DNA of 63,829 nucleotides, taken from assembly GCA_039809465.1 (NCBI GenBank), contig JBDHVB010000002.1, forward strand, positions 1 to 63,829. Reading direction: 5' to 3'. Positions within the stretch are counted from its first letter, which is position 1; every line of letters begins with the position of its first letter. The DNA comes from Myxococcota bacterium. GTDB lineage: Bacteria; Myxococcota; XYA12-FULL-58-9; JALHOP01. Position numbers and translations under genes: made by a program. Of the stretch, positions 1 to 63,829 are shown one piece after another. The notes beneath the pieces were generated by a model. It ran no database searches, was not told the origin of the DNA, and saw nothing but the letters and a program-made list of their open reading frames with translations.

Positions 1-1710
1 TCCCGCGCGATGCCGTACTTCTCGCGGATGATGCCCAGAACCTCGGCTTGCTTCACGGTGTCGATCCCGAGGTCGGCCTCGAGCTGATACGTCGGCTCGA
101 GATCGGCGAGATCGTAGCCGGTCTTCTCGGCGAACAGTTTCTGCAACTCACCGAGCAGCTCGGTGGCATCCATCTTCGCGTTACTCACGACACTCTCCGA
201 GCTCACAGCCGCTTTAGCGGTGTAGCCAGCGGAAGCGGTCTGCACCGCACCCTTATTCTTCGAACCATCGCCGACGCTGACGGCCGCGCCGGGCACGTGC
301 TCTTCGAGCACTGCATGGAAGTTGATGCCGCCGAAGCCGAACGAGCTGACGCCGGCACGGCGCACACCGTTCGATTCCCACGGACGCGTCTTGGTGTTGA
401 CCGCGAGGTAACCCTCGTTGAGCGCCGAGCTGGGCGGCGCCTGCGTGTAACCAGCGGACGGCGGCAGCACCTTCTCGTGCAGCGCCTTGGCGGTCTTGAT
501 GAGCGAGGCCACGCCGGCCGCCGCCTTCAAGTGACCAATCATCGACTTGACCGAGCCGACCGGCACACCGCGCGGCTGTCCGCCATTGCGGAGAAGCTCG
601 GTGATGACGCCGATCTCGGTTTGATCGCCGACGACCGTCGAGGTGCCGTGGGCTTCGAACAAGCCAATCGATTGGACGTCGACGGCGGCGTCGGCATAGG
701 CGCGCTCGAGCGCGAGACGCTGCCCCTTCGGGTTCGGCGCCATGATGCCCTTGCCCTTGCCGTCGGACGAGCCGCCCACGCCACAGATGACGGCGTAGAC
801 CTTGTCACCGTCGCGCTCGGCGTCCTCGAGGCGCTTCAAGATGACGCAGCCCACGCCCTCGCCCATCACGAAGCCGTCGGCGCCGGCGTCGAACGGCGCC
901 GACTTCTCGGCCGAGAGCGCGCCGATCTTCGAGAACTTCACGTACGCCGGCGGATCCATCATCTGATCGGCGCCGCCGACCACGGCCATGTCGACGTCGC
1001 CCATGCGCAGGAGATCGATGCCGGTCTTGAGCGCGGCCATCGACGAAGCGCAGGCGGCGTCGGTGGTGAAGTTCGGGCCGTTCAAGTCGAGCGAGTTGGC
1101 GATGCGGCCCGTGATGCAGTTCGAGAGCTCGCCGGCCATCGAGTCTTCGGTGACGGTCGGGAGCGCCGCCTTGTAGGACTTCTCGAGCTGCTCGAGGATC
1201 TCTTTACGCTGGTCGTTCGCGAGCTTCTGCATCGCCGGCGTACCGAGCAACGCTTTAGCGGCCAGTGGGAACCAGCACCGCATGCTGGTGCGGTCTTCTT
1301 GCTCGCCGCCCATCGCGTTGCCCATGATGGTGGCGACGCGGCTGCGGTCGAACGACTTGCCTTGGCCCGAGCCGGGGATGGCTTCGAGGCCAGCGTCCTC
1401 GAGCGCCTCGGCGACGACGGTGAGGGCGATGCGCTGGATGGTGTCGATGGCGCCCAAGGTCGCGGGCGGGATGCGGAAGCGCTTCGCGTCGAAGGTGAAG
1501 TCGCGCAGCCAGCCACCGATGCGGCTGTACGTCTTGTCGGGCGCGGCGCGGTCGGCGGACCAGAAGAGCTCGGGATCCCAGCGGTCCTTCGGCACGTCGC
1601 TGATGGCGACGTGGCCATCGAGGATGTTCTTCCAGAAGGTCTTGGCGTTGCCGGCGTCCGGGAAAATGCCACCCATACCGATGATGGCGATCTTAGCGCG
1701 CGCTTGGCTC
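1..1710 (-). CDS. Type I PKS / PUFA-synthase-like protein, N-terminal part (ketosynthase domain followed by a carrier-protein-like domain); 3' end runs off the left edge
   Basis: Own minus-strand translation; it is absent from the ORF track because it has no in-window stop. GTG at 1710 is preceded by AAGGAG. Sequence: VSQARAKIAIIGMGGIFPDA..., active site DAACASS, EAHGTST, KSMIGHLKAAAG, SSFGFGGINFHAVLEEH. A short linker follows, then MDATELLGELQKLF...LEADLGIDTVKQAEVLGIIREKYGI. The 633-aa + ORF 48..1949 is its antisense shadow. Confidence 0.85.
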
Positions 1711-1908
1711 ACGAAACCTTCTCCTTGCGAATGCTGCCTGAACCGCCCCCCGGAGTTTCCCGGAACGGCGGCGGCGTCCTAACACTGAAATTTCGACTTG
1801 CCCACTGCGGACGAACACGTCTCCCACCCGCTTCAAGGCCGACCAGCCATCAGCGGACGGGAGGAGCTCACGGCGGCGCACCATACTGCCGCCCGAGCGT
1901 ATCTTTAA

Positions 1909-1931
1909 GTTTTCGGCACGAGGCCAAAAAC
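1909..1931 (-). terminator. Stem-loop immediately after the stop of the small ORF 1933..2112 (terminator-like)
   Basis: Minus-strand GTTTTTGGC-ctcgt-GCCGAAAAC gives a 9-bp stem with one G.U pair. It starts 2 nt after the TAA stop and is followed by TT. No long U tract. Confidence 0.3.
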
Positions 1932-1932
1932 C

Positions 1933-2112
1933 TTAGTTCTTCCGGCTAACTCCCCAGCCACTCTTGGCCACGGCGGCAGGCGAGCTGCGCCACGCGGTGC
2001 GCGCCCAGGGGCTCTTCTCGAGGGTGAGACGGCGGGCCTTCGGGGCCTCGGCAACGACGAAGCTGGGGGTCTGCTCGGCGCTCTTGTCGGTCTTGAGGTG
2101 CGTACGCTGCAT
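1933..2112 (-). CDS. Possible small basic protein (59 aa), function unknown
   Basis: Sub-ORF of track ORF 1933..2415(-): MQRTHLKTDKSAEQTPSFVVAEAPKARRLTLEKSPWARTAWRSSPAAVAKSGWGVSRKN. By hand inspection nearly all codons end in G/C, the coding-like pattern for this genome. A hairpin follows the stop. No clear SD and no recognisable family. Confidence 0.3.
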   Translation of the reverse strand: MQRTHLKTDKSAEQTPSFVVAEAPKARRLTLEKSPWARTAWRSSPAAVAKSGWGVSRKN

Positions 2113-2275
2113 GGTGGGTCTCAACAGTCCTCGCATCTTGCGACCACGGGGGGAACCATTAGCTCGTGGCAGCACAGACGTCGCTCGTTGGTGTTCGTCC
2201 GCCTTCAAGCAACCTTCGGGCCGTTTTCGGCCAGCGCACACCATTTCACCAAAACCCAAACAGTGGCGAGCACTT

Positions 2276-2300
2276 AAGAATGCACCGGGTGGTTTCTTGG
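2276..2300 (+). repeat. Single copy of the dispersed 24-nt repeat family (AAGAATGCACCGGGTGGTTTCTTGG)
   Basis: Direct match to the consensus seen at 7 other loci. It is followed by ACCGGTGC, which can pair with GCACCGG (7-bp stem). Lies in the roughly 900-bp divergent region between the PKS-like gene and the bactofilin genes. Confidence 0.85.
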
Positions 2301-2618
2301 ACCGGTGCGCAGGGCTGGGAGTGAGAAGTGCCCTACGCACCTCCCTTGATTTTCCAACGCGGAGTGCGAACGCGGGTACGCACCCACCAACACCCTCGAT
2401 CGGACATACACACACGTCACACCCCGCGGCTTGTTCCTCCTTCGTCGGCGCCGCTGTCGAGTTCGTCGCAAAAAACGACGACGAACCCGACGGCAGGCCC
2501 CAAGGGCTCTCCGAAAGATCCGTGTTTGCGCCACGAAACGCTTTTTGACTCGACCCTCGACTCCCGAGTACCGTGCGCGACCGCGTAGTTAACGACGTCT
2601 TTTAGGAGCTTACGCATC

Positions 2619-2963
2619 ATGGCTGACGCGCCGTGCATCATCGGCAAGGGCATTCAGATCCGCGGAAATCTCTCGGGCTCGGGCGACCTGGTCATTGAAG
2701 GTCGGGTCGAGGGCCACATCGCTCTGCAGGACCACGTGACCGTCGAAGAGAGCGGCACCGTCGTGGCGGACATCGAGTCCCAGGATCTCACGGTCAACGG
2801 CAAGATGAGCGGCAACATCGAAGCGTCGGACCGCGTGTCGATCTCGAGCAGCGCCACGGTCCGCGGCGACGTCCGCGCGCCCCGCGTGGTCATCGAGGAT
2901 GGTGCACGCTTTCGCGGAAACATCGAAATGGATGTTCCGCTGCCCCCCGGCCTGCTCAAGTAA
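2619..2963 (+). CDS. Bactofilin (DUF583) family cytoskeletal protein, copy 1
   Basis: 114 aa. Typical bactofilin beta-helix pattern: IIGKGIQIRGNLSGSGDLVIEGRVEGHI...VRGDVRAPRVVIEDGARFRGNIEM. GGAG lies upstream of the ATG. Confidence 0.9.
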   Translation: MADAPCIIGKGIQIRGNLSGSGDLVIEGRVEGHIALQDHVTVEESGTVVADIESQDLTVNGKMSGNIEASDRVSISSSATVRGDVRAPRVVIEDGARFRGNIEMDVPLPPGLLK

Positions 2964-3005
2964 CCAGTCGCAACGAACCCTAGAACCCTCTCAAGGAACT
3001 CCAAA

Positions 3006-3320
3006 GTGGCGAACACCATCATCGGCAGCTCGATTGTCATCGACGGCGAGATCACGGGCGACGAGGACTTGGTCATCCAAGGCACCGTCAAAGGAAAGAT
3101 CCAGCTCAAGGAGAGCCTCTACGTCGAGTCCTCGGGCGTCGTCGAAGCGGACATCGAGACCCAGAACGTCGAGGTCAGCGGCCAGGTCACCGGCAACATG
3201 ACCGCCTCGGACAAGGTCGAGCTCAAGAGCCAGTGCCGCATGATCGGCGACATCAAAGCCCCGCGAATCCTCATCGCCGACGGCGCCTCGTTCAAGGGCA
3301 ACGTCGACATGGACGTGTGA
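3006..3320 (+). CDS. Bactofilin family protein, copy 2
   Basis: 104 aa, GTG start. IIGSSIVIDGEITGDEDLVIQGTVKGKI...MIGDIKAPRILIADGASFKGNVDM. Paralogous to the neighbouring genes. Confidence 0.9.
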   Translation: MANTIIGSSIVIDGEITGDEDLVIQGTVKGKIQLKESLYVESSGVVEADIETQNVEVSGQVTGNMTASDKVELKSQCRMIGDIKAPRILIADGASFKGNVDMDV

Positions 3321-3328
3321 GCTAGGAA

Positions 3329-3934
3329 ATGGCTGACAACGCGTCGACCATCGTTGGTCCATCGATCCTCATCAACGGTAACCTCCAGGGTGACGAGGAT
3401 CTCACCGTGCTCGGCCGCGTCGAGGGCAACATCAGCCTCACGCGCACGCTGCACGTCGAAGAATCGGGCATCGTCAAAGCCGACATCCAAGTGCGCAACG
3501 CCGTCGTGAGCGGCGTCGTCGTCGGCAACATCACCGCCACGGACAGCGTCGAGATCACCGACGCCGGCCGCATGGTCGGTGACATCAAGGCCCCGCGCGT
3601 CATCATCGTCGACGGCGCCCGCTTTCGCGGAGCAGTCGACATGGGCGATCTCGATGCGCCGCGCGCGACCGGTGAGCTGCCCGCCCGCAAGGTCGGCGCC
3701 CTCACCCGCACGTCGAGCCAGAGCTCGCTCCCGGCGCGTAAGCCGATGCCTGCTCCGGTGCGCGCGCAAACGCCGATGCGCAGCTCGGCCCCGATCTCGG
3801 CTGGCATCCGCCGCGACGCGCCCATCGGCGCCAAGTCGTCGGAAGACGAGACCCGCGCCATCGGCGCCCGCCAGGCTCCGGTGCTCGCCGGCAAGAAGCT
3901 CAAGAAGAAAGTCGTCGTCAAAAAGAAAGTCTAA
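3329..3934 (+). CDS. Bactofilin family protein, copy 3, with long disordered basic C-terminal tail
   Basis: 201 aa. The bactofilin core is IVGPSILINGNLQGDEDLTVLGRVEGNI...MVGDIKAPRVIIVDGARFRGAVDM. A Pro/Ala/Arg-rich tail follows, ending KKLKKKVVVKKKV. Confidence 0.9.
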   Translation: MADNASTIVGPSILINGNLQGDEDLTVLGRVEGNISLTRTLHVEESGIVKADIQVRNAVVSGVVVGNITATDSVEITDAGRMVGDIKAPRVIIVDGARFRGAVDMGDLDAPRATGELPARKVGALTRTSSQSSLPARKPMPAPVRAQTPMRSSAPISAGIRRDAPIGAKSSEDETRAIGARQAPVLAGKKLKKKVVVKKKV

Positions 3935-3977
3935 GCAGGTGTTGTGTGCCCGCTTTCCCAGGCACTAAAACATCCGC

Positions 3978-4556
3978 ATGGACGACTTGCGAGCGGCGCG
4001 CGCGCGCCTGCTCACCCTCTTGAAAGAACGCTCGTGGCGGCGCGGCCCTGTCGTGCTCGCCTCGGGACGTACCAGCGACTTCTATCTCGACTGCAAGCAG
4101 ACCGCCTTGTCCGCCGAGGGCGCGTACCTCATCGGCAAGCTGGTCTTCGAGCACGTACGCGAGCTGCGTAAGCAAGGTCACACCATCGACGGCGTCGGTG
4201 GCCTCACCTTGGGCGCCGATCCCATCGCGGTGGCCGCGGCGGTCACGAGCCAAGCGGCGGGCGAGCCCGTGCAAGCCTTCATCATCCGCAAGGAGCCCAA
4301 GGGCCACGGCACCGGCGCCTGGATGGAAGGCAGCAACATGCTCCCCGAGGGCTCCAAGGTCCTCATCGTCGAGGACGTCGTCACCACCGGCGGCTCGTCG
4401 CGCAAGGCCATCGAGCGCGCCGTGCTCTCGGGCCTCACGCCAATCGCCCTCTTTTGCTTGGTCGACCGCGAAGAAGGCGGTCGCGCCGCTCTAGCGGACA
4501 CCAAGCTCCCCATGACCTCGCTGTTCACCCGCAGCGATTTCTTCGCGGAGCCCTGA
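3978..4556 (+). CDS. pyrE: Orotate phosphoribosyltransferase
   Basis: 192 aa. LASGRTSDFYLDCKQ..., PRPP-binding motif VLIVEDVVTTGGS. Confidence 0.9.
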   Translation: MDDLRAARARLLTLLKERSWRRGPVVLASGRTSDFYLDCKQTALSAEGAYLIGKLVFEHVRELRKQGHTIDGVGGLTLGADPIAVAAAVTSQAAGEPVQAFIIRKEPKGHGTGAWMEGSNMLPEGSKVLIVEDVVTTGGSSRKAIERAVLSGLTPIALFCLVDREEGGRAALADTKLPMTSLFTRSDFFAEP

Positions 4557-4559
4557 CGC

Positions 4560-5222
4560 TTGCGCGGCCGTACCCTCCTCCTCCTGCTGCTCACGCCGCT
4601 GTTCGCGTGCACCAAACCCCAGCCCCCGCAGGCTGGCCGCTACGACGCCGCTGGCACCGACGTGCAGCCGGCGGACTATCCGCACGTGCTCGCGAGCTGG
4701 ACGCGCGACAACCGTCTCTACAACGGCCTCGAGAACAAGGTCTTCGTCACCTCGGTGTTCCTGACGCCAGAGCTGCGTACGGCGGTGCGCACGACCTATC
4801 CCGACGTCATCGGCCATGGCGGAACGGTGACACGCGACGAGCTCGCCACGGCCGCGGGTAGCGATCTCGTGTTCTTCGTCAGCATGTACACGGCGGACCG
4901 CAAGTGGAACGACCTGCAGACGCCGACCTCGATCTGGAAGATCACGGTGAAGGGCGATTCGGAGGTCGCCCCAGCGAGCATCCAGAAGATCCGCCCCGAC
5001 GAGAACCTGCGCACCATCTTCCCTTTCATCGGCCGCTACGACGAGTGCTACCTGATGCGCATCCCCGCCGGGGACGGCGCGATCATCGGTGGCGCGACCG
5101 ACGCGGTCACCCTGCGCTTCGCCAGTGGCCTCGGTGAGACCTCGCTCGACTGGCAGCTCGCCCGCGGTGCCCAGCCCGTACCCACCACGGGTGAGCCGCC
5201 GATGGCGCCGGCTGTCCGCTGA
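4560..5222 (+). CDS. Hypothetical lipoprotein
   Basis: 220 aa, TTG start 4 nt after the pyrE stop. Signal peptide MRGRTLLLLLLTPLFAC with a lipobox Cys. No recognisable domain. Confidence 0.7.
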   Translation: MRGRTLLLLLLTPLFACTKPQPPQAGRYDAAGTDVQPADYPHVLASWTRDNRLYNGLENKVFVTSVFLTPELRTAVRTTYPDVIGHGGTVTRDELATAAGSDLVFFVSMYTADRKWNDLQTPTSIWKITVKGDSEVAPASIQKIRPDENLRTIFPFIGRYDECYLMRIPAGDGAIIGGATDAVTLRFASGLGETSLDWQLARGAQPVPTTGEPPMAPAVR

Positions 5223-5296
5223 AGCGCACTGTCCTCTAAAGCGGTCACACGCAGAGACGCAGACCGTTGCGCGCGCGAGGGCGATGGCTTCTCGCG

Positions 5297-5743
5297 CTAC
5301 AAGTGCTTCAACAAGAAGTCCGCGAGCATGTCCTCGGGCTCGCCGAACGAGCTGCCGGCCTTGGCGGGCTCTGGCTCCGTGGGCACGGGGGCCGGAGGGG
5401 CGGATGGAGGCGCGGGTGCGACACTCTTGGCGTTGCCGAGGAAGCCCTCTTCGCACTGGTACGCCGTGTCGCCGATGATGAGGCTCCCTTGGAAGTGCTC
5501 GGCGCCGGCCGCCGTGGCCTGCTCCACCGAGAGGACGGCGCCCATCCAGCCGTTCACGTCGTCGCCCGAGAGCAGCTGGGTGACGCGGACGGCGGGTGCG
5601 AGCTTGTAGGAGGTGTTCTGCTCGAAGATCGTCAGGACGTCTTCTTCGAACAGCACTTCACCGTCATCGATCCACTGCTCGATCATTTCGTGCGTAAAGA
5701 ACAGCGGACCGGCCACGTTGCTTTCCCTCGTACCCGCCCGCAT
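5297..5743 (-). CDS. Hypothetical protein (acidic, Pro-rich C-terminal half)
   Basis: 148-aa ORF with coding-like composition, divergent from trxA. An alternative GTG or ATG start lies downstream (VAGPLFF... or MIEQWIDDGEV...). No family recognised. Confidence 0.55.
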   Translation of the reverse strand: MRAGTRESNVAGPLFFTHEMIEQWIDDGEVLFEEDVLTIFEQNTSYKLAPAVRVTQLLSGDDVNGWMGAVLSVEQATAAGAEHFQGSLIIGDTAYQCEEGFLGNAKSVAPAPPSAPPAPVPTEPEPAKAGSSFGEPEDMLADFLLKHL

Positions 5744-5806
5744 AGTAGTGGAACGAGTTAAACCGCGCCAGCATCAAGCCTGGCTCCACGCGGGAAGAGC
5801 ATACCC

Positions 5807-6136
5807 ATGGCAGAAGGCATCCTTAACCTCACCGACAGCGACTTCGACTCCAAGGTCATCAAGGCCGAACGCCCCGTTCTGGTCGACTTCTGGGCCGAAT
5901 GGTGCGCTCCGTGCCGCGCCCTGACCCCCATCGTCGAGGACGTGGCGAAGCAGTTCTCGGGCAAAATCGACGTCGCGAAGATGAACATCGACGAGCACCC
6001 CGAGGCCCCCGGCCGCTACGCCGTGCGCGCCATTCCGACCTTGCTGGTCTTCAAGGGCGGCAACGTCGTCGATCAGATCGTCGGCCTCGTCTCGAAGGCC
6101 AAGCTCGAGCAAGTCCTGGCCAAGCACGTAGCTTAG
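5807..6136 (+). CDS. trxA: Thioredoxin
   Basis: 109 aa. VLVDFWAEWCAPCR redox motif (WCAPC variant of WCGPC) and a typical thioredoxin length. Confidence 0.9.
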   Translation: MAEGILNLTDSDFDSKVIKAERPVLVDFWAEWCAPCRALTPIVEDVAKQFSGKIDVAKMNIDEHPEAPGRYAVRAIPTLLVFKGGNVVDQIVGLVSKAKLEQVLAKHVA

Positions 6137-6280
6137 GGGCTGTCCCTCATCCCCATTGCACGCGCAGCGCGGGTCTGTGCACACGAGCAAGGTTGCCATC
6201 CCTTCGCAGCGTGAAGATCTGTGAAGCTCGACGGCCCGTCAGCCCCCGCGCGTAGCCAGCTCGGTGGTGAAAGCCCCCGC

Positions 6281-7918
6281 CTACACAACACGCCGTCGTA
6301 GGTGCACGTTCAGCACGATGCCGATGGCGGCGAGCTTGGCGATGAGGCTCGAGCCGCCGTACGAGAAGAACGGCAGCGTGAGGCCGACGACCGGCAAGAC
6401 GCCGATGACCATGCCGACGTTGACGATCGCCTCCCAAAAGAGGCCCGCTCCCAATCCCGCCGCGAGCAGCGCGCCATAGGGCTCGCGCGCGTCGGCCGCG
6501 ACGCTGAAGATGATGACGAGCAAGGCCACGTACATGGCGATGAGCACGGCGCAGCCCACGAAGCCCTGCTCCTCCGCCCAGACGCTGAAGGCAAAGTCGG
6601 TGTGCTGCTCGGGGAGGAACGACAGCTGCGTCTGCGTGCCTTCCATGTGACCCTTGCCGAGCCAACGCCCCGAGCCGACCGCGATCATGGACTGGACGGC
6701 GTTCCACCCCGAGCCCTGGATGTCGTTCTGCGGGTCGATGAACGTGAGGATGCGGCGCTTCTGGTAGTCCTTGAGCACCCCAAACCAGGCGACCCCAGAG
6801 AACGCGGTGCCCAAGATCGCCAGCATGATGATCGTCCGCAGCCGCACGCCCACGATGAGCACCATGGTGAGACCGGTGCAGAAGATGACGATGGCGTTGT
6901 CGAGGTCCGGCTGCATGGCGACGAGCGCGGCGGGCACGGCCATGATGTCGATGGGCGCGACCAGGATGTCGGTGAGAGAGCTCGCGCCGCGGCGGATCGC
7001 GAGGATCGAGCCGACGAGGTACGTGACGCCCAAGCTCACGAGGCCCGCGCGCAGCCACCAGCTGTTGGTGAGCTCGGCGTGCGAGCCACCGGGAGCGCCT
7101 GCTTCGTTGAGCGCGTTGATGAGGAAGGCGATAGGGTCGCGCACCAGCGGCGCGTTCCACGACATGCCGAGCCACACCGACAAGGCGGCGCCCATGACGG
7201 CGATGAGGATGAGCAGGCGGCGGCGGCGCGTGCGTGGCCACGGGTTCAAGAGCGCCTGACTGCGCTCGATGCGCAGGACCACCGCGACCGCGATGGCGGT
7301 GATGGCGACGACGCCCAGCGCCAGGACGACGCGGAACCAATCGAGGTCCGCGGGCTCGACGCGCGCCGTGCCCATGCGGGCGTGCACCAAGCGCGCGAGC
7401 TCGCCGATGGGATCGGCCAGGACCGGCTTGTTCCAGAACGCCGCGATGCCCGCCAAGACCGCCAGGGGCCGCGAGGGATTGAGTGGCCGCAATAACGACA
7501 GCAGCGTGTACCCGTCGGGCACGACACGCGTGCTCAAGTAGCGCGACATGCCGAAGACGATGGCGAGCTTGGCGAACTCGCTGGGCTGGAACTGGAATGG
7601 CCCGAGCATGAGCCAGCGCTGCGCTCCCTTGGCGTGGTGGCCGTGCATGATGACGCCGACCAGCAGCAGACAAAACACGCAGTAGACCGCGTAGGCGATG
7701 CTCTCGCTCACCCGGTAGTCGGGGATGAGCAGCAGCGCGGCGAAGGCGATGCCCAGGCCCATGAACTTGAGCTGCTGCAAATAGAGGCCGGGAGACTCCG
7801 CGGCGGCGGCCGAGTGCAAGTTGTAAACGCCGAGGAGCGACACGAAGAGGACGGCGAGCGCGAGCGGCCAGTTGAACGCGGAGAGGCTGAGTCCGCTACG
7901 GCGGATGTTCGAGCTCAT
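6281..7918 (-). CDS. rodA: Rod-shape peptidoglycan glycosyltransferase RodA (FtsW/RodA/SpoVE family), unusually long
   Basis: Residues 359-903 of track ORF 6281..8992(-): MSSNIRRSGLSLSAFNWPLALAVLFVSLLGVYNL... ...FLPEQHTDFAFSVWAEEQGFVG...LPFFSYGGSS. The ATG overlaps the mrdA stop by 4 nt (ATGA). The first 358 aa of the track ORF are an out-of-frame overlap with mrdA. Confidence 0.88.
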   Translation of the reverse strand: MSSNIRRSGLSLSAFNWPLALAVLFVSLLGVYNLHSAAAAESPGLYLQQLKFMGLGIAFAALLLIPDYRVSESIAYAVYCVFCLLLVGVIMHGHHAKGAQRWLMLGPFQFQPSEFAKLAIVFGMSRYLSTRVVPDGYTLLSLLRPLNPSRPLAVLAGIAAFWNKPVLADPIGELARLVHARMGTARVEPADLDWFRVVLALGVVAITAIAVAVVLRIERSQALLNPWPRTRRRRLLILIAVMGAALSVWLGMSWNAPLVRDPIAFLINALNEAGAPGGSHAELTNSWWLRAGLVSLGVTYLVGSILAIRRGASSLTDILVAPIDIMAVPAALVAMQPDLDNAIVIFCTGLTMVLIVGVRLRTIIMLAILGTAFSGVAWFGVLKDYQKRRILTFIDPQNDIQGSGWNAVQSMIAVGSGRWLGKGHMEGTQTQLSFLPEQHTDFAFSVWAEEQGFVGCAVLIAMYVALLVIIFSVAADAREPYGALLAAGLGAGLFWEAIVNVGMVIGVLPVVGLTLPFFSYGGSSLIAKLAAIGIVLNVHLRRRVV

Positions 7919-9993
7919 CGGTCCTCCCCTTCGTCGGGCGGCGTGACCACGGGCACCGCCGGCTTCTTGGGCGCGGGTGGCGGCACGTAAGGCGCTCCGC
8001 CCGAGGTGAGGTTCATGTCGCGCAGGGCGCGCTTCTCGGCGAGGCGGAAGAAGGTGTCGACGACCTCGGTGACCACCGGCTCGGCCGTGGTGCCGCCGTG
8101 CCCCGAGTGCTCGTTCAACACCGCGACGACGATCTCGGGCTTCTCGGCGGGAGCCCAGCCCACGAACCAACCATGGTCGCGGTGGAAGTAGTCCATCTGC
8201 TCCATGCGCAGACGCACGGCGCCGATGCGCACGACCTGGGCGGTACCGCTCTTGCCGGCCATGGTGACTTTCTGCGAGCGGTTGCGATACCCGGTGCCGC
8301 CTGGCTCGATGACCGCGATGAGGCCGTCGCGGATCGGCGCGAGGTAATCCTTGGGGAGCTCGATCTTCGAGCGCGTGACGCTCGAGAGCTCGCGCATGAG
8401 CGCGGGGGCGTCGCCTTGGATGTCTTCGCGGATGGTGCCGAACGATTGCAGCGTGCGGCGCTTCACGCGCAAGTCCGCCGACTCGATGCGCTCGACCATG
8501 CGCGGCGCGTAGACGATGCCGTCGTTCGCGATAGCGGCATACGCGTAAGCCAATTGCAGCGGGGTCACGAGCACGGAGCCCTGACCGATCGAGGCGTTGA
8601 TCGCCATGCCCTTCTGATAGCCGCCGGACGCCTTGTCGACGCGGTTGTGGTACGCCTCGTCGGGGATGAGGCCGGAGCGCTCCCCACGCAGCGCGATGCC
8701 GCTGACGCTGCCCAGGCCCAACATGCGCGAAGCCTTGGCGATGGGCTCGAGCCCCATGCGGCCCGCCATCGTGTAGAAGTACGTGTCGCACGACACCTGC
8801 AACGCGCGCTTCAAGTCGACCGAGCCGTGCGTGCCGTGACAGCGCCAGGTGTAATGACCCATGCGGTACTGCCCCGGGCAGTGGATGTGCTCGGTGGTGG
8901 TCGTCGTGTTGGTCATGAGCGCCGCGAGCGCCGTCGCCACCTTGAAGGTCGAGCCCGGCACGAACTGACCTTGGATGGGGCGGTTCAACCATGGGCGCAG
9001 CGGATCCTTGTCGAGCGCGGCCTTCTCGGCGGCTCCTAGCGCACCGCTCGCGGCGTTCGGATCGAACTCGGGAGCGGACACCATGGCGAGCAAGCTGCCC
9101 GTGTTGGGATCGATGGCGACGACGCTCCCGGCCACGCCATATTTCTTGAAGGCGGCTTCGGCGGCGAGCTGCAGCTCGAGGTCCACCGAGAGGTAGACGT
9201 TCTTGCCGGGCTTGGGCTCGAAGCGGCGCTGCTCACCCAAGAGCGAGGTGACGAACGCGTCGTGCTGGCGGCGGCCCTTGGCGTCGACGACGACCTGCTC
9301 GTAGCCGTCGGCGCCGCGTAGATCTTCCTCGAAGGCGCGCTCGATGCCTTCACGGCCGATGAGGTCACCCAGCTCGTAACCCATGGGGTTGTTCTTGGCG
9401 CGCTCGGCCTCGAGCGAGATGGGATCGATCTCGTTGACGTAGCCGAGCATGTGCGCGGCCAGTGCGCCATAGCGGTAAGCGCGGCGGCGGCCCTCGACGA
9501 TGTCCACGCCGTCGAGCAGGAACACGGCGCGGTCGGCCTCGACCGCCTCGACTTCGCTGGGGTTCAAGTCGCGCTTCACGAGCACGGGCTGGAATTTATT
9601 GAGTCCGCTCTTACGGACCACCTGGGCCGCGACCTTGTCGATGTCTTCCTGGGAGAGCGCGAGGATCTCGCCGAGACGCGTGAGCGTGGCCTTGGCGGCG
9701 GCGCCTTTGCCCAAGAACGCGGGGGTCACCTGCAGGTCGAGCGAGGCACGGTTGTCGACGAGGATCTTGCCGAGACGGTCGAAGATGATGCCGCGGTCGT
9801 GCGGGATGCGCACGTGCTGCACGAAGTTGCGCTGCCCCTGCGACGAGAGCTCGTCACCGCGGACGATCTGCAAGGCGTACAGCCGCACCAGCATCGCGAC
9901 GAACGCGACGATGATGATGGCCATGGCGAGGCCTAGCCGCGTCCCGAATGCGCGCACCGGATTGCGACCCGTTGAATCGGCGGTGAGGGCCAT
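7915..9993 (-). CDS. mrdA: Penicillin-binding protein 2 (elongasome transpeptidase)
   Basis: 692 aa. N-terminal TM segment, dimerisation and transpeptidase domains (GSTFKVATALAAL = SxxK; KSGTAQV = KTG-like). Located between mreD and rodA. Confidence 0.9.
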   Translation of the reverse strand: MALTADSTGRNPVRAFGTRLGLAMAIIIVAFVAMLVRLYALQIVRGDELSSQGQRNFVQHVRIPHDRGIIFDRLGKILVDNRASLDLQVTPAFLGKGAAAKATLTRLGEILALSQEDIDKVAAQVVRKSGLNKFQPVLVKRDLNPSEVEAVEADRAVFLLDGVDIVEGRRRAYRYGALAAHMLGYVNEIDPISLEAERAKNNPMGYELGDLIGREGIERAFEEDLRGADGYEQVVVDAKGRRQHDAFVTSLLGEQRRFEPKPGKNVYLSVDLELQLAAEAAFKKYGVAGSVVAIDPNTGSLLAMVSAPEFDPNAASGALGAAEKAALDKDPLRPWLNRPIQGQFVPGSTFKVATALAALMTNTTTTTEHIHCPGQYRMGHYTWRCHGTHGSVDLKRALQVSCDTYFYTMAGRMGLEPIAKASRMLGLGSVSGIALRGERSGLIPDEAYHNRVDKASGGYQKGMAINASIGQGSVLVTPLQLAYAYAAIANDGIVYAPRMVERIESADLRVKRRTLQSFGTIREDIQGDAPALMRELSSVTRSKIELPKDYLAPIRDGLIAVIEPGGTGYRNRSQKVTMAGKSGTAQVVRIGAVRLRMEQMDYFHRDHGWFVGWAPAEKPEIVVAVLNEHSGHGGTTAEPVVTEVVDTFFRLAEKRALRDMNLTSGGAPYVPPPAPKKPAVPVVTPPDEGEDR

Positions 9994-10060
9994 CCGTGTC
10001 CTGAGCTATCACAGGCTCATGGGCGTGACGACCCACCGAGACGACTCGCGTACGTTTCTA

Positions 10061-10573
10061 TCAGCGCCAGGAGAGCGAGGCCCGCGTATCGGGCGCGAGG
10101 CGCTTCTCGATGCGGTCGAGGAACGGCGTCACGAGGATGCCGACGAACGCCGTGAGCAGCGCCGAAGGCACGAGGATGGCCGTCGACCAGCTCGCGAAGC
10201 CAACATAGCCACGCAGCCCGTAGAGCAAGGCGAAGAGGAGCGCGTGATAGGCCGCCGTCGCGGCCGCGGTGACCAGCGCCGAGAAGACCGGACCACTCGC
10301 GGCGATGGAGCCCGCGAGCAGCTGCGTGCCGAGCGCGATGACGCCGAGCGCGAGCGGATGAAGACCCGTGGGCCCCAAGTCTTGGCGGCCAACGAGATAA
10401 CCCAACGCGAGCGCGATGAGCACGACCTGCAGCGCTTCGCGGCGCAGCGCGAGGTAGACGACGACGATGATCACGGGATCGGGCATCACGTAGCCGAAGC
10501 CACCGTGCGCCTCGAGGGCGGTGACGACGCAGGTGCCGAGCCACGCCACCGCGATCCAAACGAGCGCGCTCAC
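10061..10573 (-). CDS. mreD: Rod shape-determining protein MreD
   Basis: 170-aa polytopic membrane protein placed immediately after mreC (4-nt overlap). This position and size are typical of MreD. Confidence 0.8.
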   Translation of the reverse strand: MSALVWIAVAWLGTCVVTALEAHGGFGYVMPDPVIIVVVYLALRREALQVVLIALALGYLVGRQDLGPTGLHPLALGVIALGTQLLAGSIAASGPVFSALVTAAATAAYHALLFALLYGLRGYVGFASWSTAILVPSALLTAFVGILVTPFLDRIEKRLAPDTRASLSWR

Positions 10574-11571
10574 GGCGATTGTCCGTGCGCCGGCTCGAGG
10601 AGCTCGACGGCGTTGGGCTTGAACAGACCCTCGCCACTGCTAATGAGCTCGGGCGCGATGGGGCCCTGCGTTTCGGACTCGGGTGTCTCGAAGGTGGTGC
10701 CTGGCGGCCAGCGGCCAATGACCACCATGACGTCCTCGAGCTTCGCGACGTCGACCGCCGGCTCGATGGTGGCGTTCTGATAGAGGCCGAAGGCGCGGGT
10801 CTCGGTGCCGATGACCTTGCCGACGCGCAGGCCCTTGGGAAACACCTCGCCGACGCCGCTGGTGACGAGCACGTCGCCCGGCTGCACGTCCGCGGTGCGC
10901 GACAGATATTCGACCTGGATACCCACTTGGCGGTCACTGCCGAAGCCGCGGACACGCGCGCGCGCCCGGGTGCGCTGCACGAGCACGTCGGTCGAGCTGT
11001 TGGCGTCGACGAGCAGCATGACGTCGGCCCATTGCATGGTCACCGCGGCGACACGTCCAACGACACCGTCGGCGTTGACGACCGCCGAGCCCACGACGAC
11101 GCCATCGTTGGTGCCGCGGTCGATGCGCACCGAGCGGAAGAGCGGCGTGGGCGCCATGGCGATGATCTGCGCGTGCACCATCGGCACCCCGGCGGCGCGC
11201 TGGCGCATCGAGAGTAGAGAGCGCAGCCGGTCGTTCTCGAGGCGCATCTCTTCATCGCGCGCCAGCTGTCCGCGTAAGCGGCCGAGCTCGACGGCCATGT
11301 CGAGGTTCTTCTCCTCGGTGTCGATCAAATCGACGTAGTGGTTCCAGGCTTTGATCACGCCTTCGACGGTACCGCGCACGATCCACTGGATGGGCGCCGA
11401 GACCGTGACGACCACCTTGTCGAAGAAGTTGTGGTCCCGCGACTCCTTGCTGTTCGACACGTAGAAGACGAACGGCAACGACAGCAGCGTCAGAACGATC
11501 AGCGGGTCGCGATAGCGACGTAGGAATTCCGACGATGCCATGGGCGCTCGACTAGCAAATCGCGCGGACAC
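10570..11571 (-). CDS. mreC: Rod shape-determining protein MreC
   Basis: 333 aa. N-terminal TM segment (LIVLTLLSLPFVFYV), a coiled-coil segment, then beta-barrel domains (VVNADGVVGRV..., GDVLVTSGVGEVFPKGLRVGKV). The start may be the downstream Met (MASSEF...). Confidence 0.88.
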   Translation of the reverse strand: MSARFASRAPMASSEFLRRYRDPLIVLTLLSLPFVFYVSNSKESRDHNFFDKVVVTVSAPIQWIVRGTVEGVIKAWNHYVDLIDTEEKNLDMAVELGRLRGQLARDEEMRLENDRLRSLLSMRQRAAGVPMVHAQIIAMAPTPLFRSVRIDRGTNDGVVVGSAVVNADGVVGRVAAVTMQWADVMLLVDANSSTDVLVQRTRARARVRGFGSDRQVGIQVEYLSRTADVQPGDVLVTSGVGEVFPKGLRVGKVIGTETRAFGLYQNATIEPAVDVAKLEDVMVVIGRWPPGTTFETPESETQGPIAPELISSGEGLFKPNAVELLEPAHGQSP

Positions 11572-11622
11572 ACTGCCGCGTCAACCCGGATCGAGCGGAG
11601 TTTGTCGCCGTCACGTACGTCT

Positions 11623-12714
<1,092 letters not shown>

Positions 12715-12899
12715 CTAGCTAAATCTCGAGCAATATTAGGCTCGAGCGGAAAACCGGGGAGGCTAATGCCTTACATTGGCCCACATGATCAACCTGGCGC
12801 GAACCGCCCCGGCGATCACGCTGTCACGACATAAATGTCAGAAGTCCCGCGGCCCGAGGCGCCTTGCGAAAGCGCCGGCCGGCTTGATAGTCGCCACGC

Positions 12900-13742
12900 G
12901 TGCTTCGGCGTTTCTGGGCCCGCGCCCACCTTCGTACCGATCCGACACAGCGGATCAACCAGGCGTTTTACCGATCCTTTTTCGCGGTCGGCTGCGCTCT
13001 TTTGGCCGGCTGTGGCTATGGTTTCGCCGAGGCCCAGGCCCCTTTCGGAGGCAGCCGGGTCGCCGTCTTGACCTTCGCCGAGTACGAGCCGCTGGGGATC
13101 GCGCCCGATATCGCGCGGTATCTGGCCGAGCTCGCGGGCCACGAGGGGGCGACCATCGTCTTCGATTCCGCCAAAGCAGACGAGACCATCAAGGGTGTGG
13201 TGCGCCAGGGCCGGACCGCCGCCCTCCCCGTCGTCGACCCCGCGGCCGCGATCGCCGGCTATCAGATCGTCGTCGATATCGACGCGCAGATGGTCGACAA
13301 GGACGGCACGGTGCTTTGGGCCTCGACCATGAGCTTCAGCGAGGACTTCCTGCCTGGCGCAGGTAACCCTTCACAGCTCGCGCTGGGCACCGAGGCATCA
13401 CGCCGGCGCGCGCTGGACCGGGTGGCGCAACGCGCGGCCCGCGAGATCTACGACCGCATCGCCATGTCGAGCAACATGGGGGTGCGCTCGGTGCCGCTGC
13501 AGCCGGGCAAGAACGTGCCGCGCATGGCGCCGTGGTCGCCGCTGCCCCCGTTGAACGCCGCCGGCGCGCCGATCTACGGCCCTCAGTCCGCTCAAGCGGA
13601 GCAAGGCTCGCAGCCCCAGAGCCCGCCCACTGGCACGACGCAGACCGCTCCCGCGGGCGCGACCTACGCGCCGCCCCAGTCGCCGAGCAACACCCCCGCG
13701 ACGCGCGTCGTCGAGCCCAGCGATACCTCGGAGACGCCCTGA
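12900..13742 (+). CDS. LptE-like lipoprotein (assigned by position upstream of holA) with Pro/Gln-rich tail
   Basis: 280 aa with lipobox FAVGCALLAGC. It lies directly upstream of holA and overlaps it, the lptE-holA arrangement known from proteobacteria. The family assignment is positional inference, and the start is uncertain. Confidence 0.55.
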   Translation: MLRRFWARAHLRTDPTQRINQAFYRSFFAVGCALLAGCGYGFAEAQAPFGGSRVAVLTFAEYEPLGIAPDIARYLAELAGHEGATIVFDSAKADETIKGVVRQGRTAALPVVDPAAAIAGYQIVVDIDAQMVDKDGTVLWASTMSFSEDFLPGAGNPSQLALGTEASRRRALDRVAQRAAREIYDRIAMSSNMGVRSVPLQPGKNVPRMAPWSPLPPLNAAGAPIYGPQSAQAEQGSQPQSPPTGTTQTAPAGATYAPPQSPSNTPATRVVEPSDTSETP

Positions 13743-14734
13743 TGCCAGCCCGGACCGACTTCGATCGCTACATCAAGGATCCCAACGAGCCCGTGGTCGC
13801 GCTGGTCGGCACCGACACGCTGCTGCTGCGCGACGCGATCGATACGCTGCGCGCCAAGACGCTGACGCGCGCCCCCGACTTCAACCGTGACGAGCTGCGG
13901 GCCGGCGAGGCACCGATCGAGCGCGTCCTCGACGCGGCGCGCACCTTGCCCATGATGGCGGACAAGCGCTGGGTGCATCTGTCGGCCATCGACAAGCTCA
14001 AGGCGGAGGGCCAGGCAGCGCTGCTCGCCTATCTCGAGTCGCCCTCCCCAACGACGGTGCTCTGCTTGTCGGGCGAGAAGATCGATCAACGCATGAAGCT
14101 CGGCTCGCGGCTCTCGAAGGACGGCCGGCTGTTCGCCTTCGAGCCGCCACGTCAAAACGAGCTCGGCTCCTGGGTGGCGCGGCGCGCGAGCCGTCACCAG
14201 ACAAAGATCGACCCCGACGCCGCGCAGCTGCTCGCGGACCTCATCGGCGTCGAGCTGGGCTCGCTCGACATGGCCTTGAGCAAGCTCGCGGTCTACGCCG
14301 GCCCCGATGCCACCATCACCACCGAGCACGTCGAGCAGCTCGTCGCGCCGACGCGCGTGCACAGCATCTTCGAGCTCACCGACGCGATCGGCGCCCGCGA
14401 CGCGGCGAAGGCCTCGGCGCTCCTGCGCAACGCGCTCGACGGCGGCGAGAATGGTCTGATGGTCTTGGGCATGATCGCGCGCCAGTTCCGCCAGCTCATC
14501 GGCGTGAAGGAAATGCTCGATGAAGGTGCCCGCAATAGCGACCTTGCGAGCGAGCTTGGCATCCGGCCGTTCCTGGTCGATGCGCTGAAGGCGCAGTCAC
14601 GCCGCTATAGCAAGCTCGAGCTCCAGGAGGCGTTGCTCGCGGTGCAGCGGACCGACGTGAAGCTCAAGTCGTCGCGCCTCGCGCACGGGGTGACCCTCGA
14701 CCGGCTGCTGGTCGATGTGATGGGCGGGGCTTAG
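13742..14734 (+). CDS. holA: DNA polymerase III subunit delta
   Basis: Residues 71-400 of track ORF 13532..14734: MPARTDFDRYIKDPNEPVVALVGTDTLLLRDA.... The ATG overlaps the upstream stop (TGATG). Length and layout are typical of HolA. Confidence 0.8.
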   Translation: MPARTDFDRYIKDPNEPVVALVGTDTLLLRDAIDTLRAKTLTRAPDFNRDELRAGEAPIERVLDAARTLPMMADKRWVHLSAIDKLKAEGQAALLAYLESPSPTTVLCLSGEKIDQRMKLGSRLSKDGRLFAFEPPRQNELGSWVARRASRHQTKIDPDAAQLLADLIGVELGSLDMALSKLAVYAGPDATITTEHVEQLVAPTRVHSIFELTDAIGARDAAKASALLRNALDGGENGLMVLGMIARQFRQLIGVKEMLDEGARNSDLASELGIRPFLVDALKAQSRRYSKLELQEALLAVQRTDVKLKSSRLAHGVTLDRLLVDVMGGA

Positions 14735-15199
14735 AGCGGGCCACCTGTCGGCGTTGCAGGGCTTTCGCGCGCATCTTCACGCAACACCTCCATGCCCGCC
14801 GCTGATAATGAAAACCGAAGTGCGATAAGGGCATTTTGTGTCTCGAAACGCCCGCACCAAGGAAAGCTCATGCCGAATACGATTTCGCGTCCAAGCCGTC
14901 CTCCAGCAAACACGCGTCAGCCACCTACGCGTGGTTCCGGTCGCTCCCCTGCAAGCCGCGCATCGGCAGGCACGGAGCACGGTCGTAGAGCCGGCAGCGC
15001 AGGGCACGCACCACTCCAGAACGGCAATGACACCTTCGGGGCTCCCACGCCCCTGCCCGAGAACAAGAAGCACGGCGGTCAGCCAAGAACGGGCAGACCC
15101 GCGCCTTTGCCGCCAGCCGAGCTTGGCAAAGGCAATGTCGGCGGCGTTTTGATTTAGGCCAAAGACGTCGCGCCAATGAGCGCCGGTCTCACCGCGCGC

Positions 15200-15574
15200 T
15201 CAAGGCCATACGTTCGAGTTGGTGTCGGTGAGCTCGCCGCGCTGCGGCCGAACGACGCAGAAGCGCGCGCCGCTCGGAGCCTCCATCACGCACCAGGTCT
15301 TGATGCTCTCGATGCGCTTGGCGCCGAGCTTCTCGAGACGCTTCACCTCGGCTTCGATGTCGTCGCTCTCGATGTCGATGTGGGCGCGGCTCTCGTGGGA
15401 GACCCGCTGAACTTCGATGACGGGCTCGCGGTCGTTCATCGCAAGCTTGATGTACTTGTCCTCCGTCTTGTTCGCGAGCGGCCGGCCCAGGGCGCGGCTC
15501 CAGAACTCCGCGATGGCGTCGAGGTCGTCGGTCTTCGAATCGAGGATGACAGAGCAGAAGCGGCTGTGGTGCAT
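15200..15574 (-). CDS. VOC / glyoxalase-bleomycin-resistance family protein
   Basis: 124 aa. MHHSRFCSVILDSKTDDLDAIAEFWSRALG...HIDIESDDIEAEVKRLEKLGAK, a typical VOC beta-alpha-beta-beta-beta pattern. Confidence 0.7.
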   Translation of the reverse strand: MHHSRFCSVILDSKTDDLDAIAEFWSRALGRPLANKTEDKYIKLAMNDREPVIEVQRVSHESRAHIDIESDDIEAEVKRLEKLGAKRIESIKTWCVMEAPSGARFCVVRPQRGELTDTNSNVWP

Positions 15575-15668
15575 GCTTGCACTATAATCAGCGGGCGCGT
15601 CAGCACCAGTGGCCCGCTCGACAGCGCGGTGCTCCGCGCTCGCCGCCAGAGACGGCGAGCCCGTGCTC

Positions 15669-16922
<1,254 letters not shown>

Positions 16923-16942
16923 TTTTGTTCCTTACGCGTGGT

Positions 16943-18550
16943 TCAAGATTGACGTGAAACTTCGACGAGCCGGTCGTACGCCGGCAGCGTCAGGAAATCC
17001 TCGAGTCGCTCGCCCAAGGAGAGCCGCGCGAACAAGTCCTTGGCCGCTTCGAACTTGGAAGCGCCGTAGCTGTCACCGAGCTCGGCTCTGATCTTGGCCA
17101 TCTCTTCGCCCAGCACCTGCTCGAAGAGCTCCTTGGTCACGGTCCGGCCGTCGTCGAGCTGTGCGCCGTAGCGGACCCACTGCCACACCTGGGTGCGTGA
17201 GATCTCGGCGGTCGCCGCGTCTTCCATCAAGTTGTAGAGCGGCACGCAGCCGATGCCGCGCATCCACGCCTCGAGATAGCGGACACCGACGTCGATGTTC
17301 TGCCGCAACCCCTTCTCGGTGCGCGCGCCCGCCGGGACCTTCACGAGATCGGCGGCGCTCACCTTCACGTCCTCGCGTTTGTTGGCGATCTGGTTGGGCG
17401 TCTTCATGTGCGTGTCGAAGATCTCGAGCGCCACGGGAACGAGCCCCGGGTGGGCGACCCACGTACCGTCGTGCCCCGCCTTCACTTCACGAAGCTTGTC
17501 GGCGCGCACCTTGGCGAGCGCGGCGTCGTTCGCCTTCTCGTCGCCCTTGATGGGGATCTGCGCCGCCATGCCGCCCATCGCGTGGACGTTGCGGCGGTGG
17601 CAGGTCTTCACCAGCAGCTCGGTGTAGGCCCGCATGAACGGCTGCTCCATGGTGACGAGCGCGCGGTCCGGCATGACGTACTCGGGCCTCGCGCGGAACG
17701 TCTTGATGAAGCTGAACATGTAATCCCAGCGGCCGCAGTTGAGGCCCGCCGAGTGGTCACGCAGCTCGTAGATGATCTCGTCCATCTCGAACGCCGCCGG
17801 GAGCGTCTCGATGAGGACGGTGGCGCGGATGCTGCCGTTGGGGATGCCGAGCTTTTGCTGTGCCCTGACGAAGACGTCGTTCCAGAGCCGCGCCTCGAGG
17901 TGGCTCTGCATCTTCGGCAAGTAGAAGTACGGCCCCGAGCCCTTGGCGAGCAGGGGCTTCGCGTTGTGGAAGAAGAACAGGCCGAAGTCGAAGATGGCGC
18001 CAGGCACCGGGCGTCCGCGCAAACGGACATGCTTCTCCCAGAGGTGCCAGCCGCGCGGCCGGACGAGCAAGGTCGCCGTCTTGGCGTTGAGCCGGTAGCT
18101 CTTGCCGGTCTTCGGGTCCTCGTGAGTGATGGTGCCGCGGACGGCGTCGCGCAGGTTCAGCTGGCCATCGATCTGGTTGTCCCAGAGCGGCGTGTTCGAG
18201 TCCTCGAAGTCGGCCATGAAGACGCGCGCCCCGGAGTTCAGGGCGTTGATGATCATCTTCCGGTCGACCGGCCCGGTGATCTCGACCCGACGGTCTTCCA
18301 AATCCTTCGGGATCGGCGGCCCGCTCCAGCTTCCCTCCCGAACGGCCCGGGTCTCCGGCAAGAAATCCGGCATCGCCCCCGCATCGAGCCGCGCCGCGAA
18401 TTCCTTCCGGCGCTCGAGCAGCTCATCCACCCGCCCCGTAAACGTCAACGCCAGATCCTCAACGAAATCCAGCGCCTCCGGCGTAAGAATTTCACGATAC
18501 GCGGGAGTGAGACGGCCAAGTACTTCGAGCTCGCCCATGACCTTAACCAT
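16943..18550 (-). CDS. aceB: Malate synthase A
   Basis: 535 aa. ITGPVDRKMIINALNSGARVFMADFEDSNTP, GLNCGRWDYMFSFIK. Located immediately upstream of aceA. Confidence 0.93.
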   Translation of the reverse strand: MVKVMGELEVLGRLTPAYREILTPEALDFVEDLALTFTGRVDELLERRKEFAARLDAGAMPDFLPETRAVREGSWSGPPIPKDLEDRRVEITGPVDRKMIINALNSGARVFMADFEDSNTPLWDNQIDGQLNLRDAVRGTITHEDPKTGKSYRLNAKTATLLVRPRGWHLWEKHVRLRGRPVPGAIFDFGLFFFHNAKPLLAKGSGPYFYLPKMQSHLEARLWNDVFVRAQQKLGIPNGSIRATVLIETLPAAFEMDEIIYELRDHSAGLNCGRWDYMFSFIKTFRARPEYVMPDRALVTMEQPFMRAYTELLVKTCHRRNVHAMGGMAAQIPIKGDEKANDAALAKVRADKLREVKAGHDGTWVAHPGLVPVALEIFDTHMKTPNQIANKREDVKVSAADLVKVPAGARTEKGLRQNIDVGVRYLEAWMRGIGCVPLYNLMEDAATAEISRTQVWQWVRYGAQLDDGRTVTKELFEQVLGEEMAKIRAELGDSYGASKFEAAKDLFARLSLGERLEDFLTLPAYDRLVEVSRQS

Positions 18551-18554
18551 TCCT

Positions 18555-18645
18555 CCTAGAAACCACCCGGTGCATGCGTGGCCCCTCCAGAAACCACCCG
18601 GTGCATTCTTGGGCCGGCCAAGAAACCACCCGGCGCATTCGTGGG
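18555..18645 (-). repeat. Three tandem copies (about 32-nt spacing) of the 24-nt repeat family, reverse orientation
   Basis: CTAGAAACCACCCGGTGCATGCGTGG / CCAGAAACCACCCGGTGCATTCTTGGG / CCAAGAAACCACCCGGCGCATTCGTGGG. Lies in the divergent aceB/polA region. The first copy abuts the aceB SD (GGAGGA). Confidence 0.9.
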
Positions 18646-18755
18646 CTGCGGCAGCCTACGACGTATGACGCGGAATGTCACGACGCAGGGAAGAGAATGG
18701 TGATCGCGTGGCACGACTTCAATGGCGGGCGGCAAGCTGGTAGCCAGCACGGCGC

Positions 18756-21581
18756 ATGGGCAAGGAAACGCTCTATCTCGTCGACGGCAGCGGCTACATC
18801 TACCGCGCGTTTTACGCCATCCGGTCGCTGTCGAATCGCCAGGGAGTGCCGACCAACGCGGTCTTTGGCTTTGCCCGCATGCTCATCAAGCTGCTGCGCG
18901 AGAAGAAGCCGCACCTCTTGGGCATCGCCTTCGACACCGATACCGACAACTTCCGGCACGAAATCTACAGCGAGTACAAAGCGACCCGCGACGCGAAACC
19001 CGAGGACTTGGTGCCGCAGTTCCCGCTCATTCACGAGCTGGTGAACGCCATGGAGATCCCGCTCCTCGCGCACACCCGCTACGAAGCGGACGACATCATC
19101 GCCACCCTCGCCCACCAAGGCGTCGCGCGCGGCTACGAGGTCGTCATCGTCAGCGCCGACAAGGACCTGATGCAGCTCGTCGGCGATCACGTCCTCATGT
19201 ACGACCCCATGAAGGACCAGACCTTCGACCGCGCCGGCGTCATCGCGAAGTTCGGCGTCCCCCCGGAGCTCGTGGCCGACGTGCTCGCTTTGGCGGGCGA
19301 CACCAGCGACAACGTGCCGGGCGTCCCCAAGGTCGGCATGAAGAGCGCCGCCAAGCTGGTCGATACCTTCGGCGACGTCGAAAAGGTCATCGCTGGCCTC
19401 GAAGCGCAGCAAAAGCTCAAGGCCGTCGAGCTCTCGGTCATCGAGAACATGCACCTCGCGCGCCTGTCGAAGCAGCTCACGGTCCTCGCCACGGACGCGC
19501 CGTTCACGCTCGATGTCGAGAAGCTCGCGTACACCGCGCCGCGCGCCGAGCTCATGGCTCCGTTTTTGCGGAAGATCGACGCGCTGCAGCTCCTGCGCGA
19601 GCTGGGCTTGAGCGAAACGCCCGCCGCTCCCGGCACCACCAGCGACCCCGACGTGCCCGATGCCCCGCCCGAGAGCGTCGAAGGCGAGGAAGATCCCTTC
19701 GGCACGCCGAGCCCCGCCGAGGTCCGAGAGGCCGCCGAGACGGTCACCTCGCCATTGCGGATGGTCGACGAGCCCGTCACCATCGACCGCTCGGTGTATC
19801 GCACCGTGACGACGCTCGAAGAGCTCGACACGTTCATCGCGACTGCACGCAAGAACGGACAGCTCACCTTCGACACCGAGACCACCTCGCAAGATCCGAT
19901 GCGCGCGGTGCTGGTGGGCTTCGCATTGAGCACACCCGGGACGCCCGCGGTCTACGTGCCCGTGAGCCACCGCTATCTCGGAGCACCGCCGCAGCTCGCC
20001 ACCGCCGACGTGATCGCGAAGCTCAAGCCGATCCTCGAGGATCAAAGCGTCCACAAGGTCGCGCACAACGCCAAGTACGACATCATCGTGCTAGAGCGGC
20101 ACGGCGTGCACATCCGCGGCGCCGTCGACGACACCATGCTCGCGGCGTACATCCTCGACCCTTCGCGCCTGTCGTATTCGATGGACACGCTCGCCCGCGA
20201 GGTCCTGGGCCACGACACCATCCGCTATGACGACGTCACCGGCACCGGCAAGTCGCGCATCAACTTCGAGGAAGTGCCAATCGAGCGCGCCACCGAGTAC
20301 GCCGCCGAGGACGCCGACGTCACCCAGCGCCTCGCCGCGACCCTCATGCCGCGCGTCGACCTGGCCGGCCAAGCCGAGCTCTACAACGACATGGAGATGC
20401 CGCTCACGTACGTTTTGGCGGACATGGAGCGCACCGGCATCCGCATCGACCACGAGACCTTGGCGGCGGTCGGCAACGAGCTCGGCGAGCGCATCCGCGC
20501 CATCGAGATCCGCGCGCACGCGGCCATCGGAGAGCCCGTGAACCTGGGCTCGCCCAAGCAGCTCGCCGAGCTGTTCTTCGTGAAGCTAGGCTATCCCGCG
20601 GGCAAGAAGACGCGCACCGGCTACTCGACCGACTCGGAGGTCCTCGAGGTGCTCGCCAAGGACTACGAGCTGCCGCGCATCGTCCTCGAGCACCGCTTGG
20701 TGACGAAGCTCAAGTCGACCTACGTCGATGCCCTGCCGCGCATCGTCCACCCCGAGACCGGGCGCGTGCACACGACGTTCAACCAGACGATCGCCGCGAC
20801 CGGCCGGCTGTCCAGCACCGATCCGAACCTGCAGAACATCCCCATCCGCACCGAGGACGGCAGGCGCATCCGCGCGGCGTTCATCCCCGAGCGCGGCTGG
20901 ACCCTGATCTCGGCGGACTACTCGCAGATCGAGCTGCGCATCATGGCGCACCTCTCCGAGGATCCGGACTTCATCGACGCCTTCGAGCGCGGTGAGGACA
21001 TCCACGCGCGCACCGCACGCGAGATCTTGCAAGGCTTCGACGAGCGCGAAGCACGCCGCAGAGCCAAGGCGATCAACTTCGGCATCCTCTACGGCATCTC
21101 GGAGTTCGGCCTGTCGAAGAACTTGTCGATCTCACGGACCGAGGCTGGCGCGTACATCCGCGCTTACTTCGCGCGCTACCCGCGGATCCGCCACTTCCTC
21201 GACGCGACCATCAACGAGGCAAGCGAGCGCGGCTTCGTGAGCACCATCTTCGGACGCCGGCGCTTCCTCCCGGAGCTCGGCAGCAAGAACCGCACGATCC
21301 GCCAGGGAGCCGAGCGCATCGCCATGAACACGCCGATGCAAGGCAGCGCCGCCGACATCATCAAGGTGGCGATGCTCCGCATCCACAAGCGCCTGCAGGC
21401 CGAGAAGCTGCAGGGTCGTCTGCTATTGCAGGTGCACGACGAGCTCGTGCTCGAGGCTCCACCGGATGAAACCGCGCGGGTCTCGGAGCTCGTGAAGCAC
21501 GAGATGCAAAACGTCATCAAGCTGCGGGTGCCGCTCGATGTCGAGGTGGGCACCGGACCGAACTGGGCTGCGGCGCATTAG
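18756..21581 (+). CDS. polA: DNA polymerase I
   Basis: 941 aa. 5'-nuclease N-terminus (LYLVDGSGYIYRAFYA), a 3'-5' exonuclease-like domain, and polymerase motifs (DYSQIELRIMAH, QVHDELVLE). Confidence 0.97.
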   Translation: MGKETLYLVDGSGYIYRAFYAIRSLSNRQGVPTNAVFGFARMLIKLLREKKPHLLGIAFDTDTDNFRHEIYSEYKATRDAKPEDLVPQFPLIHELVNAMEIPLLAHTRYEADDIIATLAHQGVARGYEVVIVSADKDLMQLVGDHVLMYDPMKDQTFDRAGVIAKFGVPPELVADVLALAGDTSDNVPGVPKVGMKSAAKLVDTFGDVEKVIAGLEAQQKLKAVELSVIENMHLARLSKQLTVLATDAPFTLDVEKLAYTAPRAELMAPFLRKIDALQLLRELGLSETPAAPGTTSDPDVPDAPPESVEGEEDPFGTPSPAEVREAAETVTSPLRMVDEPVTIDRSVYRTVTTLEELDTFIATARKNGQLTFDTETTSQDPMRAVLVGFALSTPGTPAVYVPVSHRYLGAPPQLATADVIAKLKPILEDQSVHKVAHNAKYDIIVLERHGVHIRGAVDDTMLAAYILDPSRLSYSMDTLAREVLGHDTIRYDDVTGTGKSRINFEEVPIERATEYAAEDADVTQRLAATLMPRVDLAGQAELYNDMEMPLTYVLADMERTGIRIDHETLAAVGNELGERIRAIEIRAHAAIGEPVNLGSPKQLAELFFVKLGYPAGKKTRTGYSTDSEVLEVLAKDYELPRIVLEHRLVTKLKSTYVDALPRIVHPETGRVHTTFNQTIAATGRLSSTDPNLQNIPIRTEDGRRIRAAFIPERGWTLISADYSQIELRIMAHLSEDPDFIDAFERGEDIHARTAREILQGFDEREARRRAKAINFGILYGISEFGLSKNLSISRTEAGAYIRAYFARYPRIRHFLDATINEASERGFVSTIFGRRRFLPELGSKNRTIRQGAERIAMNTPMQGSAADIIKVAMLRIHKRLQAEKLQGRLLLQVHDELVLEAPPDETARVSELVKHEMQNVIKLRVPLDVEVGTGPNWAAAH

Positions 21582-21605
21582 GCTTCGCTTCGCCTGGCTG
21601 ATGTC

Positions 21606-24600
21606 CTAAGCCGCGCGGGGAGCGGCGGCGCGCTGCAGGCGTTGGATCGCCTCGTTGAAGGCGCGCAGCGTCTCCGGAGCCGCTTCGGTGAAGCCTTGCG
21701 CCCGCATGGTGTCGCGGAACTCGGTGACCACGCCGAGCATTCTCTTCGGATCGACGCCGGGGTTCGCGAAGGTCTCACGCACACGCGCCGCGAGCTGCGT
21801 GTCGAGGGTGCGGCGTGAGGCCGCGACGCTGCTGCTCGTCACGTCGAAGAGCTCGCGGGTCATACCGCGCGACCGCAGCGCACCGAGTGACTGCTGCATC
21901 TCCTGCAAGCGGCCGAGCCGCGTGTAGAACTGGCTCACGTCGTTCGCGGGGATGGCGGCGCGGCCGATCTGGCTCGCCTCGTTGCGAAGCGCGTCGGCGA
22001 TCTGACGGTCGACACGGCCGAGCGCGCTCAAGTAGGTACGGCGCAGACCATCGACGTCCTGCGCGGCGATCGGACCGAGCTCGCGCTGCAGCCCCGCGAG
22101 CGAGGCCTGGCCCGAGGGTGTCTCGAGCATGGTGCGCATGGTGAGGAGCTCTTCGCGGGTGCGCATCGCGGTTTCGAGCGGCATGGCGCGCGTCCCGGCC
22201 TGGCGCGCGTGCATGTTCACTTGCTGCCAGCTGCGCAGCTCGAGCGCGCTGCGGCTCGTGTCGTGGACCAAACGCACGCCGCGCGTCGCCGAGGCGGCCG
22301 GACCAGGGTTCGCCCCCGGAGCGGTGGCGGCCGCGGTCGCTGGAGCGCGCAGGATCTGTTCGCCATCGCGGAGACGCTCGGCGGTCTGCACGAGCAGATT
22401 ACGTGCCTGCGCTTCGCTGAGACGCGCGGTCGTCTCGACGACGCCGAGGCGCTGCATGAGCGACATGGCGTTTTGCAACGCCTCGCCCTGGAGCTGAATG
22501 CCACTAGCGTTCGCGTAGAGGGTGAGGCTCGTGAGCCAGCGTGCCTGCTCCGTCATCGCGGCCACGCTGGTCGCGGGCGTGCGCGCCAGGACGGCCAAGT
22601 GCTGCTCGATGCCCTTGGCGAGCATGGCGCGCGCTTCATTGCTGATCTCGAGGACGGTGCCGGGCGGCGGCAACTGGCCACCCGAGAGCTGCGCAAAAGC
22701 CCGCTCCATCGAGCGCAGATCGCGGGCGCCAGCGTAACCACGCAAGGCCTGATCGAGCTGCTCGGCGGGCGTGCCCGCGGCGGCGGCCGGCGCGACACCA
22801 GCGGCGCGCAGCATCCACTGCGACAGCCCCATGATGCCCGCGAAGCCCAGACCGAAGATGGCGCCGCGCAACGCATCGCCGCCCACCTTGCGGAGCATCT
22901 CTTCGCGGCTCTCGAACTCCACGCCGATGTTGTTCGAAGCGGAGATGCCAGCGCCGACCGTCGCCATGACGATGCCGTTGCGCGCCGTGCTGGCGAGGAT
23001 GCCGGTGCCGGGGATGACGCGCGCGAGGATGCTGTTCACCTGCGGCGACGCCGAGCCGAGCCCCGCGAAGGCGCCGTACGAGAAGCCGCGCAGACCGCTC
23101 CAGAGGTACGGGTTGTCGCCACCCTGGAGCGGCGCGGTTGCAAGGCCAGCGACGGTGCCCACCGCGGCGACGGTGGCGATGCGCCCCGCGACGGTCGCGA
23201 GCACGGCAGCGCTGGGAGCCGCGCCGGCGCCGAACGTGCCGAGGCTGATGGCGATGGAGGCCACGGTCGTCGACACGAGGATGGTCGTGTCCTGGATGGA
23301 GCGCGCAAGAGCATCACGCTCGACTTCGAAGTTACGGCGCTGGCCCACGAGGCGCCGGACCGCTTCGCCCAGCCGGATCTGCTCGGCCTCGGTGAGCGTC
23401 GTCGGCTGACCACCGCTCGCGGCGCGGCGCTGCTCGACCGCCGTGAGCACCTGCGCGAGGGTCACCTCGAACTGCATCAAGCGCTCTTCGAGAGGCTCGC
23501 GTTCGTGATCGAACTGACGCAGCAACCAGGCGCAGCGCGACCCGAGGTCGGCCGTGATGGTGGCGGCGAGCTGCGCGCCGGTCTGGCTCATCGCTTCGGC
23601 GCTGGTGACGTCGAAGCCGGTGAGGAACTGCAAGGCGCGCTGGCGCTCTTCACCACGCAAGGCGTTGCGCACCGCGCCGCGCAGGTCGGGCGTGCCGCCG
23701 GGAGGAGCGACCTGGGCCTGCGCCATGGCGGCGGCGACCTGCTCGTAGGCGCGCTCGACACCGCTGAGCTGCACGAAAGGCGTCCGCGATAGCACCGTGC
23801 TGACCGCCGCGGCGTCGTTACGCTGCAAGGCAAAGAAGAGCTGCGCCGCCGGCGACAGACGGCCGGTGTCGTCGTAGAACGCAGCCGGCGCCTGCGGACC
23901 GCCGATGCGGGCGACGATGAGCGCGGCTTCGCTGGTGGGACCGCAGCGCTGCGAGACGTACTGGAAGAGCGCGCTGGGTCGGGCGTTCGGGTCACCGCCG
24001 GCGATCTGCGCGGCGGTCTGATTCATGATGGCGAGCTCTTGGTCGTTGAAGAGATCGCCATCCGTCCGCTTCAGCAGACGGGCAATCTCGACTGGATCGC
24101 TGCTGCCGAGGATGCGGCGCGCGATGCCCGCGGGCTCATCGGGGCTCGCGTTGTCGCGCTGGACCACCTGCACCATGGCGTCGTTGCCGAGGCGCTGCAG
24201 GATGGCGGCGAGCGGCGCGCTCTGCGAGCGCTCGGGGTTCAAACGGAAGTCGGCGTTGACCACGTCGTCCCAGGTCGGCGTGCCCGACTCGGTGGTGCCG
24301 AGGAGCTTCAACGTGTCGCGGATGGCGGCCGGGTCGCTCGCGCGGGCGCGCAACGAGAGCGCGATGTAGCGGGCGGTCGACTGCGGATCGCTGCGCGTGC
24401 CCATGAGCAGGGACTGGAAGCGGATCATCTGGTCGCCGTCGAGGACGCTGAGCGCGCGCGTCTCGAACGAACCGCCGTGCTCACGGCCAAAGCCCGCGTC
24501 GAAGGCGGCGTTGATGGTCGCCATCTGCTCGCGGGTGCGGCCTTCGAAGAGCTTCAAGAAATCCTCGCCGCGGGCTTGGGTCGCGGCCATGGCGATGTCG

Positions 24601-26087
24601 AAGGAGCGGCGGTCGGTGCCCGGCGGCATGCGCAAGATCGCGAGAGCGCGGTCGCGCTGCGCTCCGCTAAAGCCGCCAGTGACGTTCTTCCAGCGGGCGT
24701 ACTCGCTGCTGATGAGATCGGCGAGCGGGTTCGTGCCCTGCGGTGCGGGCTGGATGCTGCCGTCGAGCGGAGCGGGCCGGCGATCCGGGTAGATCATGTC
24801 GGTGATGCGGCCGAGGATGCTGCTCGGATCGTGGTTGAAGCGCTCGTTCGAGACGATGCCCCAGCCGTTCGGGTTGGCGCCGGCGCGGCTCGCGATGACC
24901 GCGTTCGCGGCGTCGACACCGATGCCGTCGACGATGTCCCAGAGCGCGTCCTCGAGGCTCGCGTCGGCGGTACCGATGGCGGCGTCGAGCTGACCGAAGC
25001 CACGCTGGCGGAAACCGATGGCGGCGAGCACCGCGCGGATCGGCGGGCTCACCTGACCGTCGAAGGGCGAATTCTCGTCGTTCCAGACGTACTCGCTGGC
25101 GCGCAAGATGTCGCGGCTCGACAGGCCCGACGCCCGCAGGTCGGCGATGAGCTGCCACTCGTTCTGCGAGCCGGCCGCTTGAGCGTACATGATGCGCGCT
25201 TGGCTGTTGGTCCAGTCGGGGCTCGACATCATGGCGTAGATGATGCGGAGGACGGCGTTGCGATCCTTGGGGCCGGTGAGCTGCTGGCGCAGGCCCTGGA
25301 CGAGCTGACCGAGCTGGGCAGCGGCGTCCGGCGCGGGGGTGGCGGCGGGCGCAACGGCGGCGGCAGCGGGGTCTTGGGGCGGCGCGACCGGCGGCAGGAG
25401 GACCCGACTTGGGTCGTTCGGATCGGGGATGGGCTGGCTCGGATCGGCCGGCGGTGCGGCGAGGGTCGGCTGTTGCGGATCGGCGAGCTGCGACTCCAGG
25501 GGGGCCGTCGCGGGCTGCATATCGCCGGGCTGCGGGAGCGCGGCAGGCTGCGCCTGCATATCGACGGGCTGAGGAACCGACGCGTCAGCGGGCTGAAGCT
25601 GCGGATCGACCGGCGGCTGCGCGTCGACCGGCGCCGGCCGCGCCTGGATGTCGAGCGGATCGACCGTAAGATCCTGCGTTGGAATCGCCTGCTGCGGCTG
25701 CGGTCCACGTGGGGCGGTCGCAGGAGCAGCAAGCCGCGGCCCCTCGGTGGCGCGCCCCCGCACCACGCCACGCGCGCGATCGCGATCGACCGTCGCGAAG
25801 CCATCGGCCGAGATGCCCTGGAAGGCCTCCCGCCAGACCTGAGCGCGCTCCCCCACGATCGATTCACGGCGCGGCAGCCAAATCGGGGTGCCGGCGGCGA
25901 TGCGGCGGAAATCGCTGATGCCGTTGACCTGGGCGATCGCCGCGAGCACGTCGCGGGTCACGGGGATGTTGCGCGCCCGCAAGGCAGCGATCACCGAGCT
26001 CCCGCTGGTGAGTGGCACTGCTTCCCAATCCGCCTGCCCGGTACTGCCTAACGTCGGAGGCGTTGGCGCAATGGCCTGCTGGCTCAT
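21606..26087 (-). CDS. Very large hypothetical protein: N-terminal LysM-like domain, Pro/Gln-rich repeats, annexin-like repeats, central Gly/Ala-rich hydrophobic (glycine-zipper-like) region, helical C-terminal third
   Basis: 1493-aa ORF. The LysM-like segment is SSVIAALRARNIPVTRDVLAAIAQVNGISDFRRIAAGTPIWLP. PVD/PQ repeats occupy roughly residues 150-260. The annexin-like segment is RDRALAILRMPPGTDRRSFDIAMAA...GRTREQMATINAAFDAGFG...LSVLDGDQMIRFQSLLMG. The hydrophobic Gly/Ala block is VSTTVASIAISLGTFGAGAAPSAAVLATVAGRIATVAAVGTVAGLATA...GAIFGLGFAGIMGL. The long + ORFs on the opposite strand are shadows. Confidence 0.8.
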   Translation of the reverse strand: MSQQAIAPTPPTLGSTGQADWEAVPLTSGSSVIAALRARNIPVTRDVLAAIAQVNGISDFRRIAAGTPIWLPRRESIVGERAQVWREAFQGISADGFATVDRDRARGVVRGRATEGPRLAAPATAPRGPQPQQAIPTQDLTVDPLDIQARPAPVDAQPPVDPQLQPADASVPQPVDMQAQPAALPQPGDMQPATAPLESQLADPQQPTLAAPPADPSQPIPDPNDPSRVLLPPVAPPQDPAAAAVAPAATPAPDAAAQLGQLVQGLRQQLTGPKDRNAVLRIIYAMMSSPDWTNSQARIMYAQAAGSQNEWQLIADLRASGLSSRDILRASEYVWNDENSPFDGQVSPPIRAVLAAIGFRQRGFGQLDAAIGTADASLEDALWDIVDGIGVDAANAVIASRAGANPNGWGIVSNERFNHDPSSILGRITDMIYPDRRPAPLDGSIQPAPQGTNPLADLISSEYARWKNVTGGFSGAQRDRALAILRMPPGTDRRSFDIAMAATQARGEDFLKLFEGRTREQMATINAAFDAGFGREHGGSFETRALSVLDGDQMIRFQSLLMGTRSDPQSTARYIALSLRARASDPAAIRDTLKLLGTTESGTPTWDDVVNADFRLNPERSQSAPLAAILQRLGNDAMVQVVQRDNASPDEPAGIARRILGSSDPVEIARLLKRTDGDLFNDQELAIMNQTAAQIAGGDPNARPSALFQYVSQRCGPTSEAALIVARIGGPQAPAAFYDDTGRLSPAAQLFFALQRNDAAAVSTVLSRTPFVQLSGVERAYEQVAAAMAQAQVAPPGGTPDLRGAVRNALRGEERQRALQFLTGFDVTSAEAMSQTGAQLAATITADLGSRCAWLLRQFDHEREPLEERLMQFEVTLAQVLTAVEQRRAASGGQPTTLTEAEQIRLGEAVRRLVGQRRNFEVERDALARSIQDTTILVSTTVASIAISLGTFGAGAAPSAAVLATVAGRIATVAAVGTVAGLATAPLQGGDNPYLWSGLRGFSYGAFAGLGSASPQVNSILARVIPGTGILASTARNGIVMATVGAGISASNNIGVEFESREEMLRKVGGDALRGAIFGLGFAGIMGLSQWMLRAAGVAPAAAAGTPAEQLDQALRGYAGARDLRSMERAFAQLSGGQLPPPGTVLEISNEARAMLAKGIEQHLAVLARTPATSVAAMTEQARWLTSLTLYANASGIQLQGEALQNAMSLMQRLGVVETTARLSEAQARNLLVQTAERLRDGEQILRAPATAAATAPGANPGPAASATRGVRLVHDTSRSALELRSWQQVNMHARQAGTRAMPLETAMRTREELLTMRTMLETPSGQASLAGLQRELGPIAAQDVDGLRRTYLSALGRVDRQIADALRNEASQIGRAAIPANDVSQFYTRLGRLQEMQQSLGALRSRGMTRELFDVTSSSVAASRRTLDTQLAARVRETFANPGVDPKRMLGVVTEFRDTMRAQGFTEAAPETLRAFNEAIQRLQRAAAPRAA

Positions 26088-26196
26088 CCGTGCTCCCAGT
26101 CGACTGCGGGTCGGCGTGGTGTGTTAAACAATTTCCGGGACACTTCGGGCCGTTGGCCGTGGTGACCCCGTCCGCATTATCGGCTCGTGAAGTGCA

Positions 26197-27912
26197 ATGT
26201 CGCCTAAGACCGCAAAAACTCGTGTGACACCGAAACAGCCGGCCAGATCGCGACTTAGCTCGCGTGAAAGCCTGGCAGAGCAGCTCGCCGCGGTCCGTGC
26301 CATCGGCGAATCGTTGGCCCACACCGTGGGGGTCGACCAGCTCCTGGCTCAAGTCCTCGTCCAGGTGACCCGGCTCATGCGGGCGGCGCGCACCACCCTG
26401 TTCATCCATGATCCCGACGCCGGGGAGATCTGGAGCAAGGTCGCCGAGGGCATCGAGACGCGCGAGATCCGGCTCCCAGTCGGCCAGGGCATCGCCGGTT
26501 GGGTGGCCGAGCATCGCAAACCCGCGATCGTCGTCGACGCCTATGCCGACAATCGCTTCAACCCGGCCGTCGACAAGAAGACCGGCTTTCGGACGCGCTC
26601 GGTCGCCGCGGCCCCCCTCCTCGATCCCGAGGGTCGGCTGCTCGGCGTCGTCCAAGTCCTGAACCGCCGGGGCGGACCGTTCAACGAGCAGGACATGGGC
26701 CTGCTGATCGCGATCGCGGCGCAGATCTCGTTCGTGCTCGAGAACGCGCGCCTCTCGGAGGAGCTGCTCAAGCGTAACCGCGAGCTCGACCTGCTCTACG
26801 CACTCGAGCAGGAAGCGTCGGCGAGCCTCGACGTCCGCGAGCTCCTACGCTCGGCGCTGGTGCTGGTATGCGGCCAGCTCCACGCGCATGCCGCCGCGGT
26901 GCTGCTGCGGCCGAGCCGCGGCGCGCCGGTCCTCTACCGCTACAACGTGACCCGCAAGAGCTTGTCCGTCGAAGCGGTCAAAGCCGACGAGCCGCTGGCG
27001 TTCGTGGCCGATCATGGCGCGGCCATGCCCGAGCGCAGCATCTTGCGGGTGCCGCTCGTGTGGGATCGCCGCATCATCGGCGCCTTCGAGGTCTCGCAGC
27101 CCGAACCAGCGAGCGACGGCAGCGCGCGCTTCAAGGACGACGACATCAAGACGATGACCGTGGTCGCGGCGCAGCTCTCGCGTGTGATCACCAACGCCGA
27201 CGAGCGCAACCAGCGCAGCACGCAAGAACGGCTCGCGGCGGTGGGCCAGATGCTCGCGAGCGTGGCGCACGATCTACGCACGCCGATGACCGTGGTCTCG
27301 GGCTACGCGCAGCTCATGGGTGAAGGCGATGATCCGTCACAGCGGACGTTTCGCTGCAACCGCATCCTCACGCAGATCGACGACATGATGGCGATGATCG
27401 GCGACCTCCTGGCGTTCGCGCGGGGCGACAAACAGCTGCGCGCGACCAGCGTGAAGCTCGAGGCCTTGGCCGCGGACATGGAAGAGATCCTCGGGGCGAC
27501 GTGCACGCCACGCGGCATCAACCTGTCCATCGACCGGAGCGGCGATACCGCGATGGTGGACTTGGGCCGCGTCAAGCGCATCCTCCAGAACCTCGCCAAG
27601 AACGCCATCGACGTCATGCGCCGGGGCGACAGCCTGTTCATCGCCATGGCGAGCTCGGATGAAGGTCTGAAACTTACAGTGCGTGACCAGGGTCCAGGGA
27701 TGACCGAGGCGAAGCGCGCCCGTCTTTTCGAGCCGTTCTTCAGTGACAAGACGGGGGGCACCGGTCTTGGCCTCACCATCGTCAAGCGCTTCGTCGAGGA
27801 TCACGCGGGCAGCATCGCGGTAAAAAGTGCGCCCGGCGAGGGTACGACTGTCGAGGTGCTCTTGCCGCACGCGTCTTGTTCTGAGAACGATAGAGCCATG
27901 GGTGCGATGTGA
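26197..27912 (+). CDS. GAF-domain sensor histidine kinase
   Basis: 571 aa with two GAF-like regions, the H-box ASVAHDLRTPMTVVSGYAQLM, and an HATPase domain (N-box LQNLAKNAIDV; DQGPGM; GGTGLGLTIVKRFV). Confidence 0.9.
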   Translation: MSPKTAKTRVTPKQPARSRLSSRESLAEQLAAVRAIGESLAHTVGVDQLLAQVLVQVTRLMRAARTTLFIHDPDAGEIWSKVAEGIETREIRLPVGQGIAGWVAEHRKPAIVVDAYADNRFNPAVDKKTGFRTRSVAAAPLLDPEGRLLGVVQVLNRRGGPFNEQDMGLLIAIAAQISFVLENARLSEELLKRNRELDLLYALEQEASASLDVRELLRSALVLVCGQLHAHAAAVLLRPSRGAPVLYRYNVTRKSLSVEAVKADEPLAFVADHGAAMPERSILRVPLVWDRRIIGAFEVSQPEPASDGSARFKDDDIKTMTVVAAQLSRVITNADERNQRSTQERLAAVGQMLASVAHDLRTPMTVVSGYAQLMGEGDDPSQRTFRCNRILTQIDDMMAMIGDLLAFARGDKQLRATSVKLEALAADMEEILGATCTPRGINLSIDRSGDTAMVDLGRVKRILQNLAKNAIDVMRRGDSLFIAMASSDEGLKLTVRDQGPGMTEAKRARLFEPFFSDKTGGTGLGLTIVKRFVEDHAGSIAVKSAPGEGTTVEVLLPHASCSENDRAMGAM

Positions 27913-28850
27913 CCACTAGCGGTGCGCCAGTCGAGCTCCAGGAGCGCTTCGGTCCTTACACACTCGTCCGCAAAATCGGACAAGGCGGCATGGCCGAGGT
28001 CTTCCTCGCCTACCGCGATGGCCAACAGCAAGGCACGCCCCCCGTCGTCGTCAAGCGTCTGCACCGCGAGCTCGAGAGCAATCGCGATGCCGTCGATCTG
28101 TTTTTGACCGAAGCGGACGTCACCCTCTTGCTCGAGCATCCCAACGTCATTCGCGTGCACGACTCCGGCGAGGCCGGCGGCCGCTACTACATGGCGATGG
28201 AGTACGTGCACGGCAAGGATCTGGGGCAGATCACCGACCGCCTGCAGCAGCTCGGCCGCGGCTTCGACGTCGATGTCGCGGTGCATGTGATGATCGAGGT
28301 CTTGAAGGGCCTGGACTACGTGCACCACGCAAAGACCGTGTCCGGCCGTGAGCTCGGCATCGTGCACCGCGATGTCACGCCTTCGAACATCTACATCTCG
28401 TCGACCGGCCAGGTGAAGCTCGGCGACTTCGGTGTCGCGAAGCTCGTCGGCGTCGAAGGCTGGACCATGGCGGGCTCGCTCAAGGGCAAGCTCGGGTATC
28501 TGTCGCCCGAGCAAATCGAGGGCGCGTCTCCCACGCAGGCGATCGATCTGTGGAGCGCGGCCATCTGCTTGTTCGAGATGCTCGCCGGTCAGCGGGTCTT
28601 CGTCGGCGACAACGAGCTCGACGTCATGCTGCGCATCAAGGCGGCCAAGGTCCCGGCGCTGAGGAAGCTCAATCCGGACGTGCCCAAGCCCCTCGTGAAG
28701 ATCATGGAGACGGCGCTGCACAAGAAAGAGCGCAAGCGTTTCCAGACGGCGCGCGACTTCATGAACGAGCTCATCGTCTACCGCGAGAAGAGCGGAACGA
28801 CGCTCAACGAAGCGGGCCTCGTGCAGAATCTCACGCAGCGCTTGTCGTGA
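27909..28850 (+). CDS. Ser/Thr protein kinase (Hanks type), kinase domain only
   Basis: 313 aa. The GTG start overlaps the HK stop (GTGA). IGQGGMAEVFLA, VVVKRL, HRDVTPSNIY, KLGDFGVAK, YLSPEQ. Confidence 0.9.
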   Translation: MTTSGAPVELQERFGPYTLVRKIGQGGMAEVFLAYRDGQQQGTPPVVVKRLHRELESNRDAVDLFLTEADVTLLLEHPNVIRVHDSGEAGGRYYMAMEYVHGKDLGQITDRLQQLGRGFDVDVAVHVMIEVLKGLDYVHHAKTVSGRELGIVHRDVTPSNIYISSTGQVKLGDFGVAKLVGVEGWTMAGSLKGKLGYLSPEQIEGASPTQAIDLWSAAICLFEMLAGQRVFVGDNELDVMLRIKAAKVPALRKLNPDVPKPLVKIMETALHKKERKRFQTARDFMNELIVYREKSGTTLNEAGLVQNLTQRLS

Positions 28851-28854
28851 CCCG

Positions 28855-29589
28855 ATGGCGAAGAAGGACAAGCCGGGCTTCAATTCACCGTTCGGGCAGC
28901 TGAAGACGTTCGCGGCGGACCAGGCGAAGAAGGCCGAGACGGCGAAGCTCGAGTCCGCGAAGACGGCTCCACCGAAGAAGTCCGCCAAAGCGACTACACG
29001 CCCGGCGGCGCGCGACGACGGGCCCGAGCTATCGGCCGCCGAAGCGGACGAGTTCTTGCGCGCGGTTGGTGGCGTTGCGCCTCTCGGGGCTCCGACGAAG
29101 CGCGTCGAGCCCGAAAAGCGCAAGGAGTCCGCTTTGCCGGATGACGACGCGCTCGCCCTGGCGGAGCTGCAGGCGTTGGTCGAGGGTGACACGCCTTTCC
29201 ACGTGGTCGAATCCGAGGAGTTCTACTCTGGGCAAGCACCGGGTGTGAGCCATGAGCTCGTCGACAAGCTGCGCGAGGGCGCGTTCTCGCACCGGCGGCA
29301 CGTCGACCTGCACGGTTACACGCGCGACGACGCCAAGGCCGCTTTGACGGACTTCATCGCGGCGGCGCGGCGTGATGGCGAGCGCTGCGTGCTGGTCGTG
29401 ACCGGCCGCGGCAAGAGCTCGCCCGGCGGCGTCTCGGTGTTGCGCGAGGCCCTCCCCCGCTGGCTCGGACGCTTTCCGCTGCGCTCGCACGTCCTCGCGT
29501 ATTGCACGGCGCGTTCGGTCGACGGAGGCCCAGGCGCCTTCTACGTGTTGCTGCGGCGGATGGGCTCGCGGCCGTTCGGTGGGTCGTGA
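28855..29589 (+). CDS. Smr-domain protein (SmrA/SmrB-like endonuclease family) with Lys/Ala-rich N-terminal extension
   Basis: 244 aa. C-terminal Smr motif: VDLHGYTRDDAKAALTDFIAAARRDGERCVLVVTGRGKSS...LREALPRWL. Confidence 0.85.
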   Translation: MAKKDKPGFNSPFGQLKTFAADQAKKAETAKLESAKTAPPKKSAKATTRPAARDDGPELSAAEADEFLRAVGGVAPLGAPTKRVEPEKRKESALPDDDALALAELQALVEGDTPFHVVESEEFYSGQAPGVSHELVDKLREGAFSHRRHVDLHGYTRDDAKAALTDFIAAARRDGERCVLVVTGRGKSSPGGVSVLREALPRWLGRFPLRSHVLAYCTARSVDGGPGAFYVLLRRMGSRPFGGS

Positions 29590-30251
29590 TCGGCGTCTTG
29601 CTGCCGTGGTTGTTCCTCGCGGCCGCTATCGCGGAGCTCGTGAGCCGGGGGTTCGTCACACGGAGGGTGGTCGCGTTGATCGCGGTCGCCTTGATCAAGC
29701 TCGATTTGTTCGCGCAAGCACTGGTGCGCTGGGTCGCGCCGCCATCGCACGTGTTGTTGGGCTCGTGTCAGAAGTGCGGTGCGTGCTGCCGGAGCCTCGT
29801 GGGTGACCCGCCCTCCCTGGTGAAGCGCACACCGCTGTTGCTGCGCGGCTTCATCGCGTACCACCGCGCGACGCATCGCTTCGAAGCCTACGCGCGCGGT
29901 CCGAACGGCGAAGTGCTGTTCCGCTGCGGCCATCTCCAGCCCGACAACACCTGCGGCATCTACTGGCGAAGACCATTGGTGTGCCGCACCTATCCCGTGG
30001 TCCCGGCGCGCGGCGCCCCGAGCCTGCTACCAGATTGCAGCTACCGCATCGCCGCCAAACCCGTAGCCGCGATGAAAATGCGCCCGAGCCTGCGCATCAT
30101 CAACGCATCGGTCGCAGTCCACCACCCCACGCCCGACCACCCTGGCGAGTCATTGCCCGAAGACTACGAGCTCGTCGCCCTGGACCCAGCCGTCGCGCTG
30201 CCCCCAATCCCTCAAGACGAAGCCGAAGGCGAGCCCGCCAAACCTACTTGA
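29586..30251 (+). CDS. YkgJ/UPF0153-type Cys-cluster (CxxCxxCC) protein with N-terminal TM segments
   Basis: Track ORF 29502..30251. The likely GTG start at 29586 overlaps the Smr stop (GTGA). CQKCGACCRSL motif plus a later Cys pair (CGHLQPDNTCGIYWRRPLVCRTYP). Confidence 0.75.
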   Translation: MIGVLLPWLFLAAAIAELVSRGFVTRRVVALIAVALIKLDLFAQALVRWVAPPSHVLLGSCQKCGACCRSLVGDPPSLVKRTPLLLRGFIAYHRATHRFEAYARGPNGEVLFRCGHLQPDNTCGIYWRRPLVCRTYPVVPARGAPSLLPDCSYRIAAKPVAAMKMRPSLRIINASVAVHHPTPDHPGESLPEDYELVALDPAVALPPIPQDEAEGEPAKPT

Positions 30252-30540
30252 ACCGCGACGGAAAATCAGCGCTGAAGCTCTTGTCCGGATGCAGCGCCTT
30301 GGCGCGCGCGATGAGACTCTCTTCCGTCTCGTTATTGTTCGGATCGGTCACGCAACAATCGACCGGACAAACCGCCGCGCACTGCTCCTCATCGAAGTGC
30401 CCCACACACTCCGTACACCGCAGCGGGTCGATGATGTAGATGTCCGGCCCCTCGCTGATCGCCTCATTCGGGCACTCGGGCTCGCAAGCCCCACAGCTAA
30501 TGCACTCTTCGGTGATCATCGTCGCCATGGGCCCGCCCAC
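30244..30540 (-). CDS. YfhL-type 2x[4Fe-4S] ferredoxin
   Basis: 98 aa. ITEECISCGACEPECPNEAI...CTECVGHFDEEQCAAVCPVDCC. The real start is probably MATMITEEC. Confidence 0.9.
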   Translation of the reverse strand: MGGPMATMITEECISCGACEPECPNEAISEGPDIYIIDPLRCTECVGHFDEEQCAAVCPVDCCVTDPNNNETEESLIARAKALHPDKSFSADFPSRFK

Positions 30541-30572
30541 TACAACCCCTCCCCCGAGCTGTCAATCGCCCC

Positions 30573-30794
30573 CCAAGAAACCACCCGGTGCACTCTGGAC
30601 CCCAAAGAAAGCCCCCGGTGCACTCTTGGGCCGAGCGCTCCAGAAACCACCCGGTGCATTCCGGGGCATCCAAGAAAACACCCGGTGCATTCCAGGGCAT
30701 CCAAGAAAACACCCGGTGCATTCCAGGGCATCCAAGAAAGCACCCGGTGCACTCTTGGACCGAAGCACCCCAGAAACCACCCGGCACATTCTTT
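30573..30794 (-). repeat. Array of 7 tandem copies (31-38-nt spacing) of the 24-nt repeat family, reverse orientation
   Basis: Copies start near 30573, 30602, 30640, 30670, 30701, 30732 and 30770. An example is CCAAGAAAACACCCGGTGCATTCCAGGG, which occurs twice identically. The array fills the whole gap between the diguanylate cyclase stop and the ferredoxin gene. Confidence 0.9.
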
Positions 30795-32142
30795 AGGTTT
30801 CGCGGACGTCGGACCAGCGGGTGACGGTGTTCCGCCCTCTTTCCTTGGACTTGTAGAGGGCGCGGTCGGCGTAGTCGATGAGCTTGCGGCCGTCGCGGGA
30901 GTCGTGGGGGTAGAAGGCGACGCCGACGCTGATGGTGAGCTTGCCGTTGGGCTGGGTCTCTTCGTGGGGGAAGGGTTGGGCTTCGACGACTTGCTGCAGC
31001 TTGTTCGCGGTCGCGAAGCCTTCGTCGGCGCCGGTGTCGAGCAAGAGGACGACGAACTCCTCGCCGCCATAGCGTGCCACTACGTCAGTGCCGCGCAGGT
31101 TCAACGAGAGGAGGGCCGCCATACGCTGCAAGAGCTCGTCGCCCGCGCTGTGCCCATGCGTGTCGTTGTAGTTCTTGAAGTGGTCGACATCGAGCAAGAT
31201 GAGCGCGAACTGGTGGGGATTACGGGCGCCGCGCCGGATCTCGAAGTCGAGCTGCTCCATGAACTGCCGGCGGTTGTACAAACCGGTCAAAGGATCGGTC
31301 TTCGCCAAACGCTCGAGCTGCTGATTCGCCTCGACGAGCTGAGCGTTGGCGGCCGCGAGCTCGTGCGTGCGCTCCTCGACCCTCGCCTCGAGTGACGCGG
31401 TGTAATCCTCTATTCGCGCCGCCATCGCGTTGAGCTGCTCGGCGAGCTGACCGATTTCATCACCCGTGCGGATCGCGACACGCGCCGCGAGCTCACCACG
31501 GCTCACCCGCGCCGCCATGTCCTGCATCTTCTCGATCGGCCGGACGGCAAGGCGATGCAGGGTATAGAACGCGATGATCCCAGGGATCGCCGCCATCACC
31601 AGCGCGAAGACGAACACGCGGATGCGTCTGTTCGCTATAGCGATCTCGACGTTCTCGAGGCTGAAGGTCGCACGAATCGTACCCCAGCGCAGGCCGCTCA
31701 CCACCGGCACCGCGATCTCGAGGACCGGCACTCCTCCCTCGTCACTGGTCCGCGTCTGCGGTGACTCCGCGGCAAGCGCTGTCCGCGTAAACGGATCATC
31801 CATCACTTTGCCGAACTCGCCCTGCCGCGTGTGCGACACCACGCGCCCCTGAAAATCGAGCACGGCCATGTGACGCAGATCGAGACTGGTCGCGGCTTCC
31901 GAGAGCTTCACGACGTAGTTGTCGAGCGTCGGCGTATCGTTGTTCGCCATCGCCACGCCGCAAGGGATCGCAAAGGCACGCAGCAACGCCACCGCGCGAC
32001 TTTCGGTCTCGCGCTGGAGCACGAGCTCCTCATGACGAATGGTCGTGATCCCGTAGATCGTGACCGCCACGACCACGAAAGAAAGCACGGCTAGCGCCAG
32101 TTTTGCCCGGAGACCCATCGTCGAAAAATCCGGGCCTCCCAT
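30793..32142 (-). CDS. Membrane-bound diguanylate cyclase (periplasmic sensor region, HAMP, GGDEF)
   Basis: Track ORF 30793..32202. The TTG at 32202 lies 3 nt from the tRNA, so ATG 32142 or 32118 (MGLRAKLALAVLSFVVVAV) is more plausible. HAMP-like RLAVRPIEKMQDMAARVSRGEL. GGDEF core RYGGEEFVVLL with DPLTGLYNRR. Confidence 0.88.
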   Translation of the reverse strand: MGGPDFSTMGLRAKLALAVLSFVVVAVTIYGITTIRHEELVLQRETESRAVALLRAFAIPCGVAMANNDTPTLDNYVVKLSEAATSLDLRHMAVLDFQGRVVSHTRQGEFGKVMDDPFTRTALAAESPQTRTSDEGGVPVLEIAVPVVSGLRWGTIRATFSLENVEIAIANRRIRVFVFALVMAAIPGIIAFYTLHRLAVRPIEKMQDMAARVSRGELAARVAIRTGDEIGQLAEQLNAMAARIEDYTASLEARVEERTHELAAANAQLVEANQQLERLAKTDPLTGLYNRRQFMEQLDFEIRRGARNPHQFALILLDVDHFKNYNDTHGHSAGDELLQRMAALLSLNLRGTDVVARYGGEEFVVLLLDTGADEGFATANKLQQVVEAQPFPHEETQPNGKLTISVGVAFYPHDSRDGRKLIDYADRALYKSKERGRNTVTRWSDVRET

Positions 32143-32205
32143 TAGCTCGATTAGCCTTTGATTGACAGGCCCGAAGTCGCTTGCTATTTGGCCGCGCACC
32201 AATCG

Positions 32206-32289
32206 GCGGTAGTGGCGGAATTGGTAGACGCACCAGCTTGAGGGGCTGGCGGTAGAAATACCGTGTGAGTTCGAGTCTCTCCTACCGCA
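32206..32289 (+). tRNA. tRNA-Leu (anticodon GAG)
   Basis: Cloverleaf folded by hand. Acceptor GCGGTAG/CTACCGC plus discriminator A. D-arm GCGGAATTGGTAGACGC. Anticodon stem CCAGC/GCTGG with loop TTGAGGG. Long variable arm CGGTA-GAAA-TACCG. T-loop TTCGAGT, with one U.U mismatch in the T stem. No encoded CCA. Confidence 0.85.
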
Positions 32290-32309
32290 TTTTCAATCCA
32301 AGGTTTTCG

Positions 32310-32771
32310 ATGCAGACACTGATCACCATCATCCACGTCGTCACCTGCATCCTCCTCATCCTCGTGGTGCTCCTGCAGTCCGGTAAGGGCGGCGGCTTGA
32401 GCTCCACCTTCGGCGGCGCCAGCGCCCAGATCTTCGGTGGCCGTGGCGCCGGCGACTTCATGACCCGCGTCACCTCGGGCGCGGCCATGGTCTTCTTCGT
32501 GACCTCGTTCACCCTCGCGACCATCAGCTCGCGCCAACGCTCGGCCGTCGAGCGTGCTCTCGACAGCAACAAGCCAGCCGCGACCGACACGACCAGCGAC
32601 GACAAGCCGACCACCGACGCCGGCAAGGACGACGACGTGAAGGCCAACGAAGCGGAAGCCCCCAAGGCCGAGAACGCGGACACCCAGGGCGCCGCGACGC
32701 CGACGACCGACAGCAAGAACGAAGCTCCGGCCGACAAAGGCCCGGCGCAGGCCCCAGACGCTCCTCGCTGA
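32310..32771 (+). CDS. secG: Preprotein translocase subunit SecG with extended acidic/Lys-rich tail
   Basis: Residues 16-168 of track ORF 32265..32771: MQTLITIIHVVTCILLILVVLLQSGKGGGLSSTFGG...GGRGAGDFMTRVT. The upstream part of the track ORF overlaps the tRNA. Confidence 0.88.
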   Translation: MQTLITIIHVVTCILLILVVLLQSGKGGGLSSTFGGASAQIFGGRGAGDFMTRVTSGAAMVFFVTSFTLATISSRQRSAVERALDSNKPAATDTTSDDKPTTDAGKDDDVKANEAEAPKAENADTQGAATPTTDSKNEAPADKGPAQAPDAPR

Positions 32772-32786
32772 TCGCGGTCCACCCCG

Positions 32787-34076
32787 ATGACTGATGTACT
32801 GAGTCTCGCTCCCGATCGCGTCGCTGCTCTTCTCCGCAAAGAGCACATCACTCTCGCGTGGGCCGTGTTGGACGACGGCAAGGTCCGCGTCTCACACCCC
32901 ATCCTCACGCCGCTCGCGCAGTACTTCGAGGACCCACGCTCGGGCTTCGCGAAGCACGAAGCAGTGTTCCTGCGGCCACACGCCGAGCTCGATCTGCTCC
33001 TCGGCGCCTTCGTCCACGACACCACGCGTGGCGCCGGTGCTGGCGGCACCCGCCTTTGGGCCTACGACGATCTGCGCAGCTATCTCCGTGACGGTCTGCG
33101 CCTCGCGCAGGGCATGACCCGCAAGAACGCTTTGGCGGGCTTGTTCTGGGGCGGCGGCAAGGGCGTCATCGGCATGGGCCCGGGCGGCAAGCTCGAGGAT
33201 CGCGCCCAGCGTGACGCGGTGTTCAACGCCTACGGCGACATGATGACCGCCCTGCGCGGCTGCTACGTGACCGCCGAGGACGTCGGTGTGTTCACCCGCG
33301 ACATCGCGGCGATTCACGCGCGCACGCGCTTCGTGACCTGCATTCCCGCCGACATCGGTGGCAGTGGCGATCCTTCACCGCACACCGCGCGTGGCGTGAT
33401 CGCGGGCATGCAAGCCGCCCTCGCCTATCGCAAGCTGGGCTCGCTCGCCGACAAGACCGTCGTCGTTCAGGGCATCGGCAACGTCGGTGGCCCCCTGCTC
33501 TCGCTGCTCTTCGAGCACGGCGTGAAGAAGGTGATCGCCGGCGACGTGTCCGACACGCTCATCGACAAGCGTCGCCGTGAGCTCGCCGGCAAGCCCTTGG
33601 AGCTGCGTCTCTTGGCGCGCGGTGACTCCTCCATTCTCGACACGCCGTGCGACATTCTCGCGCCGTGTGCCTTGGGCGCGGTGATCAACGCCGAGACGAT
33701 CCCGAGGCTGCAGACCAAGATCATCTGCGGCGCCGCCAACAATCAGCTCGACGATCCGGAGCGCGACGGCCGTGCCTTGCGCGAGCGTGGCATTACCTAC
33801 GTGCCGGACTTTTTGACCAATCGTATGGGCATCGTGAACTGCGCCAACGAGCAGTATGGCTACGTCACGCCGGATCCCGCGATCGAGCGTCACTTCGGCA
33901 ACACGTTCCGCTATTCGATCCCGACGATCACGCACGAGGTCCTGGCCCGCGCGGAGCGGGATGGTGTGCCCGAGGGCGATGCCGCGATCGCGCTAGCCGA
34001 CGAGCTGGCACGTGAGCCGCACCCGATCTTCCCGGGCCGCTCGCGCGCCATCATCGAGGCGCTCACCAGAGCTTGA
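32787..34076 (+). CDS. Glu/Leu/Phe/Val-family amino-acid dehydrogenase (Leu/Val dehydrogenase-like)
   Basis: 429 aa. Catalytic-Lys motif LFWGGGKGVIG and Rossmann motif VVVQGIGNVGG. Confidence 0.8.
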   Translation: MTDVLSLAPDRVAALLRKEHITLAWAVLDDGKVRVSHPILTPLAQYFEDPRSGFAKHEAVFLRPHAELDLLLGAFVHDTTRGAGAGGTRLWAYDDLRSYLRDGLRLAQGMTRKNALAGLFWGGGKGVIGMGPGGKLEDRAQRDAVFNAYGDMMTALRGCYVTAEDVGVFTRDIAAIHARTRFVTCIPADIGGSGDPSPHTARGVIAGMQAALAYRKLGSLADKTVVVQGIGNVGGPLLSLLFEHGVKKVIAGDVSDTLIDKRRRELAGKPLELRLLARGDSSILDTPCDILAPCALGAVINAETIPRLQTKIICGAANNQLDDPERDGRALRERGITYVPDFLTNRMGIVNCANEQYGYVTPDPAIERHFGNTFRYSIPTITHEVLARAERDGVPEGDAAIALADELAREPHPIFPGRSRAIIEALTRA

Positions 34077-34107
34077 TCGTTCCCGAGCGCTGTGGCTTGA
34101 GGGCGGG

Positions 34108-36105
34108 ATGCTGCGAAACTCGCTCTTCCTCGTCGTTGGTTGTGTCGCCTGCGCGTCGTCGTCATCCACGTCAGCTCCAGAAGCCGCCGCTCCCGCCGAG
34201 CCCGCACCCGCGGCAGCCGCCGTCACCAGCACAACGAGCTATAGCGGTCACGGCTTGGAGAGCCTGCCGCCGGGGTTGCTCGAGAAGCTCGCCCCCAAGG
34301 CACCTCCCGCCGAGATCACCAAGCACGTTCAGCAGATGATCGAGCTCTTCGGACCGGGCGCGGGTTTGCTCACCCCCGACGCCAAGCGCCTCGTCTTCAC
34401 CTGGCGCGTGAGTGGTCAGCAGCAGCTATGGCGCGTCGATGGCCCGAAACACTTCCCGGTGCAGCTCACGAGCGGTGAGGATCGTACGTTCGTCGAGGCG
34501 ATCACGCCGGACGGCAAGACGATCGTGGTCAGCCGCGACGCGAACGGCGAGGAGAATCCAGGCATCTACCTGATGTCGGTGGACGGCGGTGCGCTGAAAG
34601 CCGTGCAGCACATGAAAGGCGTGCAGAGCCGTTATCACGTCATGAGCCGCGATGGCGGATCGCTCTATTTCACGGCAAACGACCAGGTGAAGGACAGCTA
34701 TGCGGTCTACCGTTATGTGATCGCGACCGGAGCGAAGGAGACGATCTTCACCGGCGCAGGGCTGTGGTCGGTGAGTGACGTCCGCGATGACGGAACCCTG
34801 CTGCTGCGCAAGGCGGTCGGCTCGCTGCCCTCGGAGTACTGGGAGCTCGCACGCGGCGCGAGCGAGCCCAAGCACCTCTTCGGCCAGGGAGAGAACGTCG
34901 AGTACGAGGCCGTCTATGGGCGCGCTGGCGAGATCATCGTGCAGACACCGAAGCTCGGAGAGTTCCGCCGTCTGTATCTCTGGAAGGATGGCACGCTCAC
35001 GCCACTGTCCGCTGAAACGGCCCACGACGTGTCGGGCTTCGGCGTCGACGACGACAAGAAGCGCTTGGTTTACCAGGTGAACGAAAACGGCTTCACGCGT
35101 CTGTTCACGATGGTGGCGCGCGGAAAGGCTTGGCAGCTCGAGGCGACGCCGTTCTTGCCCAAGGCGGATCACATTCAAGTCGCGGGCCTCACGCGCGGTG
35201 GACGTTACGCGACCGCGACCGTGGACTACGGCGACCGCCCCGCCTCGACGGTGGTGATCGATTTCACCGCGCGCAAAGTCACGAGCTGGCACGAGCAGAG
35301 CATTCCAGAGCTCGACACCCGGTCATTCGTGGCTGCAGAGCTCGAGAGCTACCCGGCCCGCGACGGCACCGCCATCCCCGCGTTCGTGCGCCGGCCCAAA
35401 GAGTGCGCCAACACGCTGTGCCCGGTCATCGTCGAGTTCCACGGCGGCCCCGAAGGACAATACCTGGGCGGTTTCAACGGCGGCGCTCAGCTCTTCGTTG
35501 ACGCCGGTTTCGTTCATGTGGCGCCAAACGTCCGCGGCAGCGATGGCTACGGTAAGACGTATCTTGCGGCCGATGACGGCGCGAAGCGCTTGAACATCAT
35601 CACGGACATCGAGGACGCCGCGGTCTGGGCGCGCAAAACGTTCGCCGTGGGTGGAGTCGAGCCCAAGGTCGGTATCTACGGCGGCAGTTACGGCGGCTAC
35701 TCGACGCTCGTCGGCATGACGATGTTCGCGGGCGCCTACGACGCGGGCGTGTCCGTCGTCGGCATCTCGAACCTCATCACCTTCCTGAACAACACGGCCC
35801 CCTACCGCCGAGTGCTCCGCATCTCCGAGTACGGCGACCCCGAAAAGGACCACGACGTATTGGCCAAGCTCTCCCCCTCGACCTACATCGACCGCATCAA
35901 AGCCCCGCTGCTCATCTTGCAGGGCGCCAATGACCCCCGCGTCCCCGCCGGCGAAGCCGTCAGCATGTACGACGCCATGCTCCTCAAGAAACTACCCGCT
36001 GAACTCATGATCTACGCCGACGAAGGCCACGGCGCCTCCAAGCGGAGCAACCGCGTCTCCATGATCGGCAACACCCTCCGCTTCTTCACCACCCACCTGA
36101 AGTAA
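34108..36105 (+). CDS. S9 family serine peptidase (beta-propeller plus prolyl-oligopeptidase/DPP catalytic domain), secreted lipoprotein
   Basis: Residues 33-697 of track ORF 34012..36105. Signal peptide MLRNSLFLVVGCVAC. Nucleophile motif GGSYGGYS. C-terminal ...GANDPRVP...DEGHG. Confidence 0.88.
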   Translation: MLRNSLFLVVGCVACASSSSTSAPEAAAPAEPAPAAAAVTSTTSYSGHGLESLPPGLLEKLAPKAPPAEITKHVQQMIELFGPGAGLLTPDAKRLVFTWRVSGQQQLWRVDGPKHFPVQLTSGEDRTFVEAITPDGKTIVVSRDANGEENPGIYLMSVDGGALKAVQHMKGVQSRYHVMSRDGGSLYFTANDQVKDSYAVYRYVIATGAKETIFTGAGLWSVSDVRDDGTLLLRKAVGSLPSEYWELARGASEPKHLFGQGENVEYEAVYGRAGEIIVQTPKLGEFRRLYLWKDGTLTPLSAETAHDVSGFGVDDDKKRLVYQVNENGFTRLFTMVARGKAWQLEATPFLPKADHIQVAGLTRGGRYATATVDYGDRPASTVVIDFTARKVTSWHEQSIPELDTRSFVAAELESYPARDGTAIPAFVRRPKECANTLCPVIVEFHGGPEGQYLGGFNGGAQLFVDAGFVHVAPNVRGSDGYGKTYLAADDGAKRLNIITDIEDAAVWARKTFAVGGVEPKVGIYGGSYGGYSTLVGMTMFAGAYDAGVSVVGISNLITFLNNTAPYRRVLRISEYGDPEKDHDVLAKLSPSTYIDRIKAPLLILQGANDPRVPAGEAVSMYDAMLLKKLPAELMIYADEGHGASKRSNRVSMIGNTLRFFTTHLK

Positions 36106-37497
36106 GCCGGTGGTTTCTTGCTTACCCACGAAAGCGCCAGGTGCTTTCATGTGGTGCGTTTTTGCGTCTCAGGTTGAGACACTCGGCGGTGGGGGGTGCG
36201 CTCGAGGCTTTCAGGCGAGCGGACTGACGAGCTCGGCCTAGGCACGCTAGGTGCTCTGCATTGCGGCATGAGCATTTCAGAGATCGATGCTGCGCTGGAG
36301 CGCGGCGAGAAGTTGTACGCGGCGACGCGGCACGCACGCTTCATCAAAAGTGATGTGCCTCTGCACATCATTCTCTACGCGGTTCAGGGCCGCCACTTGC
36401 TCAGGCCTTGTCCTGAGCTGAACGACATCATCGTGGGCGTACTCGCGCGTGCGCTGTTTCTTTACGCAAAGGTCGAGCTGTACGCCGCCGCGTTCCTCTC
36501 GAATCACGCGCATCTCATGCTCCAGGGGCCGCCCGAGCAAGTGCCGGCCTTCATCGGCTATGTCAAACGCGAGATCTCCTATCGTTGGGGGCATAGCCGA
36601 CAGGTCAATCGACATGGGCAGATGTGGCGGGACTATCGAATGGTCGCGCTGCCAACAGCGGAGAGCCAAGTACAGAGCCTTCGATACGTGCTCTCGCAAA
36701 GCGTGAAGGAGGGGCTCGTGGTGCGCCCACAGGATTGGCCCGGCGTGCATTGCGCGCGCTCATTGCTCACGGGCGCGCCAATGCGTGGATGCCTATTGAA
36801 CGGGACTCGTTACTCCCGGGCAGTCGACGCGGAGAAACGTAAACGCCACCCGCGACCAGTGCATCGTCGAGACTTCAACATCGAGTACGCGCTGACCTTC
36901 GCACCGTTGCCTGCGTGGAAGCACTTGAGCGAAGCGACGCGACGCGCCGAGGTGAAGGCACTCGTTGATGGAATCATTGCGGATGGTCACGCCATGCGTA
37001 AGGGCCGTCCTCCGATGGGTGCACGCCGCATCATGCGCGTTCCATTGGATCACATGACGGACCTTCCGAAGGAGCCCTGGCGGGAGAGGGTGCGGCCGTT
37101 GGTGTGCTGGGCTTCACCTCACGCGCCCGAGACACGCGCCTACCTCGAAGATTATCGGCTATTCCAGCACGCATTCCGGGTGGCCTCGGATGAGACGAAA
37201 CAAATGGCTGATCCATTTGCCGCCCTCTTTCCTGAGGGCGCGCATATCCCAGGACGCTATAACAGCCCAGCGGCTTTCGTAACAGCGGCCTAAGCAAACC
37301 AACTCACAATCAGCGTGACTTCGAGTGCGTCCCTATTAAGCGCGCTCCGCCGCGCGTTGGTCTCCGCGCGTCCTCGAGGCCGAGGCTCTCTCACCCATCG
37401 AACAATCGCAGCGTCAGAGCCGCACAGACAAGACAGAGACAAGAAGGCACCCGGTGCATTCCTTGGGGGCCGAGAAAGCACCGGGAGCGTTTGGTGG
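36106..37497 (+). mobile_element. REPtron-like unit: HUH/Y1 (RAYT/IS200-like) transposase gene bracketed by inverted doublets of the 24-nt repeat family
   Basis: Left doublet 36106-36150: GCCGGTGGTTTCTTG ... CGAAAGCGCCAGGTGCTTTC. Right doublet 37440-37497: CAAGAAGGCACCCGGTGCATTCCTTGGG ... GAGAAAGCACCGGGAGCGTTTGGTGG. In each doublet the two members are in opposite orientation and can pair. Confidence 0.6.
36196..37293 (+). CDS. REP-associated tyrosine transposase (RAYT) / IS200-like Y1 HUH-family protein with a roughly 170-aa C-terminal extension
   Basis: 365 aa; an alternative start is ATG 36268 (MSISEID...). HUH motif in LYAAAFLSNHAHLMLQG. Then RHGQMWRDYRMVAL and the catalytic-Tyr helix LRYVLSQSVKEGLVVRPQDWPG, which is the pattern of PF01797-type Y1 transposases. 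Confidence 0.75.
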   Translation: MRSRLSGERTDELGLGTLGALHCGMSISEIDAALERGEKLYAATRHARFIKSDVPLHIILYAVQGRHLLRPCPELNDIIVGVLARALFLYAKVELYAAAFLSNHAHLMLQGPPEQVPAFIGYVKREISYRWGHSRQVNRHGQMWRDYRMVALPTAESQVQSLRYVLSQSVKEGLVVRPQDWPGVHCARSLLTGAPMRGCLLNGTRYSRAVDAEKRKRHPRPVHRRDFNIEYALTFAPLPAWKHLSEATRRAEVKALVDGIIADGHAMRKGRPPMGARRIMRVPLDHMTDLPKEPWRERVRPLVCWASPHAPETRAYLEDYRLFQHAFRVASDETKQMADPFAALFPEGAHIPGRYNSPAAFVTAA

Positions 37498-37603
37498 GGA
37501 GTTGAGTCTACCGAATCGCAGTGCGTGGACCTCACTGCGAATCGTGATCGGGCGTGAATCGGCGAACTGGGGACAAGGCGCGAAACCTGCACGGTTTTTT
37601 TGC

Positions 37604-39043
37604 ATGGCGGCAGGGGAGATCATTCGGGCGTCTGACAACGTGTCAGGCGATTGGACGCAGCGTTGGCAAGGTGTGTCCGCGGCAGCGCACGATGCGTACG
37701 TCACCGTGCGCGAGAATCCGGGGACCACCGTGCTGGTCGCCGCCGGCGTTGTGGCGTTGACCGTGGCGTCGCCAGTTGTAGCCACAGTGATGGGCACCGT
37801 GGGCGCGGGCATGGCGCTGTATTCGGGCACCAAGATCGCGTGGAACGAAACACACGCCGCCATGGCTGCGACACGGGGTGATGCGGCCGCGAGAGCGGAC
37901 TACCTCAGGCGCTCTGGGCGAGAAGCGTTCAACGTCGGCATGTGGGGCGTCGGATCCGCAGCAGGACGCAGTGTTGCCGCGGTCGCCCGCCTTCGCGGTA
38001 GCCTGGCTACCGAAGCGGCCGTCGATGCCACCAAGAAAACGTCCGTGCTCCCAGCGCCGGTGACCAGCCCGCCGCCGGCTCCTGCCGTCACAATAGCTCC
38101 ACCGCCGGCTGCTCCACCGCCGCCGGCCGCCGCTGTCCCGGTGATCACGGCGCCGGCCACCGCAGAATCCACCCGTTCTATTCGCGAGAGCGCACAGTAT
38201 TTCGAAACGCTGCGTCACCGCGTCGATGCTCTACGCGCCGACGCAAACGTGCCCGACGGCCTGTTCGGTCTCCAGCGCGAGCTCAGCAACGTCCGCGCAA
38301 CCTATTCGCCCGCCAGCGGCATGAGCTTCGACACCTATCTCGACACGCGCTTGCGCGCCGCAGTCGACATCGAGCGCCGCTATTGGGATGCGATGCGCGC
38401 GGTCAGCAGCGCCTCATGGGACGGCCCACGCGCGGAGATGCCGCTCATGTTGCGCTTCGCCCGCCAGACCGAGCTGCACCGCCGCAATGTCGATACTGGT
38501 CTCGCACGGCTCACAGGTGCAGGGCGTGGTTTCCAGACACCGCACGATGTCGTCGAGCTCCGTCCAATTGATGAGATCATCGAGCTGTCACGGCAGCAGG
38601 GCGCACCCGGGTGGTTGCGGAACATCGCGGACCGCGCGCGCTCGGACGGCGTCCGCACCTACGACGTGGGCAAGCCAGACCCATACATCATGGCCGGTCT
38701 CTCCCAGCCAGGTGCCGCCGATGTTTGGGCAATTCGCATGCATCGCTTGGCGCCACACCACGCCGACACGCCGATGTCTTGGGAAGGTGCCATCGACTAC
38801 GTCAACGCGCTACGCATGCCACGCTTCTACGGATTACCGACACCGCGTCCATTCAGCGACATCTGGCAGATCGCCAACGCCGACCTGCTCGCCAACAGAA
38901 ACGGCATGGTCGCGAGCAACCTTCCGAAGATCCAGGAGGCGATGCGCGTGCACTTGGCTCTCGAGCGCGAGGGTCAGATCGTTCCCTACTTCCGCCGTCT
39001 GCCGAACGAGGTACTCCCCGACTTCATGCGAGGCTCACCATGA
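37604..39043 (+). CDS. Hypothetical protein: N-terminal Gly/Ala-rich hydrophobic segment, Pro-rich linker, roughly 300-aa C-terminal domain of unknown function
   Basis: Track ORF 37454..39043. Its first 50 codons are read through repeat copies (…KAPGAF…), so ATG 37604 (MAAGEIIRASD) is preferred. TM-like TTVLVAAGVVALTVASPVVATVMGTVGAGMALY. Linker PAPVTSPPPAPAVTIAPPPAAPPPPAAAVPVITAP. Confidence 0.65.
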   Translation: MAAGEIIRASDNVSGDWTQRWQGVSAAAHDAYVTVRENPGTTVLVAAGVVALTVASPVVATVMGTVGAGMALYSGTKIAWNETHAAMAATRGDAAARADYLRRSGREAFNVGMWGVGSAAGRSVAAVARLRGSLATEAAVDATKKTSVLPAPVTSPPPAPAVTIAPPPAAPPPPAAAVPVITAPATAESTRSIRESAQYFETLRHRVDALRADANVPDGLFGLQRELSNVRATYSPASGMSFDTYLDTRLRAAVDIERRYWDAMRAVSSASWDGPRAEMPLMLRFARQTELHRRNVDTGLARLTGAGRGFQTPHDVVELRPIDEIIELSRQQGAPGWLRNIADRARSDGVRTYDVGKPDPYIMAGLSQPGAADVWAIRMHRLAPHHADTPMSWEGAIDYVNALRMPRFYGLPTPRPFSDIWQIANADLLANRNGMVASNLPKIQEAMRVHLALEREGQIVPYFRRLPNEVLPDFMRGSP

Positions 39044-39276
39044 GCTTCCAGATCGGCGATAACGTCCGTTTCACGCTCGACTACCGCCTGGACCTCCCCC
39101 CGGAGCACGAGGGCGTCACACACGTCCCCATGGGTACGCGCGGTCGCATCGTTTTCGCGGACGAGAGCCTCGTGATGGTCGAGCTCGCCACGACCCACGA
39201 GCGCGTCCCCGTTTGGGAACGCGGAGCGTTCTCACAGCGCTCCGCAACCACCGAGGTGCTCACCGTGGATCGCTAG
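39040..39276 (+). CDS. Small hypothetical protein (78 aa) translationally coupled to the upstream gene
   Basis: Residues 144-221 of track ORF 38611..39276: MSFQIGDNVRFTLDYRLDLPPEHEGVTHVPMGTRGRIVFADESLVMVELATTHERVPVWERGAF.... The ATG overlaps the upstream TGA (ATGA). Confidence 0.55.
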   Translation: MSFQIGDNVRFTLDYRLDLPPEHEGVTHVPMGTRGRIVFADESLVMVELATTHERVPVWERGAFSQRSATTEVLTVDR

Positions 39277-39378
39277 CGTCGCGACTCGGCCCAGCGAAGG
39301 ATCTTCCGCGTGATGCAAAGGCGCGAGGCAGGCCCGGGGGGCGCTGCTAAAAACCGTCAAGGGCAGCACGTCGCGGCA

Positions 39379-40148
<770 letters not shown>

Positions 40149-40152
<4 letters not shown>

Positions 40153-41339
40153 GCCTTCCCCAGCAACGCGTCGATGCCCGGCAACGTCCCCAGCTCGAGA
40201 AGCTCGAGCGACGCGCCACCGCCCGTCGAGATGTGCTTGATGCGCGACTCGACGCCGGCCTTCTCGATGGCGGCGACCGAGTCACCCCCGCCGACGACCG
40301 TGTACGCATTCGGTGCCGCCACCGCTTCCGCGATAGCGTTCGTGCCCTTGGCGAACTTCTCCCACTCGAAGACACCCATGGGCCCGTTCCAGAACACCGT
40401 CTTCGCTTCTTCGATGACGTCGGTGTACAGCTTGCGCGTCTCGGGTCCGATGTCGAGGCCCATCTTGCCTTCCGGAATGTCCTCGTCGGTCACGATGGTC
40501 GCCGTCGCGTCCTCATCGAACACGTCCGAGCAGACATGATCGACTGGCAGAAGGACGCGCACGTCGCGGTCCTTGGCGCGCTTCATCACCTCGGTCGCGT
40601 CGCGCAGCTTGTCGCCCTCCCACTTCGACGAGCCGACCTCGACCCCGCGCGCCTTCAGGAAGGTGTACGCCATAGCGCCACCAATGCAGAGGACGTCGAC
40701 ACGCTGAATGAGCGCCTTCAAGACACCCAGCTTGTCCGCCACCTTCGCACCGCCAACGACCGCAACGAACGGCCTCTCCGCGCCTTCCAGCATCTTCCCG
40801 AGCGCCTTCACTTCAGCCTCGAGCAGGAAGCCCGCGCACTTCTGCTTTACGAAGTGCGTCATCCCGACGATCGACGCATGCGCGCGGTGCGAGGCGCCGA
40901 ACGCATCATTCACGTAGACGTCGAACGGCGCCGCGAGCTTCTTGGAAAACTCGGTGTCGTTCGCCTCTTCCTCGGCGTGGAAGCGCAGGTTCTCGAGCAA
41001 GATGACGCTGCCCGGACGCGCTTCACGCACGAGGCCCATCACGCCATCACCGATGCAGTCTTCGGCAAAGGCGACGTCCTTGCCGAGGAGCTCACTCAGA
41101 CGATCTGCGACCAGCTCGAGCGAGAACTCCTTGTTGCGCTTTCCCTTCGGGCGGCCAAAGTGCGAGGCCAGCACCAGCTTCGCACCCGCGTCCAGCGCGT
41201 ACTTGATGGTGGGCAGCGCCGCGCGGATGCGTGCGTCACTGGTGATCTTCCCGTTCTCGACCGGAACGTTGAAGTCGACGCGCATGAAGACCGCGCGGCC
41301 TTCGAGCTGAACGTCGCGGATCGACGGCAGAGCTTTCAT
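40149..41339 (-). CDS. pgk: Phosphoglycerate kinase
   Basis: Residues 63-458 of track ORF 40149..41525: MKALPSIRDVQLEGRAVFMRVDFNVP..., ASHFGRPKG, FWNGPMGVFE, GGGDS. The ATG overlaps the upstream ALDH stop (ATGA). 4-nt overlap with tpiA. Confidence 0.95.
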
Positions 41340-42856
41340 AGGAACTGAATCCCCTGGGCAAGCGGCAACGCCGTCGACCAGTTCACGGTTTGCGTTTGAC
41401 GGCGCATGTACGCCTTCCAGGAGTCGGAGCCGGCTTCGCGTCCACCGCCGGTGTGCTTCTCGCCGCCAAAGGCGCCGCCGATCTCCGCCCCACTGGTTCC
41501 AACGTTGACGTTCGCGATGCCGCAATCACTGCCCATCGCCGACACCCAGCGCTCTGCGTTGCGCATCGACTCGGTGAAGATCGAGCTCGACAGCCCCTGC
41601 GGCACGTCGTTGTTGATGCGGATCGCGTCTTCGAGCGAGTCCACGGTCATCACGTACAAGATCGGCGCGAAGGTCTCTTCGCGAACGATGGCCATCTCGG
41701 CCTTGGCCCGCACGATAGCCGGCTCGACATAGAAACCACCCGGGTACTTCTCGCCGGTGAGCCGCTTGCCGCCACGCAGGAGCTCGCCGCCTTGGGCCTT
41801 CGCCTGCTCGAGAGCGCGGGTATAGCTCGCGACCGCGTCGGCATCGATGAGCGGGCCCATCAAAGTGCCTTCCTCGAGCGGATTGCCAATCTTTACCTGG
41901 TCATACGCCTTCACGAGCTTGTCGACGAAACCACCGGCGATGTTCTTGTGGACGAGCAGCCGGCGGGTCGAGGTGCAGCGCTGACCAGCCGTGCCGACCG
42001 CGCCAAAGAGCACTGCGCGCAGCGCGAGCTCTTGGTTGGCGTCGTCCATGACCACCAGGGCGTTGTTGCCCCCGAGCTCCAAGAGCGAGCGGCCGAAGCG
42101 CTTGGCGACGACCTGACCGACATGCTGCCCCATGCGGGTCGAGCCGGTGGCCGAGATGAGCGGGACGCGCTCGTCGTTGATGAGCTTCTCGCCGATGGTC
42201 TCGTTGGCGCCGATGATGAGCGACATCACCCCCTGCATTCCGTGCTTGGCGAGGACATCGTCCATGATCTTCTGGGTGGCGATGGCGCAGAGCGGCGTCT
42301 TGAACGACGGCTTCCAGATCATCACATCGCCACACACAGCCGCGAGGAACGCGTTCCACGACCAGACGGCGACCGGAAAGTTGAAGGCGCTGATAATGCC
42401 GACGCAACCCAGCGGGTGCCATTGCTCGGTGAGACGGTGCAGCGGGCGCTCGCTCGCGATCACCTGACCATAGATTTGACGCGACAAACCGACCGCGAAG
42501 TCGGCGATGTCGATCATCTCTTGGACCTCACCCTCACCCTCGGCACGAATCTTCCCCATCTCGAGGGAGACGAGTGCACCGAGTGCTTTCTTTTTTGCGC
42601 GCAGAGCGTTGCCCATCTCGCGAACGATCTCGCCGCGCTGGGGGGCGGGCATGGCGCGCCACTTCTCGAAAACACCCAGTGTTTTCTTCATGACGACTTC
42701 GTAATCTTCGACCGTCGCCATCTTCACGCGACCGATCTTCGAACCATCTCCCGGGGCGAAGCTGTCCAGCCATTCGCCGTGGGTTTCGATTGGGCTGCCC
42801 GCCGAGGCGCCAAAGCTGTCGGCGCCGAGGCCGAGCTCGTTCAAGATTTCGCGCAT
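41336..42856 (-). CDS. Aldehyde dehydrogenase, ALDH7 / piperideine-6-carboxylate (aminoadipate-semialdehyde) dehydrogenase-like
   Basis: Residues 62-567 of track ORF 41336..43039: MREILNELGLG.... Family-typical GEGEVQEMIDIADFAVGLSRQIYG, ISAFNFPVAVWSWN, LELGGNNA, catalytic GTAGQRCTSTRR. Confidence 0.85.
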   Translation of the reverse strand: MREILNELGLGADSFGASAGSPIETHGEWLDSFAPGDGSKIGRVKMATVEDYEVVMKKTLGVFEKWRAMPAPQRGEIVREMGNALRAKKKALGALVSLEMGKIRAEGEGEVQEMIDIADFAVGLSRQIYGQVIASERPLHRLTEQWHPLGCVGIISAFNFPVAVWSWNAFLAAVCGDVMIWKPSFKTPLCAIATQKIMDDVLAKHGMQGVMSLIIGANETIGEKLINDERVPLISATGSTRMGQHVGQVVAKRFGRSLLELGGNNALVVMDDANQELALRAVLFGAVGTAGQRCTSTRRLLVHKNIAGGFVDKLVKAYDQVKIGNPLEEGTLMGPLIDADAVASYTRALEQAKAQGGELLRGGKRLTGEKYPGGFYVEPAIVRAKAEMAIVREETFAPILYVMTVDSLEDAIRINNDVPQGLSSSIFTESMRNAERWVSAMGSDCGIANVNVGTSGAEIGGAFGGEKHTGGGREAGSDSWKAYMRRQTQTVNWSTALPLAQGIQFL

Positions 42857-42947
42857 GTTTTCAATCCTCGAAGGCCGGCAATAACGCCGGAAGGGCGGCA
42901 CAGTGCAGTCGCTGGTGCGCGAGGTCAAGGTATGGTGATTAACCAGA

Positions 42948-45149
42948 ATGCATCCTCGCGCCGCCCTCCTCCTCTTGCTCGCCACCGCGTGCAGCAAGCC
43001 GCCCGAGCTGACTGACATTGGCCCCCGGCTCATCAGCAATCAAACGAGTCAACCCCTGGCCCTCGTTGGGAAAAACTTCCGCGACGGAATGGAGCTCGAG
43101 CTCGGCGCCCCGATTTCAAGAAAGCACCCGGTGCATACCGTGGATGGGACGCATGCGTATGTGAGGTTGCCGGCGGACCTGGTTTTGCCGGCGGGGACGG
43201 ATGCGCAGGCTGTCAGTGTGGCGCTGGTGGGGGGGAAGCAGGGGGCGCAGCCGTTGCGGTTGCGGGTGGTGAACGACGCGGCGTTTCCGGATTTGATGGC
43301 GATGGTCGTTGGGGATGGGGCGGTGTTCGCGGCGTCGGGGACCACGGATACGCTTTATCGCTACGATGTCGCGAGCGGGGCGGTCGAGGCGTTGCCGGGT
43401 GGTGATGGGCCGAGCGCGCTGGCCGTGTACGCGGAAGCGGACGGCAAGAAGCGGCTCGTAGTCGCGCATCAGTTCGAGCCCAAGGTCTGGATTTGCGATG
43501 GGGGCACCGGCCAGAAGCTCGGCGAGCTCGACGCGCCAGCCTACGCGAGCGCCATCACCGTCGATGGAGACAGCATCATCATCGCCGAGCAAGCCCTCGA
43601 CACTGTCCGCAAAATCGGACTGAAGGATGGCAAGCAGCGTTGGCTCACCAGCGTCGATCCGAATCCCAAAGGCCTCGCCCTCACCAGCAGCTCGGTCGCG
43701 GTCGGCAGTCTGCTCACCGGGCGTATCGAGCGTCTCGATCGCGAGACAGGCAAGCTCACATCCATCATCACGCCCGACACCGAGACGCGCATCGTAGGCG
43801 GCCACACCGAGCCCTACGGCAAATTCATCATGGGCGGTAAAGCCCAACGCGATCTCCTCTGGCTCGCCAAAGCGGACAAGATCCTGTCGGCAAACATCGG
43901 ACCCAACATCGGACCCAATCCCGACAAGATGGAAGTCAGCATGAACGGCGGCGTGAGCGTCGTCGATCTCGCGAGCGACCGGGTCACCTCGCACCTGGGC
44001 TTCGGCTATGGCGTCCCCCAGGGTCTCGCGGTGGATGAAGAGGCAGGCCGCGTCTACGTCGCCGATGTCGCGACTGGGCTCGTGCGCGTGGTGGAGCTGG
44101 CAAAGCTCCTCACCGGCGACAAGGCCGCCGTCAGCTCCCTCCCCGTCCCACCCCGCAAGGACTTTCCGCTCACCCGCGCCGCGGCGGACTTCGGCGTGAA
44201 TCAACGCTCGGGCATCGAGCTGCACTCCGGGCCGCAGGCGCTCGCGCTCTCGCCCGACAAGCAGACACTCTACGTGCTCAACCGCTTTAGCGGAACACTC
44301 GCCATCGTCGACGTCACCAAGGCGCCGCAGACCCTCATCACCAAGCAGGTCGCGCTCGTCAACACGCTCAATCAGCGCGAGAAGCGCTTGGGGCAGATTC
44401 TCTTCTTCACCGATCTCGGCCGCACTGGCATGTCGTGCGAGGCGTGTCATGTCGAAGGTCACGGCGATAGCGTCCTCTTCGAGAAGACCACGCCGCTGCG
44501 CATCTATCGTGTGCCGACGATCCGCGGCGTCGCGGAGACTCCGCCATACTTCGTCCCAGCCAGCACCTTCAGCATCCCCGAGACCAACCGCAAAGTCGGC
44601 GACCGCAACCGCTTCCAGAATCCGAATCAAACGAACGACGAAGTCACCTGGCTCACGATCTTTGCTTCGGAGCTCGCGACGCTCCCCAATCCGTTCGTGG
44701 GCGCGGACGGGGCACCGCCTGCCGAGCTCACGCTACCCGATGGCGCCAAGGGTTCTCCGCTTCGGGGCATGAAGCTCTTCGAGGGCAAGGCCGACTGCGC
44801 GTCATGTCACCCCGCGCCCTACTTCACGACCGACCAGGTCGCGGCGACCCGCAATCGCTTCATCGAGGTCGGCACACCGCATCGCATGCCGCTGCGTGAA
44901 GAGATGCAGAGTGAGTACTTCACTGGCTTCCCAGCCCCGGCGCTCATCGGTGCCTGGGACGTATGGCCAATGCTCAACACCGGTCTCGGGGGCTTCGATG
45001 TCGCCGCTGACAAGGACGGCCTCGATGTTCGCGATCGTTTTGCTCTGCGTGCGGTCATCGAGCGCTACAGCAAGCCCCCCCACGGCAAGGCCGATACGCT
45101 GACGCCGAGTGAAATCAACGACTTGCTGGCGTATCTGCTGACTCTCTAG
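42948..45149 (+). CDS. Lipoprotein: IPT/TIG-like domain, YVTN-type beta-propeller, C-terminal di-haem cytochrome c peroxidase (CCP/MauG)-like domain
   Basis: 733 aa. Signal peptide and lipobox MHPRAALLLLLATAC. Propeller-like repeats (GPSALAV..., PKGLALTSS..., PQGLAVDEEAGRVYVAD, PQALALSPDKQTLYVLN). Two CxxCH haem motifs: CEACHVEGHG and CASCHPAPYF. Confidence 0.85.
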   Translation: MHPRAALLLLLATACSKPPELTDIGPRLISNQTSQPLALVGKNFRDGMELELGAPISRKHPVHTVDGTHAYVRLPADLVLPAGTDAQAVSVALVGGKQGAQPLRLRVVNDAAFPDLMAMVVGDGAVFAASGTTDTLYRYDVASGAVEALPGGDGPSALAVYAEADGKKRLVVAHQFEPKVWICDGGTGQKLGELDAPAYASAITVDGDSIIIAEQALDTVRKIGLKDGKQRWLTSVDPNPKGLALTSSSVAVGSLLTGRIERLDRETGKLTSIITPDTETRIVGGHTEPYGKFIMGGKAQRDLLWLAKADKILSANIGPNIGPNPDKMEVSMNGGVSVVDLASDRVTSHLGFGYGVPQGLAVDEEAGRVYVADVATGLVRVVELAKLLTGDKAAVSSLPVPPRKDFPLTRAAADFGVNQRSGIELHSGPQALALSPDKQTLYVLNRFSGTLAIVDVTKAPQTLITKQVALVNTLNQREKRLGQILFFTDLGRTGMSCEACHVEGHGDSVLFEKTTPLRIYRVPTIRGVAETPPYFVPASTFSIPETNRKVGDRNRFQNPNQTNDEVTWLTIFASELATLPNPFVGADGAPPAELTLPDGAKGSPLRGMKLFEGKADCASCHPAPYFTTDQVAATRNRFIEVGTPHRMPLREEMQSEYFTGFPAPALIGAWDVWPMLNTGLGGFDVAADKDGLDVRDRFALRAVIERYSKPPHGKADTLTPSEINDLLAYLLTL
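43116..43143 (-). repeat. Copy of the 24-nt repeat family lying in-frame inside CDS 42948..45149
   Basis: TCAAGAAAGCACCCGGTGCATACCGTGG. About 23 of 27 positions match the reverse-orientation consensus CCAAGAAACCACCCGGTGCATTCTTGG. It is translated as SRKHPVHTV within the IPT-like domain. Confidence 0.7.
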
Positions 45150-45157
45150 CGCCTCCA

Positions 45158-45427
45158 GGACAGCACCGGGTGGTTTCTAGAGCCGGGGGCGCGCGCACAA
45201 GACCGCACCGGGGTCCGTTTCTAGAGTGGGTGCACGAGCGAAGAATGCACCGGGTGGTTTCTGGAGCGGGCGCGCGAGCGAAGAATGCACCGGGTGGTTT
45301 CTGGAGCGGACGCGCGAGCGAAGAATGCACCGGGTGGTTTCTGGAGCGGACGCGCGAGCGAAGAATGCACCGGGTGGTTTCTGGAGCGGACGCGCGAGCG
45401 AAGAATGCACCGGGTGGTTTCTGGGGG
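45158..45427 (+). repeat. Tandem array of 7 units of the 24-nt repeat family with a 40-bp period (minisatellite), forward orientation
   Basis: Units start at 45158 and 45199 (both degenerate) and at 45241, 45281, 45321, 45361 and 45401. The units at 45281, 45321 and 45361 are identical 40-mers: AAGAATGCACCGGGTGGTTTCTGGAGCGGACGCGCGAGCG. The unit at 45241 differs by one base. Confidence 0.95.
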
Positions 45428-45446
45428 GGCGGTCGTGACATGAGCG

Positions 45447-46451
45447 TTGGGTATGTTCCTGGTGCTTCCGAAGGGGCAGTCGCTGCGGGCGGTTGCCGAG
45501 CGGTTGGGTGTGGCGGTCGAAGAGCTGCAGAAGCACACGGCCGTCAAAGACGTGGACGCGCCGGCGGTGGTCGAGCAGCGGGTCGAGGTTCCTGACGGGT
45601 TCTTGCGGAGCAAGCGCGAGAAGGCCGAGCTCACCGATGCGATGTCGTCGCCGTCTGGGAAGCGCGGCGGCATGAATATGTGGCTCGCGCTCGACATCGA
45701 GCAGAAGCGCACGCGCGCCGCGGGGGGGATGAAAGCCGGCAAGCAGCGCGACAGTGAGGCCGAGGCGCTGGCTGAAGCGCGCACCGCGTATCTGCGGTTC
45801 GAGGCCGCGAGCAATGACCTCGCGGCTGACCTCTATCAGCAGCTCACCTCGACGGTCTCGACCGATGTTCGCGCCCGTGCCTTCGCGGGTCTCGGCTGCG
45901 CGCAGGCTCAGAGAGCGCTCATCTTCGGCGACCTCAACGAACGCAATCGCGTCGTCGCCCTCAGCAGCGCGAAGGCCGCGCAGCTCGCGGATCCCAAGCT
46001 CCCCGAGTCGCACCTCGCCATGGCCCTCGCCCTGCAGATCAACGGCACCCCGGCCGACTTCGCGGAAGCGCGCGCCGAGCTCATCCGCGCAGTCGAGCTC
46101 GATCCCAAGGCGCACCTTTGTATCGCCGAGCGCGGCCGTCTCGAGTGGCGGGCCCAGGACATCGCGGCCGCTCAGGAAGCCGTGACAGCCGCCCTCGACC
46201 TCGACCCCGACTCACCGTTCGCTCTCGAGCTAGACGCCCACATCCGCCTACAGCGCGGTGATCGGGATGGCGCCCGCGGCCAACTCCAACGCGCCATCTC
46301 GGTGTTGCCCACCTATGCTGACAGCATCGCCCTCTTGGCGACCCTCGAACAGGGTCCTGAGCGCACGAAGCTCATCGCCGATGCCCGCGCTCAGGCCACT
46401 TCCGAGGATCATTTAAAGCGCTTGAACAGCACGATCCTGCGTGAGGAGTGA
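45447..46451 (+). CDS. LysM-like plus TPR-repeat protein
   Basis: 334 aa. The N-terminus LVLPKGQSLRAVAERLGVAVEELQKHTAV...VEQRVEVP resembles LysM. The C-terminal half shows TPR-like helices (…ALDLDPDSPFALELDAHIRLQRGDRDGARGQLQRAISVLP). Confidence 0.75.
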   Translation: MGMFLVLPKGQSLRAVAERLGVAVEELQKHTAVKDVDAPAVVEQRVEVPDGFLRSKREKAELTDAMSSPSGKRGGMNMWLALDIEQKRTRAAGGMKAGKQRDSEAEALAEARTAYLRFEAASNDLAADLYQQLTSTVSTDVRARAFAGLGCAQAQRALIFGDLNERNRVVALSSAKAAQLADPKLPESHLAMALALQINGTPADFAEARAELIRAVELDPKAHLCIAERGRLEWRAQDIAAAQEAVTAALDLDPDSPFALELDAHIRLQRGDRDGARGQLQRAISVLPTYADSIALLATLEQGPERTKLIADARAQATSEDHLKRLNSTILREE

Positions 46452-46493
46452 AAACCCCACAGCCAAGTGTGTGGTGAACACCCCACGATCAAA

Positions 46494-46515
46494 TGTGTTG
46501 ACTTTTGTCAACACA
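46494..46515. promoter_or_regulatory. Perfect palindrome TGTGTTGAC-TTTT-GTCAACACA in the AT-rich leader (candidate operator or activator site)
   Basis: Read directly: 9-bp arms with a 4-nt spacer. It is flanked by the imperfect inverted pair CACCCCACGATCA (46479-46491) and TGATCGTGGTGTGG (46629-46642). Confidence 0.45.
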
Positions 46516-46520
46516 CCAAA

Positions 46521-46622
46521 GATAACTACCTGATTAGTAAAAACATTTCACGCCAGCGCATTTTTGAGGCATTTGCTCCACACTACTCCACCCCTCACAA
46601 TAACTAGCTGATTTTACTAAGC
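46521..46622 (+). repeat. Two direct repeats ATAACTAsCTGATT..TA..AA.C, 78 nt apart, in the AT-rich leader
   Basis: GATAACTACCTGATTAGTAAAAAC (46521-46544) and AATAACTAGCTGATTTTACTAAGC (46599-46622). Confidence 0.5.
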
Positions 46623-46778
46623 TATCATTGATCGTGGTGTGGATCCCACGGCCATCCCGGCAATCTCCAAAGCAGAAAAACACCATAACATTCAACCACT
46701 TAGACCAATCTCATAGGTCCAAGCGGCAAGCGATGCTCCCACACGCACATACGATCAGCTGCGGTCTCGATCCCCCAT

Positions 46779-46804
46779 CAAGAATGCACCGGGTGGTTTC
46801 TGGG
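46779..46804 (+). repeat. Single copy of the 24-nt repeat family
   Basis: CAAGAATGCACCGGGTGGTTTCTGGG, a perfect match to the core of the 45.2-kb array. Confidence 0.9.
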
Positions 46805-46862
46805 AGTGCCACACTTGCGGTAAGTGCTTGATCTCACAACAGCGATCATGGTTCACGAAGAC

Positions 46863-46879
46863 TTGGCACAACACTAGCT
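46863..46879 (+). promoter_or_regulatory. Candidate sigma-54 (-24/-12) promoter for the 46949-60344 operon
   Basis: TTGGCACAACACTAGCT compared with the consensus TGGCACG-N4-TTGCW. GG (46865-66) and GC (46877-78) are separated by exactly 10 nt, with one mismatch in the -12 box. It lies about 70 nt upstream of the ATG at 46949, which has a GAAGGAGA SD. Confidence 0.5.
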
Positions 46880-46948
46880 AGAAGGGTTCCACACGCTGCG
46901 CGAGCATCGGCAGCAATGATGTCGAACCTGTTTGAAGGAGATTCACAG

Positions 46949-48319
46949 ATGAGAGCACTTGGACTTATCGGACTATGTAGCTTGGCGATGGCCATGACGG
47001 CCTTCGTTCCGAGCCAGGCGGTGGCGGGTGAGTGCGTGTCCGGTAACTGCGGTACCCCCACGCAATCAGGTGGTGGCTGCGGTTGCGGCTGCGGCTGCAG
47101 CATCCTCGTAGCAATGACCGATCGTGGCGTGACCTATCAGTTCGCCGACGATCAGGACGGCGACGGCGTCGAAGACGACTTCGACAACTGCGCTTTCATC
47201 TCGAACTACGACCAGGCCGACGCTGACGGCGACCAGGTCGGTGACGCCTGCGATAACTGCGTGGCCGCGGCCAACCAGCTCCAAGGCGACGTCAACCTCA
47301 ACGGCATCGGTGACGCTTGCGACACCGACGCTGACGGTGACGGCATCCTCAACAGCAACGACAACTGCTGGCTGGTTCCGAACCCGTCGCAGGCCAACAA
47401 CGACGGTGACTCCGAAGGCGACATCTGCGACGCCGACGACGACAACGACGGCATCCTCGACACGCAGGATCCCTGCCGCCTCATCGCCGGCACCGCCACC
47501 AGCGGCGCTTGCGACGACGACCCAGACGGTGACGGCCTCGTGAACGACGCCGACAACTGCCCGGAAGTCGCCGACTCGACCGCGCGCGACATGGACGGCG
47601 ACGGCATTGGCGACGTCTGCGATAACGACGCTGACGGCGACGGCCGTGAGAACTTCCGCGACAACTGCGCCCTGGTTGCGAACCCGGGTCAGGTCGACGC
47701 GGACAACGACGGTCAGGGTGATGCGGGCAACTACAACACCAATGGCCAGTACGAATCGTGCGACAACAAGGAGTGCTACGTCGTCGACCGCATCGCTTAC
47801 GCGGGTATGTCGGACGCCGACAAGTCGGCCTCGTGCTTGGACCCGACGCACGCCTTCGAGACGCGCCTCGCGCTCGCCGGTAACAACAATCTGACCCGCC
47901 TCCAGGTCGGTGACGTCATCGAGGTTCGTTTGTTCTCGAACCGCCTCAATGAGGTTCACCACTGGACCGCGACGTTCAGCCAGCAGCCGGGCGGCTCGAA
48001 CAGCACGCTCGACAACGCCATCGGCTCGTCGGCCACCTACCCGGGCACGTTCCAGGTCGGTACCGACCCGCGCTACAGCACCATCCGCTTCAAGGCGGAC
48101 AAGGCTGGCGCGTACTCCATCAAAGTCACGAGCGAGCTCGTCAACGGTGACCCCCTTGGGCTGCCGCTGAGCTCGTCCACTCAAGAGATCAAGGCTGAGG
48201 TTGGTGAGGGTAGCGGGGATTCGTCGGGCGGTTGCTCGTCGACTCAGGCGGAAGGAAGCCTTGCGGCGCTCGCAATCGGGCTGTCGGTTGCCGCCGTGTT
48301 GCGCCGTCGCCGTGCCTAG
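46949..48319 (+). CDS. Secreted thrombospondin type-3 (Ca-binding DxDxDGxxDxxD) repeat protein with MYXO-CTERM-type sorting tail
   Basis: Residues 12-467 of track ORF 46916..48319. Signal peptide MRALGLIGLCSLAMAMTAFVPSQAVA. Then SGGGCGCGCGCS. About 8 TSP3-like units follow (DQDGDGVEDDFDNC, DADGDQVGDACDNC, DADGDGILNSNDNC, DDDNDGILDTQDPC, DPDGDGLVNDADNC, DMDGDGIGDVCDND, DADGDGRENFRDNC, DADNDGQGD), then a roughly 130-aa beta-rich domain. The tail is GGCSSTQAEGSLAALAIGLSVAAVLRRRRA (Gly-Cys, hydrophobic helix, Arg cluster). Confidence 0.9.
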   Translation: MRALGLIGLCSLAMAMTAFVPSQAVAGECVSGNCGTPTQSGGGCGCGCGCSILVAMTDRGVTYQFADDQDGDGVEDDFDNCAFISNYDQADADGDQVGDACDNCVAAANQLQGDVNLNGIGDACDTDADGDGILNSNDNCWLVPNPSQANNDGDSEGDICDADDDNDGILDTQDPCRLIAGTATSGACDDDPDGDGLVNDADNCPEVADSTARDMDGDGIGDVCDNDADGDGRENFRDNCALVANPGQVDADNDGQGDAGNYNTNGQYESCDNKECYVVDRIAYAGMSDADKSASCLDPTHAFETRLALAGNNNLTRLQVGDVIEVRLFSNRLNEVHHWTATFSQQPGGSNSTLDNAIGSSATYPGTFQVGTDPRYSTIRFKADKAGAYSIKVTSELVNGDPLGLPLSSSTQEIKAEVGEGSGDSSGGCSSTQAEGSLAALAIGLSVAAVLRRRRA

Positions 48320-48369
48320 TAGCTTCAAAGCGTAGGAGCTTTACTAGGTACTGTGTTCAGGTGAGACAT

Positions 48370-48418
48370 CTCGAGGCCCCTCCTGCTCCGTGAAAATCGG
48401 AGAGGAGGGGCCTTCGAG
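48370..48418 (+). terminator. Strong GC-rich intercistronic stem-loop between operon genes 1 and 2 (attenuator or partial terminator, or mRNA-stabilising hairpin)
   Basis: CTCGAGGCCCCTCCTGCTCC-gtgaaaatc-GGAGAGGAGGGGCCTTCGAG. About 19 bp pair, with two single-nt bulges. There is no downstream U tract. Confidence 0.45.
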
Positions 48419-48451
48419 TCTCTGGTAAAACTTCCCCATACGGAGGAATTC

Positions 48452-50608
48452 GTGATGCCCCCCCTATGGCGCTGCCGTCCCGCGCTTCTAGCTGCTGCTC
48501 TGCTATCGCAGACGACGTGCTCCAAGGTTCGCCTCGAGTTCCCCGAGCGTGAGCAAGAGCTCGTCGGCGTCGATGACAAGCTCCGCCTCCAAGGCGAGTT
48601 CTGCACCTCCCCTGCCGCGAACGTCGTCTACCCCGTCAAGATCATGTTCATCGTCGACGGTTCCGGCTCGCAGCAGTTCTCGGATCAAAACCGCCAGCGC
48701 GTCGTCGCGGTGACCGAGACCATCCAAGCGCTCATCGGCAGCGGCGCGACCTTCTTCAAGATCATCGTCTTCAACGCCTCGGTCACGCCGACGCCGCCCA
48801 TCGCCGACGACGAGCCGGTCTACACCAACGACCTCGCGCGCATCGCGCCGGGCCTCGATAACGTCGCTCAAGCGGACACCGTCACCGACTATCAGGGCGC
48901 GCTCTCGGTCGCCTACAGCGAGATGGTCCGCGACATGGAGAGCGTCCGTAACGATCCTCTTCGCGGGTTCGCCGAGCTCGGCCGCACCAAGTACGTCACC
49001 GTCTTCATGTCCGACGGCTTCCCCGACCCGCAGTGCAAGGTCGGCCTCGGCAACGACTTCGATCCGAACTTCCCGCCGGACAACATCAACCTGCTCTGCG
49101 AAGACGCCGACTACATCGCCTGCATCATGCAAGCGGGTAACTGCACCGACGGTACGCTATGCCGGTCGGACGCCGACTGCGTGAGCGGCGGCGGCTGCTC
49201 GGGTCAGCCCACTTGCGCCAACGATCCAGGGAACGGCGGCGCGTACGTGTGCACCTCGGAGGACGGTGAGACCTCGTGCTTCGCTCCCGAAGACTCGAGC
49301 AGTCTCTTCGGCGGCTTGGGCAACATCACGCTCCTCGCCGGCAACGACTACAATCAGCCCTACCAGATCTTGAAGCTCGTCCAAGACATCATGGATCTCG
49401 AGGACCGCTACCAAGTCGGCGAGATGCGCTTCAACAGCGCCCTCGTGCTCGACCCGCTCGCGGACCCCGCCATCGTCGCCATCTTCGGCGACACCACCCA
49501 GGCGATCCCGCTCATGCAGCAGATGGCCGCGGTCGGTGATGGCGACTACCTCGAGTTCTACGGCGGCGACAGCATCGACTTCGGCTCGCTCAACTTCGAT
49601 TCGCTAAAGCAGACACGCGTGATCCGTGGCTTCTTCGTGCAAGCGGTCTCGAACCGCCTCACCGAGGGTGGCAACCTCGCCGACACCGACTTCGACGGCA
49701 TGGTCGACGAAGACGAGTACGACGCCGGCACCAACCCGCTGCGCGCCGACACCGACGGCGACGGCTACGGCGACTACATCGAGCACACCAAGCGCGGCTT
49801 TGGCTTCGATCCGAACGATCCGTGCTTGCCCGCTATCGTGGACATGTCCCGCGGCGGCGACGCGACGCTCTGCACCAGGGCCGATCCCCGCACCTGGGTG
49901 AACTGCGATCACGACGGCTTCGGCGCCGGCGCCACTTACTTCGATGACGACTTCGACGGCCTCACGAACTGCGAGGAGCGCGCGGTCGGCACCGATCCGC
50001 GCATCCCCGACACCGACGCCGACGGCCTCATCGATCAGGTCGACGTCTACGCCGGCCTCTCCCCCACCGTCTGGGACTACGATCGCGATCTCGATCAGGA
50101 CGGCATCCCGAACGGCCGCGAGATCGAGTGGCACTTGAACCCGCTGGTCTTCCAGAGCGATGTCGAGAGCCGCGAGCACTACCGCTACGTGCGCAACGAG
50201 ATCGGCAAGACCATCGACGGCCGCACCTGCTATTCGTTCGACGTGCGCCACGTGCACCTCGCGGCGACCGGCATCTCCGAGGACATCACGCCGCCAACCA
50301 CGGGCATCAACGAGATCCGCCTCTACATTCTCGAGAACATGTCGGACAACTTGTCGGGCGTGCCGCTCGTGCGTGTCGCCTGCTTGCGCCCACGTTACGT
50401 GCCTCCGACCTTGAAGGTGCCGGCCACGGGTGACGTCAACGACTTGAACGGCGATCTCGTCGATCGTGACGGAAATTCCACGGACGCCTTGACCCGGCAG
50501 CGAGAGCAACGTTTCTTCCGCTACCTGGCTACTCAAGACCCCATCGCCAACACGTTGCAGGACGTCGACTACTTCAACTCTGAAGTCGATTGTCAGGTGC
50601 TTCAGTGA
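48452..50608 (+). CDS. Secreted or lipoprotein VWA-domain protein with TSP3-like acidic Ca-binding repeats (paralog A)
   Basis: 718 aa; GGAGGA upstream, start GTG 48452 or ATG 48455. Signal peptide ending ...LLSQTTC. VWA MIDAS motif MFIVDGSGSQ with FMSDGFPDP. TSP3-like ADTDFDGMVDEDEYDAGTNPLRADTDGDGYGDYIE, DDDFDGLTNCEERAVGTDPRIPDTDADGLIDQVD, DRDLDQDGIPNGRE. Confidence 0.88.
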   Translation: MMPPLWRCRPALLAAALLSQTTCSKVRLEFPEREQELVGVDDKLRLQGEFCTSPAANVVYPVKIMFIVDGSGSQQFSDQNRQRVVAVTETIQALIGSGATFFKIIVFNASVTPTPPIADDEPVYTNDLARIAPGLDNVAQADTVTDYQGALSVAYSEMVRDMESVRNDPLRGFAELGRTKYVTVFMSDGFPDPQCKVGLGNDFDPNFPPDNINLLCEDADYIACIMQAGNCTDGTLCRSDADCVSGGGCSGQPTCANDPGNGGAYVCTSEDGETSCFAPEDSSSLFGGLGNITLLAGNDYNQPYQILKLVQDIMDLEDRYQVGEMRFNSALVLDPLADPAIVAIFGDTTQAIPLMQQMAAVGDGDYLEFYGGDSIDFGSLNFDSLKQTRVIRGFFVQAVSNRLTEGGNLADTDFDGMVDEDEYDAGTNPLRADTDGDGYGDYIEHTKRGFGFDPNDPCLPAIVDMSRGGDATLCTRADPRTWVNCDHDGFGAGATYFDDDFDGLTNCEERAVGTDPRIPDTDADGLIDQVDVYAGLSPTVWDYDRDLDQDGIPNGREIEWHLNPLVFQSDVESREHYRYVRNEIGKTIDGRTCYSFDVRHVHLAATGISEDITPPTTGINEIRLYILENMSDNLSGVPLVRVACLRPRYVPPTLKVPATGDVNDLNGDLVDRDGNSTDALTRQREQRFFRYLATQDPIANTLQDVDYFNSEVDCQVLQ

Positions 50609-53600
50609 CAATCCGCAATCGCGGCCTCATTACACTTGCGTTCTTGGCTTCCGTCGCGTGCACCAAGGACGAGCTCTTCGTTCCCCCGGCGAGCACCGAC
50701 ATCGTGCTCGACAACCGTGTCGAGCTGATGGGCAGCTTCTGCGCGGAGAACGCGGACGATCTGCGCTCGTTTTTGAAGATCGTCATCGTCATGGACCGCT
50801 CGAACTCGATGACGGTCACCGACACGAACAACCGCCGCATCGCCGCGGCCACGGAGCTCGTGCGCAACTATCTCGCGAACGAGAGCACCCAAGAGCTGCG
50901 CGCTGGCGTCGAGTTCGCCATCGTCAGCTTCTACGGCGACGTCGACGTGCACACCCGCGACGAGCGCGGCTTGCCGGGCTTCACCAGCGACGGCCGCCAG
51001 GCGATCTTCGCCCTCCCCCAGCTGGCGCGCGTCGGCTCGAACACCAACTTCCAGGGCGCGCTGAGCCGCGTCTTCACCTTGCTCGACCGCGACATGGCGC
51101 AGCTCGACGAGGTCGCGCGCGAGCGCACCCGCTACGAGATCATCTTCCTCTCCGACGGCCAGCCGTTCCCCAACAACTGCCGCGGTGAGCCCAACTCGGC
51201 CACCAACGCCGTCCGCGCCGTCCGCCGCGTCGTCTCGCTCGGCAGCCTCTACGGCATCGACGTCCACCTCTCGACGGTGTTCGCCGCCAAAGCGGACATG
51301 TTCAACCCGGGCGCCATCAACATCGACGGCTGCACCGAGCACGATCCCTACGTCGCCAACTACGCGACCATCGGCGAGACCACCCGCGCCATCATGCAAG
51401 ACATGGCGGCCCAGGGCGGCGGCACCTTCCGCCAGTTCTTGAACGGTGACGCCATCACCTTCGCCGGCTTCGAGTTCGCCGAGTCACGCCGCATCTACGC
51501 GCTGTCGAACTTCATGACCTCGAACTTGTCGGCACGCCCCGTGGGCGACACCTTGATGGCGGACAGCGACCGCGACGGTCTCACCGATCTCGAGGAGTAC
51601 AACATCGGCTCGTCGCAAGTGCGGGCCGACAGCGACGGCGACGGCTTCAACGACATGGTCGAGTGGCGTTTCCGCTTGAGCGGATTCGACCCGATGGACC
51701 CCACGGACGCCGCCTGCACGCCGCTCACACGTGTCGACAGCGACGTCGACGGCCTGCTCGACTGCGAGGAGATCTTCCTCGGCACCCAGCGCCGCAGCTT
51801 CGACTCCGACAACGACTCGAGCCCGGACTTCATCGAGGTCACCTTCCAGGGGAACCCACGCTCCGCGAACAGCACGCAGGACCGCTACGCCGACGACGAC
51901 GCGGACGGTGGCGGCAACGCCGACGAGCTGCGCTGGCACACCGACCCCAAGGTCAACGACGTCGCCTACCGCGCGAAGTTCGCCTACCAGTACGATCAGC
52001 GTCAGCTGCCGCTCACCGCCGGCTCGGCTTGCTACGAGTTCGACGTGAAGAACGTGCGCATGGCTTCGACACAGCCTCTGCCGCTAGGTGGCGCGAGCAC
52101 CCGCCAGGAGCCCGCGGGCGTGAACCGCATCATGCTCTATTTCGCGCAGACGCCGTACGACGAGCCAGAGGGCGACCCCGTCTACCGTCTCGCCTGTGTC
52201 GAAGGCCGCTACGTGCAAGAGCGCGACTTGAAGATGCCGGCGAGCGGCCGCTTCCGTTTGCCCGAGCGCCGTCCGTCGGACACCTATGAAGCCTCGGGCG
52301 TGCTGCGTCCGAACAACGACATCTGCCAGGCCTCGGTGAACCAAGACTGCGGCCTCGGCACGTTGTGGTGCCGCTTCGAGATCACCGGCGCCTGCACCTG
52401 CTGCAAGGCGCGTGAAGCGGGCACCGATCCGAACGACGGCACCGACTGTCAGGCCTGCCCCGCGTGCTCGGACGGCCAAGACAACGACGGCGACGGCCTC
52501 ACCGACTTCCCCTATGACCCTGATTGCTTCGACTCGGTCGACACCGACGAAGGCAATAGCGTTGCCTGCAGCGACGGCATCGACAACGACGGCGACGGCT
52601 ACATCGACTTCCCGAACGAGCCGGGCTGCGAGTCGGGTTACGACACCGACGAGACCGACGGCCCGGTGCCGCGCGCTTGCTCGAACTTCGGCATCATCAA
52701 CGGCCAGACGCGTCCCATCGACGACGACGGCGACGGCGCCGCGAACTATCCCGCCGATCCCGACTGCGACTCGGCCTACGACGACGACGAAGGCAACCCC
52801 GACGGATCGCTCGGTCCGCCAGCCTGCGATGACGGACAGGACAACGACGGCGACGGCCTCACCGACTACCCGCTCGATCCCGGATGCGGCAGCCGCGACG
52901 ACCCCGACGAGGCCGGCCCGCAGACCTGCTTCTTCTGCGAGCGCTTCACCGACGCGTTGCCCGGCCAGTGCGACATCGCCGCTGGCTTCTGCAAGCCACG
53001 CTCTGGCCAGGTGCCCGAGCCGCGCTCCTGCACGAGCAACACCGATTGCGGGACCGCCGCCATTGGCTACGCGCCCTGCGTGGGCGGTCAGTGCGTTCCC
53101 ACCGCGGTCAACGGCGTTGGCCCCGAGACCAACTGCACCTCGCGCGCTGACTGCCGCGGCGCGCCGTGTGTCGCCGCGAATGGCTCGCAGTGCTTGGGCA
53201 CCGGTCCCTGCGTCGGCGGCTTGTGCTCGCCCTGCTTGCAGAACGCCGATTGCGACACCGCGCCTGGGGCGGCGGACGGTCTTTGCGATCCGTCGATCGG
53301 TTGGTGCTTGCAAGACGGCTTCACGCCCACCGAGTGCGTGGGTGACGGCGATTGCGCCACGGGCGTCTGCGAGACCGACATCGGCGTGTGCTCGGTCGAC
53401 CCGTACTATGCGTGCGACAACGACAAGGACTGCCGTGAGGACGAGATCTGCGCGCTCGAGCGTGGCTTCTGCTTGCGGCGCTCGTTCATCACCGAACAGT
53501 GCGACACCACGACAGCGTGTACGCAGGACATCGACGGCGACGGCCAGCCGGACGGCAGCTGTAACGCCGACATCGGTTGGTGTTTGCCTTCACAAGAGAG

Positions 53601-53742
53601 ATTCCAATGCAGGCAGGACGACGAATGCCCCTTCGGCAATTGTGTGAAAGACAGCGGCGCGGTGTTCGGGTACTGCGATCAGCAAACGTTCGTGTTCCCG
53701 CGCGACTTCAAGCCCGAGGTGGACTGCATTCGTGGGCGGTAG
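50605..53742 (+). CDS. Lipoprotein VWA-domain protein with TSP3-like repeats, four DNDGDG Cys-bounded modules and a long Cys-rich C-terminal region (paralog B)
   Basis: Track ORF 50590..53742. The GTG at 50605 overlaps the upstream stop (GTGA) and gives VTIRNRGLITLAFLASVAC. VWA motif VIVMDRSNSM with FLSDGQPFP. ADSDRDGLTDLEEYNIGSSQVRADSDGDGFNDMVE. Modules such as CSDGQDNDGDGLTDFPYDPDCFDSVDTDE. About 7 further C..D.DC...C motifs. Confidence 0.88.
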   Translation: MTIRNRGLITLAFLASVACTKDELFVPPASTDIVLDNRVELMGSFCAENADDLRSFLKIVIVMDRSNSMTVTDTNNRRIAAATELVRNYLANESTQELRAGVEFAIVSFYGDVDVHTRDERGLPGFTSDGRQAIFALPQLARVGSNTNFQGALSRVFTLLDRDMAQLDEVARERTRYEIIFLSDGQPFPNNCRGEPNSATNAVRAVRRVVSLGSLYGIDVHLSTVFAAKADMFNPGAINIDGCTEHDPYVANYATIGETTRAIMQDMAAQGGGTFRQFLNGDAITFAGFEFAESRRIYALSNFMTSNLSARPVGDTLMADSDRDGLTDLEEYNIGSSQVRADSDGDGFNDMVEWRFRLSGFDPMDPTDAACTPLTRVDSDVDGLLDCEEIFLGTQRRSFDSDNDSSPDFIEVTFQGNPRSANSTQDRYADDDADGGGNADELRWHTDPKVNDVAYRAKFAYQYDQRQLPLTAGSACYEFDVKNVRMASTQPLPLGGASTRQEPAGVNRIMLYFAQTPYDEPEGDPVYRLACVEGRYVQERDLKMPASGRFRLPERRPSDTYEASGVLRPNNDICQASVNQDCGLGTLWCRFEITGACTCCKAREAGTDPNDGTDCQACPACSDGQDNDGDGLTDFPYDPDCFDSVDTDEGNSVACSDGIDNDGDGYIDFPNEPGCESGYDTDETDGPVPRACSNFGIINGQTRPIDDDGDGAANYPADPDCDSAYDDDEGNPDGSLGPPACDDGQDNDGDGLTDYPLDPGCGSRDDPDEAGPQTCFFCERFTDALPGQCDIAAGFCKPRSGQVPEPRSCTSNTDCGTAAIGYAPCVGGQCVPTAVNGVGPETNCTSRADCRGAPCVAANGSQCLGTGPCVGGLCSPCLQNADCDTAPGAADGLCDPSIGWCLQDGFTPTECVGDGDCATGVCETDIGVCSVDPYYACDNDKDCREDEICALERGFCLRRSFITEQCDTTTACTQDIDGDGQPDGSCNADIGWCLPSQERFQCRQDDECPFGNCVKDSGAVFGYCDQQTFVFPRDFKPEVDCIRGR

Positions 53743-56549
53743 TCTCCGCTTTAGCGTTGATGGTGAGCGCGTGTGGCGGCAAGGTCGGCGGCGTCGACTT
53801 GGGGCCCGACATCGACACGCGCCCGCCGAGCTGTGAGCCGGACGACTTCAACAGCCTTAGCCAAACGCGCCCCGCGCAGCTCGGCATCATCGCCGAGGAC
53901 ACCATCTGCCCGCGCGCCGACCAGGACTTCTGGCAGCTCACTGGCATCGGTGGCGACAAGCAGCTGCTCTCCGTCGATCTCGTGTACGAGAAGCTCTCGA
54001 GCGTCGAGCTCCGCGCCGACGTCTGGGGCCCGCGCGGCCGCTGCATGCCGAACGCGCTCACCACCTGCGCCACGAACGACCAATGCGCGCCCACCTTCGA
54101 CTTTTGCGACACGGCGCGCGGTGGTTGCCGCATGGCCGCGTCGCCAGTGTGCTTCAAGGACTCGGACTGTTCGGCGGGCGAGAGCTGCTACGGCACGAAC
54201 ACCGCGGTCGAGCAGCTGGGCTCGGTGCGCATCCCCGCGACCAGCGTGCTCCAGCACCGTCTGACCGCGAACTACGCGGCGTTCGCGCAAGGCACCTACA
54301 CCGTCGTCGTCTACGACCACGCCGAGCGCGAGGAAGAGCCGACCACCAAGTACGCGTTGACGGTCACGACGCAGACGGACCCCGACACCAACGAGCCGAA
54401 CGACCTCGTGAATCTCGCGACGCCGCTCACGCACAATGTCGGCGTCGAAGGCGCGATGTCGTACGTCGATGACGTCGATTGGTACGTGATCCAACCGGTG
54501 TCGGGGACGAACCCCGCGGTCGTGCGCGTGAACCTCACCTACTCGGGCAACGCGGTCATCGCGCCGACCTGGACGGTGGTGCAGGGCAATTTCCAGTACA
54601 TCGGTCCGAACGCTAAAACGGAGAGCTCGGGTGGTACCGCGTTGCGTCGTCAGCAGGCGGCGATCGTTACACCGATGGCGGCGCCCGTTTACATCCGCGT
54701 GCAGAACGGCTCGAACGCCACCAACACGACTGACCGCTATAACCTCACGGTCGAGGTCACCGATGACCCAGAGGAAGGCGCGACGCGCAACGACGACATC
54801 GCGAACGCGACCACGCTGACCTCGACCACGGCCACCGCGGGCCCCAACGGTACGCAGGTCGTGAACTACACCGATCGCCACTTGGTCGCGCTCAACGACA
54901 CCGACTGGTATCGCATCCCGCGCTCCGGCCCCAGTGAGAACACGCTGCTGTATTTCCGCAGCACGGCAGCGGCGAACGCGCCCTACTCGCTCGTGCTGCA
55001 GATGTACCGTGCGACCGCGACGGCGTGCGCGGCCAACAATCCCTGCTCGCAAGGCCGCCCGTGCTCACCCGAGGGAGTGTGCTTGGACCTGATGGCGCAG
55101 CGTCCCGCGCCGGACGGTCCTGGCGATCCACAACAAGGCGGCCTGTCGCCCAACTATCTCGAGACGCAGCTGCCGATGTTCAGCGACGTCGCGTACGTGC
55201 GCATCGTCAACAACGCCGCGACGACGCTTCCCATCGCGGGCTACGACTTCGAGAAGTCGAGCCCATATACGTTGCTCATTCGCCACAAGCTCGAGCCGGA
55301 CGTCCTCGAGCGCACGGCTCCCGACAACCGCTTCCTGTCGCGTCCATTCGACGCGGAGGAGAGCGACTTCGCGCCGGTCTATCGCAACGTGACCGCGGGC
55401 TCGACCATCGTGCCAGGCGCGGACGGGCAGCCGATGGCGGTCGCGCGGCCGGGCTCGACTGTCGGCACGAGCGGATGCACGACGGTGAACCTCGACCTCT
55501 TCGATGGCCGCGGCGCGCCGCTCGCGGGTAGCCACTCGATCGGCGTGACCGCGGCGGGCGGCACCGTGCAGCGCAGCTGTTCGGACACGGCCGCATCGCC
55601 TTTCGCATCCACCGGCGCGACCACGGCGATCGGCGTCCTCTCCTCGGGCGGCCCGGTCACGTTGACCGCTACAGTGGACGGCACCGGCAGCGTGAGCTCG
55701 CAATTGCCGAACGGCAACGCCTTGCTCTTCCGCTCGTCGGTCCCGAATCAAGCAGCCGCGCGCGGTGTCGCCGAGGGATCGGCGTCGGATGTCGTCCGCA
55801 TCATCCTGCCGGCGACGTCGGGCACCGACACGCAGCTCGAGCTCCAGATGAGCGCCGGCACGGTGCTGTGCGCCAACACGGATCCGGCCAACGCGAACAA
55901 CTGTCTCTACGCCAACGGCAGTGGCTACTGCACACCCACCGCGCCAGGCTTGAGCAACTGCCGCGTCACCATCCCCGCTGGGCAGCTGGTCTACGACGTG
56001 CGCGCGATCTTCCCGACGGAGGGCCCCCCCCAAACCATGACGGTGACGAACATCGGCAATCAGATGTTCCAATGGGTCGTCTACGGCGCCGGCTCCATCG
56101 TCACCAACGACAACACGACCATTCAGGGCTATCTCTCGTATGACGGCGATCAGGACTTCTTCCAGATCGTTCCGGCGGGCGTCGGTCCCGGCGGCGTCAC
56201 CATCCGCCTCAGTTACCCCGCGAGCGAGATCGACATCCGCGCGCAAGCCACGCGTGGCGGCGCCGGCGCGGGTGTCGCCCGCCAGCAAGACGTCTGCGAA
56301 GACGGATGCGGCGCTGGTGCGTGCACCGCCTTGCGCAACACTTGTCACTGGAACACGACGACTCTCTCGGCGGGCCCCGAGGCCACGTCGCCCGAGTGCG
56401 TCTACACCTCCGCGAGCGGCGCGACGCCTATCCGCGTGTGGGTCAACGACACCAACTCGAACGACTGGGACGAGATCAACATGTACCACGTCGAGGTCGA
56501 GTACAACGAAGGCTGCCCGGGCGTATGTCCCGCGGCCGCGTGCCGCTAA
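53625..56549 (+). CDS. Lipoprotein with about four pre-peptidase C-terminal (PPC)-like domains and Cys-rich inserts
   Basis: Track ORF 53577..56549. Lipobox AVVSALALMVSAC near 53745-53783; the start is uncertain (see findings). PPC-type motifs DQDFWQL, EPNDLVNLATPL...DDVDWYVI, RNDDIANATTL...NDTDWYRI, YDGDQDFFQI. Confidence 0.8.
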   Translation: MPLRQLCERQRRGVRVLRSANVRVPARLQARGGLHSWAVVSALALMVSACGGKVGGVDLGPDIDTRPPSCEPDDFNSLSQTRPAQLGIIAEDTICPRADQDFWQLTGIGGDKQLLSVDLVYEKLSSVELRADVWGPRGRCMPNALTTCATNDQCAPTFDFCDTARGGCRMAASPVCFKDSDCSAGESCYGTNTAVEQLGSVRIPATSVLQHRLTANYAAFAQGTYTVVVYDHAEREEEPTTKYALTVTTQTDPDTNEPNDLVNLATPLTHNVGVEGAMSYVDDVDWYVIQPVSGTNPAVVRVNLTYSGNAVIAPTWTVVQGNFQYIGPNAKTESSGGTALRRQQAAIVTPMAAPVYIRVQNGSNATNTTDRYNLTVEVTDDPEEGATRNDDIANATTLTSTTATAGPNGTQVVNYTDRHLVALNDTDWYRIPRSGPSENTLLYFRSTAAANAPYSLVLQMYRATATACAANNPCSQGRPCSPEGVCLDLMAQRPAPDGPGDPQQGGLSPNYLETQLPMFSDVAYVRIVNNAATTLPIAGYDFEKSSPYTLLIRHKLEPDVLERTAPDNRFLSRPFDAEESDFAPVYRNVTAGSTIVPGADGQPMAVARPGSTVGTSGCTTVNLDLFDGRGAPLAGSHSIGVTAAGGTVQRSCSDTAASPFASTGATTAIGVLSSGGPVTLTATVDGTGSVSSQLPNGNALLFRSSVPNQAAARGVAEGSASDVVRIILPATSGTDTQLELQMSAGTVLCANTDPANANNCLYANGSGYCTPTAPGLSNCRVTIPAGQLVYDVRAIFPTEGPPQTMTVTNIGNQMFQWVVYGAGSIVTNDNTTIQGYLSYDGDQDFFQIVPAGVGPGGVTIRLSYPASEIDIRAQATRGGAGAGVARQQDVCEDGCGAGACTALRNTCHWNTTTLSAGPEATSPECVYTSASGATPIRVWVNDTNSNDWDEINMYHVEVEYNEGCPGVCPAAACR

Positions 56550-56555
56550 GCACCG

Positions 56556-59500
56556 TTGGCCGCCGTTCGCTTTAGCGTAGTAGCCGGTCTGGCGCTCCTC
56601 GGCGTGGGTTGCAATCCCACCCTCGAGGCGCCGCCGGGTGTGCGCATCAATTGCGAAGGGCACGGCACCTGCCCCGATGGCTTGGTCTGCGTGCACGACG
56701 TCAACGCCTGCGTGCGGCCGGGCACGACCTGCGTCGAGCAACGCGATGGCGGTTACTTTCCCGCGGCCGACGGCAATGTCTGCACCAGTGACGGCGAGCC
56801 TGGAGTCTGCCGAAGCGGCGCCTGCATCCGCTGCGGCAACGGCTTCGTCGAGGAAGGCGAGACCTGTGACGACGGTAACCTCGACCCGAGCGACGCGTGC
56901 CCCATCAACTGCCTGACCGCGCGCTGCGGTGATGGCTACGTTTTAGCGGGCGTCGAAGAGTGCGACGACGGCAACGACAGCAACGACGACGCGTGCCTCA
57001 CGACCTGCGCCGCGAGCTTCTGCGGTGATGGCTACGTCAACGCCGCCGCCGAGGAGTGCGACGATCAGAACACCAACGAGAATGACGGGTGCTCGTTCTG
57101 CACCGCGACGGTCTGGCAGCCGAGCATCGCCTTCGGGCTGGGCAGCGACGGCTCGGCGCCGGCGACCACCGCGCTCAGCAATCTCGGCCCGTTGGCGGCG
57201 ACGCGCGCGGGGCTGCTGTACGCGGGGTGGCAGCGCATGACCGGCGATCTCGCCGACATCAACCCAACGGAGCGGACGGTTGGCGGCGCGTATGTGGTGT
57301 CCGCGGCGGCGAACGTCGTGCTCCCGATCACGCGTCGCGACGGCGCGGTGCGCGGCGATCAGCTCCCCGAGACCGGCTTGGCGCGCTCCATCCAGCTCGG
57401 CCTCGTCACCTCGATGACGGCGGACGCGCGCGGCAACTTGTACCTGACCATGGTGAACTACGAGCGCCAGAACAACGACTACAATACGTTCGGCGCCTAC
57501 GTGCTCTTCATCGATCTCGAAGGGACCTTGAGCATCGTCGCTGGTGACGAGCAGCGTTGCGAGACCACGCTGGACGCCACCTCGTGCGGCAACAACGGCC
57601 GGGCGCGTGACGCGACCTTCGGCGACTTGAGCGGCCTGGCGTTCGATCGACGTGGCCGCCTGCACATCGCCGATGGCCCGAGCGTTCGCTTCATCGACGT
57701 CGATGGCCGTGTCTACCAGCGCGCCGGTATCTCGAGCGCCACCTGCGGCGGCAGCGGCTGTGGTGATGGTGGCTTTGCTACGAACGCGCGCTTCAAAGGC
57801 CCGCTGCAGATCACCTTCGACGCGGAGGACAATTTGTACATCTCCGACCAAGGAGACAGGCGCATCCGCCGCGTCGGCACCGACGAGCGCATCGCGACGG
57901 TCTACGGCACGGGTCAGGATTGCACCGATTGGCCAGGCTGCGATAGCGGCGCGCGCCTGAATCATCCCTCCGCGATCGCGGCTACTCCGCAGTACCTCTA
58001 CATCGCGGACGATCAGGCCGACTCGAGCAACAACCCGGGCGCGGTCATCAGACGCGCGACGCTCGGCGCTCCGAATACACGGATCGTCCATGGCATGGGC
58101 TCGGCGTGTGACGTACTCCCTTGCGGCGACGGTGGCGATCCGCTCCTCGCGTACAGCTCTTACATCGACGGTCTCGCGGTGCTCGGAGACGGCCGCTTGG
58201 CCTTCACCGATGTTCTCTCGCGGGCGGACGAGCCGAGCATCCGCGCGCCGAGCCGCGTGCGCGTCATCGACTTCGCGGCGAACCGAGTCGACAACCTCGC
58301 GGGCCGGGTCGGTCAAGAGCGTCCTCTCGTGGGCAACTTGCCGACGAGCCATGACGCGCACATTCCACTGTGGACCGAGGACGGCGGCATCGTGTTCGCC
58401 ACGAGCTCGCGGGTCTTCGCGATCAATCCCGAGACGAATCACGTCAGGCTCGTCGCTGGAGCGGACACTTGCAATTTCGCGGGCGGCAAGTGCCTCGCCG
58501 ATGAGAAGCCAGTGGACGAGTTCTCGTTCGCGACCATCGGCGACATCGACGCGGGCGATGGCACGGTGTACGTCGCCGACACCGATCGCGATCAAGTCTT
58601 CGCCGTCAGCGGCGGCATGGTGCGTCATGTCTTCGGCGAGAAGTGCGGTCCGACGGGACCGTGCGTCGCGGCGCCGGTCTCTGACCCCCGCGCCGCGCGC
58701 GTGAAGGAGCTCGGCGGCTTGAGCTACCGTTCGGGGCACCTGTTCGTCACCGATCGGGCAAATCACCTGGTCTGGGACGTGACGATTGGCGCTGGCGCCG
58801 CCCCCACGATCGGCAGCGGCGCCTACGACTCGAGCGGCAATGGCGGCGCGCCCGGGGACGCGAGCTTCCGCTGTCCTCTCGACGTCCTTGCGTCGGTGGA
58901 TGGAGGCGTCTACGTCTCCGATCCGGACAGCTGCGACATCCGTGTCGTCCGCGATAACGTCATCAGCCTCGCGGCGCAGGTCGGCCCGTGCGTGGGCGCC
59001 CCGGGGTCCTTACCGCCGTTCATGACGTGCGGCCGTTGGGACGCGGTGGACTTCGGGGGCATGACGCGCACGCCGCTGGCCCTCACCGAGGACAGCATCG
59101 GCGTGATCGCCGCCGGCACTTCATCGGTGAGCCGCGTCACGAACGGTAAAGCCTTGACGGTGATCGCTGGCGTGCTCCCGACTTTCGAGCCGACCGACCT
59201 CCTCGAGGGGTCTATCGCCACCGAGGTCGCGCTCGGTCAAGTGCGCGTCGCCGCGCGGCCGGGCCGACAGCTCCTGATCGGTTCGGACTTGGGCCTCACG
59301 CACGTCATCCGGCGTCTCGACGCCGACGACCGCCTGCGCATCGTGGCGGGCGACATCGATGGGTCGGTCACCGGCGGCTTCCCAGTCGCCGAGCTCTTCA
59401 GTCCCCGCGCCGCGGCGCGCTTGGATAGCGGCGCGGTCTTGCTGGCCGATAGCGGTCTCAATGCCGTCCGCCGCATCGACACCGCGCGGCGCGAGGTCGA

Positions 59501-60344
59501 GCCCGCCATCTTCGCGCTCTACGGGCCGCTGCTCGGGCAAAGCGCGCCCACTCCGGCGCGATTCACCACGTCGCCCTCCCTCATCGTGGACGCTATCGCG
59601 GTCGATGTGCCACGACGGACCATCTACCTCGCGGAGTCCGCGACCGGGCGGTTCGCCACGGTGAGCGCGTCCAACATCGACGACGTGTCGAGCTGGACCA
59701 CCGTCGCCAACGGCCCCGTCGGTGGTACGCGCGGTGACATCTCCACCGCGACCGCCTTGGCCGTCGAGCCAGCGAGCGGACGGGTCTTCGTCGCGGACGC
59801 GCAGCAGCACGCGATCTATCTGGTCGCGCCCGACTCGTTCGCGACGACGCTCGTCGCGGGCACACCTCCCTTCGTCGGCTATAGCGGTGACGGCCGCAAC
59901 GCCACCGACGCCCTGCTCGACTCCCCTCACGGCCTCGCCGTCGCGCCTAGCGGAGCTCTCTACTTCGCCGATACCGGGAACAACCGCGTCCGCCGCGTCG
60001 CGCCAAACGGGGTGATCGCCACCGTCATGGGCACTGGCGTCGGGACCTCGGAAGGCGGCGGCGGCCCGGCGGGGACCCTCCCCATCGAGGCGCCAACGAG
60101 CCTCGCGTTCGATCAGTACGGCAACTTGCTGATCAGCGCGGGCCCCGTCGTGCGTGTCGTGTACGCCGACAACGACAGTGAGCCAACGGCCACCTCGCTG
60201 GGTGGCACGCTCTACAACGCGCGCAACGTGCCGGCGCAGCGCGACGTCATCAAATGCCTCACCGCGGCCTTCAGCGGGCGTGATGGCGAGATCTACGTCG
60301 CGGACGCATGCTCGGGCGCGGTCGTCCTGCTCCAGCGCCAGTGA
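56556..60344 (+). CDS. Lipoprotein with three Myxococcus-type Cys-rich repeats followed by multiple NHL-type beta-propeller repeats
   Basis: 1262 aa, TTG start 6 nt after the upstream stop. Signal peptide MAAVRFSVVAGLALLGVGC. Cys-rich repeats CGNGFVEEGETCDDGNLDPSDAC, CGDGYVLAGVEECDDGNDSNDDAC, CGDGYVNAAAEECDDQNTNENDGC. NHL-like repeats FKGPLQITFDAEDNLYISDQGDRRIRRV, LDSPHGLAVAPSGALYFADTGNNRVRRV, IEAPTSLAFDQYGNLLIS. Confidence 0.88.
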   Translation: MAAVRFSVVAGLALLGVGCNPTLEAPPGVRINCEGHGTCPDGLVCVHDVNACVRPGTTCVEQRDGGYFPAADGNVCTSDGEPGVCRSGACIRCGNGFVEEGETCDDGNLDPSDACPINCLTARCGDGYVLAGVEECDDGNDSNDDACLTTCAASFCGDGYVNAAAEECDDQNTNENDGCSFCTATVWQPSIAFGLGSDGSAPATTALSNLGPLAATRAGLLYAGWQRMTGDLADINPTERTVGGAYVVSAAANVVLPITRRDGAVRGDQLPETGLARSIQLGLVTSMTADARGNLYLTMVNYERQNNDYNTFGAYVLFIDLEGTLSIVAGDEQRCETTLDATSCGNNGRARDATFGDLSGLAFDRRGRLHIADGPSVRFIDVDGRVYQRAGISSATCGGSGCGDGGFATNARFKGPLQITFDAEDNLYISDQGDRRIRRVGTDERIATVYGTGQDCTDWPGCDSGARLNHPSAIAATPQYLYIADDQADSSNNPGAVIRRATLGAPNTRIVHGMGSACDVLPCGDGGDPLLAYSSYIDGLAVLGDGRLAFTDVLSRADEPSIRAPSRVRVIDFAANRVDNLAGRVGQERPLVGNLPTSHDAHIPLWTEDGGIVFATSSRVFAINPETNHVRLVAGADTCNFAGGKCLADEKPVDEFSFATIGDIDAGDGTVYVADTDRDQVFAVSGGMVRHVFGEKCGPTGPCVAAPVSDPRAARVKELGGLSYRSGHLFVTDRANHLVWDVTIGAGAAPTIGSGAYDSSGNGGAPGDASFRCPLDVLASVDGGVYVSDPDSCDIRVVRDNVISLAAQVGPCVGAPGSLPPFMTCGRWDAVDFGGMTRTPLALTEDSIGVIAAGTSSVSRVTNGKALTVIAGVLPTFEPTDLLEGSIATEVALGQVRVAARPGRQLLIGSDLGLTHVIRRLDADDRLRIVAGDIDGSVTGGFPVAELFSPRAAARLDSGAVLLADSGLNAVRRIDTARREVEPAIFALYGPLLGQSAPTPARFTTSPSLIVDAIAVDVPRRTIYLAESATGRFATVSASNIDDVSSWTTVANGPVGGTRGDISTATALAVEPASGRVFVADAQQHAIYLVAPDSFATTLVAGTPPFVGYSGDGRNATDALLDSPHGLAVAPSGALYFADTGNNRVRRVAPNGVIATVMGTGVGTSEGGGGPAGTLPIEAPTSLAFDQYGNLLISAGPVVRVVYADNDSEPTATSLGGTLYNARNVPAQRDVIKCLTAAFSGRDGEIYVADACSGAVVLLQRQ

Positions 60345-60400
60345 CCTGCTCGGAGGCCGTTTGACACGCCCGTGCAAACCCTCTGGCGCATTGCGTCAAT

Positions 60401-61243
60401 TTGGATATCCTAGAGGGGATGAGTGAACGCACGGAGCTCGTCGAGCGCTTGGCCGCCGCGCGCCAGGAACATTGCTTCCCCGCCGACCTCCGTCCGCGCG
60501 CGCAGGCCTTCCTCCAGCAGACGCTAGCCCTCCTCTTCCCGCACTTCGCGGACACCAAGGGCTGCGCTCCCGACAGCTTGTCCAAGGAGCTCGATCTCAT
60601 CGCGTCCGCTTTGACGGGCCTGGTGAAGGATCTGGGTGGTGACGTGAAGGTGGTCGACATCTTCGTCGACGGGCTCTCGGGCGTGTGGCGCGCCGCGCGT
60701 GACGACGCCGATGCGCTCTTTCACGGTGACCCCGCGGCGACGAGCACCGACGAGGTCATCCTCGCTTACCCCGGCTTCTACGCGACGCTTTGCCACCGTC
60801 TTGCGCACGTGTTGTATCGGGCAAAGCTCACGGTGCTGCCGCGCCTCGTCGCCGAGCTGGCGCGCGAGCGGACAGGCGTCGACATCCACCCGGGCGCCAC
60901 CATCGGCCGCCGCTTCATGATCGATCACGGCAGCGGCGTGGTCGTCGGCGAGACCGCGGTGATCGGCAACGGCGTCAAGCTCTACCAAGGCGTGACCTTG
61001 GGCGCGCTCACTGTCGAGAAGCAGGCCGCCGGCAACAAGCGCCACCCCACCCTCGGTGATCACGTCGTGGTGTACGCCAACGCGACCATCCTCGGTGGCG
61101 ACACGCTGATCGGTCACGACAGCATCATCGCGGGCAACGCCTTCCTCACCAAGAGCGTCCCGCCCTTCTCGCTCGTCGACCGCCGCGGTGACACCAGGCC
61201 GCGACCGAACGCCAAAGAGGACAGCATCGATTTCAGCATCTAA
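60401..61243 (+). CDS. cysE: Serine O-acetyltransferase (long N-terminal type)
   Basis: 280 aa. Left-handed beta-helix hexapeptides: [41 protein letters not shown]...[16 protein letters not shown]. The start may be ATG 60419. Located immediately upstream of cysK. Confidence 0.88.
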
Positions 61244-61257
61244 CCAAGGAGAGTTTC

Positions 61258-62175
61258 GTGAGAGCCAATGACATCCTCGGCACCATCGGCAAGACGCCGC
61301 ACGTGCGCATCAACCGCTTGTTCGCGCAGCGCCCCGACGTCGAGGTGTGGGCGAAGCTCGAGCGCGCCAACCCCGGCGGCAGCATCAAGGACCGCATCGC
61401 CCTGGCGATGATCGAGGACGCCGAGAAGCGCGGCGTGTTGAAGAAGGGGAGCGTCATCATCGAGCCGACCTCCGGCAACACGGGCATCGGCCTCGCGATG
61501 GTCGCCGCGGTGAAGGGCTATCGCTTGATCCTCGTGATGCCCGAGTCGATGAGCATCGAGCGGCGTCGCTTGATGGCCGCGTACGGCGCCGAGTTCGACC
61601 TCACTCCGAAAGCGCTCGGCATGAAAGGCGCGGTCGCGAGAGCCCAGGAGCTCGCCGCGCAAACACCAGGCGCGTGGATCCCTTCGCAGTTCGACAATCC
61701 CGCGAACGTCGAGATCCACCGCCGCACCACGGCCGCCGAGATCATCGAGGACTTCCCCGAGGGCCTGGATTTCTTGATCACCGGTGTCGGCACCGGCGGA
61801 CACATCAGCGGCGTCGGCGAAGTGCTCAAGGAGAAGTGGCCAGACATCAAGGTCATCGCGGTCGAGCCGGCGAAGTCACCGCTCATCAGCGGCGGCCAGC
61901 CCGCCCCACACACGATTCAGGGCATCGGCGCGAACTTCATCCCAACCAACTTGCACCGCGCCGTGCTCGACGGTGTCGTGCAGGTCACGGACGAGGACGC
62001 GTTCGCGTTCGCGAAGCGCGCGGCCAAGGAAGAGGCGATCTTCCTCGGCATCTCGTCAGGCGCGGTGCTCGCGGGCGTCGCGCAGAAGCTCGCCGAGCTC
62101 CCCAAGGGAGCGCGCGTGCTGACCTTCTGCTTCGACACCGGCGAGCGTTATCTGTCGGTCGACAATCTGTTTTAG
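61258..62175 (+). CDS. cysK: Cysteine synthase A (O-acetylserine sulfhydrylase)
   Basis: 305 aa, GTG start with an [24 protein letters not shown] (PLP Lys), [24 protein letters not shown]. Confidence 0.95.
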
Positions 62176-62179
62176 CGGT

Positions 62180-63001
62180 CTAGTGTCGGCCGTTGAGCGG
62201 CACTTCCGCGTCGTCGCTGTTCGCGGCGTTGATGCGGAAGGTCGCGGTCTGACTGCCCGCGCCGTTGTAGTAAATGTCGAGCACGACCGGGTCGGCGACC
62301 GGCACGCTGAGCGCGCACTTGCCGGTGGTGTCGGTGGGCTGCTCGAGGTTGCAGAATAGACCAGTGTCACACTCGAGACCGTTCGCGGTGCAGTTGCCGC
62401 CAGGGACCGGCGTACCGTTCGCGAGGCTGAACGCCGCCGCGCCACCACCGGTGAACTCGTAACCGGTGACGATGAGCGAGTTGCGACCCACGTTGTAGTA
62501 ACGGAGCACGCCACGCCCTTCCGCGGCGCCTGCCGGGATGGTGATGCTCACCGACTTGTCCGCGACCTGCAGGTTCGGATCATCGCCGCTCCCCGACGGG
62601 CCAACGACGTCGACGATGAAGTCGGCAAAGTTCGCCGCGTTGCTGTTGATGGTGACGTTCGCCACGTAGCCACCGACCACGTTCGGGCGGAAGGTGATGG
62701 GAATCGAGGTCGCCGTACGCGGATTGATGGTGCTCTCGATGGGCGTCCCCAACGTGAACCGCGACGCATCCTGCCCCGCGATGCTCACGCTCGAGATGAC
62801 CAGCGGGTCACGCCCGAGGTTGACGATCGGGATCTGCGACACCGTCTGCGCTCCCGGCGCCGTCAACCGAATCGCGAGAAACCCCGGATTCACGAGCTGT
62901 GGCCCATCGGGCAACGGCACCGCCGTGGTCACTTCGTCGTCCCCACACCCCACGCCCACCACCACACAACAAAGCACACCCAGCTGCAGCCACGTCTTCA
63001 T
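62180..63001 (-). CDS. Lipoprotein with tandem HYDIN/ASH ('choice-of-anchor D')-like Ig-fold domains and a Cys-containing C-terminal domain
   Basis: Track ORF 62180..63031; ATG 63001 gives MKTWLQLGVLCCVVVGVGC. AIRLTAPGAQTVSQIPIVNLGRDPLVISSVSIAGQDASRFTLG and GRGVLRYYNVGRNSLIVTGYEFTGGGAAAFSL are typical of this domain type. Confidence 0.8.
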   Translation of the reverse strand: MKTWLQLGVLCCVVVGVGCGDDEVTTAVPLPDGPQLVNPGFLAIRLTAPGAQTVSQIPIVNLGRDPLVISSVSIAGQDASRFTLGTPIESTINPRTATSIPITFRPNVVGGYVANVTINSNAANFADFIVDVVGPSGSGDDPNLQVADKSVSITIPAGAAEGRGVLRYYNVGRNSLIVTGYEFTGGGAAAFSLANGTPVPGGNCTANGLECDTGLFCNLEQPTDTTGKCALSVPVADPVVLDIYYNGAGSQTATFRINAANSDDAEVPLNGRH

Positions 63002-63140
63002 GCTCACGTCTCCATTGATACTGCCGTACATGCCCTTATTAGCCCAAACCCGAGCGCGTTTCGAATTCCCTGATGTCAGCTAGCCTGGTCAATTGCGATC
63101 GATGATAAACTGGACTCCGCGACAACCCGGAGCCCCTCGC

Positions 63141-63829
63141 GTGCACCAACTGAGAAAACTCGTCCTGCTTCTGACGCTCCCAGCCTGCTTCGACTTCACG
63201 GCCGAGCCGTTCGGCGAAAAAGGGCTGCACTGCGACATCGGCAGCAAGTGCGACCCGGGGCTGGTCTGCGACGCCAACGACTACTGCGTAGACCGCTGCG
63301 ATGAAGTCCGCTGTGGCGACCACGGCGGATGCAAACACAATCCGGACGGCAGCGCATTCTGCAGCTGCGATTCGGGCTACGTCTCCACAGCAGAGCCCAA
63401 GTGCGTCCCAGTGGGCAGCAAAGACGCGCCGTGCGGCCCAAGCGCGATCTGTGATCTAGGGCTCACCTGTAGCGGCGACATCTGCGTCGACGCGTGCGCG
63501 CAGCTCAACTGCGGCGAGCACGGCGCTTGCGCGCTGCAAGACAACGTCGCGCGGTGCAATTGCGACAGCGGTTACAAGGAGGTGCAAGGGACTTGCATGG
63601 ACAATTGTACTGACGTGTCGTGCTCGGGACACGGTGCGTGCATGCTCAGCGGCGGGGAGCCCACGTGCGACTGCGAAAGCGGATACGAAGCGAGTGGCCT
63701 GAACTGCGTGGTGCCTTCGTGCGTCCCGACCTCACACGCTGCGCAACACTGCGATAGCGGAAGCCTCTACTGGTACGACAGCTGTGGGGCACGAGAGGGA
63801 GTAGCGGCTTCGTGCGGGACTCGGGGCTG
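63141..63829 (+). CDS. Lipoprotein with tandem EGF-like Cys-rich domains, N-terminal part (runs off the right edge)
   Basis: Own translation; it is not in the track because it has no stop. GTG 63141 is preceded by GGAG: VHQLRKLVLLLTLPAC.... Repeated units are RCDEVRCGDHGGCKHNPDGSAFCSCDSGY, ACAQLNCGEHGACALQDNVARCNCDSGYKE and NCTDVSCSGHGACMLSGGEPTCDCESGYEA. The minus-strand ORFs here are shadows. Confidence 0.8.
   Translation, partial: MHQLRKLVLLLTLPACFDFTAEPFGEKGLHCDIGSKCDPGLVCDANDYCVDRCDEVRCGDHGGCKHNPDGSAFCSCDSGYVSTAEPKCVPVGSKDAPCGPSAICDLGLTCSGDICVDACAQLNCGEHGACALQDNVARCNCDSGYKEVQGTCMDNCTDVSCSGHGACMLSGGEPTCDCESGYEASGLNCVVPSCVPTSHAAQHCDSGSLYWYDSCGAREGVAASCGTRG

Follow-up and report, generated by a model that had tools for sequence, protein, structure and literature searches.

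A REPtron-like unit formed by a divergent Y1 (HUH) transposase-like gene and a dispersed intergenic repeat in Myxococcota

The window, by which we mean the whole 63,829-nucleotide stretch of DNA analysed here, contains a gene for a RAYT-like Y1 (HUH) protein that lies between copies of a repeat family dispersed over the window (Table 1). The earlier note on this DNA had opened the reading frame at a GTG codon (36196). The most likely start is instead the ATG at 36268, which is the start used by public gene calls, and several homologues have in-frame stops just 5' of the equivalent ATG. The HUH and tyrosine motifs read in that note were confirmed and are conserved across 42 homologues (N79 and H80 do not vary, and 90% or more of the homologues have H82 and Y140), and the locus is indeed the only Y1-like one in the window. 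The sequence around the tyrosine is RY[VI]LSQ[GS]VKEGLV, and MW[RH][DE]Y is present as well; the Y-I/V-x-x-N-P and WQ/WE motifs of RAYTs were not found.

Scores against family models fell below their cut-offs, both for NCBIfam NF047646 (REP_Tyr_transpos; E 2e-11, 43.9 bits against an 80-bit cut-off) and for Pfam PF01797 (Y1_Tnp; 14.3 bits against a cut-off of 23). A profile search of the PDB matched ISDra2, IS200 and TnpAREP, with NHaH aligned to DHVH and the tyrosine to the catalytic Y132 of ISDra2 TnpA. The top 26 Foldseek matches of the AlphaFold2 model (pLDDT 89.8) were Y1 transposases without exception, and the model superposed best on 4er8, the E. coli TnpAREP bound to REP (TM 0.70, rmsd 3.2 Å); Thg1-like matches to the full model were disregarded for their low TM. 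The protein thus combines an HUH motif and a single tyrosine on a Y1 fold, as in the Y1 superfamily (TnpAY1), and the Y1 homology whose absence the earlier note had said would count against its reading was returned by profile and fold searches alike. When modelled alone (pLDDT 78), the C-terminal domain matched no PDB entry at E < 1. A profile of this domain gathered 1318 clusters, nearly all with the same arrangement of an N-terminal Y1 and this C-terminal part; annotation of the family is at present inconsistent or absent. Comparison with the orthologous locus L004 gave a dN/dS of 0.10 for the gene, indicating purifying selection.

Table 1 Features of the Y1 locus and copies of the repeat family in the window
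Feature	Position	Strand	Details
Dispersed single copy	2276..2299	+	Divergent intergenic region
Three-copy direct array	18556..18642	-	Units at 18556, 18587 and 18619; period 31-32
Seven-copy direct array	30574..30793	-	Period ~31; between GGDEF gene stop and ferredoxin gene
Upstream half-copy GCCGGTGGTTTCTTG	36106..36120	+	Weak profile match at 36109; immediately 3' of S9 peptidase stop codon; kept in orthologous locus L004
Upstream degenerate palindromic copy CGAAAGCGCCAGGTGCTTTC	36129..36148	+	Weak profile match
Conserved palindromic element TTTTGCGTCTCA-N3-TGAGACAC	36160..36182	+	From alignment of 13 upstream regions
Sigma-54-type -24/-12-like element GGCACGCTAGGTGCT	36241..36255	+	12 nt 5' of ATG
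RAYT-like Y1 (HUH) gene	36268..37293	+	341 aa; Y1 core ~ residues 25-152
HUH motif N79-H80-A81-H82	36502-36513	+	
Candidate catalytic Tyr140	36685-36687	+	
Family-specific C-terminal domain	36724..37290	+	~190 aa, residues 153-341; no Pfam family, no PDB fold match
Downstream inverted doublet	37440..37497		'-' copy 37440-37462; degenerate '+' copy 37474-37497 (weak); kept in L004
Intragenic in-frame copy	43117..43136	-	Lipoprotein-like gene; peptide ISRKHPVHTVD
Seven-unit direct array	45163..45424	+	Period 40; between two + strand genes
Dispersed single copy	46780..46803	+	Intergenic

The repeats were listed by a profile search of the window, which recovered the motif positions reported earlier and gave the same set. 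Allowing up to three mismatches, the 24-mer had 14 matches in the window as against none in 100 shuffles, and the core GCACCSGGTG had 21 as against 0.67 expected; together, the profile and mismatch searches, made on the window only, gave approximately 24 good copies per 64 kb (0 expected). The family occupies approximately 7 of the approximately 55 intergenic regions of the window, as scattered single copies and as head-to-tail arrays. The claim that almost all copies are intergenic held: the copy at 43117 is in frame within a lipoprotein-like ORF, and weak intragenic matches lie at 35985 and 42570, the latter an additional profile match. The three-copy array lies between the divergent genes for malate synthase and polA and adjoins the ribosome-binding site of the former, and the repeat core is identical in five units of the array of period 40. 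In every unambiguous (co-directional or adjacent) context, the arrays of the window are sense to the neighbouring gene; in 27 Acidobacteriota loci, 14 sense and 9 antisense cases, obtained with a crude gene caller, amounted to no significant bias. Spacers are 7-16 nt long and identical within an array, on which grounds a CRISPR-like array was rejected, and their identity suggests that arrays expand by local duplication.

The core of the repeat, GAATGCACCGGGTGGTTTC, is an imperfect palindrome; a centre of 11-13 nt is conserved in the motif, which, written as an oligonucleotide, is CCAAGAATGCACCGGGTGGTTTCTTGG in the window. The consensus is palindromic, with 81% of positions paired. As ssDNA, the commonest (master) variant has a weak fold (-2.5 to -3.4 kcal/mol, z > -1.3), in contrast to the hairpins of canonical REPs or IS200. 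The covariation values observed for the palindrome were equalled by shuffles; covariation was therefore rejected as support for a hairpin, and palindromy is seen in the consensus alone. The GT[AG]G (GTAG) foot of classical REPs is absent from the repeats of the window. An Rfam search of the window gave no match in or near the locus, its sole match being a tRNA (32206-32289). The window is itself metagenomic; among metagenome contigs, the exact 20-mer had no match and the 16-mer had single, evidently chance matches among the matches listed, which is uninformative as a genome-wide count.

Both flanks of the gene had been described as inverted doublets able to base-pair. This applies to the downstream flank, whose doublet pairs as a REPIN-like hairpin (37444-37491, -14.5 kcal/mol, z -2.7), and does not apply upstream, where the half-copy and the palindromic copy have the same orientation and fold separately. 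The palindromic copy occupies the position of the '+' flank motif of homologues and aligns with TCGACCAGGAACMTTC in L005, L008, L011, L015, L016, L017 and L018. Copies dispersed over the window are less degenerate than those flanking the gene. Inverted repeat copies on both sides of the gene, as expected of a REPtron, were found in the window, in its orthologue L004 and around homologues of two phyla.

Between the upstream copies and the gene lie two further elements. The clade consensus of the palindromic element is GCGTC(G/T)CA-N3/4-TGCGACAC, and the element is a candidate enhancer or operator site. The sigma-54-type element, as GGCAYR-N5-TGCW, stands at the same place in all 10 clade loci and in L024 and in none of the 66 other homologue loci, and it has 2 matches in the entire window. 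An in-frame start follows at 12-16 nt, namely an ATG at 12-15 nt in 9 of 11 loci, a GTG at +16 in L005 and an ATC at +12 in L016. No sigma-70-like site was found upstream on the + strand. Judged from these sequence elements, the RAYT-like gene may be under sigma-54 control. Contigs of at least 99% identity from four RNA-seq runs lay on the gene in three runs, the remaining run having them on the 3' flank, and an RNA contig of run X25 covers the downstream doublet; the neighbouring housekeeping genes had no contig coverage in the same runs. Leaderless transcription from the sigma-54-like element would fit the spacing, but one RNA-seq contig already starts 66 nt or more 5' of that element.

Uncultured bacteria, mostly Myxococcota and Acidobacteriota, account for all 80 of the closest genomic loci that were examined. 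In MAGs of these two phyla, the homologues have '+' copies of a clade-specific motif upstream and '-' copies downstream, often as tandem arrays. The flank motif is ATCGACCAGGAACMTTCT in Myxococcota and GGTGCCAsCCGA, which is non-palindromic, in one Acidobacteriota clade, and about half of the Acidobacteriota homologue loci have no recognisable flank motif. Motif variants track protein sub-clades, and the paralogues P0004 and P0008, which are 63% identical, have their flank motif in common. Closer inspection of three Acidobacteriota loci (L028, L029 and L031) gave 13-17 motif copies per 20 kb, and tandem arrays with a period of 26-40 were seen in these and in other Acidobacteriota loci. The Myxococcota MAG loci have most of their motif copies close to the genes and few in the rest of the ±10 kb, which indicates that high dispersal is not universal. 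Repeats of this family also break metagenome assemblies.

The direct tandem arrays, which the earlier note had called unusual, are typical of this family, and head-to-tail tandem clusters have also been described for classical REPs (PMC3733652). The gene had likewise been expected to be single copy. There is one copy in the window, but related MAGs have 2-5 paralogues, so that the expectation does not hold for the family. These paralogues are 50-65% identical, and no near-identical copies of the gene were found, that is, nothing like the multiple identical copies by which an ordinary insertion sequence was to be recognised. The same chromosomal position (S9-peptidase/TIM) is filled in three genomes, and no empty site for the RAYT-like gene itself was found in the genomes compared.

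A relative, L016, is colinear with the window, and the neighbouring proteins of the two are 83-95% identical, whereas their RAYT-like proteins share no more than 51-53% identity and their motifs differ (the variant of L016 or L005 (CAZAER) being ATCGACCAGGAACCTTCT). Neither of the seven-copy arrays is present at the orthologous L016 site. At the site orthologous to the intergenic copy at 46780, L016 carries its own variant, GAAGTGAGCAGGAACCTTCTTGG, and the L016 orthologue of the gene with the intragenic copy at 43117 has its genome's motif variant at the same codons. Such own-variant copies at orthologous sites would be explained more easily by rewriting or copying on the part of the enzyme. 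The window protein has closer relatives than the syntenic L016 copy, and because its gene also has a higher dS (1.75, compared with 0.6-0.8 for its neighbours), the cassette may have been replaced and not have evolved in place. Two colinear genomes with approximately 90% identical neighbours, in which enzyme and motif variants differ at the same sites, represent a natural experiment in which specificity co-evolution and possible in-place conversion of repeats are directly testable.

As gene and repeat change together across related genomes, we regard this as a real REPtron-like system, and the conclusion that the gene and the repeat family form one REPtron-like unit is strongly supported. More specifically, we interpret the locus, with a probability of about 0.72, as a REPtron/TIRtron-type unit around a divergent Y1 (HUH) ssDNA nuclease-transferase that recognises the bracketing motif. 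The fold and catalytic residues, the conserved bracket and the clade-specific co-variation of motif and protein stand beside the gain or loss of arrays between relatives, the purifying selection and the presence of RNA-seq contigs. Binding and cleavage of the repeats by the protein, on a single-stranded substrate, are predicted. The protein would bind the motif, probably on ssDNA and aided by the C-terminal domain, use Tyr140 and the HUH metal site to nick it, and then rejoin the strands. Nicking and rejoining of this kind might seed new copies and hold old copies matched to the current specificity of the enzyme, and arrays would then lengthen by local duplication of unit plus spacer.

The same locus could be read as one of host function, in which the protein acts at the repeats in ssDNA processing at replication forks, genome structuring or regulation, and the repeats spread by slippage or recombination and not by the enzyme. 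We consider this unlikely. It would agree with the purifying selection on the catalytic residues and the large extra domain, with RNA-seq contigs on the gene and none on its neighbours, with the local duplication suggested by identical spacers, with the copy retained inside a coding sequence and with the consistently sense arrays of the window, although the orientation bias was not significant in the Acidobacteriota loci. It does not sit well with copies that follow each genome's own variant at orthologous sites, or with new arrays where a relative has an empty site.

Slightly less probable again is an autonomous insertion sequence or TIRtron, in which the gene and its inverted flanks are mobile together and have the dispersed repeats as their solo ends or MITE-like derivatives. 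Inverted motifs do flank the gene at fairly constant distances, there are several paralogues in related genomes, and both the elevated dS and the low identity of the gene (51-53%) between neighbours of approximately 90% at the S9-peptidase/TIM position would fit cassette replacement or re-insertion. However, the paralogues are far from identical, the position is filled in all three genomes with no empty gene site found, a tnpB partner is absent, the flanks are arrays of variable copy number and not defined ends, and the predicted host-type promoter and enhancer architecture is conserved across paralogues. Coincidence, in which an unrelated Y1-like gene just happens to have an abundant intergenic repeat on either side, is very improbable: the abundance of the repeat would put it on both sides of a given gene by chance in approximately 1-2% of cases (our own estimate) and the flank copies of the window are degenerate, but the same bracket surrounds homologues in genomes with few other copies of the motif, is seen again, built from a different motif, in a second phylum and is conserved in L004.

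The spread and persistence of REP-type repeats have been argued mostly from Gammaproteobacteria and one crystal structure. A REPtron-like unit at this locus extends the partnership of gene and repeat to Myxococcota and Acidobacteriota, where the protein is built differently and the repeats barely form hairpins. A putative sequence-programmable ssDNA nuclease-ligase whose recognition domain is new could also be of interest for tool development.

REPtrons are reportedly RAYT/TnpAREP genes flanked by REP/BIME, such as E. coli yafM and the Pseudomonas RAYTs, in accounts attributed to Nunvar in 2010, Bertels & Rainey in 2011 and Ton-Hoang in 2012. The present locus resembles them in its Y1 HUH/Tyr core, which superposes best on TnpAREP (4er8), in the sequence after the tyrosine (xxVKEGLVxxPxDWPG, parallel to NPVRAGLVxxPxxYPW of RAYTs), in the placement of the gene between inverted copies of a repeat that is dispersed, here within the 64 kb of the window, in intergenic DNA, and in having diverged paralogues and a motif specific to the protein clade. 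It differs from RAYTs in protein length (341 aa compared with approximately 150-200 aa), in YxLSQ instead of YxxNP and in the orphan C-terminal domain of 190 aa, and from REPtrons in the missing GT[AG]G foot, the mostly weak hairpins, the dominance of head-to-tail arrays and its origin from Myxococcota and Acidobacteriota MAGs. The REPtron family corresponds to subclasses 2.2, 2.4, 2.5, 2.7 and 2.8 of Quentin et al. 2018 (PMC6006769).

TIRtrons, whose TIRYT proteins (Di Nocera et al. 2013, PMC3733652) belong mostly to subclass 2.1 of Quentin et al. 2018, are similar in that a tyrosine-transposase gene lies between inverted repeats other than classical REPs and encodes a longer protein with a C-terminal extension; in some genomes their repeats form moderately abundant families in dimers or clusters (PMC3733652). 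TIRYTs have Y-x-x-x-NP and HTH or DnaA_C-like C-termini, unlike the C-terminal domain here, which is without Pfam family or PDB fold match, and the TIR consensus GGGGWSAS of TIRYTs (subclass 2.1) is absent. Identity to published TIRYTs was 24-37% over core stretches of 27-101 aa, or approximately 24-30% over alignments of approximately 90-100 aa. TnpAY1 class 3 (e.g., Solibacter usitatus; Quentin et al. 2018) shares with the present family a Gln, not Asn-Pro, after the catalytic tyrosine, atypical and weakly structured flanking repeats that can become highly abundant, the presence of several related genes in a genome and Acidobacteria among the hosts. Class 3 proteins have approximately 178 aa and YV[VI]xEQ (Y----Q), with the repeat CnGAGCCGCGACCGTnAGGGAGCG and a CnGA foot (CCGAGCCGCGACC...) (PMC6006769), whereas the family here has Y[IV]LSQ (Y---Q), 341 aa and unrelated repeats. 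Class 3 and the TIRYTs both differ from the family in motif, length and repeat sequence, and its placement in either was rejected.

IS200/IS605 TnpA proteins (IS608, ISDra2) have in common with ours the HUH/Tyr fold and the Y---Q spacing and gave the best PDB sequence-profile matches, but the present locus has no identical multi-copy elements, tnpB or subterminal hairpin ends, it occupies the same syntenic position in three genomes and its protein is more than twice as long. None of the 12 TnpAY1 subclasses of Quentin et al. 2018 (PMC6006769) accommodates the RAYT-like protein. Of the proposal that the repeat is the REP of this genome and the gene its RAYT, the central idea, that gene and repeat belong together, is upheld by the comparison across genomes; the gene is not a canonical RAYT, and the repeat has no GTAG foot. 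Tentatively, and with rather more doubt than we attach to the unit itself, the family might be an unclassified Y1-HUH subclass, consisting of the core and an orphan domain of approximately 190 aa in more than 1300 clusters at 50% identity, that acts on weakly palindromic or non-palindromic motifs, rewrites copies in place, including those in coding sequences, and builds head-to-tail arrays, with one clade driven by sigma-54 and an enhancer-like palindrome.

The RAYT-like protein represents a divergent subclass of Y1 enzymes that carries an orphan C-terminal domain and co-evolves with short, weakly structured repeats in direct arrays. Public gene calls and homologue alignment place its start at the ATG at 36268, giving 341 aa, and not at 36196 as the earlier note had proposed. 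Its match to the Pfam family Y1_Tnp (PF01797) was weak (E 0.046), and NCBIfam REP_Tyr_transpos was matched with an E of 2e-11, yet under its cut-off. In the PDB, a profile of 42 homologues matched chains of ISDra2, IS200 and TnpAREP, which supports Y1 homology; in the alignment NHaH falls on DHVH, and the conserved Tyr on the catalytic Y132 of ISDra2 TnpA. The AlphaFold2 model was confident (pLDDT 89.8), all 26 top Foldseek matches were Y1 transposases, and the best superposition was on E. coli TnpAREP with a REP hairpin (4er8; TM 0.70, rmsd 3.2 Å, 156 columns). Matching was confined to the first ~160 residues; for the second domain (residues 153-341), neither a Pfam family nor a similar fold in the PDB was found. 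A profile of this domain found 1318 clusters among 1.84 billion representatives, and since nearly all of these form the C-terminal half of a 300-350-aa protein, the domain is confined to the RAYT-like family. A search for further Y1-like sequence within the window found none besides this gene, as previously claimed. The gene and the next two ORFs (36000-40000) have GC and GC3 below the rest of the window (GC 0.61 at 36001-37000) and failed the gene filter of GC3 > 0.78.

The 24-nt motif is confirmed as a genuine repeat, far more frequent than chance predicts: 14 matches at ≤3 mismatches were found in the window against 0 in 100 shuffles, and its 10-nt core occurs 21 times against 0.67 expected. 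A profile built on good copies and searched over the window recovered the positions and dispersal reported from the sequence alone, and the copies are mostly intergenic, apart from one in-frame and two weak intragenic matches (see table). According to Tandem Repeats Finder the arrays run head-to-tail, their units recurring every 31-32 or 40 nt; the spacers are identical inside one array and different from array to array. The commonest repeat variant folds weakly, and covariation in the palindrome was looked for and none was shown. The suggestion that both flanks of the gene hold pairing inverted doublets held for the downstream flank (-14.5 kcal/mol, z -2.7), whereas both upstream copies have the same orientation and fold separately. 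The three-copy array stops at the Shine-Dalgarno (GGAGGA) of the malate synthase gene and takes up much of the divergent polA/malate synthase intergenic region, so it may lie within a 5' UTR or promoter. Two public contigs (L001 and L002), from independent short-read assemblies of the window organism, end inside the two seven-copy arrays, at 30735 and 45251, indicating that the repeats fragment metagenome assemblies.

Repeat copies and other features located in the window
Feature	Position	Strand	Basis or remark
Single repeat copy	2276	+	profile search
Three repeat copies	18556-18642	-	profile search
Seven repeat copies	30574-30793	-	profile search
tRNA gene	32206-32289		Rfam, 50.7 bits; between GGDEF gene and secG
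Weak intragenic repeat match	35985-36001		3' end of S9 peptidase gene
Weaker repeat copies, upstream flank	36109, 36129		profile search
Conserved palindrome	36160-36182		GCGTC(G/T)CA-N3/4-TGCGACAC
Sigma-54-like element	36241-36255		GGCAYR-N5-TGCW
Weaker repeat copies, downstream flank	37440, 37474		profile search
Inverted pairing doublet	37444-37491		downstream flank
Genes of 474 aa and 78 aa	37604-39261		no Pfam family; between downstream doublet and TIM gene
Weak intragenic repeat match	42570
Single repeat copy	43117-43136	-	profile search; in frame inside lipoprotein-like ORF
Seven repeat units	45163-45424	+	profile search
26-nt direct repeat GTGAAAACCCCACAACCAAATGTGTG, two copies	46448-46498		upstream of thrombospondin-type-3-repeat protein gene
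A+T-rich intergenic region	46450-46900		57% GC vs ~65%
Single repeat copy	46780	+	profile search

Comparison at orthologous sites links the gene to the repeats. In L004, a close relative's orthologous locus, neighbouring proteins are 89-98% identical and the RAYT-like protein 75%; both flank doublets are kept. The gene has a dN/dS of 0.10 between the two, with dN and dS each ~two to five times the neighbours' values. The L016 locus (MAG CAZAER) is colinear with window positions 26051-48000, with nucleotide identity of 75-84% in neighbouring genes and 64% over the RAYT-like gene; neighbour proteins are 83-95% identical, whereas the RAYT-like protein encoded at the same position is only 51-53% identical and sits on another tree branch. 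Both seven-copy arrays are absent from L016, where the orthologous intergenic regions measure ~58 and ~42 nt. At orthologous single copies each genome has its own motif variant, as in an intergenic copy (AAGAATGCACCGGGTGGTTTCTGG in the window vs CGAAGTGAGCAGGAACCTTCTTGG) and in the lipoprotein gene (GAAAGCACCCGGTGCAT, ISRKHPVHTVD, vs GAAAGTTCCTGGTCACT, FSRKFLVTSVD), where the surrounding sequence is ~85% identical; the S9 peptidase gene offers a weaker case, at the 3' end of its coding sequence. The changes at intragenic sites are partly non-synonymous (HP to FL). Gene and repeats thus change together, and old copies are not ancestral in sequence. No other evidence speaks as strongly for a functional link as this joint change, which suggests in-place conversion or strong co-selection of the repeats. 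At 9965-10000 of L016, the RAYT-like gene has ATC where all relatives have an ATG start, with an in-frame stop just upstream and the remainder of the 337-codon frame intact; either its translation is poor or the gene has recently been inactivated. The 474-aa and 78-aa genes are also present in L004 and missing from the same place in L016, and constitute a two-gene indel adjoining the REPtron.

The source of the window is an organism of activated sludge or wastewater. When 185,579 species genomes were scanned, 425 related loci came to light; the best 80 all lie in MAGs or uncultured-bacterium assemblies, labelled mostly Myxococcota or Acidobacteriota/Thermoanaerobaculia, and a single genome often has 2-5 diverged paralogues. 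For every locus, the upstream and downstream flanks were compared for their best match in inverted orientation. Myxococcota homologues are bracketed by ATCGACCAGGAACMTTCT, often in short arrays, with '+' copies 130-240 nt upstream and '-' copies 170-310 nt downstream of the gene. This motif aligns position by position with that of the window (AGAAGG-TTCCTGGTCG and AGAAGG-CACCCGGTGC, respectively), and one locus (L024) has an intermediate form. One coherent Acidobacteriota clade has the same arrangement with GGTGCCAsCCGA, in sub-clade-specific variants; about half of the Acidobacteriota loci have no such flank motif. Three loci of the coherent clade, examined in detail (L028, L029 and L031), carry 13-17 motif copies per 20 kb, and tandem arrays with a period of 26-40 nt are found in these and other loci. 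Two paralogues in one MAG, although only 63% identical to each other, share one flank motif; this speaks for a functional site that is being maintained and against recent IS copies.

A single wastewater study supplied four RNA-seq runs with long contigs of at least 99% identity on a 7-kb stretch, although these contigs are strandless and may reflect DNA carry-over. All of them fall on the RAYT-like gene or the flank 3' to it, and one crosses the downstream doublet; no long contigs were found for the TIM, PGK and GDH genes of the window organism in the same runs. Within the Myxococcota clade of the window, the conserved palindrome comes after the upstream repeat, and ~55 nt past the palindrome lies an element spaced like a sigma-54 -24/-12 promoter (palindrome/element region in the window, L004, L005, L008, L011, L013, L015-L018 and L024). 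The element is present in 10/10 clade loci and L024 and in 0/66 other homologue loci, and has only two matches in the whole window. An in-frame start lies 12-16 nt past it, being ATG at 12-15 nt in nine of 11 loci (the exceptions are GTG at +16 in L005 and ATC at +12 in L016), and several loci have stop codons just before the start. Together with the failure to find a sigma-70-like site upstream of the gene on the + strand, these sequence features point to a putative promoter that depends on an enhancer and to an mRNA with almost no leader; one of the RNA contigs, however, starts 66 nt or more before the element. The gene would then be under sigma-54 control, of which our literature search found no report for any RAYT-like gene.

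The arrangement is of the same kind as the REPtron, reportedly described by Ton-Hoang in 2012, and the TIRtron. The earlier reading of the gene as a RAYT and the repeat as its REP is right in kind, in that they form a REPtron-like pair, but the pair is not canonical. The protein presumably acts catalytically on the repeats, with a single-stranded substrate. With published RAYTs and TIRYTs it shares 24-37% identity across local core stretches of 27-101 aa, and ~24-30% in the longer alignments of ~90-100 aa. None of the 12 TnpAY1 subclasses defined by Quentin et al. 2018 (PMC6006769) accommodates it: among them, subclasses 2.1 and 2.3 have large C-terminal domains without REPs, REP-associated subclasses are short with YxxNP, and class 3 is Y----Q and ~178 aa, with a repeat unrelated to that of the window. 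The TIRtron arrangement was described by Di Nocera 2013 (PMC3733652); since head-to-tail clusters of classical REPs are already known from the same work, direct arrays alone are not novel. Unlike the window repeats, classical REPs have a GTAG foot.

Follow-up and report, generated by a model that had tools for sequence, protein, structure and literature searches.

Five adjacent genes of a Myxococcota bacterium, in a stretch of 63,829 nucleotides that we refer to as the window (contig JBDHVB010000002.1, assembly GCA_039809465.1), encode exported proteins built from modules that resemble those of eukaryotic extracellular matrices, and they raise the question of whether an undescribed Ca-dependent surface system exists in these bacteria or a known system appears here in another version. 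The original prediction, made from the letters of the DNA, favored the first of these answers. We consider it very likely that the region 46864-56549 is, as a whole, best explained by the second: a version of the mts cluster of Myxococcus whose products form a surface adhesive complex, with gene 5 lying outside the conserved core.

Organization of the locus

The five co-directional genes that had been predicted are real. ORF calls place them on the + strand from 46949 to 60344 (Table 1), and the GC3 of the five + frames is 0.82-0.89, as compared with 0.59-0.69 for the antisense ORFs below the same genes, so that the + frames can be taken as coding. A conserved AAGGAG Shine-Dalgarno sequence backs the ATG at 46949 as the start of gene 1, and the only in-frame starts of gene 4 that keep its conserved lipoprotein signal peptide (53607, 53625 and 53640) all overlap gene 3. 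Genes 1 and 2 are separated by 132 nt; the tight packing described for genes 2-5 consists of a 4-nt GTGA overlap, an overlap of ~103-136 nt that depends on the gene 4 start, and a gap of 6 nt between genes 4 and 5.

Signal peptides were judged by eye and then compared with alignments, and each product carries one, as expected from the first reading of the sequence: that of gene 1 is type-I-like and those of genes 2-5 end in a lipobox Cys. The assignments for genes 1-4 are also aligned with homologues, and the gene 5 lipobox, LLGVGC, was read by eye from the unaligned sequence. It is likewise true of the five genes that they include no enzyme or regulator; the genes syntenic with them upstream specify a di-haem lipoprotein and a TPR protein. 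As to domain content, the TSP3, VWA, Cys-rich and NHL modules all stand, and the ~four PPC domains are the part that is faint in gene 4 itself.

Table 1. Features of the mts-type locus and its surroundings in the window
Feature	Coordinates	Strand	ORF span	Basis or position
Upstream syntenic lipoprotein (up733), beta-propeller + di-haem (2 CXXCH) cytochrome-c-peroxidase/MauG-like C-terminus	42948..45149	+		motifs, weak profile matches
Upstream syntenic TPR protein, no evident signal peptide	45447..46451	+		Pfam TPR, faint HTH_38
Perfect palindrome GTGTTGAC-TTTT-GTCAACAC	46495..46514			between TPR gene and promoter
Putative sigma-54-type -24/-12 promoter element TGGCACAACACTAGCT	46864..46879	+		~70 nt upstream of gene 1 start codon
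Gene 1: MtsC-type secreted thrombospondin type-3 repeat protein, MYXO-CTERM tail	46949..48319	+	46916/46949-48319	NF047638, Pfam TSP_3
Gene 2: MtsD-clade lipoprotein; VWA (intact MIDAS, Cys-rich insert), 5 bacterial TSP3 loops, C-terminal beta domain	48452..50608	+	48452-50608	VWA_2, TSP3_bac, NJ clade
Gene 3: second VWA(MIDAS)+TSP3 lipoprotein paralogue, clade of gene after mtsD	50605..53742	+	50590/50605-53742	VWA_2, NJ clade
Gene 4: lipoprotein, divergent PPC/collagen-binding-domain-like beta-sandwich repeats	53625..56549	+	53577..-56549	jackhmmer family, ColH/ColG matches
Gene 5: lipoprotein, 3 myxobacterial Cys-rich (DUF4215) repeats + NHL/teneurin-NHL beta-propeller blades	56556..60344	+	56556-60344	Pfam, TIGR02232

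Identification of genes 1 to 4

Gene 1 matches the NCBIfam MtsC equivalog model NF047638 with 422.7 bits (cut-off 350) over profile positions 10-428 of 428, which by homology makes it the equivalog of MtsC, a cell-cell cohesion protein of Myxococcus identified as MXAN_1334 (PMC12475490). The ~8 thrombospondin type-3 repeats noticed at first reading are borne out here by a Pfam TSP_3 match of 145.8 bits in 5 stretches and by ~8-9 acidic Ca-type motifs in a motif count, and a profile search with MtsC leads to COMP (3fby, 7e-74) and thrombospondin-2, in their Ca-binding type-3 repeats. The C-terminal GGC, hydrophobic stretch and RRRR tail align in 16 homologues, and an N-terminal CGCGCG motif is also conserved in the homologue alignment.

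Genes 2 and 3 are, as had been proposed, paralogous VWA proteins with TSP3-like loops. Gene 3 matches Pfam VWA_2 with 43.7 bits and gene 2 with 25 bits, slightly below the cut-off of 27, with a further match of gene 2 to TSP3_bac; the DxSxS...T...D MIDAS residues are intact in both in the paralogue alignment, and DxDxDG loops number 5 in gene 2 and 9 in gene 3. Their lipobox Cys (C23) is aligned in all paralogues, M. xanthus MtsD included, and is kept in at least 90% of the sequences of alignment A3. Scores against the MtsD model NF047639 (166.7 bits for gene 2, 117 for gene 3) are far below its cut-off of 800. In an unbootstrapped NJ tree, the VWA paralogues of the second and third positions form separate phylum-wide clades, in which gene 2 groups with M. 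xanthus MtsD and gene 3 with the M. xanthus ORF at 13264-15066. Judged by gene position and this unbootstrapped tree, on which their orthology rests, genes 2 and 3 are the anciently duplicated VWA(MIDAS)+TSP3 lipoproteins encoded after mtsC in M. xanthus and across the phylum. An AF2 model of gene 2 (pLDDT 83.9) matches in Foldseek the adhesin VWA domains of Mfa5, PilB, RrgA, SpaC, ANTXR2 and integrin beta. Gene 3 ends in an acidic, Cys-rich extension of ~490 aa, with an acid_disulf_rpt match of 27 bits that is below the model cut-off; L001, L006, L086 and L087 share this extension, and the Myxococcaceae lack it.

Gene 4 has no Pfam match even at E<=1 and no NCBIfam match, and the Pfam PPC threshold is passed by some of its orthologues and relatives, not by gene 4 itself. 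The earlier count of about four PPC domains is nevertheless in keeping with four DxD[WF][YWF] motifs and with a match of the gene 4 profile to the ColH/ColG collagen-binding (PPC-type) domain at E=2e-4; the best Foldseek match is the ColG tandem collagen-binding domain (5iku, 3.5e-7), obtained with a low-confidence model (pLDDT 58.9). In an alignment with P0232 and P0233, whose lipoboxes are canonical, its lipobox Cys coincides with theirs. The gene 4 family found by jackhmmer has 778 representatives at E<=1e-10, and a member lies directly 3' of the second VWA gene wherever a locus extends far enough. The M. xanthus member (L036, 15063-17453) is found at 8e-93, and by BLASTP of gene 4 at 6e-8.

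Because gene 1 is an MtsC equivalog and genes 2, 3 and 4 agree with M. xanthus in position and phylogeny, we identify genes 1 to 4 as this lineage's copy of the mts cluster, a named, if poorly understood, system and not a new one. The opinion that the arrangement belonged to no named system did not survive the homology searches, in which genes 2-4 match the genes after mtsC in M. xanthus; there, the MtsC model scores 597 bits and the MtsD model 1350 bits on the next ORF. The order up733, MtsC, VWA, VWA is found in M. xanthus, Corallococcus, Vulgatibacter, Bradymonadales and ~20 MAG loci, and the order MtsC-VWA-VWA-PPC is kept from Myxococcaceae to Bradymonadales (L022), as well as in Vulgatibacter and many MAGs. 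Comparative gene order thus puts the conserved unit at a four-gene core that extends upstream rather than downstream, often with the upstream di-haem lipoprotein alongside.

The upstream region

This di-haem lipoprotein has the lipobox LATAC, CXXCH motifs at residues 497 and 617, and weak Pfam/NCBIfam matches to propeller, CCP_MauG and cytochrome c families. Its homologues upstream of mtsC are 46-52% identical in M. xanthus, Corallococcus, L026 and L010, and 37% identical in Vulgatibacter. The TPR gene lies directly upstream of the MtsC gene in L001, L005, L006, L085, L086, L087 and L089, at the place where Myxococcaceae have an MtsB-type paralogue that is missing here.

A strict search of the window for TGGCAC-N5-TWGCW yields TGGCACAACACTAGCT alone (0.10 expected), and this element is conserved in five related loci. 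Of 27 loci, 9 have similar motifs preceding MtsC, where 0.016 would be expected per 480 nt, and we infer that the element functions as a sigma-54-type promoter. The palindrome formed by GTGTTGAC and GTCAACAC around TTTT occurs once in the window (0 expected by chance), is kept in five related loci, and may be an operator/UAS or a hairpin located at the TPR gene's end.

Possible function of the cluster

The work of Zhang et al. (2007, J Bacteriol 189:7937) is reportedly the primary source for the mts phenotype. Genetic studies of Myxococcus fulvus and M. xanthus, as described in PMC11980579 and PMC12475490, implicate the mts locus in cell-cell cohesion, type-IV-pilus (S) motility, and development with fruiting, for all of which it is needed. 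The Ca-dependent surface adhesion complex originally proposed fits this phenotype, the precedent of CglD and the adhesin-type fold of the gene 2 VWA domain; we infer co-transcription, surface exposure, Ca dependence and contacts among the products alike, and the scheme that follows is conditional throughout.

The sigma-54-type promoter would drive gene 1 and probably also the tightly packed genes 2-5, and all products would be exported via Sec. MtsC would then pass the outer membrane through the type II secretion system, in keeping with the translocation of MYXO-CTERM proteins by GspD (PMC12475490). Myxosortase would cut it at the MYXO-CTERM Cys and a lipid would hold it on the cell surface, as has been demonstrated for other MYXO-CTERM proteins; there it might display a Ca2+-loaded, thrombospondin/COMP-like "wire". 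The two VWA lipoproteins might serve, like CglD and CglB, as surface-exposed, integrin-like adhesins of the outer membrane, whose MIDAS sites would depend on divalent cations to bind an acidic ligand, and gene 4 might supply Ca-stabilized beta-sandwich binding or spacer modules. Together, the products could make up a complex at the surface by which cells are held to one another or to matrix. The Bradymonadales are, to our knowledge, not known to be social, and their possession of the cluster suggests that cell-cell cohesion may be just one expression of a broader adhesive role.

A possible, though rather doubtful, alternative is that the cluster is a module for binding substratum, prey or matrix instead of a cell-cell cohesion device. 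The VWA, PPC and NHL modules would bind external polymers, such as exopolysaccharide and proteinaceous or collagen-like prey or sediment material, and mts mutants of Myxococcus would be impaired in cohesion indirectly, via matrix attachment. The resemblance of gene 4 to clostridial collagen-binding domains, the pilus-tip and host-matrix adhesins among the VWA matches, and the presence of the core in Bradymonadales and in further lineages for which no social behavior is known would agree with such a role, as would the binding of substratum by CglD and CglB, the nearest characterized analogues (10.1101/2023.10.19.562135; PMC9946355). However, the PPC/CBD similarity is weak and need not mean that collagen is bound, and the sole genetic phenotype in the available literature is cell-cell cohesion together with S-motility (PMC11980579).

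Gene 5 as an accessory of a narrow clade

The three Cys-rich repeats and the NHL blades recognized from the outset in gene 5 are evident as 3 copies of the TIGR02232 repeat and as Pfam matches to TEN_NHL (94.9 bits), DUF4215 (54.5) and NHL (53.3). The original prediction would have all five genes constitute one obligatory, undescribed Ca-dependent surface machine, a view that is now highly improbable. The 6-nt gap, the lipoprotein nature that gene 5 has in common with genes 2-4, and the same five-gene order in L089, the closest relative, speak for it. Yet L089 is the only locus with a gene 5 orthologue at this position; in the closely related L087 (88% identity in MtsC, 63% in gene 4), a P450 gene follows gene 4, and gene 5 is likewise absent after gene 4 in L086, L090, L001, L003, L006 and the Myxococcaceae, among loci readable past gene 4. 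Moreover, 80 metagenomic loci that bear gene 5 relatives have no homologues of genes 1-4, which themselves belong to a named locus. The comparative data largely refute the obligatory five-gene machine and indicate that gene 5 is a recent, lineage-specific add-on of a narrow clade, outside the conserved mts core; in this clade its propeller lipoprotein is probably co-expressed and could act as an extra binding module.

Comparison with known systems

The likeness of gene 4 to known proteins is to the collagen-binding domains of clostridial collagenases (ColG s3a/s3b and ColH, of the PPC superfamily), with which it has DxDW[YF]-type motifs in common, but it has no peptidase domain. The metazoan likenesses are at the level of modules and do not imply membership of metazoan families: gene 1 has true type-3 repeats, as in thrombospondin and COMP, and the modeled fold of gene 2 resembles the VWA domains of integrin beta and ANTXR. 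Unlike metazoan thrombospondin, gene 1 has no TSP_C lectin-like, coiled-coil or EGF domain detected in a Pfam scan, and the present proteins would be anchored by a MYXO-CTERM tail or a lipid instead of being released as matrix glycoproteins or fixed by transmembrane helices.

CglD of M. xanthus is a Ca-dependent, beta-integrin-like surface lipoprotein with VWA and COMP-like parts (10.1101/2023.10.19.562135), and CglD and CglB are outer-membrane lipoproteins of Ca-dependent adhesion (10.1101/2023.10.19.562135; PMC9946355). Like genes 2 and 3, they combine a VWA domain (DxSxS MIDAS), Ca-binding DxDxDG loops of the COMP/thrombospondin type and many disulfide-forming Cys residues. They are nevertheless not orthologous to the present genes, and domain order and context differ: the VWA domain lies at the N terminus in the present proteins and at the C terminus in CglD, and no MtsC-type gene is linked to the genes for CglD and CglB. 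That the cluster might be a set of CglD/CglB orthologues acting at the focal adhesions of Agl-Glt-type gliding is disfavoured and scarcely credible: the VWA+TSP3 lipoprotein architecture is shared with CglD, and the TSP3 loops give weak CglD model matches, but these reach 18.6 bits against an equivalog cut-off of 400, cglD (MXAN_0962) and mts are separate loci in M. xanthus, and the scanned ORFs of the window have no other gliding-family match.

The closest comparison is with the mts locus of Myxococcus fulvus HW-1 and M. xanthus, from which the present cluster differs by genes 2 and 3 too divergent for the MtsD equivalog cut-off, a TPR gene in place of the MtsB-type paralogue, the extension of gene 3, a longer gene 4 (about 930-970 aa versus 796), the appended gene 5, and a sigma-54-type motif, for which a search of the Myxococcaceae region upstream of mtsC with the same regex was negative. 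Common to both are the MtsC equivalog with its TSP3 repeats and MYXO-CTERM tail, the downstream order of two VWA/TSP3 lipoproteins and a PPC-like lipoprotein, the upstream beta-propeller/di-haem lipoprotein, and the conserved MIDAS residues and lipobox Cys.

Assignment to the mts locus

NCBIfam assigns the product of the first of the five genes in the cluster to its equivalog family NF047638 ('cell-cell cohesion MYXO-CTERM protein MtsC'): the score of 422.7 bits exceeds the cut-off of 350, and the match spans profile positions 10-428 of 428. The Myxococcus xanthus orthologue reaches 597 bits. We used the MtsC alignment to scan one genome per species and compared the proteins of the window with those of the loci retrieved. 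In a comparison of at least 28 loci by tblastn, phmmer and jackhmmer, the order mtsC, VWA/TSP3 lipoprotein, second VWA/TSP3 paralogue and PPC-like lipoprotein (genes 1-4, here called the core) recurs in M. xanthus AM003, Corallococcus, Vulgatibacter, an uncultured member of the Bradymonadales and many Myxococcota MAGs, and no locus of sufficient length lacks it. In M. xanthus AM003 the genes of the locus are, in order, a homologue (47% identical) of the 733-residue beta-propeller/di-haem lipoprotein that is encoded upstream of the core in the window, an MtsD-like paralogue of degenerate VWA, MtsC, MtsD (1350 bits), a second MtsD-like paralogue and a 796-residue ORF with distant homology to gene 4 (BLASTP 6e-8, jackhmmer 8e-93). 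With an MtsC equivalog in first place and a gene 1-4 order that matches a named locus, the original prediction of an undescribed system does not hold, and on homology and synteny we assign the cluster to mts as a divergent member.

Passages of PMC11980579 and of PMC12475490 (both citing Zhang et al. 2007) associate loss of mts function in Myxococcus with reduced cohesion, S-motility and fruiting, and the latter gives MtsC as MXAN_1334. The literature searched, which did not extend to the primary mts paper, held nothing on mtsB, mtsD, mtsE, mtsF or MXAN_1332-1337 beyond two passing mentions of MtsC, and for this reason 'MtsB', 'MtsE' and 'MtsF' are used for the M. xanthus neighbours as positional labels.

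Two other assignments were dismissed. The Bat VWA/TPR aerotolerance operon, which combines a MoxR ATPase and DUF58 with membrane-anchored BatA/BatB VWA proteins and TPR proteins, does not fit, since the flanks contain no MoxR or DUF58 gene and the VWA proteins are TSP3-loop lipoproteins. The single weak match in this comparison, to NF010238 (PRK13685, 'hypothetical protein'), has E=0.008 and a score of 15 bits, where the cut-off is 432. A defence system was rejected because no PADLOC model matches.

A locus from an assembly named 'Comamonas sp. KCTC 72670' (BNCN01000002.1) carries, in order, a homologue of the 733-residue lipoprotein gene, an MtsB-like gene, MtsC, MtsD, a paralogue and a PPC-like gene. 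Because this layout is almost exactly that of M. xanthus, it suggests that the assembly is mislabelled or really represents a myxobacterium.

The MtsC-type protein

The gene 1 product carries true calcium-type TSP3 repeats (Pfam TSP_3, 145.8 bits; ~8-9 acidic motifs), and its family profile matches the type-3 repeats of COMP (3fby, 7e-74) and of thrombospondin-2. These repeats are common to the bacterial and the metazoan proteins and the likeness is at the repeat level only; the Pfam scan of gene 1 found neither TSP_C, the lectin-like domain that follows the type-3 repeats in the metazoan family, nor any domain besides TSP_3, and the protein is not a thrombospondin or COMP of the metazoan kind. 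An N-terminal signal peptide is combined with a tripartite MYXO-CTERM tag (Cys motif, hydrophobic stretch and RRRR end), and the tail GGCSS...LAALAIGLSVAAVLRRRRA can be aligned in 16 homologues, among them several that JGI names MYXO-CTERM or TIGR03382 proteins; the NCBIfam scan listed no separate TIGR03901 match for gene 1. By its tag the protein would be of the MYXO-CTERM, myxosortase-sorted type. Proteins of this type are exported through the secretin of the T2SS, and their processing by myxosortase serves to anchor them at the cell surface (PMC11980579, PMC12475490), and a passage of PMC12475490 names GspD as the translocating component.

Directly after the MtsC signal peptide lies a motif, ECxGGxCGTPxQSGGGCGCGCG-SIL, that all 16 homologues in the alignment share almost unchanged. 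Analogy with the interchain cysteines of COMP could make it a disulfide-based oligomerisation module or, alternatively, a metal-binding one.

The two VWA/TSP3 lipoproteins

Genes 2 and 3 both match Pfam VWA_2, gene 2 just below the cut-off, and encode an N-terminal VWA domain of the adhesin type with an intact MIDAS (DGSGS in gene 2 and DRSNS in gene 3, the T of TDYQGAL/TNFQGAL and the D of SDG), together with five and nine DxDxDG loops, respectively; the lipobox Cys is aligned in all paralogues. Gene 3 has in addition a ~490-residue acidic, Cys-rich C-terminal extension. In an AlphaFold (AF2) model of the gene 2 product (pLDDT 83.9), the VWA fold carries a disordered insert rich in Cys and is accompanied by a TSP3 region and a C-terminal beta domain; the best PDB matches of the model by Foldseek are adhesin VWA domains, those of the Mfa5 pilus tip, the PilB minor pilin, ITIH1, ANTXR2, RrgA, SpaC and integrin beta. 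Against the MtsD model NF047639, the only NCBIfam family that these two share with mts, they score 166.7 and 117.3 bits, far below the equivalog cut-off of 800. Orthology with CglD was rejected, the score against NF033765 being 18.6 bits (cut-off 400) and arising through the TSP3 loops only.

A neighbour-joining tree of the VWA/TSP3 proteins, which carries no bootstrap support, resolves three phylum-wide clades: one of second-position genes with gene 2 and M. xanthus MtsD, one of third-position genes with gene 3 and the M. xanthus gene that follows mtsD, and an MtsB-type clade. From the phylum-wide extent of these clades we infer that the duplication behind genes 2 and 3 is ancient and that both are divergent orthologues of the Myxococcus genes. 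Gene 2, which shares both the clade and the position of MtsD, is accordingly a divergent MtsD orthologue but, by the NCBI threshold, no equivalog.

The MtsB-type gene is a fourth VWA/TSP3-like gene of some loci (L036, the M. xanthus locus, at 8178-9806; also L012, L019 and L021). It stands upstream of mtsC in Myxococcaceae and downstream of the PPC-like gene in other lineages, and in M. xanthus its MIDAS is lost.

A divergent PPC-like family

Gene 4 has no Pfam or NCBIfam match, even at E<=1. It does contain four DxD[WF][YWF] motifs, and its family profile matches the ColH/ColG collagen-binding (PPC-type) domain at 2e-4. A structural model built from a 7-sequence alignment is all-beta (pLDDT 58.9) and too poor for the drawing of domain boundaries; of its Foldseek matches we used only the best, to the tandem collagen-binding domains of ColG, because the independent sequence-profile match agrees with it. 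Pfam PF04151 (PPC) recognizes the orthologue in locus L003 with 43.3 bits, and two of ten sampled family representatives pass its threshold. The roughly four PPC domains of the original description are its weakest part: the four motifs and the collagen-binding-domain matches speak for them and the missing Pfam match in gene 4 itself against. A word-indexed search for homologues gave only 7 proteins, and a full HMMER scan was needed to reveal the family, which counts 2690 representatives at E<=1e-3 and 778 at E<=1e-10; some 30 of them are full-length long forms. We place gene 4 in this large, divergent and unannotated PPC-like family.

Limits of the conserved unit

Behind an N-terminal lipobox, the gene 5 product combines three Cys-rich repeats (DUF4215/TIGR02232) with blades of a teneurin-type NHL propeller. 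Gene 5 follows gene 4 in the window and otherwise only in the closest relative (L089, 85% identity in gene 4), where a P450 gene and cysE come next; another close relative (L087, 88% identity in MtsC and 63% in gene 4) lacks it, the P450 gene and cysE coming straight after gene 4. No gene 5 stands behind the gene 4 homologue in L086, L090, L001, L003, L006 and all Myxococcaceae loci, and in none of 80 metagenomic loci with gene 5 relatives does a gene 1-4 homologue lie within 8 kb. These distributions contradict the five-gene unit of the original prediction and put gene 5 outside the conserved unit. A TraA-type outer-membrane-exchange receptor was rejected as an identity for gene 5, which shares the Cys-rich repeats only and has neither a PA14 domain nor a MYXO-CTERM tail.

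Between the PPC-like gene and cysE, the window has just the NHL gene, L089 (12779-17957) both an NHL and a P450 gene, and L087 (19732-21048) just the P450 gene; we regard this slot as a hotspot of gene gain and loss because its content differs among close relatives. In two seawater metagenome loci (L099, 7129-15641; L100, 8001-16513) gene 5 relatives with DUF4215 repeats and an NHL propeller are duplicated in tandem, and mts genes are absent from their neighbourhood.

At the other end, conservation of the cluster runs further upstream than originally delimited. Synteny of the beta-propeller/di-haem lipoprotein gene with the mts core extends from the clade of the window to Myxococcaceae, where identity is 46-52%, and to Vulgatibacter, where it is 37%; the divergent aldehyde-dehydrogenase, pgk and tpi genes still further upstream are syntenic within the clade. 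A predicted redox enzyme is thereby linked to a cluster of Cys-rich adhesins.

Gene starts and putative regulatory elements

The five co-directional genes and their spacing, as first described, are borne out by the ORFs, by codon composition and by the lengths of gaps and overlaps. GC3 is 0.82-0.89 in the five forward frames, whereas the long antisense ORFs under these frames (150 to ~600 residues) reach only 0.59-0.69; by this difference the forward frames are taken as the real genes and the antisense ORFs were rejected as high-GC artefacts. Genes 1 and 2 are separated by 132 nt, genes 2 and 3 overlap at GTGA, and genes 4 and 5 lie 6 nt apart. The overlap of genes 3 and 4 is 103-136 nt, depending on which of 53607, 53625 and 53640 is the start of gene 4, these being the only in-frame start codons that retain its lipoprotein signal peptide, which is kept in L087, L089 and the homologous proteins P0232 and P0233. 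A conserved AAGGAG precedes the ATG of gene 1 and supports the predicted start at 46949. The collection's call for gene 4 (P0228) begins at a Met inside the signal peptide (MVSAC...). Because the conserved lipoprotein signal is dropped, this call is probably too short, a start-site artefact that came from avoiding the overlap with gene 3.

Positions of features in the window
Feature	Position (nt)	Strand	Remarks
1493-residue ORF	21606-26087	-	In highest-GC stretch (0.71); no Pfam match at E<=1e-5
tRNA	32206-32289		Only Rfam match in the window
Beta-propeller/di-haem lipoprotein gene	42948-45149	+	733 residues; N-terminal propeller; two C-terminal CXXCH haem motifs, CCP/MauG-like
TPR gene	45447-46451		Precedes MtsC in the wider clade of the window
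Perfect 8+8 palindrome, GTGTTGAC-TTTT-GTCAACAC	46495-46514		Just past TPR gene; ~350 nt upstream of sigma-54-type element
Sigma-54-type -24/-12 element, TGGCACAACACTAGCT	46864-46879	+	Upstream of gene 1; only strict match in the window
Gene 1 (MtsC type)	46916/46949-48319	+	ORF
MtsC N-terminal Cys motif	47030-47101		Residues 28-51 of gene 1 product
Gene 2 (VWA/TSP3 lipoprotein)	48452-50608	+	ORF
Gene 3 (VWA/TSP3 lipoprotein)	50590/50605-53742	+	ORF
Gene 4 (PPC-like lipoprotein)	53577..-56549	+	ORF
P0228	53760-56549		929 residues
Slot between PPC-like gene and cysE	56550-60400
Gene 5 (Cys-rich/NHL lipoprotein)	56556-60344	+	ORF

The 497 nt upstream of gene 1 were aligned with their counterparts in four relatives, which revealed two conserved elements. 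Related loci share the -24/-12 element, and motifs like it stand before MtsC in 9 of 27 loci, that of the Bradymonadales among them, where chance predicts 0.016 per 480 nt; we infer that the element functions as a sigma-54-type promoter. The palindrome is kept in five related loci and might act as a site for an activator, as an operator or as a hairpin that ends the TPR gene. A simple promoter scan found no sigma-70-like site, and Rfam detected no RNA element in the cluster. Terminator-like sites occur at chance level (10 found, 10.1 expected), and that scan is therefore uninformative on transcription units.

Possible functions of the core

The domain content originally described for the cluster agrees with the TSP_3, VWA/MIDAS, Cys-rich and NHL matches. 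In M. xanthus, inner- and outer-membrane lipoproteins are separated by the presence of Lys at position +2. None of the lipoproteins of the cluster has Lys at this position, and the rule therefore predicts their localisation in the outer rather than the inner membrane. We propose that at the cell surface the four core products form an adhesive complex that depends on divalent cations and would mediate cohesion, and that gene 5 might supply an accessory binding module that is co-expressed in the clade of the window. The function originally suggested, that of a calcium-dependent surface or matrix system, is plausible; its description as new and as a unit of five genes is refuted.

In the main rival to this proposal, which we hold to be less probable, polymers of the matrix, the substratum or prey are bound by the module instead of partner cells; the collagen-binding-domain-like repeats, and the occurrence of the cluster in lineages without known social behaviour, speak for this reading. 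A more specific form of the cohesion proposal, which we consider improbable, is that the phylum-wide MtsC-VWA-VWA-PPC core is the bacterial counterpart of the metazoan pairing of integrin with thrombospondin/COMP and serves homotypic cell-cell adhesion in trans. The MIDAS of both VWA lipoproteins would then bind acidic residues of a Ca-loaded wire of MtsC type-3 repeats on the neighbouring cell, and the Cys-rich extension of gene 3, the number of repeats in gene 4 and additions such as gene 5 would tune partner specificity. If this were true, the adhesion system would be older than, and more widespread than, the fruiting myxobacteria.

The comparison bears on a surface system of the social myxobacteria that is among the least understood, and for which the literature searched offers a phenotype and two family names only. 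It indicates that the functional unit is more than mtsC and mtsD, namely a four-gene core that is often joined by the upstream di-haem/propeller lipoprotein gene; that the two VWA lipoproteins descend from an ancient duplication with the MIDAS intact in both; that the unannotated fourth gene can be placed in a large, divergent PPC-like family; and that the core is conserved well beyond the fruiting Myxococcaceae. These four points give concrete targets for the study of how myxobacterial cells stick together.

Comparison with known systems

In its probable working the cluster resembles two adhesins of M. xanthus, CglD, a VWA and COMP-like lipoprotein described as a surface-exposed, Ca-dependent, integrin-like adhesin (10.1101/2023.10.19.562135), and CglB, a VWA surface adhesin (PMC9946355), as well as the metazoan integrin-thrombospondin modules, yet it is a member of neither the CglD/CglB nor the metazoan families. 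The locus is a homologue of the named mts locus and no new kind of system. It differs from the mts locus of Myxococcus in that a TPR gene takes the place of the MtsB-type paralogue, no member of the MtsB clade lying beside the cluster in the window; in the long Cys-rich extension of gene 3 and the greater length of gene 4; and in the appended NHL lipoprotein gene and the sigma-54-type promoter motif.
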